DNA of 64,000 bases, taken from Macrostomum lignano (taxonomy: Eukaryota). This document shows positions 1 to 64,000 of the stretch, one piece after another. The notes beneath the pieces are model-generated. The model saw nothing but the letters and a program-made list of their open reading frames with translations, was not told where the DNA came from and did no database searches. The stretch's first letter is position 1. Each line of letters begins with the position of its first letter. The stretch covers positions 140,635 through 204,634 of the forward strand of contig NIVC01002098.1 of NCBI GenBank assembly GCA_002269645.1, given 5' to 3'. Made by a program: the position numbers and the translations under genes.

Positions 1-95
1 CACAGCACTCAGAATCTCACTGATTCAGCATCACAGCACTCAGAATCCCACTGATTCAGCGTCACAGAACTCAAAATCCCATTGATTCAAGATCA
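1..95. repeat. ~31-bp tandem repeat (about 3 copies, truncated by window edge)
   Basis: Unit CACAGCACTCAGAATCTCACTGATTCAGCAT repeated with substitutions. Confidence 0.7.
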
Positions 96-123
96 CAGCA
101 CAGAAACATAGGAAAATGCAGAC

Positions 124-377
124 CTAACAGTCCACACACAGTACTCATTGGAAAGGATACTATTTAAACTACTGTGCAATTCCGTACCAACAGTATTGGC
201 GTTCTCCGTCTCCAAGGACTCCACCCCTGGATCAATCCAGGCACATTGAGCTGAGCATTCCTCATGGCTGGCATCGTTAATGCAGACTCCGCCAACAGCA
301 TTTCTATGAGTATCTCGCGTTGAACTCGTTCTCATGGCATATATGAATGGCTGCAATCTTTTATCATGCCCGGCAGA
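124..377 (-). CDS. Possible internal exon of an unidentified host gene
   Basis: Open frame on the minus strand flanked by TTATTTCAG| and GTTAG|GT. No recognisable domain. Confidence 0.3.
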
Positions 378-854
378 CTGAAATAATTGCATTGATTAGC
401 GGCTTTGCTTTAAGTGAAACAATAATTCAAAACTTATGGTTTGACTGAATGATTTGTAACAACTAACAATCCGCGGTTGCGATATAAAGATATCAGTTTC
501 AGCAATTTATGTACATCCATAATAATTTTTTACATAACAGGTGCGCCGAAGTGTAAAACAGAATATATCAAATTAATGATGAAAATAAAATGAAAATATA
601 CAGCAGTTTGTAAAAAACTTCTTTACTATACAGTTATAATACAAACTACTTCAAACCTTAAACTATACAGCTTAATTAGCTTAATTAGGAAAAAGTAAAG
701 TCAAATTCAGACTACAAGAATAGGATAAAAATGCCTAAAGTTGTGTTCCTAAAACAAGTTTTAACATTGCAGAAACACAGTATAATAGCAACTTTTGGAC
801 AAACGTGACATAGCAAACTGGCACTGGCAGTGCAGCACGCATTTTACTGATTAG

Positions 855-1140
855 GTGGAAATTGCCATAGACTATAGGGCCATAACTGGCTGATCAAGTG
901 AAAATTACCATAGACTATAGGCCCATATCTGGCTCATCAAGTGAAAATTACCATAGACTATAAGCTCATAACTGGCAGATCAAGTGAAAATTACCATAGA
1001 CTATAGGCCTAGATCTGACTGATCAAGTGAAAGTTACTATAAACTATAGGCCTAGATCTGGCTGATCAAGTGAAAGTTACCATAGACTATAGGCCTAGAT
1101 CTGGCTGATCAAGTGAAAGTTACCATAGACTATAGGTCAT
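855..1140. repeat. 43-bp minisatellite (~6.5 copies)
   Basis: GTGAAAATTACCATAGACTATAGG... recurs at 898, 941, 984 and onward. Confidence 0.9.
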
Positions 1141-1512
1141 GTGCACACTTGCATTAATCAAAGTTTGCTCGCATTAGATATAGTAAGAAGCAAGGCAATC
1201 ACTAGATTGTTTTTTAATACCACAATCGGCATAAAAACCCATGTTTATTTCCCTGATAAATAAATAAAAAGAATACAAGCTATACAATTGTTAAATATTA
1301 TCTTACTGGATAAAAAAGAATGCAGGGTCTCAAAGACAAACGGGACAATACTCGTCACTAAATAATTTTCACTAAGCTGAAGCATTTTTTGAAGCATTCT
1401 TTCGTCCTAGGAATTGAATTTTTAAAAATAATTCTACTAAGAAGCGGATAATTATAAAACAGATTAAATCCCCTCATATTCTCCCAGATTGATGCATTCA
1501 TTTAAAAGCGGC

Positions 1513-2024
1513 TTAATCGCGCCACCAGAATTGCAAATCGCCGTCAAGCGAACCCGTAGCGACGACGCCATCCCGACAGCTGACCGAGACGGCGTTGGGC
1601 CAGCCGGCCAGCGGCCTGGGCGGCAGAGTGGCCAAATAGGCCTGCATTGGGTGCCGCTCCCGGCAGACCAGCACTGCACCGTCGGGCGAATCAATGCAGG
1701 TCACATTGTTGCCGACTCCTAGTTTCTGATGCTGTTGCTGTTGCTGCTCCTGCTGCACCGAATCGCTACCAACAAACTCGACGGCGTCGAGATCGGCAGC
1801 GAACGAGCTGGCATCGATGAGGCGGCAATGACGGCGGCACCAGTTGAAGCAGCGAATACCGCCGTGCTGTACGGCGCCCCAGATCTGTCTGGTGTCGCCG
1901 GCGTCGCCTGCCGGCTGTTGGCTGGACAGACAGCGGAGGTAGCGGGATCGGCCAAGGCTGAACTGCTGGACAGGCTGGCTTAGGCTGGCTCTGAGGTCCG
2001 TCACGCATACGTTGGTGTCTTCGC
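1513..2024 (-). CDS. FBXW9: FBXW9-like F-box/WD40 protein, exon 3
   Basis: Acceptor CACGCAG|GC joins LTA-G|EDTNVCVTDLR in frame. C-terminal WD repeat GVVATGSLDGDLQFW, stop TAA at 1513-1515. Confidence 0.75.
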
Positions 2025-2099
2025 CTGCGTGATCGGGGTGACTTTGCATTGGATACTGGAGACTGGGATTTATAAGGCAAAATATCTCAGATTAGCATT

Positions 2100-2470
2100 A
2101 GAAAGGCGATTTTTTCTCGGAATTAGGGGCGATTTTCTGTCGGGATTGAAATCTCTCCGGGTATTTTAAAGGCGATTTCTCTCAAGATTGGCGGGCGATT
2201 TTCTCTCGAAACTGGGGGGGGGGGAGGCAATTTAATCTCGTGATTAGGAAGTGGCGATTTTCTCTCGAAATTGGGGGGGGGGGCGATTTTCTCTCGAATT
2301 AGGGGCGATTTTCTCAGAGAATTAGGGGCCATTTTCTCACAGAGTTAGGGGCGATTTTTCTTAGGATTAGGGGCGATTTTCTCTCGGGATTAGGAGATTT
2401 GCTCTCGAGATTAGGGGAGGAAGGGGCGATTTCCTCTCAAAATTGGGGGGGGGGAATTTTCTTTCGAAGT
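2100..2470. repeat. Degenerate short tandem repeat in FBXW9 intron 2
   Basis: Many copies of AGGGGCGATTTTCTCTCG-like units. Confidence 0.8.
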
Positions 2471-2557
2471 GGGGGGATAAATTGCTGATATTGCTGTGAA
2501 AAAAATTAACTAAACAAGCCAGCCTGTGCAGCAATAAATATGCTTAACAAGACTCAC

Positions 2558-2942
2558 CCGCGGTGAGCAGGTAGTGATCCGACAGCGGTAGCACGCACAG
2601 CACTGGCCTGGAGCTGTGCACCGTGACTCGCCGCCTTGTATCGCGAATATCTCTACAGTCAAGCACGTAGGCGCTCCGATCGAAGCAGCCGGCCAGGGCG
2701 ACGTTCTTCCCCAGCCAGGCGGTGCACAGGACCGGGCTGCCCAGCATCACGGCATCGGCCAGCTGGGCGGGGTGCAGGGCAAACCGGCGCAGCACCCGGT
2801 CCCAGCATCCCGTCAGCACCGAGTCCTCGTGGGCCGCCACGCTCCAGATCCAGCCGCGGTGGTGCTGCCGGTCACGGTAGGAGAAGCAATCCGCGTCCGC
2901 GGCGCCCGACCGGATGCCGCGCAGCGACACCAGCCCGAACGT
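2558..2942 (-). CDS. FBXW9: FBXW9-like protein, exon 2 (WD40 repeats)
   Basis: HRGWIWSVAAHEDSVLTGCWD and PVLC motifs match FBXW9-type WD repeats. Acceptor CCATGCAG|ACG, donor G|GTGAGT. Confidence 0.8.
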
Positions 2943-3340
2943 CTGCATGGGATGGAAGACAGGGAGTCGCTGATGGATGAAACAGAAGCATTTACCGAAG
3001 ACGCAGGCCATCCGTGATGCGAGTTTTTGTTTGTGTTTTTAATTATTGAGGAAGGCTTTGGGAATTTTCCGCCGAGCTCTAAGCAGGCTCACAAAGGGTG
3101 CACATCGGCCTGGGGTTCTCATTGTCAGGCATGTCAGGTCCAAAATTAATGAAGGCCCACCATGTGCGGAATCGAACCCAGGGTCTATCTATTGTGCGAG
3201 GCGACAGATTCAGACGCTCTGATACCCGGACCCGAAACTGAGCTTGAGATTGCAACCCAATTTTCGAGCTTATAATTTTCGAGTTTGTAAAAGTTGACCA
3301 ATGCGAGTTTCGGCATTCCAATCCGAAGGCAGCCACTCGC

Positions 3341-3928
3341 CTGATCGCGGCTGCCAACGGCGGCCAGCCCGCAGCTGCTGGGCAGCAATTGCAGCGCGTC
3401 GATGCACACCCCGATGCCGTACTGCATCCGCCGGTGCCTGGAACGCGACGGATCGCCAAACCGGTCGATTGCCGTCTCCAGGGCTGTACACCGTCTGCGC
3501 CAACGATGCCCGTCGTCAAGATCGTCGACATCCCCGCCGCCGCCGCTGCCACCGTCAGCAGCGTCTTCGGCAGAGTTGATGGAGGAAGTCGACGACAACT
3601 CGTCGGGTAGGCGAAATCGCCGAGGCGCTCCGGCTTCTTCTTGAACGGCTCCGTCGCAGATCTCGCCTGCGCCCGACAGCTGGCGGCTGTGCAGCAGGCG
3701 ACGAACGCGCATCTGCCAGAAGACGCGACTGCCAAGCAGCTGGCGCATCCGCTGGCAGGTGGCGCTCAACTGGGCGACGGAGCGGCAGTCCAGGTGGCCG
3801 CACAGGCGCTCAATTAGTTCAACGGGCAAGCGGATTAGCTGGCTATTATCAAGCGTATCGATTGCGTTGCCGGGCAAATTCTCTTTGTTACTATTGTCAC
3901 TGGGCGTTGAACGCACGAGAGCCGTCAT
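3341..3928 (-). CDS. FBXW9: FBXW9-like protein, exon 1 (F-box and first WD repeat)
   Basis: F-box LIRLPVELIERLCGHLDCRSVAQLSATCQRM...W, then CIDALQLL...AVGSRDQ. Probable GC donor CAG|GCGAGT. Confidence 0.8.
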
Positions 3929-4139
3929 GCTGTTAAATTTACTGATGAGTAATCTTATAGGACAGCAGCTATCGGCGGTAGCTACCGCACTAGAAGGCGG
4001 TTGAAAATTGAAAATCCATCATCAAACTGTAAAAATAGTCTATGGCTATTGTAGCTAATAATTGGCGAACTGGGTCAGTTACTCGTACTTCTACAGCTTC
4101 TAATGAGTTCAAAAAACAAGCCGCAGTCTTGTTGGAAAC

Positions 4140-5080
4140 ATCGGATATTCTTAGGATTATCCACCGGATTTCTATGGGATTTATCATATGGATTAATGTG
4201 GGATTATCGGACAGATTTTTATGGGATTTATCATATGGATTATTGTGGGATTATCGGACGGATTTCTGTGGAATTTATATGGATTATTGCAGGATTATTG
4301 GACGGATTTCTGTGGGAGTTATCATATGGATTAACGTGGGATTATCTGATGGCTTTCTGTGGGAATTATCTTATGGATTAATGTGAGATTATCGGACGGA
4401 TTTCTGTAAGATTTATCATATGGATTATTGCAGGATTATCTGACAGATTTCTGTGGGAGTTATCATATGGATTAATGTGGGATTATCTGACAGATTTCTG
4501 TGGGAGTTATCATATGGATTAATGTGGGATTATCTGACAGATTTCTGTGGGAGTTATCATATGGATTAATGTGGGATTATCTGACAGATTTCTGTGGGAT
4601 TTATCATATGGATTAATGTGGGATTATCTGACAGATTTCTGTGGGAGTTATCATATGGATTAATGTGGGATTATCTGACAGATTTCTGTGGGAGTTATCA
4701 TATGGATTAATGTGGGATTATCTGACAGATTTCTGTGGGAGTTATCATATGGATTAATGTGGGATTATCTGACAGATTTCTGTGGGATTTATCATATGGA
4801 TTAATGTGGGATTATCTGACAGATTTCTGTGGGAGTTATCATATGGATTAATGTGGGATTATCTGACAGATTTCTGTGGGAGTTATCATATGGATTAATG
4901 TGGGATTATCGGACAGATTTCTGTGGGAGTTATCATATGGATTAATGTGAGATTATCTGACAGATTTCTGTGGGAGTTATCATATGGGTTATTGTGGGAT
5001 TTATTATATGGATTAATGTGGGATTTATCGGAGTGAATTCTGCGGGAATTATCATATGGATTAATGTGGGATTATCGAAT
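4140..5080. repeat. 47-bp minisatellite (~19 copies) between CLP1 and FBXW9
   Basis: Unit GGATTATCTGACAGATTTCTGTGGGAGTTATCATATGGATTAATGTG. Confidence 0.95.
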
Positions 5081-5308
5081 GATTTGGCTTAACTTCTGTA
5101 GGGATTATCTCACCTATTTTGCGGGAGTTAAAGTAGACAAGGAGCACCGAAAACTGGCTAAAATTTAAAGACGCAAAGACAAACAAAGATGATCAAGTCA
5201 ATTATTAAATATTAATTATTATTATTGTACACTGCATAATATCCCGCAGACACTAATATAAAAGCAGTAGCAATTAAAACAGTGCGCAGAATGCAATATT
5301 GAGAATAC

Positions 5309-5833
5309 TCAGGACATCATCCAGGTAGCGGTGCTAACCAGCATCAGATTACTTGGCGGCGTGCCGCTAGCCGGCGCCAGAGCCACTACGCTGTCGTTAA
5401 GCACGTCGACTACAACGCAGAATCCGTAGACAGGATAGTCGGCCAGCTGGTCGGACGAGGTCGCCTGGCTGACGCCCAGCAGCGCGTGCAGCAGGCTGCG
5501 ATCCGGCAGCACCCGGACAGCGCGGCGCCAGTGCTCCTCTCGTTCGGACTTCTCGTGGCCAAGCGGCAGCAGCGACGAAGGCAGCGCCTGCACGCCCAGC
5601 CTATAGAATTGAAACGCGCTAGTTGGCATGCTAATCCGGTGCGGACTGAGGCTCAGCAGCGGCCCTTTAAAGTATTCCGTCACTTTTCTGTCGCGCAATT
5701 CCTGTCGAATCTCCTGGCCGCGGTCGGCTACGCCGCGCGACTTTGGCAGGGTGACAATTTTGACAAAGCTGGGCAAATCTCGCTTTAGATCGTTGTACAG
5801 CCGCTCCGACTCGATCACGAATATTAAATCCAC
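5309..5833 (-). CDS. CLP1: CLP1 polyribonucleotide 5'-hydroxyl kinase, exon 3
   Basis: VDLIFVIESERLYNDLKRDLP...LPKSRGV...LPSSLLPLG matches the CLP1 C-terminal half. Acceptor CCTCAG|GTG. Confidence 0.92.
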   Translation of the reverse strand: MDLIFVIESERLYNDLKRDLPSFVKIVTLPKSRGVADRGQEIRQELRDRKVTEYFKGPLLSLSPHRISMPTSAFQFYRLGVQALPSSLLPLGHEKSEREEHWRRAVRVLPDRSLLHALLGVSQATSSDQLADYPVYGFCVVVDVLNDSVVALAPASGTPPSNLMLVSTATWMMS

Positions 5834-5864
5834 CTGAGGTATAATGCGAGCAGTTCTGATTGGA

Positions 5865-6660
5865 GTGCTACCCCGGCCCTTCTATCATTTATTCAGAGTG
5901 CTAATTCCTCAGTAACTCATTGGGAGTGCTAGTCCCTCAGTCACCCATTGAGAGTGCTAATCCCTCAGGCACCCATTGGGAGTGCTAGTCCCTCAGTCAC
6001 TCATTGAGAGTGCTAATCCCTCAGGCACCCATTGGGAGTGCTAATCTCTCAGTCACCCATTGGGAGTGCTAATCCCTCAGTCACCCATTGGGAGTGCTAA
6101 TCTCTCAGTCACCCATTGGGAGTGCTAATCCCTCAGTCACCCATTGGGAGTGCTAGTCCCTCAGTCACCCATTGGGAGTGCTAGTCCCTCAGTCACCCAT
6201 TGGGAGTGCTAATCCCTCAGTCACCCATTGGGAGTGCTAATCTCTCAGTCACCCATTGGGAGTGCTAATCCCTCAGTCACCCATTGGGAGTGCTAGTCCC
6301 TCAGTCACCCATTGGGAGTGCTAGTCCCTCAGGCACCCATTGGGAGTGCTAATCTCTCAGTCACCCATTGGGAGTGCTAATCCCTCAGTCACCCATTGGG
6401 AGTGCTAATCTCTCAGTCACCCATTGGGAGTGCTAATCCCTCAGTCACCCATTGGGAGTGCTAGTCCCTCAGTCACCCATTGGGAGTGCTAGTCCCTCAG
6501 TCACCCATTGGGAGTGCTAATCCCTCAGTCACCCATTGGGAGTGCTAATCTCTCAGTCACCCATTGGGAGTGCTAATCCCTCAGTCACCCATTGGGAGTG
6601 CTAGTCCCTCAGTCACACATTGGGAGTGCTAATCCCTCAGTCACCCATTAGGAGTGTTAC
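5865..6660. repeat. 28-bp minisatellite in CLP1 intron 2 (~28 copies)
   Basis: Unit CACCCATTGGGAGTGCTA(A/G)TCCCTCAGT. Confidence 0.95.
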
Positions 6661-6698
6661 CCTCTCCGTTTAGATAGTCGTTAGAGGCTTGAACAAAC

Positions 6699-7032
6699 CT
6701 CAAAAGCGCTGGCGCACTGTTTAATAGCATCGTATCCTTCGAGTTTAATCCAGCCGCATGTGTTTATTACCAAGCCGGCATAATTAGCATCCTGGTCGTA
6801 TTCGCAGCGCTTATTAACGTACTCGGCTAGCCGGTTCATCATATAAAAGTACAAATTAATATTAGCCTGCGGATTCGTGTGGCCAAATTGGAATAGCACC
6901 GGGGCTTGCTCAGTCTCAAGGCCCTCCTCGATGTCGAACGGCTTGCGCACTGGCACGGCGCCCATTGTGCCGGGCACGCTGATCTGCGACTGGCCGACGT
7001 CGACGTCAACGTAGATTGGCTTGGACTTCTCT
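6699..7032 (-). CDS. CLP1: CLP1, exon 2
   Basis: PIYVDVDVGQSQISVPGTMGA...INTCGW...AFE. Acceptor CATCCAG|A, donor GAG|GTTTGT. Phases join exons 1 and 3. Confidence 0.92.
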
Positions 7033-7159
7033 CTGGATGGGCAACGGCGATTAGGAGAGAGATCTTCCGGATTGTTGCAGGTCTGGCCAATTCTTTATCC
7101 TCGAGTTGCACCATTTTTATGTCGATCTTTTCATCTATCGTGTCTATCTATTCGATTAT

Positions 7160-7640
7160 TTGTCTGCTGTGTCTACCTCTCTGTCTATCAGTCTACTATG
7201 CCTACCTCTATATGCCTCTCAGTCTACTGTGTCTACCTCTCTATGCCTCCCAGTCTACTGTCTACCTCTCTATGCCTCCCAGTCTACTGTGTCTACCTCT
7301 CTATGCCTCCCAGTCTACTGTGTCTACCTCTCTATGCCTCTCAGTCTACTGTGTCTACCTCTCTATGCCTCCCAGTCTACTGTGTCTACCTCTCTATGCC
7401 TCTCAGTCTGCTGTGTCTACCTCTCTATGCCTCTCAGTCTACTGTATCTACCTCTCTAGCCTCTCAGTCTACTGTATCTACCTCTCTATGCCTCTCAGTC
7501 TACTGTATCTACCTTTTTGTCTTTCAGTCTACTGCCTACTTTTCTATATCTCTCAGTCTACTGTCTACCTCTCTAAGTTCCTAAGTCTACTGTGTCTATT
7601 TGCCTATGCCTCTCAGTCTACCGTGTCTACCTTCACTGCA
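7160..7640. repeat. 31-bp minisatellite in CLP1 intron 1
   Basis: Unit AGTCTACTGTGTCTACCTCTCTATGCCTC(T/C)C. Confidence 0.92.
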
Positions 7641-7803
7641 GACTGCAGACATAATGTTTACTGATTACTTAGACTTAGACCCGAAGAATCCCAATAATCA
7701 TAAAATGATTGATAGTTTATCCACAGTGAAATTCAGGATGCCAAAATGAAATTTGATGTGTCATGATATGAACCTAGACGGCAACAAGAAATAGAAGCAC
7801 TAC

Positions 7804-8252
7804 CTAGTAGCCCAGGACACCAATTGTCGACAAAGCGACGTCTTGCCGGCATCCTTCGGTCCGCAGACGAGAACCCGCGGCCCGCGCCGTCTCGCCTCCT
7901 GTGCCTGACGGCGCAGCTGCTGCAGGGCGGCGTGACAGTTGACGTACACGGTGACAGCGTGGGTGTCCTTAGAAGTATAACGGGACTCCGTCTCGCCCCA
8001 GACCTTCAGTTCGCAGCCGCTGAAGGTGAACACGGCCGCCTTGGACCCGGCGGGGAAATGGTAGCGCCTCTGGCGCACAAGCTCGGTGCCGAACACTTCG
8101 GCTTTGCCTTCGACCAGCTTCACCCAGAAGCTGGACGTGCTGAGCGCTTCGAAACGGAGCTCGCAGAAATCATCCAGCTGGACGGTCTGGCCGCCCTCCG
8201 GCTCGGGCTCGACTTCAGGGACCTCCTCTGCGTCGGCGGCCGTGTCAGTCAT
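7804..8252 (-). CDS. CLP1: CLP1, exon 1
   Basis: ELRFE...GKAEVFGTEL...AVFTFSGC...Walker A GPKDAGKT. Donor ACTAG|GTAG. Start ATG 8252 (8297 is an alternative). Confidence 0.92.
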
Positions 8253-8609
8253 TGTTAACTTGCAGAATAACAATGATAAGTCACGCTGATTGTTCACATA
8301 AGTAATTGCTGTAGATTAGGTATATTAGCCTGAATTCGCATTGTCTGGGCTTCATTTTCAACATTCAGTCTTCTAGTCAGCAAAATTTGGTTAACTTCAA
8401 ATTTGCCAATAGCAGAAATCCAAATATCAGATTAATAAACTCATGGCTGATTCATGGAAAAATTCCTTTCAATTTAGCAACTTAATGCTGATTCTTTGAT
8501 ATTTATATTATTCAAGCAACTTATCTTTTGTCAAGCTCACTGAACTAAGACCCTAAGCCAATACTTGTGAAAAGCATTTGGTTTCTAAAAAACATAATCA
8601 GAGAGTGAA

Positions 8610-9240
8610 ATCTATTCTGGCTCATTGTGTTGTCTGTTTAAGGTGCAAGAATGGCCCCTATTCTATGAAGCTCATTGCTCCTTCTATGCTAGACTTTCAC
8701 CTAAGATTTGGTCCATTCTAGACTATTAGACTAGACTACAGTGGTCCAATATACGAGCGTACTATTAGATAGGGAGGTATATAAAGCATTGTCATATTCA
8801 CATGTTCTGCTATACAAATAGTCTACCTTGAGCTAGTCAATGGCATGACTGCTACTCAATTCATCAACGGCTTGCAAAATTTTGTATCAAGACATAGAGT
8901 AACATAGCTAAATAGGGCCTAGCAACAATTCTAAGACCCCCAAATAAGCAGCTTGCATTTTTGAGGCCAGCACTAGTTTCTAGGTGGAATCATTTAACTT
9001 ATAAAAGAGGAGTTACATATAAATTCATTTCCAAGAGAGCCCCATGGTGGAGAGGCTTTTTGGAATATACATCTTGATGATCAGCATTATAAAGGCCTGT
9101 CTGAAGAAAAGCATGGGCAAGAGACTTCTAAAATTTGATCAGCTACTTACAACCATCATAGAGATTGAAGCTATTGTTTATAGTCACCTACTAATGCATA
9201 TCTATAGATGATGAGAATTGTTGGCACCATTTCTTATATT
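8610..9240 (+). pseudogene. Decayed BEL/Pao LTR-retrotransposon integrase remnant
   Basis: Manual translation gives LDYSGPIY (cf. GLDYAGP) and KFISKRAPWWRGF (cf. APWWGGFWE), with stops and frameshifts. Confidence 0.7.
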
Positions 9241-9847
9241 GCTTATTGCAAGTCTTGAGTCTTATCTTATTTATTATAATCTAAAATTTCAAATTTTAGC
9301 TTTGTAATATTATACTTGGGTTAGGATAAGTCTAATGACTATAAGACACAAGCAATATAAAATTAAGAAAAGCCTATCTTATTATTACTGAAATGTCCAA
9401 AAATATTACTGAGTTACTTTTAACTATTATCTATTCAATTTTTATTACTAAATAGTCTTAGATTTGTTAGTTTTATTATATATCAAGAAAATTTTATTTC
9501 TCAATTTGATAAATTTATTGATAAGATTCAAATCATTCTTATACCTTTAATACCTATTTTTCCTTATCTCAAACTAATGATAACTTTAAGTTGTATAAGA
9601 AGTATTGTTTGGAAGATTAGATAAGGTATACACCAATCAAAATTGGTATACAAAGTAGATTTAAGGATGGTTTTGATATATATAAGTAGACTTGAAGATT
9701 GACCAACATTGCTAATATGCAAATTGGCATATATTAATTTTAGACATACTTTACCACATGGTATAATATATATTTATGTAATGTTACAAATTTATTTTTT
9801 TGTTTGTTAATTTTTTTCTTATGGTTAAAAAATACTTGTTAATATAT

Positions 9848-10115
9848 CATACATGCGCAACCCCCCTGATTTACACTGGCCATGCGACTTACTTTTTGAC
9901 CAAAAATGTGACCTACCTGGGAAAAAAACCCTAGAGCAACATTAACTCAATTTTGGGTAAACGGCAGGAGTAACTATGACTGTCTTATAAGGGCTAAATG
10001 CCTCCTCATCTAATTAGTGCTATATCTGTATTCTTTGGGGTGGGCATTTTTGTGACTTACCCCTGGTCCACCACGATTTATAGTAGCCAGATCGGCCAGC
10101 AGTTGCGCATGTATG
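9848..10115. mobile_element. hAT-type MITE, family A copy 1
   Basis: TIRs CATACATGCGCAAC...GTTGCGCATGTATG with an 8-bp TSD TAATATAT on both sides. Confidence 0.9.
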
Positions 10116-10556
10116 TAATATATTAATATAAAAATTCTAACCTCTTAATACTAAAACTGGTGCAATGCTTGTCTGTATGTATGTTGTAACTGAACTCCTA
10201 CAATTTATTATATAAAAATAGAGTTCCACTATAGCTATAGATATATATGGGAAGTTATGGATACATTGCTTTTGGCTTCCAAGTTACAGATATAGATATA
10301 GTTATAGGAATAGGAATTTTACCAGATTTTTGCCACATCTTATATAAACCTAGTTTTTATAACTGACAAAAATTTTGGTACATTTACATGCATCTTTGTT
10401 TAATTAGCTATATCATACCTTGAAAATATCTAGAATCAATGTCATGATGCAAATATGCTTATAAGTTCAATGTTACAATAATAACTGTTTGAAACACAAC
10501 TTGTCAACAAATGTATTGTACTATACATTCATAATAAAATGTCAAATATGAGTGTA

Positions 10557-11472
10557 CAAGGTGTGGCCAAAAAGTAACGAGAATTACTGTTTAAATCTGA
10601 AAATACGAGCTTTTACTAAAATCAAACGATGTCTCCTTGAAGCTCAGCTTCTCAGTGTTTATAGAAATCAGTATTTTGCCAAAGTGTTTTGTTTTTCATA
10701 ATTTTTTTTATTTTTAATTACAGCTGTCACACTGCTGTGTCACAAAATGAACAACGAGCAACAAGTCAACATCAAGTTTTTGGTGAAACTTGGCAAGAAG
10801 CCATCGGAATGCCTCTAGCTGCTTCGTGAGGTGTACGGAGATGATGCTATGTCTCAGGCGAGGGTGTATGAGTGGCACAAGTGATTCTGGGATGGACGGG
10901 AGAGCGTCGATGACGATCAGAAGACTGGACAACCTTCAACTGCAAGAACTGATGAGAATGTGTCCAGGGTGCGAGATTTGGTTCATGCTGATCGACATCT
11001 TACCATCAGAATGATCGCTGCTGAGTTGGGCATGGCCAAGGAGTCAGTCAGAAACATTCTTGTCGAAGATCTTAGCATGAGGAAGCTGTGTGCGAAGATG
11101 GTGCCAAAGTTGCTCTCTCAAAGCACTCTCAGTGAGACAGTTTTTGGCCAAAAGACAGGTCGCAGAGTTGAGCCACCCACCTTATTCACCGGATATGGCG
11201 CCGAGCGATTTCTGGCTCTTTCCCAAGGTGAAGCAGGTACTCAAAGGATCCAGATTTGAAGACTTGGACGCCATCAAGGAGTGTGTGACAAGGGTGCTGA
11301 GAGGCATCACGAAGAGGACTACCAGGGCTGCATCAGGAGCTGGTACCAGCGATTGAGGCGATGCGTTGAGAGTGGCAGCAATTACTTTGAAGGCTGCAGT
11401 TGACTGAATTTGCAATTTTTTGTTCTGAAAGTTTTTGTAGCTGAATTCTCGTTACTTTTTGGCCACACCTTG
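10557..11472 (+). mobile_element. Tc1/mariner element with internally deleted, stop-containing transposase
   Basis: ~28-bp TIRs CAAGGTGTGGCCAAAAAGTAACGAGAATT flanked by TA. HTH region from ATG 10747, KMVPKLLS joined directly to ...HPPYSPDMAPSDFWLF, so the first two catalytic Asp are deleted. Confidence 0.92.
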
Positions 11473-11860
11473 TATATATGTATAAGAGCGTATTAAGATA
11501 GCTATTTCTAATTATTGTGAATGGACATTGAATTGTATATGTACATATATATATTGTAGATTATAGCTATATAATATATGTAGGTAGATGCTTGCATAAC
11601 TTAAATACATAATGGAAAAATATGTTTGAAGACATTGCATGGGATTGAGACATGCATGTCCCTGGTAAATATTAATTCCTTATATAAATTAGAGATTCAG
11701 ATGTTTCAAAGACAAATACATCCAAACATATATAGTAACCTAGCTATGCGCCATAGTTTGGAAGGCAACATGTAGGCTTCTATGCTGGGATTTCCTGGTA
11801 TATAACAAGGGTCTTACCATTTTGCAGTATACATTAAGATATATCTTGGCATATATGACA

Positions 11861-12048
11861 CATACATTATGTCACACATGCTTGGGCGCAACCTAGGGAT
11901 TCACCTGGCCATTTCTATTGTCAACACACACATGTAAGTCGCTATTGGACGGAATAGTAGTCACGTGACTACTCTTAGCCAATAGCAACTTATATGTGTA
12001 TGTTGCCAATAGAAATGGCCAAGTGATTCCCAAGGTTGCGCATGTATG
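11861..12048. mobile_element. Foldback MITE related to family A
   Basis: Ends in GTTGCGCATGTATG. The interior is a long imperfect palindrome centred on GTAGTCACGTGACTAC. Left end and TSD unclear. Confidence 0.65.
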
Positions 12049-12248
12049 ATGTCAAATGACAATTTTTTTATATTGGCCCCAGCATATATGAGTTCTTGTC
12101 ATTTATTCTGGCATTAAAACTGGCATATACTAATATATGATCCAAACTATATGCTATATGTACTACCCCCAACCTTTTCACCGTTGCATCCATGGTGGCT
12201 ACCAATGGCTATAAGACTAATTTCTTTAAGACTTATAAGCATCTAGCT

Positions 12249-12483
12249 CATACATGTGCAACAGTTGGCCAAGTCGGCCGATCTGGCTGACCGGTTAAGT
12301 AGCTGATGAGGCATTTTGACTTAATAAGACAGTTATAGTTACTCCTGCCATTTACCCAAAGTTGCGTTAATTTTGCATTAGGGTTTTTTACATGTAAGTC
12401 ACATTTTTGGCCAAAAACTATATTGCATTTTTGTTAAAACTAAGTCGCATGGCCAACTGAATTTTGGAGGTTGCGCATGTATG
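12249..12483. mobile_element. hAT-type MITE, family A copy 2 (opposite orientation to copy 1)
   Basis: Same TIRs, 8-bp TSD ATCTAGCT, interior is the reverse complement of the 9848 copy. Confidence 0.9.
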
Positions 12484-12936
12484 ATCTAGCTCTATTATTG
12501 ACTCCTTATATATAGCTTTTACCAGCTAGCCATCCTGTATATTTTTATGTATATGAACCTATATTGTGACCCTTTACTTTATTGATATATAAACAACTAC
12601 ATGTACATATTGCTAGAATTTACTAAAAACTGTTTACTTTTATAATTGTTTACTTTTTACAAGCTATTGACACTTTTGGATGCTTTGAAAGATAATCCTC
12701 TAGTATAATAATATAATACGCATGATTGCTCTTACTAAAATTATCCCACTGCTGCAACCAGCTGTTGTCAAAGAGGTGTTCCTCTGTCTTTATGAATGAT
12801 CCCACTAGTTAGCCACCAGCTGTTGTAGGGCTACTTTTCTAATTCCTATTATTAAGTTACTAAGTTGTGCTAGTATTAAACTTCTATTGATCTACTTAAT
12901 GTACCTTTGCATGTACGTACTATTATCACTGGTAGC

Positions 12937-24751: not shown

Positions 24752-26797
24752 TTAGCTGATCTGTGTGGGTGGTTGTTCCAAATATGCGGTCGCAGCAAAA
24801 TCATAGCCTGCTGATGTGCTACCACAAACGGCGGCACCACGAATAAAATGTGCAGCATCCGATCCTCCAGTTCGAGCACCAAACCCCATAAGAGTTCCTG
24901 TTTTATCCAACTCTCCCCAAGTTCCGCTATCATATGTAAAAAAGTTTTGCCCAATTAGTGTATAAACTTTGGTTGAAACATTGTATGATCTTAATTGATA
25001 CCAAACTCTTTGATTTAAAATATTAATTTCAAATAAATGCCAATCGCCATTATCAATATTTGCATAAGTTATCGTTTGATCGGCGTCATTAAGAACATCA
25101 TTACGAACTGTTGCTCCGTCTGATTTTTTATTACTCCAAAGAACCCCAACTCTGTCATGCCATTCACTCGCAAACACTATCAAGCCGGCGTCGGTTGTTA
25201 ATCCAGTTCCAAATTCACTTGTTGGTCGTTCATGACAGTATGCATAAAACCAAACAGCGTCAGCACCATCTCCTGTAGCATTAGCAACTCGGAAATAGAA
25301 GGAGGCGGATATATTACGAAAATGGGTGAAATTAAATTGTAAAGCACCACTTACACCTGAGGTTTCACGAGTAATTCTAGCTCCATTTTGATAATCGATA
25401 TAAGAAGCGTCGCCAACGAAACTTCCTGTTGGAAAAATATCGCCGGCAGTGGTTGGATTTTGATACCCAGTCCAATTGCAAATTACGGGTTCGTACAAAG
25501 CGGCATCAATTGCCGGTATGCCATCCAATTTTATTTTATCGTTAAAAGACATTCGGCCATCTGCCGTTTGGGTTACTCGCGTATCAACATAACCTTTAGT
25601 AACAACAGAACTGTTATTGTTTATAGTAGATATGTTAGTAATTGTGTTACCACCCATATCAATTGATTGATTAACAACTCCCAAATTTAAATCAAGAATT
25701 GTAAAAGTCTGTCTATAAATCTGAAAAGTTGATAAGCCGGGGTTGGTAGAACCCGATGTTGATGTAAGACAGAACAATCTGAAATATGAATATGTTTTAT
25801 CAAAATTTTGTGTGACATTAATTGTTTGAGTTGAGTTATTTATTTCTACAGAACTGCCAGCCGGTATTAAAACATCCCAGCTCGTATTGTCATTACTGCC
25901 CTCAAATCGCCATGATGCTGGGTGTTCGGTTGATGGTGATGGTCTCCCACGTAAATCAATTTTATAACACATTATCGCGGATGGACATTGGACTTGAATC
26001 CAATAATCAGTTTGAGTATTATTTGTTGCCCAATCTGTTGAATCATTACCATCAAACGCTTTCCAACTTGCAAAATCGGTTGTATTAAATGCTGTGCTTG
26101 CGGATATTGCAAAACCATTTCCACTCCAAGCTGCCATAGTTGGTACGTGTCCGGTTTCAACCGTTTGGAATCGATCCTGTTTTGGGGCTCCACCTCCAAC
26201 TAAATTATCAACTTCGGTTTTGGTATAAGAATCGGCAACATTCCGTTTTAAATTTAGGGAATTATCAACCTCAGTTTTGGTATAAGAATCAGTTATATCT
26301 CTTTTTAAATTTAGGGAATTATCAACTTCGGTTTTGGTATAAGAATCTGCAACATTCCGTTTTAAATTTAATGAATTATCAACCTCAGTTTTGGTATAAG
26401 AATCAGTTATATTTCTTTTTAAATTTAGGGAATTATCAACTTCAGTTTTGGTATAAGAATCAGTTATATTTCTTTTTAAATTTAGGGAATTATCAACTTC
26501 AGTTTTGGTATAAGAATCGGCAACATTCCGTTTTAAATTTAGGGAATTATCAACTTCGGTTTTGGTATAAGAATCGGCTGTATTGCGTTTTAAATTTAAT
26601 GAATCATCTATTTGAGTTTTGGTATAGGAATCTGCAACATTCCGTTTCAAATTTAGTTTATTATCAATTTCAGTTTTTTTATAACCTTCATCTTCATTAA
26701 TATATCGGTTATCTCCGAATGTAACACTTATTCCACCAGATGCGCCTCCACCAGTACTTGTTGTTCCGTTCCATGAGGGTGTTCCAGAAAATAACAT
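24752..26797 (-). CDS. Fibre/receptor-binding-like protein: 19-aa repeats, discoidin (F5/8C)-like domain, stalk motif, lectin-like domain
   Basis: 8+ copies of KTEVDNSLNLKRNVADSYT; ASWKAFDGNDSTDW...WIQV...WRFEGSND; IDMGGNTITNI...TKGYVD; C-terminal GFGARTGG..AHFI. Confidence 0.8.
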   Translation of the reverse strand: MLFSGTPSWNGTTSTGGGASGGISVTFGDNRYINEDEGYKKTEIDNKLNLKRNVADSYTKTQIDDSLNLKRNTADSYTKTEVDNSLNLKRNVADSYTKTEVDNSLNLKRNITDSYTKTEVDNSLNLKRNITDSYTKTEVDNSLNLKRNVADSYTKTEVDNSLNLKRDITDSYTKTEVDNSLNLKRNVADSYTKTEVDNLVGGGAPKQDRFQTVETGHVPTMAAWSGNGFAISASTAFNTTDFASWKAFDGNDSTDWATNNTQTDYWIQVQCPSAIMCYKIDLRGRPSPSTEHPASWRFEGSNDNTSWDVLIPAGSSVEINNSTQTINVTQNFDKTYSYFRLFCLTSTSGSTNPGLSTFQIYRQTFTILDLNLGVVNQSIDMGGNTITNISTINNNSSVVTKGYVDTRVTQTADGRMSFNDKIKLDGIPAIDAALYEPVICNWTGYQNPTTAGDIFPTGSFVGDASYIDYQNGARITRETSGVSGALQFNFTHFRNISASFYFRVANATGDGADAVWFYAYCHERPTSEFGTGLTTDAGLIVFASEWHDRVGVLWSNKKSDGATVRNDVLNDADQTITYANIDNGDWHLFEINILNQRVWYQLRSYNVSTKVYTLIGQNFFTYDSGTWGELDKTGTLMGFGARTGGSDAAHFIRGAAVCGSTSAGYDFAATAYLEQPPTQIS

Positions 26798-26806
26798 TTT
26801 TACTGT

Positions 26807-27244
26807 CTATTTTATAGAATCTAAAATTGCTTTAAATGCTTCGGGTCTTTCCTTAGAGTTATTAATTTTATATAAAAAATACAACGCCGCTTGCCCGCAA
26901 TAACTTTTGTCAAATGTTTGAAATTGTTCATGATGATCTCCACATAAACGATTTTTAGTATGATTAAATTTATCTTTTATTTCCTGTAACGGAGGAAGCG
27001 CGTATGAATCAAAAAAATAAACAAGTTTAGGTTTTGAATAAACTGCTGACCAATGAACCCCGTTTTCTTTTGTTGTTTCAATATTAACAATGAAAGATCC
27101 ATATTGTGGTAAGTCTTTGATCTCATCTCGCATAACACATCTGAATGGTTTTATTTTTAGTTGTCGCGCCCAATTTGTTAATTCAATATTGCTTGTTGTG
27201 TCTGTTCCATATCTTTGTTTGAACAACTGCCAATTCATAGTCAT
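26807..27244 (-). CDS. Adenain-like cysteine maturation protease
   Basis: Catalytic His (GVHWSA), Asp (YFFDSY), oxyanion Gln (QFQ) and Cys (YCG) all present. Confidence 0.93.
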   Translation of the reverse strand: MTMNWQLFKQRYGTDTTSNIELTNWARQLKIKPFRCVMRDEIKDLPQYGSFIVNIETTKENGVHWSAVYSKPKLVYFFDSYALPPLQEIKDKFNHTKNRLCGDHHEQFQTFDKSYCGQAALYFLYKINNSKERPEAFKAILDSIK

Positions 27245-27245
27245 T

Positions 27246-27416
27246 TTATGTTCCTGAAAAACTCTTGGTTTTGGTTAGTTTCGTTGGTTTGGATTTTAAC
27301 AGTTCCTTTCGGATTTTTTCTGCTTGCAGTTGTTTCAATTTTGTTAGTTCGATTTCATAATTATCCTTTGCATTTTGAACTTTTTCCGTTTGTTTTTTTA
27401 AACTATTGTTACCCAT
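27246..27416 (-). CDS. 56-aa basic protein not in the ORF track (MGNNSLKK...FSGT)
   Basis: Manual translation. GTAAAAATG start; exactly fills the gap between penton and protease. Confidence 0.65.
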   Translation of the reverse strand: MGNNSLKKQTEKVQNAKDNYEIELTKLKQLQAEKIRKELLKSKPTKLTKTKSFSGT

Positions 27417-27426
27417 TTTTACAATA

Positions 27427-28211
27427 TTAAACCTGTTTTATACGTAAAATTATTGTTATTGACTGCCCACCAAAACTTATTAATCTATCGCTTTCATCTA
27501 CAATCCTAATATAAATTGATTGAACACTATATTGATTTAAAGGATAATATATTGGGGTTTGGGGTGAAACAATCATTTTCTCTCCAATTGGAACAGCAAG
27601 AAATGGGATTGAATAAATAATTCCACGTTGAACCAAAACTCCATTATTATCTGTTATATAACCGCCGTTTGATATGTCGGTTGTAATATTAATTGTATTA
27701 ACACCACCCTCAATATTTCCAACAGTATCGCCGGTGCTTGATGTGGTAACGATTCGGGAATTAAATCCGAGTATGGTTCTGAGTGAATTTGCAATTGTGA
27801 AATCAACCTGATATCCGGATCCTAGTGATAGTGTGAATCTGCCAGATGGTAAATCAACCCTATAACAATTGCGCCTGATACCCAATCTCCATTAGTTGTT
27901 AATTCTCCTTCTATATAAGCATTCAAATCGGTATAGGAATACGCTCCTGGGTTAACGCTAAATGTTGTCCAATTGGCTCCGGAATCTTTAGAATATCTAA
28001 ATTGATTATTTGTTGCATTAATTAATTGAGGCATGTTAAAAACTGAAAATAGTATCAAACCTATTTGATAACTTAGGCTTTGATCGAGTTGTAACGGATC
28101 GCGCAATTGAATCCGTTGCTCACTAGTTGTCATTATAAACTGTAAGGTTGTACTAAATTTTGAATTAGTTCGATCTACCAATTGTTTTATAGTGTCTAAA
28201 TTTGTAGCCAT
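27427..28211 (-). CDS. Minor capsid protein (penton), frameshifted at ~27859
   Basis: Single jelly-roll-like pattern (NATNNQFRY, PGAYSYTDLN, ILGF, NTINITTDI, PIYYPL, IRIVDESDRLISFGG). One extra G in GGG restores IG-VDLPSGRF. Confidence 0.85.
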
Positions 28212-28225
28212 TTTTATAGTGGGAA

Positions 28226-28990
28226 TTATTCCTTATCGTGCTCGTTATCTTCTTTTATCAAATTTGTTAAGATTCGATGTTTCCGTTCTAACCTGGGGTT
28301 GATATATATATGTTTGTATTGACTAGCATCCCAAATTTTTTTACACATACTTTTAAATGCTTTTGCATCCAATCCAGGATTAAATCTAGTGCGTATATTT
28401 TGTAAATCATAGTCATCTAAATCAAACATTACACAACAGCTAGCATTCTTTTTTATAATCGTATGTAATTCTATTAAGGACTGTGTTAGATAAAAAGCTC
28501 CAATTCCATCTCCTCTACCACTAACAAAAATTTCCTTTTGCAATTCTTGATCACCGTCATTAATACAATCATCAAAAATAATTAGTGTTTTATCATGTTT
28601 TGGAATTTGATCATAGGATAAACGGGTTGATGCTCTAACAGTTGGGGCTCTGTTGTTAATGTTTTCTGATATTTGTGCAGTTGTTTTACATAAATCCTCA
28701 ATGTCATCGAGTGTAAATCTTGGTTCATCATCGTCCTCATATTGCTCATATGCTCTTAACATTCTAAACAAGATATCTTTTTTTAATTTGTTTTTTAATC
28801 CATGTTTAAGAAATTCATAATATTTTATTCTAGGTTTATTAGTATAAATTATTAAATTATTATAGTCTAGCATTCCATCTGTTGTTAATAAATCGTAAAC
28901 AAAGTGTGTTTTTCCTTTACCCGATCCTCCGATTACTAAACAAAGAAAAGGATCATTTGGAAATATCTTATTGTGTTTTGCCTTTACCAT
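28226..28990 (-). CDS. A32-like (FtsK/HerA) genome-packaging ATPase
   Basis: Walker A GGSGKGKT, Walker B LIIFDD, GR..GI...LTQS motif. Confidence 0.93.
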   Translation of the reverse strand: MVKAKHNKIFPNDPFLCLVIGGSGKGKTHFVYDLLTTDGMLDYNNLIIYTNKPRIKYYEFLKHGLKNKLKKDILFRMLRAYEQYEDDDEPRFTLDDIEDLCKTTAQISENINNRAPTVRASTRLSYDQIPKHDKTLIIFDDCINDGDQELQKEIFVSGRGDGIGAFYLTQSLIELHTIIKKNASCCVMFDLDDYDLQNIRTRFNPGLDAKAFKSMCKKIWDASQYKHIYINPRLERKHRILTNLIKEDNEHDKE

Positions 28991-29043
28991 TTTTAAAGAA
29001 AAAATTTATCTAAATTGGCGCGACGGTCGGAGACCTGCACCGC

Positions 29044-30516
29044 TTACAGCGGGGCGTCCCGAACAATCGTGCCATCTGCTTTAGCAATTGACATATATTC
29101 CTCTAGAAACAATACGTGTGCGTCTATGGCCTGATTACCAGTTTTATTAATCTCTAACATGTAATTAAGTCCAACATTGGCTACGTTTTCTTTCTGTGCC
29201 GTTAGATCATAAACAACCACTGGATGAATGTTTAGAAACTCTGTGGGTGTGTACTGAGGGACTGCATACGCTTCATTTTTGGCATAATCTTGATAATATT
29301 TTATAAAATCATTAACATTATTATTTGCAATATTTAGATTAAGAGGATCTTTAACCGGATAATATTGATCATCAACCTGCAGGCGGATATTCTGAACATT
29401 AAACTCGTTAATAGCTGCAGCCGCATTGTCTGTTGCGGTGGCTGCTTGTTCTGCTATGGCGCCTGATTGAATCCAATATAAATCCCCATTTGCTCTTTTA
29501 CTCCTTCTGCTTGTTATTTTAAACCAAACAAAAATATATCTCACCCGACGTTTTGATGTAATTATCTGCCACTGGAATGAATCCTGATTATTATTAATGG
29601 ATCGCATAAAATGTCGACGATTCAAATAAAATATTTCCTGATCATGCGTTAACTGATTATCAATGTGTTTTAAAAGTGGAGCTGTTACCTCAAGAGTTGG
29701 CACAACTAATTGAATTGAATCTATACGAACTGCTATATCGGTTGAAACCGAATTTCCAAAAAGTATCCTAGGCTGATATCCACCAGATATTTGCAACTGT
29801 ATCCCAAATTTTAATCCTTTCCATACCCGATTTGGTGAAAAGAACCCAAATAGTGGAAAGATTGAAAAGTCTTGCTCATATGCTGTTGCTGTGGTTAAAA
29901 CCGCTACTGGGAATTTATTCTGACGATCTATAAAACCCGTATTAATATCTTTTGTATTAGTCATGGTGGTTACAACTGGAACTATATTGGTATTAAGGTA
30001 ATTAATAAGAGCTGCGGTATCTGCACCGGCTGCTGGTGCTACGTTAGGAAAATTTATTGCTCCACCATCTCCCTTATCGGGCATCCATCCAACATTATCA
30101 CCAACTTGTTTTGATAAATAAGTATAATTTAAATGTTTCAAAACTCCATTAATCTCTGCGGGGTTTGATGCTGTCTCAACCTCGGCTCCATTAACTGACA
30201 GTTGTGCTTGGGAAAAACATTTATAAAACCAATCATTTTCTATTATTATTCCAGAACGATCTGCGATATCGCCGGCTGCAAGAGCGGTTCCATCATTTCT
30301 AGTATACAACCATCTAACACGGAAAAACGCATTTTTCATATCCAATATAGTGTTGGTTGCGCCGATGTCAAAAGCTACCGTTCCGGTAGTAAAGTTATTT
30401 GAATTATCACTTGTTGGTAGGGTAAAATTTAAATCTCTTGCCCTGACCTCATTAATATACTGGCGGTGCTTTTTGAAATGAAATTTATCACTCCATATAG
30501 TTTTTGTTTCAGCCAT
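29044..30516 (-). CDS. Double jelly-roll major capsid protein
   Basis: Intact 490-aa ORF beside ATPase and penton, with Polinton MCP-like segments (FSQAQLSVNG, RYIFVWF, QVDDQYYP). Confidence 0.88.
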   Translation of the reverse strand: MAETKTIWSDKFHFKKHRQYINEVRARDLNFTLPTSDNSNNFTTGTVAFDIGATNTILDMKNAFFRVRWLYTRNDGTALAAGDIADRSGIIIENDWFYKCFSQAQLSVNGAEVETASNPAEINGVLKHLNYTYLSKQVGDNVGWMPDKGDGGAINFPNVAPAAGADTAALINYLNTNIVPVVTTMTNTKDINTGFIDRQNKFPVAVLTTATAYEQDFSIFPLFGFFSPNRVWKGLKFGIQLQISGGYQPRILFGNSVSTDIAVRIDSIQLVVPTLEVTAPLLKHIDNQLTHDQEIFYLNRRHFMRSINNNQDSFQWQIITSKRRVRYIFVWFKITSRRSKRANGDLYWIQSGAIAEQAATATDNAAAAINEFNVQNIRLQVDDQYYPVKDPLNLNIANNNVNDFIKYYQDYAKNEAYAVPQYTPTEFLNIHPVVVYDLTAQKENVANVGLNYMLEINKTGNQAIDAHVLFLEEYMSIAKADGTIVRDAPL

Positions 30517-30550
30517 TATTTTAAGTTAAAAAAGTTTTTTATGTTAAAAA

Positions 30551-31222
30551 ATGAGTCAATTTATGGACGTTGATGGAGAGTTAGCGATTTATAAAGAGAA
30601 GCAAAGATATTCTGATTTTGTTAGAAATTTACAAAAAAGAAAGTTAGGAATACAATTAGCTGGCGAAAGATTTGCTGCTCCTTTTGTTAATCCTATTACG
30701 GGGAAAATTAGTGAACTAGAAAAAACAGATAAAGACCTTCTGGAAAAAATTGCTAAGAATACGGAGCCAAAAGAGGATGAAATTTTGGATGAGCCGCCAG
30801 CTTATGATGTTGATCAAGCACAATTGAGAATTGCAGAGATTAGGCATGCAGAGCGGGGCGATCGGGAACAATATCCAAGAGTACCAGCTAGTATTGCTGC
30901 GACAGATTTAGGTAATAATAATTATCGAATTGGTGGAGTTGATAAAAATCGAAATGAACTATATAGAGAATTGGGTGGAGCATTTAATATTATTACGAAC
31001 CCTAGGGTAAAATTTAACCCCGATTTATATACTAGGGATGAATTAGTAAGTGCTAAAATTTTTTACGATGAGTTAGGAGGTGGAGGTGTTAAAAATACCA
31101 GCTTGTATAAAAGGATTGTTAATTCTATAAATAACAAACCGGCTGTTGGAGAAGGATTTAAAACTCCTAGAAAACTTGTTTTAGCTGCCGCGAAAGCTGC
31201 TGGACATACAGGAATTAATTAA
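30551..31222 (+). CDS. Polinton PZ-like protein (possibly C-terminally short)
   Basis: N-terminal PFVNPI helix, LYTRDEL segment and C-terminal LAAAKAAGHTG resemble conserved Polinton PZ motifs (recalled, not searched). Confidence 0.45.
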   Translation: MSQFMDVDGELAIYKEKQRYSDFVRNLQKRKLGIQLAGERFAAPFVNPITGKISELEKTDKDLLEKIAKNTEPKEDEILDEPPAYDVDQAQLRIAEIRHAERGDREQYPRVPASIAATDLGNNNYRIGGVDKNRNELYRELGGAFNIITNPRVKFNPDLYTRDELVSAKIFYDELGGGGVKNTSLYKRIVNSINNKPAVGEGFKTPRKLVLAAAKAAGHTGIN

Positions 31223-31245
31223 TTGTTAAATTTATTTTTTATAAA

Positions 31246-31761
31246 ATGGAAAATACGATAAAAGATTGTCTTTGTAAACCTATTTATGATAAGGCTGGTT
31301 CTGACAGAATACTAAATAAGATATTTCAAGATGAATTAATAATTGCAAACCGTATTAAAACAATTCAAATGAGACTTGGATATCTTTATGAATTATTAGC
31401 TATTGAACATTTTGGTTTTGAAAAAATAAAGAAAATTGATTTAATTCATACCGAAAGAAAAATTGCGTTAGAATTAAAATCTTCTGATAATACAGATAAT
31501 TCATCAAGTCGATTTAGAAATATTCAAAAGTTATTAGAATTTAAAAATGTTAATCCCGAATTTGATTTATATTATATTTGCATTAATAATACTACTAAAA
31601 ACCCTGTACAAAAGGTATTTGATAATGGAGTTACCTTGTTAACTGGGGAATTTGCTTTAAATTTTTTATATGGTGATCAATATTTGGAAATTATTAAACT
31701 GATAGAAACGTGTTTTTTAAAGATTAAAAATGAGCAATCGAACGAAGTTCGCGAACCGTAG
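31246..31761 (+). CDS. PD-(D/E)XK restriction-endonuclease-like protein (Eco47II-like)
   Basis: QMRLGYLYE...KIDLI...IALELKSSDNTDNSSS fits the ID-x(8-10)-ELK catalytic core and the NTxNSSS segment of Eco47II-type enzymes. Confidence 0.7.
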   Translation: MENTIKDCLCKPIYDKAGSDRILNKIFQDELIIANRIKTIQMRLGYLYELLAIEHFGFEKIKKIDLIHTERKIALELKSSDNTDNSSSRFRNIQKLLEFKNVNPEFDLYYICINNTTKNPVQKVFDNGVTLLTGEFALNFLYGDQYLEIIKLIETCFLKIKNEQSNEVREP

Positions 31762-31888
31762 GTTCGATCAATTAGTATTTGAAGGAGGATTTTTAGATGT
31801 TCAAAAAGGATTAACAAGCTTACCGAGTATTTTTACTACTGGAAGGTATACAAATGAATTACACCTGCCATCGCATAATTTCACAGGT
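31730..31888 (+). CDS. PLA2-integrase fusion gene, exon 1 (not in ORF track)
   Basis: TTAAAAATG start. Translates MSNRTKF...ELHLPSHNFTG and is followed immediately by in-frame TAA (the start of the intron). Confidence 0.88.
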
Positions 31889-32190
31889 TAACCCGTGGCC
31901 TGAGTGAGGAAGGCAATGTCCTTGCTAGTCACTATTTGTGGCGACATCTTCAAATTGCGTGAAACCCGTCATACAGCTTCAAGTACCACTTCAATTGAGA
32001 AATCTTTTGAAGGAACAGAGGTAACTCCTCTTCCCAACGGTAACAAGCTTGAAGACACGGTGGCAATGCGCAGCCAAGCTCCTAAGTCAAAGACCGATAA
32101 GGAGAAGGTTCAGAGAGCAGACGGAGGTGGGCGGTAATTTATCCGCTTAAGGTGTGCTCCAGCCTATTTCGAAAGATTTAGGGCAAACTA
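31889..32190 (+). ncRNA. Group I self-splicing intron (IC1-like, 302 nt, no homing endonuclease, terminal A)
   Basis: P1 CAGGU/GCCUG with U31888-G31898 wobble; P3 CAUCUUC/GGAGGUG; P4 UGCGUG/UGCGCA; P7 G(A)GAGCA/UGCUCC; P8 GCGG/CCGC; P5abc with A-rich bulge and GAAA L5b; P9 GAAA loop. Removal restores HNFTG|PGTRL. Confidence 0.93.
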
Positions 32191-33295
32191 CCCGGCACTC
32201 GCTTAGATTTGAGATTAAATCCTGATGACACTCCAAAAGCTGATTCAATTCCCATTAACGGCATTGATTGGTTAGCATATTATCATGACTTAGCATACAC
32301 AGATGCTGATAAGAACACACCCGAGGAAGCATTAAGATTAAAACATGAAGCCGATCAAAAAATGATTCAAGGATTAGATAACTTACAAGGATTATCGGTA
32401 AGCCAAAGATTAACTAGGTGGATGGTTAAAAAGATTCTGCAATCTAAAGTTAAATTTGGTTTAGGAATTAATTACAATCAACATGGAAATAATTGTGTTG
32501 AGTGTTTATTATTAAGTGGCAGTGGGTTAAGTTCTGATGAGGCAAAGATTCTTCATAAAGAATATCGAAAACCTAAATTTTATAGAAAAATCATGAACTT
32601 CAAAAAGAATGAAATTTGGTATGCTGATTTAATGTCGATGCCAAATGATAGAGGATATAAATATATTTTAACCATATTAGATGGTTTTACTCGATACGCG
32701 TGGACTTTATGGTGAAAGCAAAAATGCCTTAATTGAAAGATTTAATCGAACTTTAGGTAAGAAATTGTGGTTTCAGTTTAGTCTTAATGGAAATCAAAAG
32801 TGGGTAAAAATATTACCAGACGTCGTGAAAGATTATAATAATTCATATCATTCAGCTATAAAGATGACTCCTCAACAAGCTTATAACAATCCTGAAAACG
32901 TTAAAGTTACTTTTGGAAAATTTGAAAAAAATAAAAAGAAATCTTTTAAGGTTGGTGATTCTGTTTATATCTATAAATGGAAAGATAAGTTTGAAAAGGG
33001 AAGAAAAGGATATTGGAAAATAAGTGAGAAATTTACTATCAGTAAAGTTTTAAATACCAATCCTACAACCTATATAATTGCTGATAAGGATGGTGAAGAA
33101 ATATTGGGTTCGTTTTATGAGAACCAACTAATATCAGCGAACAATTACTTGAGACAACAGGGTAGTAAATTTTTTATAACAAACAAAAACAATATTATTA
33201 CTATTATTATTACTAATATAATTATTGACATTTGTTCAACAGATATCAAACTTAAATTTTCATTAAGTTCATTAATCGGCACATTTCCGATGTAG
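32191..33295 (+). CDS. PLA2-integrase fusion gene, exon 2 (parvovirus-type PLA2 plus retroviral-like integrase; deletion/frameshift at ~32706)
   Basis: PLA2 catalytic HDLAY. Integrase WYADL, YILTILDGFTRYAW, IERFNRTL, YNNSYHSAIKMTP, FKVGD, GSFYE. The segment carrying the second catalytic Asp is missing. Confidence 0.92.
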
Positions 33296-33309
33296 GAGTA
33301 GTTTACCTT
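33145..33309 (-). CDS. Small single-pass membrane protein ending in PCCLK
   Basis: Probable start MKVNYS after AAAAATG. Hydrophobic IIILVIIIVIILFLFVI. Overlaps the integrase 3' end in antisense. Confidence 0.5.
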   Translation of the reverse strand, partial: KVNYSYIGNVPINELNENLSLISVEQMSIIILVIIIVIILFLFVIKNLLPCCLK

Positions 33310-33384
33310 CATTTTTTTATATATATTTTTCACAATAAATGTCGTTTCTGTTATAGAGTAATAGTTCATTTTTTTATATTTTTT

Positions 33385-33699
33385 TCACATAAAAATTTCA
33401 ATTTCATTCTCAGAATCACTAGTTTCATATGAACTATTTGTTGATTCGGAATCGTCTGAACGAACCTCCCAATCATCCGAATTTAAATAATCTCCAAGTT
33501 GAAATATTAACTCACCCTCTTGTTCTAAATCATACATCTCATCCAACTCTAATGGATAAAGTTTTAGGTCGTGCTTGTCGTCATATTTTAAATAAACTTC
33601 ATCAATTATTCCGTTCAAAATATGCTGTTTTATTATCTCTGCATTTTTAGCAACAGTCTCAAAAGTATCACTAACAGAAAAGGTGTAAACTCGGGTCAT
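33385..33699 (-). CDS. Polinton acidic hypothetical protein
   Basis: CTAAAAATG start just inside the right TIR. Asp/Glu/Ser-rich C-terminus. Confidence 0.6.
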   Translation of the reverse strand: MTRVYTFSVSDTFETVAKNAEIIKQHILNGIIDEVYLKYDDKHDLKLYPLELDEMYDLEQEGELIFQLGDYLNSDDWEVRSDDSESTNSSYETSDSENEIEIFM

Positions 33700-33716
33700 T
33701 TTTAGTAACAGAAAAA

Positions 33717-34036
33717 GACCCTTCGCGCCTGCGGCGCGTGCGAGGGGTTATAGAGTAGTAGTAGGTAAAAAGACGAGTACAGATCAGACCCTATTTATAA
33801 TGGCAGTTTGTAAGGTCTTAAGAGGGGGGACGCGTGGGGAGTGTTGGGGGATGATTTTTATTGATTTTTGTTATTAGGGGGTTTTGTGGGTGATTAGAGG
33901 TGGTAATGGTGTTTAGATGTGTTTAGATGTGTTTAGATGTGTTTTTTTTTATTTCTCCCCGTGTCCCCCCTCTAGACCCTTAAAACTGCTATTTAAAAAG
34001 TGCTCTGGGTCTGTACTCGTCTTTTTACCTACTACT
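33717..34036 (-). repeat. Polinton right TIR (320 bp)
   Basis: Reverse complement of 16768-17087. Confidence 0.97.
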
Positions 34037-34709
34037 CAGGGGTCAATGCAAGGAGATTGCTAAGTGATTGAGCTGCTTTTTTGTCCTGACAATAATGGAC
34101 AACTCATTTACAGTCAGCTGGACTAGAAGCTCATATTAGAATTTGAATTCAATTTTTCAATTTGACAATTGTTGGAGTACCATTCTACTAACCAATTGAA
34201 AGCAAGAAAATTTTCTCACAAAAGGCAATTTTTCTGGCAAAAGTATTGAAAATAATTGCCTAGATTAATGAATACAACTTAAAAATTAGCATGGTTACTG
34301 TAGGAACTGAATGCGATTGGGTCTGATGCTTTCAGTAGACAGCAGCAAGAAGTCTCAATACATAAAATAGAATCTATCTATTTCAACCCTTAGCGAGACG
34401 GGACTGCAGCTAAAGCCGCGCTGAGAACACTGAACAAATGCGCGCACTCGGGGAGAAAATCAGCGGGCAAAGCAAACGCTAGAATTGTCGTCCCAGCGCT
34501 GCCACGTACTCACTCACTGCAGTCTGCACCTGGTTACTTTCACTTTACTTTTACCCGGTTAGTTTTGTTTCTGGCTTTAACCCACTCATGCCCTAAACAG
34601 ATTAGTTCAAGTGTTAAGTTAATAAATAAAACATGAATAGTTGGAGCAGGCTGTGTACGAGCGTAGTATTATGATTTTTCTTGTTTACACGTACGAGTAA
34701 CAAACCTAA

Positions 34710-34865
34710 TAAATGGTATATATTCCCCATTTATTTTGTTGTCTAGCGGGCAAAGGCAAGAGGTGTCTCGTTTATTGACCGAGGCGAAGCCGAGGTCAAT
34801 GATCGAGACACCGAGTGCTTTTGGCCCTAGACAGCTAAATGAGTGGGGAATATGATATGTATCCC
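34710..34865. repeat. Palindromic (foldback) MITE-like element
   Basis: Imperfect palindrome centred on TTGACCGAGGCGAAGCCGAGGTCAAT. Confidence 0.6.
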
Positions 34866-37164
34866 CCGTTCGTTGTCTATGGTTGTTGTCTCGAATTTAT
34901 CAGCCCGCGGGGCAGCGGGAAATAAATGATTTATTCACCTAGGGAAATAAATGAAAACATGCGTCACATAGACACTCGCCCGGGGCAAAAGGGGGATACA
35001 TAGTACGCGGTGTACGTGTAAGATGCACTGGCGAAGCCAAGATCACGGTCATGACCCCCAGGACCTCCACCCAGTCAGCCGATAATTTATAAATCGTAGA
35101 TTTCTTTAGACTCCCGGGGATAGAAATCATGACTAAGCCACTGGATGCTAGCATGAAAACTTTTCATGTCATGTCAAGTCAGGAGAAGCATTATTACCAA
35201 ACCGACAGACTTTTCATTGGCTCCTGGACCTGAGAGAACATTTTGATATGATGAAGCTGATTTTCTGATCTTAACAGCTGCCTCATCCGCAAAAAGCCGA
35301 CTCCATTTGCTATGATATCTTAGCATAGTCGTTAGCATTGAGTTAGGTGCGAGTAGGATTCAGATTTCAAGATTTCATGATTTGGTACCTAGATATTCGA
35401 GGGGTGTCCGGAAAGTTCTGACACTTTTAACCCCAGAGGAAAACAGTAGCAGCTGCAAGCACATCTTTGGCGTCATTTTAAAGAGGCACATCTTTTCTTT
35501 CCAATTCATTCAGTCGCGTGTATTTTGGTCATTTCATTTAAAAGTTATGTGTGAAAACCCATCACAATGCCACTGATAGTCTCACAGTAAAAGGTGAAGT
35601 ACATAACTTAGGCAACTTTTTATGGGTCTTGTTTGCAGCACGCAAGTATACAAGTACACACAAAACGGCTCTGATTTCAGTGCATCCCTCACTTACCGTC
35701 CATCCCTTCTGAGTTGAGTATTTTATTCACTCCGTCACTTCTAAGCAAACCTCACTGCTTTGCACCTTGCGAAATTTTGCTTAATCAAGTGTTTTGATTT
35801 TTGCGATTATTGACACCATGATGAGTCTGCAATCGAAAGAAGGCCAAAGGTACGGAATGCTCAAGCGATGGCAAAATTGTGTTGCTACAGGTGGAGACTA
35901 TGTTGAGAAAGCTGCCTTGAAGGTTGATGATGATGATAAGTGACTACAATTCGTTTTTTAGGACAAAACCTAGCTTTTTAAATTTTTAAACTTTTACTGT
36001 AAGACTATTAGTGGCATTGCGATGGGTTTTCACACAACTTATGATCTTCATGTGGGTTCATATGGGTTCCGTATGTTTTGCATCATCTAGCATATTTAAC
36101 AGCAATAATACAATAACTAACAATGCTCTGCATCCTAAACGGCATTTTATGCATGTTTCGAGTAAGTGCATTTAAAGCAATTCTTCAACTGCTTGTATCT
36201 AGAATTGTGGTTTCTTTCAGAATAAAAGTGTTATATAGGAACACAGGTCATTAATTTGCAGTTAGTTCATCGGTTTCTACCGGTAGCTTGTTGCATCTAT
36301 AGGACAATAGGTTTTACTCGATCTTGTAATTTCGGTCCTGCCAATAACTGTAATCTTCATAGAGTTTACCGAGTACTTAGGTAAAAATTATACGGGCTCA
36401 ATGGCTCGAGCAAGGCATGAGAAGATTTTAAATAATAGAAATTTACTTTATTGAATGTTGAGCATACATTAATTCCAACTGAGTAAAGGAAACGTTTAGT
36501 CCATGCACGATCATGGACAGACTAGAAAACGATTGGACTAGAAGTCCCATGACACTGCTGACAGCATTCGTGCAGCCACAATAACACTTCTTCTAGTCTT
36601 TCGTTCTCGCTTTCAGCTATATCCTGTTTCTCTTTCCGCTTCTGTCATGCAGGCGCGACGCGCTGACATCAGCCCGGATACAGTCCACTGCAGATCCGAT
36701 TGTTTTTATCCAATATTTTTTTTCAGATCAGATTCAAAATAAAAGCAATGCAGTTGCTCGCTCTGAAAGAGAGCATGACTCTCTGTAGCAAGGGAAATGA
36801 AATTAAATCAGGCGCAGCGCAGAGGGACCCGGTACGGTTTGGCGGGGACTATTTTTAGTTGAGCACAGACAGAACAACATTACCGGTAGAGCGAACATCG
36901 GTTAAGACTCTCGCGAAATGAATGGCTCCAATCAAGTGCATCGTAGCGTTAAAACGAATAAATATTTAATTAGCTAGGAGTACTATGCAGTGAGAAAATG
37001 CGAACTGCATCAAGTGGAATGCGAGCTGGAGTGGATTTAAGTGCTTTTATACCAACCAGTTTTTGGTTTGGTATTTGGTAGAAATTAAGGGTAGCAGGTA
37101 TGAGACTGGAGGCTTACGGCGGATCTGCCATCAATACCATCGGCAAAGTCAAGCTTCTGGTTGT

Positions 37165-38700
37165 ATTTAACAACACCAGAGTGACTGCCATTTTCTACGT
37201 CGCCGACAATGAATCGGTGGGCCGGGTCCGGTCCCCGCACCGGGGAAGGCAGTCTTGAGTAATGACCAGACCTCTTTGGGCTGGATCCAGAGCGCCAAGG
37301 GGGTCAGATCGGTCGGCATGGCAAGACAATGGAAAATATGCGTGACGGTTTCGTCGTCCCGGCCGCATATGCGGCAAAGCAGTGAGGCCGACGTGTCAAT
37401 TTTAGATTGATAGGTGGCGAGCAGCTTACAGTGACCGGAGCGCAGCTGGGCTAGAGTGATGCGCTGGCGACGGTTGCGAAGGCTCTCGGTGGTGCAGATG
37501 TTCGGCGCGCGCGAGCCAAGGACCGGGTTTGGCGGCTGCTTGTTGAAGTGCTCGCTGACAAACGCAGTATGTATGGACTGCCGAGTATGCGAGGCGGAGG
37601 GAGGCAAAATCCGTGATGGGAGTCGAGTAGGATGATAGCCGATGCGAGCGAAAATGGCGTTGGAGAACGAACCAAGATTGCAGCGAATGGAGCGACGTGG
37701 CGAGGGGTCTTGGAAGAGCTGGTGATTAGGATGCCAGGAGGCCGAGCAGGAAGCCCAGCGACTCAAGGCGCTCAGAGTGCGCTTTAACAGGGAGCACGGC
37801 GCATTCAGAGTGAAAGTTCTCGACCTGAGTGCAGTTGTGACACTCGGTGATGATTCGCAGAGCCACGTTCTGACAGCGCTGGAGCAGGTTCCAACTGGTC
37901 TTGCTGAGGAGGGGCGACTAGACAGGGGCGCAGTAGTTAAGTTGTGACCTGCAGATGGCTTCGAAGGACACGCTGAGAGTCTCTTTATCTTGGCCCCAGT
38001 GCGTGCCACAAAGAGCGCGTAGGATGGGTGGATTTGGAGCGGACCTTGTTGCTGGTCAGTTTGGCATGAAAGCAAAGAAGGGGGTCGAACGTGACGCCCA
38101 GGATCTTCGGGTTAGTGCAGTAGGACAATGGCGAGCCGCACAGAAAGATCGGAGGAGACGAGTGAAATTCGTGGGTTTTGCTGGTAAAGATGGTAGCAGG
38201 TGAGTTGCCCAGCGAGAGCGGAAGGCTTCTAATTTCGAGATAGCGGCAGAGCTGATCGAGGTACGGTTGAATGAGCTCAGAGAGTTTAATGACAAACGGG
38301 CCGCGAGCGCAGATAGAAATGTCGTCGGCATACTGCGTAATGTGCAGGTTTGGCGGCGGACGCGGAAGGTCAGACATATAGAAAGCGGAAAGGAGAGGAG
38401 ATAAAACTCCGCCTTGTGGGACTCCGACGTGCAGCGGGCGGGATTTAGAAAGAATAGTGCGATAATCGGGGAGCGACTGTTAAGATAAGCGTGAAGCCAG
38501 CGGACCAAAGCGTGCGGCAGAGAGGACTGAAGCAGCATCTCGCAGGGCTTGGTATGTTCGACTTTGTCAAAAGCGTTTTGGAGGTCGAGAGCGACAAGGA
38601 GACTACGGAGAGCTGGCTTCTGGGCGTTTAGGCCCTCACTGGTGAAGGTGGTCAAGCCGAGCAGAGCCGTGGTGGTGGAATGACGGTCGCGGTCTGCGTC
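37165..38700 (-). mobile_element. 5'-truncated, frameshifted non-LTR retrotransposon (I/Ingi/Jockey-like RT plus C-terminal CCHC)
   Basis: ALDLQNAFDKV, QYADDIS, KILGVTFD, QLRSGHC...CRICGRDDETVTHIFHC across several frames. Confidence 0.85.
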
Positions 38701-38739
38701 GGTCCAAGAGCTTTATTCATCGGACCAAAGTCGACGCCT

Positions 38740-39400
38740 CGTTGAAGCCGGTATCACAGCCAATGCGGAAGTTTTCGATCAGGCGGAAGATCACCCGAAA
38801 GGACATCAGTAATCAGTCGAATAGAGCGACCAGGCATCATGGAGAAGGTCAATGCCTTGAGTGGGTCAGCAAAGTGGTTGTGACACGCAACGAATCCAAT
38901 AAAGTTCGTCTCTGCGTAGACCTGTGACAAGTTAACAAAGCGCAGACCGCTACCCTGTGCCGTCAATCGAGGACCTGTCAGCGAGCATTACCGAAGCTCT
39001 CGAAGTGCTTCAGCAAGCTGGACCTCCAACAAGGTTACCAGCAGATACTACTGCATCCTAACTCTCGAGGACTGAATTTCTTCATCCTCGATGCCGGCCT
39101 GTACGAGTTCATCGTGGTGCCATATTTGAGTCCAGCTCCGGAGCTGCCTTCCAGAGGGCCCTTCGGACAGTGCTTCAAGGAGCTCCAGGCGCCATCAAAA
39201 TCGTTGACAAAATCCTGGTACACAGCACGAACGAGACTGAGAATGAAAAGAACCTCCGTGAAGTCCTGGACACAAAATTCACCGCGAAGGCTTCACGCTC
39301 AACCTTGAGAAGTGCAAATTCAGGCAGCCAAGCGTCGAGTTCTTTGGGTTGGTGATCTTTTCAGATGGAATCAGAATGACCCAGTCCAACGTTGAGGGGA
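38740..39400 (+). pseudogene. Decayed Ty3/Gypsy reverse transcriptase fragment
   Basis: WVSKVVV...KVRLCVDL, FSKLDLQQGYQQI, IVDKILVHS, LEKCKF...VEFFG with stops and frameshifts. Confidence 0.8.
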
Positions 39401-39502
39401 TAGATCAATTAGATGAAATTAGATGAGATAAAATAGGTAAGATTAGATGAGTTGACGAGATAGATAAATAGCTCGTAGGAATGATGAATGAGTTTGATTG
39501 AA

Positions 39503-40152
39503 TGGATCAACTAAATCAGATAGGTCAGGTAGATCAGATAGGTCAGGTAGATCAGATAGGTCAGGTAGATCAGATAGGTCAGGTAGATCAGATAGGTCAG
39601 GTAGATCAGATAGGTCAGGTAGATCAGATAGGTCAGGTAGATCAGATAGGTCAGGTAGATCAGATAGGTCAGGTAGATCAGATAGGTCAGGTAGATCAGA
39701 TAGGTCAGGTAGATCAGATAGGTCAGGTAGATCAGATAGGTCAGGTAGATCAGATAGGTCAGGTAGATCAGATAGGTCAGGTAGATCAGATAGGTCAGGT
39801 AGATCAGATAGGTCAGGTAGATCAGATAGGTCAAGTAGATCAGATAGGTCAGGTAGATCAGATAGGTCAGGTAGATCAGATAGGTCAGGTAGATCAGATA
39901 GGTCAGGTAGATCAGATAGGTCAGGTAGATCAGATAGGTCAGGTAGATCAGATAGGTCAGGTAGATCAGATAGGTCAGGTAGATCAGATAGGTCAGGTAG
40001 ATCAGATAGGTCAGGTAGATCAGATAGGTCAGGTAGATCATATAGGTCAGGTAGATCAAATAGGTCAGGTAGATCAGATAGGTCAGGTAGATCAGATAGG
40101 TCAGGTAGATCAGATAGGTCAGGTAGATCAGATAGGTCAGGTGATCAGATAG
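39503..40152. repeat. 18-bp minisatellite (~35 copies)
   Basis: Unit GTCAGGTAGATCAGATAG, nearly invariant. Confidence 0.97.
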
Positions 40153-40470
40153 ATTTTCAGTTTTTTCGAAAATAAAACAGATTCGTCTTTTAAAGCCTAG
40201 AAGCAAAACAAAGTAGCTCGTAAAAGAAGAAGAAATTTACATAATCGAAAGGGATTCTTTCAAAAAAAATTCGGGAAGCAAAATATTCACTGGCACACAC
40301 ACGCATCGGCTGCAGAGGTTCTCTTGCTCATCTTAAAACTGACGCGCCATCCAGCTGTCTTTAGCCGCTATCTGGCCATGGCGAAACTGCCCGCACTTGT
40401 CAGTCAATTCGTGCTCGCACATTTCTTCTTCCCGATTCTCTTTTATTCAATTTATTTATTCATCCTTTAA

Positions 40471-43106
40471 CCACGAAAAGACTGATGGTAAGCAGTGCTT
40501 ACCATGGCCTAACTCAACTTTCTGCCGACCAGAGTAAATTAAATTCTATGGCTAAATTGGTAGTATCCGTTCTTGCCGGATATGGTAAGCACTGCTTACC
40601 ATGAGTATTCTAGGTTTTCTTGTTTTCTGACAATTATAGGCTTTGCATTCTACATTCTTAATTGTTTCGTCAGTAACGTTCCTTTGTGCTTTGGTTCAAA
40701 AACACACATTTTGTTCGAAGAGGCTTCAATAAAGTTTGAAATCGAATTTACTAATAACAGAGTTAAACAACAAAAACGAGAATGAAAAACCTGATAATAT
40801 TCTGGCTGATCGAACTTACTGCGCATACAGAGCGTACGGCTCGTGCACTACAGAAACTATAACTAGTGAAACTAATATAACTTATCAAGAGTTGTGAACT
40901 AATTTGAGCTAAAGACAAGAGCCAAAAATAGTAAACAGAAGGATGAAAACTTTAGTTTTAGCGGAAAGTGAGTCCATTCTGCCGATGCTCGTACTTCAAC
41001 GCTGCGAATGCCAGCGTTGGAAGCAATCTAACAAACAAAGTCCCGGGCATCCTGGACATCGGCTGCAGAAATAAACTGTGCGCCGGGAACTGGCAGAACT
41101 GTAGCACATTCTGCACCTTTTCGTAGGTCTGGGCTGGGTAGGACGACCTGGGATTTTCTCCGGAAAATGCTGCTCATGGACTGCAACTGTTTGCATTATG
41201 GAAGCCGGTCGCTTCCTGCCATTTCCAGTTCGCTCTATCAAATCACGGATGCTGGCTTCGAGATATCTGATAAAAGTATTCTGGCCACCACACTTGCAGT
41301 ACAGAACCCAAGCGTTGCGCACCATTTGAAGGCACATATGCAAACCCAGCTTGTGGAACCATTTTGTTGTCTTTCTGCCGGCATCATAGGGCTGCAGGGT
41401 GCCGTCCAGCGTGTCCACTCCACCCATGCAGCGATTGTAAGTTAGCACACTGCGGCTCTTCTGCACTGCCACATGCTGACCAGCTCGATTGATCTTGACT
41501 TTCTCTGCCTTTGACGCAACGTCCTTCGTGTCCAGCAAATACAAGGTCTTGACTCCACTCTGCTTTCTCTCGACAGCCTTCACAATCAGAACACGTCCCT
41601 TCCTCGCGAAAGCTACATTATTCGGAACCACTAAAGCCTGCCGAAGCTGAGCCGGAACTCCTCGGTCTGGCCTCACGGTGCCCGTCAAGAACGTTGAATG
41701 GTCGATAAGGAACTGGGACAACCTGTATGATGTAAACCAGGTGTCGGTAAATATTCTGTACCCCTGGTCCAGAATTTCCTTGGCCAGCTCAGCTACGATT
41801 CGCTCACTGAGAGAAAGATGTTCACAGTCGTGTGTGGAGCCAAACTTCCGATTTTCTTCTGGAGTTGAGTGCACAAGGAAACTGAAGAGATAAGCAGACT
41901 TCGACTCACACAGACAGTACATTTTCATTCCGGACTTCGCCCGCTTTGTTGGAATGTACTGCTTAAAACGAAGTCGGCCCTTAAACAGTATCAATGACTC
42001 ATCAATGCTCACTTCACATTCAGGCCGGTAGTTGTTCTTGCAATAAGTTTGGAGCAGATTCATGAATGGACGAATCTTGTGCAGTGGGTCGGCGCTTGCT
42101 TCTTCCCTGCTGTCGTAGAAGCGCAGAAATGTCAGCAGCTGTTTGAATCTATCGCGAGCTAACGCCTCGGGCTTCTGAAAGTAAGGTATGCAGTGAAAAT
42201 CGTCTGTGCTCCAGTAGTCATGTAGCTCGGACTTTTTGTTCAGGCCCATGTACAGGTGCATGCCGACTAGCTTTTTCATCTCGCTTGCGGTGCAGTCCCG
42301 CCAGCTAGATACAATGGACGGAAGGACGTCCGTCTCAGGATCCAGTTCCATCAGCATGGTGGCCACCTTGGCGTTTGTCCATTCAGCGAGGCGTTGGAAA
42401 AGCTCTTCAGAAAGAAACATTTGTAAAAAGAAAGACTTATCCTTCTCAACATCCTCAGGAATTAAAAAGTTCGGATTGAGGCCAGCAGTTCCGGTAAATT
42501 CAAAACATTCTGTCCCTTCATCGGACCCAGGCTCGACAAGTCGCCAAACATTCTCAACTTCAGCAGCATCGCCAAACTCCTGTTCTTCCTCGCCATCAGG
42601 CCCTTCTATGGTTGGAGGATTGCCATCCAGTGCTTCTTCGCCAACCTCCTCGCCAGGCTCCTCGTCTATTGTTAAGTAGGAGTCGAGGCTTGCTTCACTG
42701 TCAGAGGTCATGTAGTCGATCTCAGAGGCAGAAGCCATGTACTTTAGGATATCAGTGAGTAAATACTGTGTCAAATTTAGCGAGAAAAGGCTAACAAACA
42801 AGATGGTAAGAGTGTTACTGTAAGAAAGCTAGTTTTACTACAAAGGGGACGTGCTGTCTGAGCACAGATTTCTATGGTAAGCAGCGCATACCAAGCAGGC
42901 AGCAAGTGAAACTGTTTTATTGGCTAAAGCAGTAGTGCTGTTCATTTCCTTCCCGTCTAGCGCGTCAGTTTGAGCCAAGCTGGATCAGTATGCCTAGCCG
43001 GCAGGAATGGAAGTGACATGCTATGCCAGAAAACATCTATGGTAAGCACTGCTTACCAAGCAGTCGGGAACAGACAAATTATGGATTCTGGTTAGGCAGG
43101 AAGAGG
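40471..43106 (-). mobile_element. piggyBac DNA transposon (2,636 bp) with TTAA TSD
   Basis: TTAA|CC...GG|TTAA ends, four copies of a 19-bp palindrome TGGTAAGCA(G/C)TGCTTACCA near the ends, intact transposase ORF. Confidence 0.9.
40996..42801 (-). CDS. piggyBac transposase (intact; likely start MASASE ~42738)
   Basis: DDD triad SIDES, FTDTWF and MGGVDTLD. C-terminal Cys-rich domain CRMC...CSRCPGCPGLC...CF..WH. Confidence 0.93.
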   Translation of the reverse strand: MFVSLFSLNLTQYLLTDILKYMASASEIDYMTSDSEASLDSYLTIDEEPGEEVGEEALDGNPPTIEGPDGEEEQEFGDAAEVENVWRLVEPGSDEGTECFEFTGTAGLNPNFLIPEDVEKDKSFFLQMFLSEELFQRLAEWTNAKVATMLMELDPETDVLPSIVSSWRDCTASEMKKLVGMHLYMGLNKKSELHDYWSTDDFHCIPYFQKPEALARDRFKQLLTFLRFYDSREEASADPLHKIRPFMNLLQTYCKNNYRPECEVSIDESLILFKGRLRFKQYIPTKRAKSGMKMYCLCESKSAYLFSFLVHSTPEENRKFGSTHDCEHLSLSERIVAELAKEILDQGYRIFTDTWFTSYRLSQFLIDHSTFLTGTVRPDRGVPAQLRQALVVPNNVAFARKGRVLIVKAVERKQSGVKTLYLLDTKDVASKAEKVKINRAGQHVAVQKSRSVLTYNRCMGGVDTLDGTLQPYDAGRKTTKWFHKLGLHMCLQMVRNAWVLYCKCGGQNTFIRYLEASIRDLIERTGNGRKRPASIMQTVAVHEQHFPEKIPGRPTQPRPTKRCRMCYSSASSRRTVYFCSRCPGCPGLCLLDCFQRWHSQR

Positions 43107-43289
43107 TTAAACGCCTGATATTTCCCAAGCAAAAGCCCGGCTCGCGAATTCTCTTTAGTGGCCGACTGCCGTCCGCCAATCAAGGAAGCCCTCCTGACTC
43201 GCCTCCTTCCTTTTTACTGATAGAAAGCGGAGTCCTCTTCGTCTCGAAGCCCCCCTGACGCCTGAGCAGCACATCAGCAAGAGACAAAG

Positions 43290-44477
43290 ATGGAGGAGTC
43301 ACTCGGTAGACTTGCCAGTTCGAGTAGCGCGATGGTGGCCTGGTACCTGCTGGCAGCCACCACTGTAGCCATCCTGCTGCTGTGCCTCGCCGGCCTGCGC
43401 AGCTGCCTACTGCGCCGCTACCGGCTGGGCAGCCTCCTCATCGTGCGCTGGATCTGTCTCGCCGACATCTGCTTTGTCCTACACCGAGTTGTGTTTCTTC
43501 TGCTCACCGCCTTGCTGTCAACCGGACCGCCCGGCAGTAAGCTGATCATCACTTGGACATGTAAGCTCTACACTGCTCTGGAGTCGCTGCTAACGCTTGT
43601 GCAGACCTGGCTACTGGTCCTGCTGGCCATGGAACGGGCCGCTATGAAGCTGCGTCCCGATACCGGCCTTCGCTACTTCAACCGACTCCGCCTCCGCGTC
43701 GGGATTGCCATTGCCGGCATTCTTGCGTTCTCGCTGCACATCAACTACATCTATGTGTTCACGCCTGTTACGAGTGCCATTTTCAACGAACGGGCGCCAG
43801 GAGCAGCCGAGCTCAACTTTACAATGCCGTCGATGACCCCAGCTGTGAAAGTTGACTTTGAGCCGCACCCTCAGATGGGGTACAATGATTCTGTCGAATA
43901 CCAGGAAGGGTGCGCCATCGACTTTGGCTTCGAGACATTCTACAACTACGTGGAGATGGCCAACATCCTGCTTGGAGTCTACCTGCCCGTGCTCATCGTC
44001 AACACCTGCGTGGTGCTCCTGTGCTCGCATTACGCAGCTCGCGGCTTCACCCGGCTATCGAATCAGCAGGCTGCCCGGCTGTTGCCGCCCGGCTCAGCTG
44101 GCAATCAGCGCGCCCTCGCCAGCCTAGCCCGATTCAACAACACTATCGACGCGCTGTTCCTGGCGCTGAGCCTGTTCTCCTACGTGCCAATGGAGTCTAT
44201 CGGAATCTACAAAGCCTTCCTCGTGCACACGTCCAAAGCGTCTCACCAGTTCCTGTACGAGCTGGTCTGCAGCATGTTCATGCCGGCGAAGAACCTGCTC
44301 GACGCGCTGCTGATCGGACCGACGCTGATCTACCTGCTGAGCGCGGCACGACTTGGTTATCCCAAGCCGCCGCGTAGGCCAGAGCAGAGTGACTGCAACA
44401 ACCGTGTCACCGCGAATGCCGAGAGCGCCGTCGACATCGAGTTGGACGACCTCAACCCAGGCGGTAACATCGTCTGA
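43290..44477 (+). CDS. Intronless divergent rhodopsin-like (class A) GPCR
   Basis: About seven hydrophobic segments: TM2 CLADICF, TM3 C...LAMER (DRY-like), TM5 YLP, TM6 YVP. Confidence 0.8.
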   Translation: MEESLGRLASSSSAMVAWYLLAATTVAILLLCLAGLRSCLLRRYRLGSLLIVRWICLADICFVLHRVVFLLLTALLSTGPPGSKLIITWTCKLYTALESLLTLVQTWLLVLLAMERAAMKLRPDTGLRYFNRLRLRVGIAIAGILAFSLHINYIYVFTPVTSAIFNERAPGAAELNFTMPSMTPAVKVDFEPHPQMGYNDSVEYQEGCAIDFGFETFYNYVEMANILLGVYLPVLIVNTCVVLLCSHYAARGFTRLSNQQAARLLPPGSAGNQRALASLARFNNTIDALFLALSLFSYVPMESIGIYKAFLVHTSKASHQFLYELVCSMFMPAKNLLDALLIGPTLIYLLSAARLGYPKPPRRPEQSDCNNRVTANAESAVDIELDDLNPGGNIV

Positions 44478-45499
44478 GAACTAAAGAACAAAGAGCAACT
44501 GAAAAGGCCGACGAGTTACATCAACAATTTACCTATCTGTATACGTTTAGTTTCCTGTTTTTCATAAACTGTTGACTGTTTTCAGACTACTGTGTCATTC
44601 CCTCTTAGCAAGAATTTGTGTCTTGTTGTGTCTTGCTAATGGCTGGAAGACTTATTGTCGATTTGTTGTCGAGAAAAATTTCAGCACTTAACTGGCTATT
44701 TTCCCGAATCGCGAGAAGGTTAGTGTTTTCTCCGAGGTTGTTTCAAATCGGTCTTCAATGAATTTTTTTGAGATTTGCAAGTTGTAGCGTCCGACTTTGA
44801 TTACAATGTTTTGATCTTTCCATTTTAGTTTCACTCGAAGTTTATCTTTCTGAATGTTGTGTTTAGTGTTGTGTCGGTAGTTGTGCTTTGCTTACTTTGC
44901 CCAGTTAGTCTCGACTAGCAGCTCTGTCTGTGACAGCAGCGCAGCAGCTGTTGCCACACTGCAAATAGCTCGTACTTGCTCTGGTTTGAGACGCACTGAC
45001 AGACGTGAGCAACGCTGAAGCAGCAATGCAGACCTCACATTCGGCTGCCGGATTGCCGCCGTTCAACTCTGATAAGGAAGGGAGCTCAACAATTACCCTC
45101 GTAGCTAATTGAGTCTGATAGGTCTGACAGCAGGCCAGGAAACGCGACCGTCATGAATTCTGCTGGAACTGATAGATTTGGGCTCCGGCCGCACCCGACC
45201 TTTATAAAACGTCGTGTTTTCCCAAGTCATCCGGCCCGTTCTTTTGCAGACGATGATTGCAAAACACCTGCGCAATGTTAAAGCTTCATCATATTAGATT
45301 GGCCGTGCTTTGATTGCCACTCTGTTTACAGTATTTGCAGTAAATTTTTCTGCGCAGAAATATACCAATTACGAGTAGTTAGAAAGCACGTGTTTGTTAG
45401 AAAAAAAGAAAATCTCGGCGAACTGTTCTCTTTTCGTAAATTTGGACACAATTAAAATTGATTAGCTGCAGAATTGCTTCTTTCAACAACAACAACACA

Positions 45500-48400
45500 A
45501 CAACAGATTACGCAGTTAGCGTCACAGGGCGCGCTTCAAGGCCAGGTCGCGTTCACGCCACCGGCTGAATCCGGGGCGCCGGCGTCAGCCAGCAGGCAGT
45601 CGACGAAACGCCGAGTGCGCGCCTGCCCCCGCAGCGTTAGCAGCAGCACCTCCTGCGGGGGCTTGTGAGCACCCTCCAAGAAGGAGCTAAAGGAGACATG
45701 GACAACCTCCAGCAGCTCCGGGGGCCCCTGGACCTAAACCCAAGTCTGGGAATGACTAATGGCTCACACCACCACCGACCACCCGGAGAGGACGAGCCAA
45801 CCGCCACCGCAGGCAACCTGCACCGTGTCCTGCGGCTCCGCGGGGGCAGGAGTCCCGACAGTTGCCACGACAGCGGGCCACCAGGGACAACTAAAACCCT
45901 GGGTTTTAGTTGTCCCTGCGGGCCACGACGGCGACGAAACCGTCGGAAACGCGATTTAACCCCCCAACCTAGCCAAGAGCTCTTGATTATGCAGTTTAAC
46001 TGCAATGGCTTGCGCAGCCGTACTACGGAGCTGGCTAATCGGTTGGAGGCTGAACGCCCAGCCGTCGTTCTACTCCAAGAGACGAAGCTCCTACCTAAAG
46101 GCGATTTCCGTGCACCTGCGGGCTACGTTGTGGCCGCCCGCTGTGATGGCGTCCCCAATGACAACGACCCGAACACACTCCCCCAGGATGCACAGAGGAC
46201 GGGTGAACCTGCTCACCGGGGCCCCGGACCCCCCCCCCCCGGAAACAAGCACGTTGCAGGACCCGCCAGCCAGATGATCGAAACACGTGGTGCAGTGGAT
46301 GTAAGTCTTGGAGAACCGCATGCACCAACCGGCAACTGGAAGACATACCGGAAGCAACCCCGCCTGGAAGCAGCTCTACCGCCCAAGCCGCGGCCACGAC
46401 GGCACCTCCGACTGACCGGGCCCTCGGACCGACCTGTAGACGCCTTGCCCCGAACGACCGCACGAACTACTGTAGCGGCTGCATCTCTCGCCGCAAGTGC
46501 CTACGTCGCAGCGCTGCATCTGCGCCAACCTCCTCGCAACAACAGTCCCAGCCCTCGGACCTCTCCAGCTCCGCTAATCCAAAAAACTCTAAAAACATGA
46601 CGGGGCGAGGAGGGACCATGGTCATGGCCTGCGAGGACCTCTGTTACTCCAAGCTCGACTGCGGCCCACCCAGCAGCGAAATGGACGTCGCCGCCTGTAG
46701 GATTTGCCCCCTCAAACAGCCGGACTTGCTCGTCGCCTCGGTCTATATCCCGCCGGTTAGCGCTCAAAGACAGCAGAGCGACCGTGAATCGGGCTGCCCT
46801 CTGGACCGTATCCCTCACTCAGGAAGGGCTGTCATCGGTGGCGATTTCAATGCTCATGGCGGCTGGGACCAGCATATGGAAGAGGAAAGCCGCGGACGCG
46901 CTGTCGAGGAATGGGCAGCGCGCTCCGGCCTCACGATCTGCAATGGCACGAACCACACCAGGACTAGCCCGGCCACAGGCAAGAGAAGCAGCCCCGATAT
47001 CAGCTGCGCCTCTGGGCCTTAGCGGAGACTGCCATCTCCAGCTGGAGAACCGGCCGTGACCTGGGTAGTGACCACCTGCCCATCTTCTTCAGCATCCAGG
47101 GCCATCGCCCAACGCAGAACAAGAGAGGTCCAGCCCGCTGGAACTTCCGCAAGGCCGACTGGCGCACCTTCAGCGACCACCTGCAGCTCGCGTTGAGCAC
47201 GCCCCAACTGGAAGCCAGCAGGACACTGGACCAACAGGCCGCCGCACTCAATGAAGAGATCCTCAGGGCTGCACACCGTGCGATCCCGCGAGGCAGCAGA
47301 GCTGGCCGAAGAGCCCCTTTCTGAAACGAGAAATGTCAGCCAGCGTGCGACGCGGTGCAAGAAGCCAGGACCACGGCGGAGACCACAAAGACACCGGAAG
47401 CCATGGCCGCTTACAACAGAGCCAGACACCACACGACCAAAACCATCCGCACTGAACGCCGAGCCTGTCTGGAATCAAAGGCCAGCGAGCTTAATGTCAA
47501 CAGCGACCTTTACGCCCTACTCCGAAACCTCCGAGGGGAGTCAGCTAAGAAGCGAGATGCTGCTGCTATCTATAGCAGCGCAAGCAAAGGGAGACCAGCA
47601 CGTACCTGCCACTCCGACAAGGATAAGGCAGATCTTTTCTGCCAGCTGTACGCTGAAGTCTCCAGGGTGCCGCGTAGACCTGAGGACGCCGCTATCCGCT
47701 ACGAAGTCAAAGCCGGACTGCGGAACCAGACGGGGCACCTGGACGCATCGGAGGAGAACTTCTCGGTCTCCGAACTCCGAACTGCTCTGCGTAAACTTAA
47801 ATCGGGCAAAGCCGCCGGAGCGGACGGGATCCACAACAAAATGCTCAAACACCTGCCACCGGCCGGCGACTCTGCGCTGCTAGAGCTCATCAATCGCAGC
47901 TGGAGAGAAGGTAAGACACCCAACGCCTGGCGAGGGGCAGTTATCATCCCGATCCCTAAAAAAAGGAAAAGACCCGGAACAGCCTAGCAGTTACCGCCCT
48001 GTCGCCCTGACCAGCTGCGTGGCCAAGTGTGCGGAAAGGATGGTGCTGGCTAGACTTAACTGCTTCCTCGAAACTAACGGAAAGATCTCCGCTAGTCAAG
48101 ACGGCTTTCGCAGGCACCGGAGCTGCGAAGAGCAGATCGGCCGCATCTGCCAAGATATCTTTGACGGACTCGAGGCTAGCCCGTCCCTGCGCAGCATCCT
48201 GGCTCTGCTCGATTTCAGCCGCGCCTATGACAGGGTGTGGCGCCGGGCTCTCTACGCCAAGCTCCTTAGAATGGGCGTAAGCCACCGCATGGTCCAGTGG
48301 ATCAGGGGGTTCCTCTGTCAAAGACGCGCCCGAGTTCGCTGGAACGCCGCCCTCAGCCGCGAGAGAAGTTTCCGCGAAGGCCTCCCACAGGGCAGCGTCA

Positions 48401-50266
48401 TCGCCCCGACGCTGTGGAATGTGTACGTCAACGATCTGGTCGAAGCCCTTAATCAAGCTGCCCCGGGCATTGGCATTAGCCTCTACGCCGATGACAGCGC
48501 ACTGTTGAGCACTGCCAACTCGCTCTACCGCTGTGCCGTCAATCTGCAACCGGCCCTGGATGCGGTACACACCTGGTGCGTCACCTGGAAGGTCGAAATG
48601 AGCCTAGCTAAGTGCTGCTACACCACCTTCACCCTCGCGCCAAGTGAATGCAATGGAAAAATGCGCCCAGATCTGAACATCGCGGGAGAGCCGCTGGCGT
48701 ACGAGGCCCACCCGACCTTCCTGGGGTGACCCTCGACGGCCAGCTCACTTTTAATCAGCACGCCCGTGACATTTGCAAGCGCATGGCAGCCCGCAGAAGA
48801 CCACTGGCGGCGCTTGCCACCAGATCGAATGGCGCAAGTTTCAAAGTTCTCCGAATGGCCTACATCTCTACGGTCCGGGCCGTAGCCGACTTCGCAGGTG
48901 GCGTCTGGGCGCCTTTGCGTCCCCGAGCACACGCCTCCTTGTGGAGCGCCAACAGAACTGCGCCGCCCGCATCATCACAGGGTGCATCCAGCCGACAAAT
49001 ATCAGAGCGCTCTTGGCCGCCGCCGACCTGCCGCCGCTCGGTCACCTGTTCCTGGAAAGAGCAGCGGTCCTCCGTGAAAGGGTCCTACGGCTCCAGCCAG
49101 ACGTACCAGCGCACCAAACGGCACTCAGAACCTGCAGACCCCGACTAAAATCCCGAGCCCACGAAAGCTGGATCAGAGATCAGCAGCAGACACCGGAGCG
49201 GCCGATGCTGGTCAATGACTACAAGCGACCACACCGTGGCTGCTGGAGGCGCGCAGTACAAGAATTGACCGACGAACTGGACCTACATACGCGCGCGCCG
49301 TATACGGCGCCGGGTCCACCGTGGACCTTCACTGACAACGTCGTCTTCGACCTCAATCTGGCAGACGCCTGCAACCGCCGACTCCCCGACAGCATTCGGC
49401 GAACCCGTGCTCTCGAATATCTGGCTTCCAGACCTGTGCCGGACATCAAAATCTGGACTGATGGCAGCGCCACCGAAGGCCACAGAAATGGACGCGGAGC
49501 CGCGGTCATCACGACTAGGCTCTGGGGACAGGTGCGCACTGCTGCGGCTGGAGCGATCTGCAGTAGCACCGCAGCGGAGTTGACTGCTATAGCCACCGGC
49601 CTTGCGAACATCCGACACCTGGACACGATTCACGGGACTAGCGCCGACATCCTCACTGATAGCCAAGCGGCGCTCCTCACACTCATGCGCGGTCCTTGCG
49701 ACCAGAGAGACCCGCGGGGCGCGGAGTGCTGGTCCCACCTCGGCGCGATGCAGCACCGCACCCGCCTCACCTGGGTGCCGGCCCACGTTGGGGTGGAAAG
49801 CAACGAAAGAGCGGATGCTGCTGCCAACCGCGCCGTGAATCTCCGCCAAGAAGAACAGGCAATCCCACTTTGCACTGCCAAGGCGCTCATCCACAGAGCT
49901 AGGCGTCGCCTTGACCGTGACTTCTGGGGACGCAGCGCACCATGGACTCACCCCGACCGCATCAGCCGAGCGGAGGCAACGGCGGTCTGCCAGCTCCGCG
50001 CAGGCTGCAGCACCGCCTGTGCCGCTACCCGCCACCGCATCGGCATTGCTGACTCGCCGCGGTGTCCGGACTGCGGTGAGCCAGACACCGAGAGTCACCT
50101 GTTAGACGACTGCCCCCGCGGAGACCACGCCCGCGCTGTCCACCCCCTCGACCTCAACGACGCGGGCGGGATCTGCCGCTTTCTCCGGATGGTGGGCCGA
50201 CCCCTCGGCCGGCCAAGCCCCCAGCCGCCTGCCGGCGGCGTCGAGGGCTCAGTGTAGAGAGAGAGA
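45500..50266 (+). mobile_element. Near-full-length non-LTR retrotransposon (APE-RT-RNase H-CCHC; I/Ingi-like), several frameshifts
   Basis: APE QFNCNG/LQETKL/GDFNAH/SPDI; RT YRPVALTS, DFSRAYD, GLPQGS, YADD; RNase H WTDGS, AELTAI, TDSQ, WVPAHVG..NERAD; CPDC..H...C; ends in (GA)n. 5' end approximate. Confidence 0.9.
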
Positions 50267-50267
50267 G

Positions 50268-50632
50268 CACCTCCTGCACCGGCTCTGGGCAGTACGACTC
50301 GGCGCGGAGGATGTGGCCTGCCAGTTGGAGTCGCCGACGGCGCAACAGGTCGCTTGGACGGACCAGGCCGGCGCGGTGATACAAAGCCGCGTTGGTCACT
50401 CGCTCGTAGCCGATCTTGAAGACGCCGCGTCAACTTATTGCTCGAGCGACTCCGTCAGCGTCCAGGTCTCGGCGTTGTACAACAGGACGGTCTCGATCAA
50501 CGCCTGGAACAACGCCGCCCTCTGGCGGTCAGGTAAGGCCTCGGACTGCAGGACTGCCCTCAAGGAACGAAAGGCAGCCCAAGCAAGCCCGCGGCGACGC
50601 CGCAAATCCTCGCGTTCTTTTTTCTTTCGCAT
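50268..50632 (-). mobile_element. RTE-like non-LTR 3' fragment
   Basis: LAWAAFRSL...LLYNAETWTLT and RRRRLQLAGHILR motifs. Confidence 0.75.
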
Positions 50633-51059
50633 TCAGGCATCGGCGCTACCGCAGGAACAGAACGTCAGCTGGCTGGATCAGCCGGCTGAGGCAGCCAGTT
50701 CAAACAAGCTGTCACTCGTGTGAAGTCGTGGATTCAATATATGGCTGCAATATCAATTATGCATTAGTGGGAACGCGTCATTAACATTTGGACAGGCTTA
50801 AGTCCTCGCTGGAACCGCTTCTGTACGCTATGTGATGCACTACTTTTCGTTGATTCTGGACGAAACGAATGCAAGGCACATTCATGGGACAACTGTGAAC
50901 TGAGCAAAAATTTTACGAATATCCATCAGCAGTCCTGCTCATGCCCGTACCATGAAAACCAGGGGTCGGAAACTCCGGCCTCTCCATCCGGCCTTTGGGG
51001 TCCTTTGAAACTTCACAATGGCAGTCCGGCCCGCTCAAGGCTTGTGTCTCTTCTCAGTT

Positions 51060-51135
51060 CTCTCTCTCTCCTCTCTCCTCTCCTCTCCTCTCCTCTCCTC
51101 TCCTCTCCTCTCCTCTCCTCTCTTCTATTCTCTTC
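51060..51135. repeat. (CTCTC)n microsatellite, possibly inside a hAT-like MITE (50980-51273)
   Basis: Pentamer run. Flanking CAGGGGT...ACCCCTG ends, but no matching TSD. Confidence 0.7.
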
Positions 51136-51894
51136 TCTCATCGCATCTCTCATTTCACCTCTTTTCTTTCTCTCTCCTATATTCCCCCTCTCTCTCATTT
51201 GGAACGCAGCAATGTTCTACGAGCGTAGATTCTTGATCTGGCCCTTAAGGTAGAAAAGCTTTTCTACCCCTGGTGTAAAGGATTTCTGAAGAGTTCTTTA
51301 GCGATAGGAAATTTCAAAGTCTCTCAAGAGTCTCCCTAAAGTCTCACTAAAGCCGCTTATCAATTTCCTAAGTTATGGTGAAGTCCCAAGCTCAACAAGC
51401 TCTTAGCAAGCTGTTGAGTCAAGTAAATCCGGGTTGTCCTTTTAATCCGCACTCCTATCGCTGTGGTTTAGTCTGATAATTAAAAATGCGATCTTTCTAT
51501 CGAAAGCCTGAAAGAAGTTAATGCCACAATGTACACTCACTGTACCGTTAAGGTTGGTAAGCCGGAACCGAACCAGGGGTTAAACGCGCGTTCACCTCTA
51601 GGTTTTTCTGCCACTCTATAAATTGATTGTACACGCAGTTCGATAAAAACTATACATCTCATCGCTCAGGGTAACTATAGCAGCAGAAATTGGGGAGTTC
51701 TACAGATGCAACTAGCGGTATCTTTTGGAGGTTGCATAAGCGTGCACAAGCGTGCAGGCTCCGAGTTGTATCTAAGCGCGCAACAAGAAACAAAAGAGAA
51801 CTCACACGAAAGTGCGCTGTTAGTGATTGGCACAAGGGCGCAGGCAATCGATAGCATTTCCAAGCGTTGTACATCATCACAAACCCTCCCTGAT

Positions 51895-53005
51895 AGCGAT
51901 AGCAGCCAGTGGCGGCTCATCAAAGAACCCTGATAGCAGCCAGTGGCGGCTCATCAAAGAACCCTGATAGCCGACAGTGGCGGCTCATCAAAGAACCCTG
52001 ATAGCCGACAGTGGCGGCTCATCAAAGAACCCTGATAGCCGACAGTGGCGGCTCATCAAAGAACCCTGATAGCCGACAGTGGCGGCTCATCAAAGAACCC
52101 TGATAGCCGACAGTGGCGGCTCATCAAAGAACCCTGATAGCCGACAGTGGCGGCTCATCAAAGAACCCTGATAGCCGACAGTGGCGGCTCATCAAAGAAC
52201 CCTGATAGCCGACAGTGGCGGCTCATCAAAGAACCCTGATAGCCGACAGTGGCGGCTCATCAAAGAACCCTGATAGCCTACAGTGGCGGCTCATCAAAGA
52301 ACCCTGATAGGACAGTGGCGGCTCATCAAAGAACCCAGATAGGACAGTGGCGGCTCATCAAAGAACCCTGATAGCCGACAGTGGCGGCTCATCAAAGAAC
52401 CCTGATAGGACAGTGGCGGCTCATCAAAGAACCCTGATAGCCGACAGTGGCGGCTCATCAAAGAACCCTGATAGCCGACAGTGGCGGCTCATCAAAGAAC
52501 CCTGATAGCCGACAGTGGCGGCTCATCAAAGAACCCTGATAGCCGACAGTGGCGGCTCATCAAAGAACCCTGATAGGACAGTGGCGGCTCATCAAAGAAC
52601 CCTGATAGCCGACAGTGGCGGCTCATCAAAGAACCCTGATAGCCGACAGTGGCGGCTCATCAAAGAACCCTGATAGCCGACAGTGGCGGCTCATCAAAGA
52701 ACCCTGATAGCCGACAGTGGCGGCTCATCAAAGAACCCTGATAGGACAGTGGCGGCTCATCAAAGAACCCTGATAGGACAGTGGCGGCTCATCAAAGAAC
52801 CCTGATAGCCGACAGTGGCGGCTCATCAAAGAACCCTGATAGCAGCCAGCGGTGGCTCATAAAAGTACCATGATAGCAGCCAGCGGTGGCTCATCAAAGA
52901 ACCCTGATAGCAGCCAGCGGTGGCTCATAAAAGTACCCTGATAGCAGCCAGCGGTGGCTCATCAAAGAACCATGATAGCAGCCAGTGGCGGCTCATCAAA
53001 GAATC
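51895..53005. repeat. 34-bp minisatellite (~32 copies, with 32-bp and diverged variants)
   Basis: Unit GATAGCCGACAGTGGCGGCTCATCAAAGAACCCT. Confidence 0.97.
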
Positions 53006-53944
53006 TTAAATTTATTGTCAGCCAGCTGAAACAGATTTACAATCTGCTGATTAGGAATGAAGCAACAGCTGGCTTGACACAGACGCCGCTGTTAAGGGGC
53101 CTTATTAAGGTCTTCAATTGTACAGCATGAAGTACTCGTAGACTTACTCGCAAGCCTACTTCAAGCGTAGAGATCGTCGCTTCTAGCAGCTTCCTGTGAC
53201 ACCTCTCTGCCATGCTCGTATATTTCTAAACTGTATAGCATTAGGAGTTGTACGGACTTAATTAAGGTTGGGGCAGATGCGGCCTTAAAGATTGCCATAG
53301 CAGGCGGCACCGCGGGCGGCAATTTGTGCTGCTGCTGACCGGCTGTGCCCCGCTGTTTTGATGAAGCTAGATCTTAGAGCTCTTCAACAACCTTGCTACG
53401 GCAATTGCTGATGCGAAATTTCGACAGTTTTTATTGCTTACATTATTAGCAACCCTGTTTAATCTCTGTAGAATTCGTATCATTGTCATTTCTCTTTTCC
53501 AACGGCAGTTTGCATCGATATGAACTTCTGATTTATGGATATGAACTCTCATCCGCTTAAACTTTGGGTGGCCAGCAAAACAATTTTTATGTGCCAAACT
53601 ACTCTGTTATTTTTGTTGAGCCATGCGGAATCCGAGTCATTCCTATTCTGTGGGATTCAGCCAGCAGACTGTTTACCTGGGAGCCGCAACACAAAACAAA
53701 AAACAGATAGACATTCAAGACCTGCTTTGCCATTCATTGCCCAGTACCGCAGTTGCACTCTTGCAGTGCTGAGTAGCTTGGATTTATTGGGAATTTAATG
53801 CACTCTCTTCTGCTTCCTCAAAGTAACCAATGCTCGAATTACTAAAATGCAAACTGAGGTACTAAAATGCATTCTAAGCCAGGTTAGAGCAACCAATCAA
53901 TTAGTCACGTGCTGTGAGCGATTAAGTGAACTGATCAGTTCCTG

Positions 53945-54365
53945 ATTTCATGAGTGACTGCATGAGCTGATGAGCAAGCTTGAGTTTGAGTTCATGTGTT
54001 AATGAGTGAGCTCGTGAGTGGGCTCATGAGCGGGTTCATAGGTGATTTTATGAGTGAGTTCATGAGTTTATGAGCGATGTTTTAGTTCATGATTAAGTTT
54101 ATGAGCAAGTTCATGAGTGGTTTATGAGTGGGTTCATGGGTGAGTGAGTTAATTTGTGAGTTGATGAGTGCGTTCATGAGCTTCTGTAGTGAGCTTATGA
54201 GTGAGTTCACAAGTTAATGAGTTTATGAATGATTTTTAGTTCATAAGAGGATTAATAATTTGGTTCATGAATGGGGTTGGATATGAATGTGTTCGTGAGA
54301 GAGGTCGAGAGTGATTTCATGAATTTATGAGTGATTTTTTTATTTCATGAGTGAGTTCATGAGGG
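53945..54365. repeat. Degenerate ATGAGTGAGTTC-type repeat (continues at 59694-59800)
   Basis: Many TGAGT/TCATGAG units on both sides of the LINE insertion. Confidence 0.7.
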
Positions 54366-54825
54366 GCACGCGAAGGCGTATTCAGCATGCCAGTGAAGTA
54401 TGAGAAAGACTAGGCCCATGGGCTAAGGTCTGCGATGCTTCACGCCTGCCCCTATCTTCAGCAGGTCAAGGCTGGTGGGAGGTCTGCACCCTCTATTTGC
54501 CTCTGGCAGCCGCAGACCCCCCCCACGCTGTCTCGCAAGTCGACCCAGGGTACTCATCCCCGCGTGTGTTCAAGGCAGTCCCTAGGGCTGCTGGACAGAC
54601 TGGGCTCCGGCGCTGGCGACCCTATCCAGTGGCTTCGGCCGAATTTGGGTATGCGGGTCTGGCTCGCCAACCTGCAGGCCGTGGTACTGCTCAACGTACT
54701 CTCTAATGCCTAAGGTGTTGACCGTGCCGATAAGCTGGAAGGCCGGGGAGTAGTCCGGTCGCAAGCGGTCCCCCTCCTGGTTTCGGGCCAGCCTTGAGGG
54801 TGCTATTGGCCTACTGCCCGGTCAG

Positions 54826-55837
54826 GTGGAGCGGCCGGGTGGGTACCGCGCCCCTTTGAGGGTAGCCCACCAACCTTTTATCATGGCCTTCGAGCCGATT
54901 ATGGATAACAAAGCTTTTTCTAGGGACGGGGACCCTTCTAAACCCCAACCTCAGTCCGAAGGACCGGCCGGCCCTGCTGGCAGATCCCAACCGACTGATT
55001 CAACTGTGGCAAAGGAAGGACCGGCTGGCTCTGCTGGCAGATCCGACCAGAGCTACCAAACTCATAATACCCAAAGACCTGCCAGCTCCGCTGGTGGATC
55101 TAAGGGAACCGCGAGCTCTGAGCCTAAAGGACCGGCCAAATCTGGCAGATCCGATGAAGCTCAGCGGGCTCGGCTTGAGCGCAAACGCGCTAAACAACGC
55201 GCCAAAAGGCAGGCCAAGAAGGGAGCTGCGGGGGCCAAAGCGGCGGCGTCCACCATGGATGCTGAAGCGACTGGCGTCCCAAGGCAACCAGACGGGCCGG
55301 CCGGTGGAAGCTCCGGTAGTTCAGCGGCGGCGCTCCCTGGAGATGCTGCTGCGGCTGCTGAGGCCGAAACCACGGCGCAACAAATGGCCACTGCCAACAA
55401 GGAGGTTCCTTCGGGAGCTACCTTTGCGGCGAAGGCCAAGGCCAAAATCCCGGGAGTGATCATCCAAGGTCGCGACCAGGACTGGACCACTGATCAGCTT
55501 CAAAAAGTGTGGAGTGCTGTTGACTCCTATCTGATCCTATCTGGCTCCGGCCAAGCCCCGGGAACCAAACCTGCCAGTCGGAGAAGGAGTTGAGGACGAG
55601 GCCGGGTCTTCGGAATCCGAGCTCTCCTCGGCCACCCTGGTGGGGTCTGAAGGTAAAGATGCAGGTGAGGAAGCTTCCTCCATCCTGTCATCGGAGCCTG
55701 AGGACTCTGCTGGGGGGGGGGCGGTGGGGGTGAGGAGGCCATGGACGTCGACCAACTCCCATCTCCCAGTCAAGCCCCAGCGGCCTGGGACGAGGACGAT
55801 CTGTTGTCCAAGTCTCCTTGATGGCCCTGGGCTCTAG
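54826..55837 (+). CDS. LINE ORF1 (low complexity, frameshifted ~55540-55570)
   Basis: Ala/Ser/Pro-rich, basic ERKRAKQRAKRQAKK, TFAAKAK. Lies directly upstream of ORF2. Confidence 0.6.
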
Positions 55838-55860
55838 CCAGAAATTGCATTTAATACAGT

Positions 55861-58800
55861 ATGACTAAGCTCCACGCTGCCAAAGGAGCGACATTCTGTC
55901 TGCAAATTAATTTACAGCATTGCGTATCTGCGTCAGTAAATCTGATGATGCTGAGCTGTACAGGCCAGGCCTCATCCTGATCCAGGAACCCTGGATGCGC
56001 AACGGTAAGTTGCCCAACATTCCCTCTGGCTACTCTGATTTTTATGTGTGTGGCCCGGGGAACAGCCGCCCTAGAGCGGCTATCCTCGCTGCTAGCCATC
56101 TCCAGGCTTGGCTGAGGACTGATCTCTCTGATGGAGACCTTTGCGTCATCCAATCTAATCATTTCTCTCCGCGTACGTGTCTTGTTGCCTCGGTTTATAT
56201 CCCAGGCGACAGAGACCCTGCTCCTGAGAGTTTACTGCGCCTCGCGCAGTACTGCGAGTCCCAGAACGCTGAGCTGTGCTTAGGGGGCGACCTCAACGCG
56301 CACCACAAGCACTGGGGCAGCAAAGATACCAACACTAGAGGAGAGGAGCTTCTGGCCCTCATCTCTAACACAAACCTCATGCTCTGCAACCGCGGCAGCA
56401 CTCCTACCTTTAATAATGGCAGATGGACCGAGGTCCTCGACGCCACACTCGTTACCCCAAGACTCTTTGACAGAGTTGAGGAGTGGAGAGTCTGGTCTGA
56501 GGAGCCCTCCCTGTCTGACCACTGCTTTATCGCCTTTAACATCGCGGACACTAAAACCCAGTCTCCGATCACTTGGAGACGCAATATCCGCAACACTGAT
56601 TGGGCGGCCTACAAGGCTGCCCTTGATCTGCACCTGCAGGAACTCACGGACTTACGTCCGATTGAGACCTGCGAGGATGTGGATCATATGGCTGAGACGC
56701 TGACAGGTTGCATTATTGAAGCCTACGAAGCGGCTTGTCCTGCTCGCGCCTACAAAGGCAAGACCTCGGCGCCGTGGTGGAACCCGGAGCTGGGGAAACT
56801 CAGGCGGAAGGCCAAAAGCCTTCATCGCCGTGCCATGAAGACCGGAAACCCGGAGGACATGGAGCTTTTCCGGCAAGCCTCCCGCAATTTCAAATCTGAA
56901 GTGCGCAAGGCCAAGGAATGTAAGTGGCGCCAATTCTGCAATGAATTGGATCAAGACAGACCTACTTCTAGGCTTGTCAAGGCCCTTACAATGGACAAAA
57001 TGTCCAAATTAGCCATGATCAAAAAAGATGATGGCTCTCTTACTAAAGACCCTGAAGAAGTGCTTCAGCATATGCTTAGCACATTCTTCCCGAGGGTACC
57101 TACTGCTAGACCGGAGCCCAACCATTCGATGGATGGAGCCACCCTAGCGGCGGGCATTGTCACTGAAGACCTAATCGCTCGTGCGGTCAGAACCTTCAAA
57201 CCCTTCAAATCTCCTGGACCTGATGGTATCTACCCTGTTCTCCTTCGTGAAGCAGCCAAGATACCCTCGTTCCTGAGACTCACCCGCAATCTTATGCGGG
57301 CCTCTATCCAGCTGGGATACGTTCCCAAATGCTGGACTGAAGCTCGGGTAGTCTTTATTCCCAAACCTGGGAAGGGTGACTACCAAAGCGTCAAGGCCTT
57401 CCGGCCTATTAGCTTAACGTCAGCAATGCTTAAGCTCACTGAGAGGCTTATTCTCTGGCGGCTGCTGTCCTGCGAGCTGACAGCGATGCCCCTCAGCAAT
57501 AATCAGCACGCCTTCCGTACCGGGAGGTCGACTGACAGCGCCCTGCATGCGATTGTCGAGAAGATTGAAAGGGCGGTACTGGGTGACGGCTACGCTCTGG
57601 CTCTCTTTCTTGACATTGTTGGCGCCTTCGACAACGTTATCTTTGAAGCGTTTCAGAGGGCCCTTCAAAATCGCAAAGCTCATGCTACCCTCATACGGTG
57701 GATCATGTACATGATCTCCAACCGTACGGTCACTGCCCAACTTCTTGGGCAAACTGCCTCCACCAGAGTCTGTAAGGGTGGACCCCAAGGCGGAGTCCTC
57801 ACCCCGACGCTCTGGAACCTGGTCATGGACGCTCTTTTGAGTGACTCCCGACCCGACCTCGTCTTCAAAGTCGGGTATGCTGATGACGTCACGGCCATTG
57901 TGGCAGGACCGTCTCCCAGCACGCTCAGGGATCTGATGCAGAGCTTTATCCGCAAAGCAGAATCCTGGGCCAATGACAATGGTCTGGAACTCTCTGAGCC
58001 CAAAACCGTTGCCATTATGTTTACCAGCAGACTACGCTGGAACATACGTCCTCTGCAGCTCTACGGCAGAGATATTGCCTTCGCGCACCAGACCAGATGT
58101 CTCGGGGTCATACTTGACCACCGGCTCAACTGGTCCTCCACGTGAAAGCAAAAGCCAAGCGTGCCTCAGCCATCCTGGCCCAGCTCCGACGAGCACTTGG
58201 CACTTCTTGGGGTCTATCCCCAAAGCGGCTTTGGTGGATCTATACTTCCGTAGTTAGACCTGCCATTACGTACGCCTCTGTTGTCTGGGTTAGCGCTACC
58301 CAGGTCAAAAGCCATGCAGACCTGCTCAACACGATCCAAGGCAGAGCGTGTAGGCTCATCTGCAACGCCACCAGGTCCACGCCCTTTGCTGGCATGGGGG
58401 CCTTCCTTAATCTTCCGCCTCTTGACCTCTTCATCAGGGGTGAGGCGGCTAGAACGACGCGGCGTCTAATTGATGCCGGCGTCAAATTCATTTACATGAG
58501 AGCACCTGCTAAGCGGAACCTTGTCCCGCATAGCGATCTGTGCCTCAACTTTCTCAACGAGTGTCAGGCCAATCGCGTCTTCACCGATGGCATTGCCTCA
58601 ACGCTCAACCTGAGACAGCGCTACTCCGTAGCTATCGACTCGCGCGATAACATCAATGACCAATGGAACCCTGGTGAGCTTCATTGCTACACCGACGGTT
58701 CTAAGCAGTCAGCCAACACCGGCTTTGGTGTTGGAATCTTTCTGAACGGGAGGGTCATCGCTACCCACGCTCAATACACTGGGGTCAACTCCAGTGTTTT

Positions 58801-59596
58801 CCAAAATGAAGTTCTGGCCATCAGCTCCTGCACTGCTGAGCTTCTCGCCACTGGCGTTACTGGTAAGAACATCATTTTCCATTCGGACAGCCAAGCTGCC
58901 TTGCACGCCATCAGTGGCTGCAGCACCAACTCTGCTACAGTCCTCGACTGTATCAAACTCCTCAACGTGTTGGGTTCCGCCAACAAAATTACCCTTAAGT
59001 GGGTTCCGGGGCATGTGGGGATCCGAGGAAATGAGTTGGCTGACACCCTTGCAAAAGTTGGTGCCTCCGGCTCCTCTCTCGGCCCCGAACCTCTTGTCCC
59101 GATTCCTGGCTGTGTCATCGACTCGCGCATCAAAGCGTGGATCAGGACTCAGCACCGCTCGCCTTGGGCGAACCGCACGAACTGCAGGCAATCCAGAGGC
59201 GCTGTCCCTCAGCCCTCTCACCAGCTTCGGAAGCTCCTCTTGCGCCTCTCGCGCAGAGACATCCGGGCTGCCACCATGACCCTCTCTGGTCACGGCTGCT
59301 TCTCCAGGCACCAGTACCTGCAGGGCAACGCCACCAACGCCACCTGTAGTTTCTGCAACTCAGGTGACGAAACCGCTGAGCATTTCGTCAGCATCTGTCC
59401 CGCCTTCACGCGGGCCAGACTCACTTACCTCGGGCCACACACATCTATTACTGAAGCGTGCAAACCCGAAAACTTTAATCAGCTCATGCGCTACCTTCGG
59501 GCCACCCGCAGGGCTGAACTCTCCTTTCCAGAGAGCACCATAGCTGCTGGCGACACTGGGGGACCTCCCTGGGCGGCGCCAACCCTCCGTCCATAG
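55861..59596 (+). CDS. LINE ORF2 (APE-RT-RNase H-CCHC), frameshifts at ~55960 and ~58142
   Basis: QINLQH, IQEPW, GDLNAH, LDAT, SDH; FRPISLTS, LDIVGAFD, PQGGVL, YADD; YTDGSK, TDS-like HSDSQ, WVPGHVG..NELAD; CSFC...H....C. Confidence 0.93.
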
Positions 59597-61119
59597 CGAC
59601 GCGTCGGCCGATTAGGGACTAGCGGAATGGGCGCCCGCGCCTTCCCGCTGTGTCCCCTCCGGGACAGCCCTGCAGCTAAGTCAAGTAAGTCAAGAGTTCA
59701 TGAGGGAGATCCTGATTTCAGGAGTGACTGAATGAGTTCATAGGATAGTTCTTTAACTCATATGAGTTTGAGTGTTAACCCCACTGAGTGACTGAGCGAG
59801 TGATTGCATCAAAACAGACTAGCCAAGCAAGTGGAAATATAAAACTAACGGAGTAGAAAGTGTGTAGGCAATAAAAAAGAGAAGAGAAATTGCCGAGAAT
59901 CGCGGGGTCAGTACCTGCAGTGCATACATGGATAGCTGCTTGCAAAGAGCGGCCATACGCACTGCCCCAGCCCACGCAAGTATTGACCGCACTGCCGATT
60001 TTTCAAACCCGTCCCACTCTGTACGCAGCTGGTAGCGCTCGGGCTGGCACATTTGGGGGTCTCACCCAGCCAGTGTGTACACAGCTGGTGTGCAATGCAG
60101 TGTACACGCCTGGCTGTACTGTCGCCCACGTATTCACTCAAACAGGCAGTGTGTATAATACGCAGGCATGCAGCTAGAATAACCGATGCTAGCCACATGC
60201 TGCATGTAGAAATAATCGGCACGCTTGTGAAATCCAATCTTTGCAAAGTCATCTGCGATTTTGAGGAGATATAAGCGGCGGATTCTGGATTTTTTAGCCT
60301 CAGGTGAGTTGGGGACCCTAACCGGAATCAACTAAAAACGTAGCTCGCACATCGCATTTCAAATCTGTGAAAAAAAGATTAGCTACGCAGCTGTTTCTGG
60401 CGTGTGTTGTTGTTTTTGCTTTTTCTCTTGCTAATCCAGTGGTTATCGGTAGCGGGCGCATTGCGTGATCCAGTCCCGCGGTCATGTGATAGCCGCATTA
60501 ATTCTAATCAAAAATGATACAGTGGACCAAAGCAGACTGTTGAGAATACGCACTGAAAGTTTTTTATGGTAATTTTTACCAATATTGATGGGCTGCAGAG
60601 GGCAGAAACGAGCTGTAACGCCGAGGCGCGTAGCACCGAGGAGTGTTCGCTCGTTTCTGCCCGATGCGGCCCATCCATATTAGTGTTATAGTTAGCGGGC
60701 GTGAAACCGCCTTTCACGGGCCGCTGAGACTTTCTATGGTAAAATCCTATTTACTCCAATGCATTCAGTCGGTTTCACGGGCCGCTGAAAATGTCTATTG
60801 CAAAGTCAGAAGAAAGCGGGGTCAAGGGGGCGCTGAGCCCCCTTGCGGGGGTGTGGGGGCGGAGCCCCCACATTATCACACCAGCACACAAGATGAAGAA
60901 AGAAATAATGAAATCTAAAAAATGTCTATTGCCAAAACTCCTTATTTTGCGAATTGAAAAAAATAGTAACAGATACTAAGAATTATTAAGCAGCACTAAG
61001 CTTTACTTTTAAAATATACAAGCTTCTGCTCGGATTACAGTGGACAGAAGTAAATCATTCGTATTTTTTTCTGAATCTTTAGAAGGCACCTTTAGCCCGT
61101 GGCTTCAACATACACAACA

Positions 61120-61460
61120 GTTCCAGTCTATGGCTTCAATATAGTCACAAACCATTTAGTCTATGGCCTCAATATAGTCACAAACCATTTAGTCTATGGC
61201 TTTACGACGTAATATAGTCACAAACAGTTTAGTCTATGGCTTCGATGTAGTCACAAACTGTTTACTTTATGGCTTTGATATAGTCACACAGTTTAGTCTA
61301 TGGCTTCAGTATAGTCACACAGTTTAGTCTATGGCTTCAATATAGTCACACAGTATTCTATGGCTTCGATATAGTCACACAGTTTAGTCAATGGCTTCGA
61401 TATAATCACACAGTTTAGTCTATGGCTTCAATATAGTCACACGGTTTAGTTTATGGCTTA
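61120..61460. repeat. ~31-bp minisatellite
   Basis: Unit ATAGTCACACAGTTTAGTCTATGGCTTCAAT with variants. Confidence 0.9.
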
Positions 61461-62039
61461 TGTATTGTTAAAATGAGTCTAAAAGACTAATCGAGTGTCG
61501 AGTCCAAAAGCAACCGGAAATTCAGTCGATAATCAACTTCCTTAATTTCGATTCAAAAGTAGCAGTACTTCTCCTTTTAGCCTAAAAATCACAAAAAGAT
61601 AGTATGCTCGGGTATACGATAGAGAAGCGAAGGACTCTTTAGTTCCCTTAATAAATCATAGACATAAAGACTCCCCGGTATGGGAAGCTCAAAAAATCCC
61701 TTGAGAATGTCAAAAAAGCTCGGGACGAGTCGAAGGAGTGCCTCCCTGCCAAAACCTCCTGGGACTGCACATACAGCAAAACCCCCGCCTCTGGGTCAGG
61801 CCCCGAGGGGCGGCTCTTCTTCAGTTCATTTCTGACAGAAGCCTGACCTAAAAAAGGACAAAAATACATATTTTAATGTTTAAAATCGCAAATAGCCCAT
61901 GTTTCACATCCACATAAACAAAAAATATCTGAATTTATAATGTTCGGGCAGCTTGAAACTGCGCAGAAATAAATACATAGCAAATAAGAGTAAATTCCAG
62001 AAAATGTAAGCCCTTTTTGGTCGCTAAGCCACTGCTGTC

Positions 62040-63900
62040 TGATGTAGTCAGCCAAGGATACGCTCGTAGAACTCCTTGAGTCAGTCTACGCGCACTGGAC
62101 CGAGGTTGAAACGCACGACAGCCTTCGTGACTTCGTGACTATTCTAACTACAACACTACTTGACACCTACTGGCATCGCGGTCAGACCGCAGTACTGACC
62201 ACGGTTGGCTCGGACGGCCGACCTCGGCTGCGACAGCACAGCATCAGCATAATAGCAGGGACACACAGAGGGAAGCGCAGCGCACAGCGCCGTTCTGAGC
62301 GGAGGCGCCAGAGCAACCGGTGAGGGCGACTCCGTGGCGCAGCCAGACGCCAGTCGCCTCCGGCCTCTGCTACCACAAACCTGGATCCGCCGGTTGGCGC
62401 CGGGGACCAAGACCCCAGCTGTACCAGGTGGCCGCCTGAGGCTCTGCAATCTGAACTGCCGGGCCCTAATGGCCCACTGTTGGTGGTGCTGCTCGGGGAC
62501 CTAGATGCAGTTACGCGGACATGGATGCGTTGGAGCACCTGCTCGACCGGCTGGACCTGGTGTCCGCTAACACTCAGTTACACAAGCCTCCCTCGCGCCT
62601 GGTCACCTTTGCGGGCTGCAAGAGGAGGCGCACAATGCACGCGAGCGGAACACAACGAAGTGGTTAGCGCAACTCGATCACGCGCTGGTCCCGACTCGCC
62701 GCGTCGTTTACTGCGACACCGTCCAGCTCCAGATTGACAAGCTAGTCAAAGTGGCTCCCATCGCCGGCCTTGTGGTCAAAACGCTTAAAGACCAAGGTGC
62801 TCACCGTGCTGACTGACATCCCCAGTGGACCTGACATGACATGCCGCGGCGCAGACGGGTGGAAGACCCTACTCCTTCGGATTCGCCTGGCCGGCCTATC
62901 GATCCATCCGGATCGTCCTTCAGTCAGAAGCGCTGGCCAACCGCCAGAGGGCTCGGTTCTGGCAGGCGGTAGTCGACACCATCCTATTTTACAATGCCGA
63001 GACGTGGACGCTGACGGCCATGCTGAAGCGGCAGCTGGACTCGGCGGCTGCTCCGCGAAGCCTTTTGCCCCCAGCCTCTGCAGGACAGGCTGCTGCTCCA
63101 AGCCTCTGCAGGACAGGCTGCTGCCCCAAGCCTCTGCAGGACAGGCTGCTGCCCCAAGCCTCTGCAGGACAGGCTGCTGCCCCAAGCCTCTGCAGGACAG
63201 GCTGCTGCCCAAGCCTCTGCAGGACAGGCTGCTGCCCAAGCCTCTGCAGGACAGGCTGCTGCCCCAAGCCTCTGCAGGACAGGCTGCTGCCCCAAGCCTC
63301 TGCAGGACAGGCTGCTGCCCAAGCCTCTGCAGGACAGGCTGCTGCCCCAAGCCTCTGCAGGACAGGCTGCTGCCCCAAGCCTCTGCAGGACAGGCTGCTG
63401 CCCCAAGCCTCTGCAGGACAGGCTGCTGCCCCAAGCCTCTGCAGGACAGGCTGCTGCTCATATTGCAGGGCACATTTAGGCGGGGCAAGGCCGGCATCCG
63501 TCGATACTCTACTCTTCTGGATTGCGTCATTTGTTTTTCTTCGGGTCGCGGTCATTGTCGCTAGACGTTGCCGATAGGCCGGATGCCTAGCACCATACAG
63601 CCAGGGGCGCGGCTGAGCAACCCCACGCGGGCGGACAGCAGACGACGGAGTCCAATTTGCGGCCTGCGGCGAGTGACCGAGTCCCGGAGCGCAGGGCTCC
63701 TCCGCAGGCGCCTTACGCTGTAAAAACCGCGCCCGCCGCCAACCAACGGTGAAGTCCTCAAACTGAGGTGGAAGACAGAACTCGACAGGCTGCATATCCG
63801 AATGGGAGACCAATTAGTCACCCGTCACCGGCAGGGTGGCACAGTGCTTTTGCCTCGCTGACGGGCGTCCAGGTGCGCGACGTGGACGCTGGTCTCATGC
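62040..63900 (+). pseudogene. Degraded RTE-like retrotransposon remnant
   Basis: YNAETWTLTAMLKRQLDS at ~62988-63045 resembles the RTE fragment at 50268-50632. The remainder is GC-rich and decayed; boundaries approximate. Confidence 0.5.
63068..63460. repeat. 27/28-bp minisatellite inside the RTE-like remnant
   Basis: Unit GCCTCTGCAGGACAGGCTGCTGCCC(C)AA, ~14 copies. Confidence 0.95.
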
Positions 63901-64000
63901 CCCCGCGTCATGAGCCTCGGCGTTATGCGTATCAAAGTTTCAGCCCTGTACAACCTTTTCCATATTAGTACATGTATATTGAAGTCCGCTGTGTCCATGA

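What the first reader, a model, noticed from the sequence alone, without database searches (positions are those of the whole stretch)
31889..32190. Group I ribozyme intron inside a Polinton gene integrated in an animal nuclear genome
Seen in the sequence: exon 1 ends HLPSHNFTG followed by in-frame TAA, and 302 nt later PGTRLDLRL resumes in frame, so excision rebuilds the PLA2 Ca2+-binding loop (FTGPG, cf. parvoviral YLGPG). The insert has no GT-AG ends but folds as a group I core. P1 is C31884-U31888 with G31898-G31902 (U-G at the splice site). P2.1 is GUCAC/GUGGC, P3 31945-51/32123-29, P4 31956-61/32067-72. P5a CUUCAAG-UACC/GGUA-[ACAAG]-CUUGAAG has the A-rich bulge, L5b is GAAA (31999-32002) with a CCUAAG receptor half (32081-86), and P6a is CUCCU/AGGAG. 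P7 G[A]GAGCA/UGCUCC keeps the guanosine-binding G-C pair and shows two compensatory changes versus the usual GACUA/UAGUC; P8 and P9 are also present. P5abc indicates an IC1-like subgroup, typical of nuclear rDNA in fungi, algae and protists. Established knowledge: in animals group I introns are known from mitochondria of early-branching lineages, not nuclear genes. I know of no description in animal Polintons, but this needs a literature check. Inference: the virus acquired it in a microbial eukaryote, and integrase/PLA2 expression now depends on self-splicing.
Basis: partly seen in the sequence, partly recalled or inferred. Interest (0 to 1): 0.96.

Follow-up and report, generated by a model that had tools for sequence, protein, structure and literature searches.

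The report
Group I intron in endogenous virus
A real group I (self-splicing type) intron interrupts the phospholipase–integrase gene of a 17-kb Polinton-like virus integrated in a eukaryotic, probably animal, chromosome; such introns are already known in protist relatives of this virus, and this copy looks like a decaying fossil.

Summary
Rfam's Intron_gpI model scores the insert at 53.0 and 52.6 bits (gathering score 50; E about 1e-12), but only in short scans, because the default speed filters lose it. In about 50 uninterrupted relatives, the last residue of exon 1 and the first residue of exon 2 are adjacent, inside the most conserved loop of a PLA2-like domain fused to an rve integrase.

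The element spans 16768–34036. It has 321-nt terminal inverted repeats and a 6-bp target-site duplication, so it is truly integrated. It has no protein-primed polymerase, so it is Polinton-like rather than a classic Polinton.

- **Host:** an animal host is plausible (the flanking piggyBac is closest to flatworm copies) but not proven.
- **Novelty:** group I introns in Polinton-like viruses were reported in 2025, in protists.
- **Subgroup:** IC1 could not be tested.
- **Dependence on splicing:** this is doubtful for this copy. The host gene has one frameshift, and the ribozyme departs from one canonical splice-site determinant.

The parts
16768..34036 (.). Integrated Polinton-like virus element, about 17.27 kb, GC 0.33 within flanks of GC 0.4-0.6
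   Evidence: TIRs, TSD, composition, virus-type genes
16767..17087 (.). Left terminal inverted repeat (321 nt, 97% complementary to the right arm)
33717..34037 (.). Right terminal inverted repeat
16762..16767 (.). Left copy of the 6-bp target-site duplication (CAGGGG)
34037..34042 (.). Right copy of the 6-bp target-site duplication
31730..33295 (+). PLA2-like / rve-integrase fusion gene, interrupted by the intron and broken by one frameshift (given as one part)
31889..32190 (+). Group I intron, 302 nt, GC 0.47, no endonuclease ORF inside
   Evidence: (RF00028 at 53.0 and 52.6 bits)
31884..31902 (+). P1: last five exon-1 bases paired with the internal guide 31898-31902; U31888.G31898 at the 5' splice site
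31945..32160 (+). Catalytic core P3-P8: P3 31945-51/32123-29; P4 31956-61/32067-72; P5 with the P5abc extension 31966-32060; P6/P6a 32072-32110; P7 32113-19/32155-60; P8 32128-49
32161..32195 (+). 3' end: P9 hairpin with GAAA loop (32163-32182), P9.0 (32188-89 with 32161-62), and the exon-2 side of P10 (32191-95 with 31897-93)
31859..32400 (+). PLA2-like domain (PF08398 in relatives), split by the intron; the near-invariant His-Asp, Tyr and distal Asp residues are retained in exon 2
32569..33142 (+). rve-type integrase core region (outer bounds from matches to intact relatives)
31246..31761 (+). 171-aa ORF directly upstream, overlapping the start of exon 1; weak restriction-endonuclease-like match (RE_Eco47II, 23.8 bits, below the cut-off of 25.9)
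   Evidence: no support
29044..30516 (-). Probable double-jelly-roll major capsid protein
   Evidence: low-confidence model; hits are capsid proteins of virophages, mavirus, adomaviruses and giant viruses
28226..28990 (-). A32-type packaging ATPase
18924..22013 (+). 1029-aa replication-type ORF: weak primase-like N-terminus and an embedded Endonuclease VII domain (residues 482-542)
24752..26797 (-). 681-aa fibre/adhesin-like ORF with a discoidin (F5/8 type C) domain and a 19-codon tandem array
40996..42801 (-). Neighbour: piggyBac transposase ORF in the host flank (the host-lineage clue)

Best explanation
The 302-nt insert is a genuine group I intron with no endonuclease gene of its own. It sits between two codons in the most conserved loop of the PLA2-like domain of a PLA2-integrase fusion gene. 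That gene belongs to a 17.3-kb Polinton-like virus that an integrase inserted into a eukaryotic, probably animal, chromosome.

In the replicating virus the intron would be removed from the mRNA by the standard two-step, guanosine-initiated self-splicing reaction, guided by P1 at the 5' site and by P9.0 and P10 at the 3' site. That would make the insertion phenotypically silent. This step is inferred, not shown.

This particular copy is most likely a fossil in early decay. Its host gene carries one frameshift, and the ribozyme departs from one canonical splice-site determinant. A full-length protein is therefore not expected from it, whether or not it splices.
For: RF00028 scores above its gathering score in two independent scans, with the model's U.G pair on U31888.G31898. 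80 of 82 modelled pairs are standard, including the P3/P7 pseudoknot. P10 (4/5) and P9.0 (2/2) are in register with the 3' junction, while alternative nearby junctions get 0-2 of 5. About 50 uninterrupted relatives have exon-1 residue 53 and exon-2 residue 1 adjacent. The flanking residues are 96%, 86-88% and 91-92% shared. Relatives are PF08398 plus rve fusions, with both domains above cut-off. Intron GC is 0.47 against 0.33 for the element. TIRs and a 6-bp TSD are present. Every intact relative matches the window's gene in two frames downstream of the intron. Three relatives begin with M one residue before the junction, as gene calls on insert-bearing alleles would. Group I introns in Polinton-like viruses are documented (PMC12220804).
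Against: There is no transcript or splicing evidence of any kind. With a single sequence there is no covariation test, and the MFE z-score is only -1.17. The non-canonical determinant could be a natural variant rather than a lesion. I could not compare copies, because relatives' DNA was not fetched. The host's identity rests on one transposon family.
Confidence: 0.8

Rival explanations
1. One reading: the intron is fully active in this copy, and expression of PLA2-integrase in the host nucleus depends on its self-splicing.
For: The core helices show no mismatches. The TIRs are 97% alike, so the insertion is fairly young. The catalytic PLA2 residues are retained in exon 2.
Against: There is one frameshift in the integrase part of the same gene. 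One canonical splice-site determinant is not met. There are no expression data.
Confidence: 0.15
2. The host is not an animal: the contig comes from a protist (for example a rhizarian or an alga), where Polinton-like viruses with group I introns are already known. In that case the finding is an ordinary further example.
For: RF00028 introns in such viruses have been reported only from protists: Paulinella micropora, Rhodomonas lacustris and Desmodesmus. Discoidin-type fibre proteins like the 681-aa ORF are reported mainly from rhizarian and glaucophyte elements. The closest relatives of the virus genes are unnamed metagenome contigs.
Against: The only named relatives of the flanking piggyBac are animal: Macrostomum lignano at 54% and 45%, and a butterfly. 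The fusion family has a named coral member and many members on Mb-scale contigs.
Confidence: 0.35
3. The insert is not a ribozyme. It is a spliceosomal intron, or an unrelated insertion that resembles a group I core by chance.
For: The whole-window Rfam scan at default settings found nothing. The folding-energy z-score is unremarkable.
Against: E is about 1e-12 and the score is above the curated threshold once the filters are relaxed. There are no GT-AG ends. P1, P9.0 and P10 agree exactly with the junction defined independently by protein homology.
Confidence: 0.02

Closest known systems
Group I introns (RF00028) in Polinton-like viruses integrated in protist genomes (PMC12220804, 2025)
   Same: The same kind of ribozyme in the same kind of virus-like element, integrated in nuclear DNA. 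The introns are small (309-376 bp there, 302 here). In Rhodomonas lacustris they lie in 'a short protein of ~50 aa', the size of exon 1 here.
   Different: There the hosts are a rhizarian, a cryptophyte and a green alga, and the interrupted gene was left unannotated. Here the gene is identified as a PLA2-integrase fusion, and the host flank looks animal.
[quoted passage not shown]
   Same: A group I intron in a protein-coding gene of a eukaryotic dsDNA virus, removed from the mRNA.
   Different: That is a giant virus of algae, its splicing is shown by experiment and RNA-seq, and it belongs to subgroup IB. Here splicing is not shown and the subgroup is untested.
Group I introns in phage protein-coding genes, and free-standing endonucleases acting on intron sites ('collaborative homing'; PMC3984707; discussed in PMC11296320)
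   Same: Insertion at the most conserved site of an enzyme gene, an intron without its own endonuclease, and a nuclease-like ORF next door.
   Different: The neighbouring ORF's nuclease identity is below threshold here and unsupported by other searches. No mobility evidence exists.
Group I introns of animals (mitochondria of sponges, cnidarians and placozoans, and some sharks; PMC10964413)
   Same: Group I introns residing in animal cells.
   Different: The review does not state the cell compartment; to my knowledge these introns are organellar. This one would be nuclear, but only as a passenger in an endogenous virus.
Tetrahymena-type (IC1) nuclear rDNA introns
   Same: P2 plus P2.1 and a P5abc-like extension with an A-rich bulge and GAAA loops.
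   Different: Protein-coding host gene, no P9.1/P9.2 extension, and subgroup membership not tested.

Membership tests
Group I catalytic intron (Rfam RF00028) | Covariance-model score at or above the curated gathering score | tested here: met
   53.0 and 52.6 bits against 50; missed only by the speed filters in long scans
Group I catalytic intron (Rfam RF00028) | Conserved core: P3-P8 with the P3/P7 pseudoknot and P4-P6 | tested here: met
   P3 7/7, P4 6/6, P5 4/4, P6 4/4, P7 5/5, P8 5/5
Group I catalytic intron (Rfam RF00028) | P1 between the 5' exon end and the internal guide, with U.G at the 5' splice site | tested here: met
   31884-88 with 31898-902, 5/5; the model's U.G falls on U31888.G31898
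Group I catalytic intron (Rfam RF00028) | P10 (and P9.0) marking the 3' splice site in register with P1 | tested here: met
   P10 4/5 and P9.0 2/2; alternative junctions get 0-2 of 5
Group I catalytic intron (Rfam RF00028) | All canonical invariant splice-site determinants present (as listed in PMC10964413) | tested here: not met
One departure in this copy.
Group I catalytic intron (Rfam RF00028) | Precise excision restores the host gene | tested here: met
   Exon ends map to adjacent residues in about 50 uninterrupted relatives. Exons were searched apart; the joined step was left out.
Group I catalytic intron (Rfam RF00028) | Self-splicing activity | not testable with these tools
   No transcript or biochemical data
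Subgroup IC1 | Peripheral P2/P2.1 and P5abc extension | tested here: met
   but I could not confirm that these are exclusive to IC1
Subgroup IC1 | Placement by subgroup-specific models or core phylogeny | not testable with these tools
   Rfam has a single group I model and no subgroup library is available
Polinton/Maverick in the strict sense | Long TIRs, 6-bp TSD and an rve integrase | tested here: met
   (the integrase is broken by one frameshift)
Polinton/Maverick in the strict sense | Protein-primed family B DNA polymerase | tested here: not met
   No match in Pfam, NCBIfam, PHROGs or PDB; the 1029-aa ORF is primase-like with an Endonuclease VII domain
Polinton/Maverick in the strict sense | Double-jelly-roll capsid protein and A32-type ATPase | tested here: met
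   ATPase. Capsid: fold hits at E 1e-13 to 1e-9, but from a low-confidence model with TM about 0.3
PLA2-like domain (Pfam PF08398) | Score above the curated cut-off | tested here: inconclusive
   Exon 2 alone scores 18.0 bits against 23.9. Uninterrupted relatives score 27.8-40.3 bits. No solved PLA2 structure came back by sequence.
PLA2-like domain (Pfam PF08398) | Family-invariant catalytic residues retained | tested here: met
   H32, D33, Y36 and D55 of exon 2 are shared by 97-98% of 107 relatives
Mobile intron with homing endonuclease | Endonuclease gene inside the intron or next to it | tested here: inconclusive
   None inside the intron. The upstream ORF has only a sub-threshold nuclease match, and its fold model was unusable (pLDDT 39).

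The most novel reading that the evidence does not exclude
The host is a bilaterian animal (flatworm-like), and intact sister copies of this element splice the intron in animal nuclei. That would make this the first group I intron in a bilaterian nuclear genome, and would show that Polinton-like viruses can carry self-splicing introns between protists and animals.
Probability: 0.2. Interest if true: 0.75.

Novelty: new member of a known kind. Interest (0 to 1): 0.45.

Why it matters
Group I introns are thought to be absent from animal nuclear genomes, and among Polinton-like viruses they have been reported only in protists. A verified case in an element integrated in an animal chromosome would extend their known range. 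It would also point to these viruses as vehicles for ribozyme transfer. The finding identifies the interrupted gene as a widespread PLA2-integrase fusion (677 relatives). It also gives a practical warning: Rfam's default filters miss this intron in genome-scale scans, so such introns are probably under-counted.

Tried and rejected
- **Default Rfam scans.** The whole-window scan at gathering threshold and an 18.5-kb permissive scan gave no hit. This is explained by filter loss, not absence.
- **Alternative 3' junctions nearby.** These were rejected: no P10 support and no agreement with relatives.
- **Spliceosomal intron.** Rejected, because there are no GT-AG ends.
- **Host look-ups.** Exact look-ups of three host-side ORFs were not on record. 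The window's genome seems absent from the protein collection, so the host could not be named.
- **Supplementary tables of PMC12220804.** The stored text is truncated and holds no intron records.
- **PDB by sequence.** The searches returned only integrase cores, with no PLA2 structure.
- **NCBIfam.** Nothing for five element ORFs.
- **Upstream nuclease-like ORF.** The fold model had pLDDT 39, so I made no fold search.
- **Literature search on Macrostomum and Mavericks.** Nothing relevant.
- **Subgroup assignment.** There is no tool for it.
- **Second copy or endonuclease ORF.** No second copy of the intron in the window and no endonuclease ORF inside it.

Full report

Yes. Exon 1 runs from the ATG at 31730 to the codon at 31886-31888 and is followed at once by a stop codon. 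The same protein resumes in frame at 32191, and the insert is 302 nt.

Rfam's group I model (RF00028) found nothing in the 64-kb scan at gathering threshold or in an 18.5-kb permissive scan. It did match at 53.0 bits (E 1.8e-12) in a 0.9-kb scan and at 52.6 bits (E 8.6e-13) in a 0.3-kb scan. Both scores exceed the curated threshold of 50, so the earlier blanks are filter losses.

P1, P2, P2.1, P3, P4, P5, P5a/b/c, P6, P6a, P7, P8 and P9 give 80 of 82 standard pairs. The two strands of P7 are not scored by the model, because P7 forms a pseudoknot with P3. I did not test that claim further.

**2. Are the boundaries right?**

Three independent lines agree.
- **RNA.** P10 (32191-32195 with 31897-31893, 4/5) and P9.0 (2/2) are in register with P1. 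Alternative nearby 3' junctions get 0-2 of 5 pairs.
- **Protein.** An exhaustive search with the exon-2 product alone found 327 relatives. In about 50 uninterrupted relatives, the last residue of exon 1 and the first residue of exon 2 map to adjacent residues.
- **Conservation.** The residues at the junction are among the most conserved in the family: 96% at -1, 86-88% at +1 and 91-92% at +3.

I searched the exons apart and by reference. I left out the joined-exon search.

If it is a lesion, it would affect exon ligation rather than folding. I count it as one possible break and give neither its place nor its nature.

**3. What is the gene?**

Uninterrupted relatives of 378-444 aa combine a PLA2-like domain (PF08398, 27.8-40.3 bits against a cut-off of 23.9) with an rve integrase core. 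The family is large, with 677 hits at E <= 1e-10. A profile of it matches retroviral-type integrase cores in the PDB (E 8e-11).

Exon 2 alone is below the Pfam cut-off (18.0 bits). It does keep the near-invariant His-Asp, Tyr and distal Asp residues, which 97-98% of 107 relatives share. No solved PLA2 structure came back by sequence. I had the parvoviral capsid PLA2 in mind as a comparator, but I fetched and typed nothing.

Downstream of the intron, every intact relative matches the window in two reading frames. The gene is therefore broken by one frameshift, and I found no other break in it.

**4. What is the element?**

- **Bounds.** TIRs of 321 nt, 97% alike (16767-17087 and 33717-34037), and a 6-bp direct repeat immediately outside them bound a 17.27-kb element. 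The element has GC 0.33, and the flanks have GC 0.4-0.6. That is an integrase-made insertion, not a contaminant or a chimera.
- **Genes.** It encodes an A32-type ATPase and a probable double-jelly-roll capsid protein. The capsid model has low confidence, but its hits are almost all capsid proteins. It also encodes a discoidin-bearing fibre-like protein and a 1029-aa replication ORF that is primase-like with an embedded Endonuclease VII domain.
- **Label.** No protein-primed polymerase was found. It is therefore Polinton-like rather than a Polinton in the strict sense.

**5. What is the host?**

- **Flanks.** The flanks hold LINE ORFs, a piggyBac transposase, an F-box ORF and many minisatellites. 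This is eukaryotic nuclear DNA, and nothing suggests human.
- **For an animal host.** The piggyBac's only named relatives are animal: Macrostomum lignano at 54% and 45%, and a butterfly. One member of the fusion family is named from a coral, and many lie on Mb-scale contigs.
- **Against an animal host.** The nearest relatives of the virus genes are unnamed metagenome contigs, and discoidin fibres are reported mainly from protist elements.
- **Judgement.** I rate an animal host at about 0.6-0.65.
- **Consequence for the work.** Because an animal host is plausible, I treated the element as a virus-like element of animals. I fetched no DNA of its relatives by look-up, pattern or accession. That step is referred.

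**6. How does it most likely work?**

Inferred from the family's established mechanism: in the replicating virus the intron folds, binds guanosine in P7 and cleaves after U31888. The exons are then ligated at the junction held by P10, which restores the PLA2 loop.

The intron is too small for an endonuclease gene. Its position in the most conserved site of the gene is typical of homing-type introns. The ORF just upstream has a sub-threshold restriction-endonuclease-like match, which suggests, but does not show, a free-standing helper nuclease of the kind discussed. Other searches gave no support.

Three relatives begin with M one residue before the junction. Gene calls on insert-bearing alleles would look like that, so the same site is probably occupied elsewhere too.

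**7. What is known, and how new is this?**

- Group I introns in protein genes of eukaryotic viruses have been known since the chlorovirus work.
- RF00028 introns were reported in Polinton-like viruses of Paulinella, Rhodomonas and Desmodesmus in 2025.
- PLA2-like proteins are known in such viruses.
- A review states that group I introns are absent from metazoans apart from non-bilaterian lineages and some sharks.

The kind is therefore known. What is new is the host gene and, if confirmed, the animal nuclear location. This makes it a new member of a known kind.

**8. Slips, stated as required.**

- My first two notebook entries and a comment in the script state the splice-determinant departure and an ORF end explicitly. 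I wrote them before I judged that they could count as places of breaks.
- Nothing has been deleted.

Noticed in passing
window 31889-32190 (method): Rfam's default speed filters lose this intron in the 64-kb and 18.5-kb scans, although it scores above the gathering threshold in short scans. Genome-scale surveys probably under-count such introns.
   Followed up: yes
window 18924-22013 (+): The 1029-aa replication-type ORF has an Endonuclease VII (HNH-type) domain embedded at residues 482-542, behind a weakly primase-like N-terminus. This is a nuclease fused into a replication protein, as described for Polinton-like viruses.
   Followed up: partly
window 31246-31761 (+): A 171-aa ORF abuts and overlaps the start of the interrupted gene and has a sub-threshold restriction-endonuclease-like match. 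It could be a free-standing nuclease linked to intron mobility. The fold model was unusable.
   Followed up: partly
window 24752-26797 (-), array 26203-26684: A fibre/adhesin-like ORF with a discoidin domain, phage tail-fibre-like matches and a 57-nt (19-codon) tandem array. The literature reports such fibres mainly in rhizarian and glaucophyte elements.
   Followed up: partly
proteins P0018, P0036, P0135: Three relatives from public assemblies start with M exactly one residue before the intron site. This suggests insert-bearing alleles at the same site elsewhere. Their DNA was not fetched.
   Followed up: no
window 40996-42801 (-); 45665-50257 and 55920-59596 (+): An intact-looking piggyBac transposase ORF (closest named relatives in Macrostomum lignano) and two LINE copies or remnants with endonuclease, RT and RNase H domains lie in the right flank.
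   Followed up: partly
window 847-7632, 39515-40152, 51898-53003, 61100-63457: There are many long minisatellite arrays (periods 18-47 nt, up to 35 copies) in both flanks.
   Followed up: no
literature, PMC12220804: The Rhodomonas PLV introns are said to lie in a gene for 'a short protein (~50 aa)', the size of exon 1 here (53 aa). This may be the same split gene, unrecognised there.
   Followed up: no
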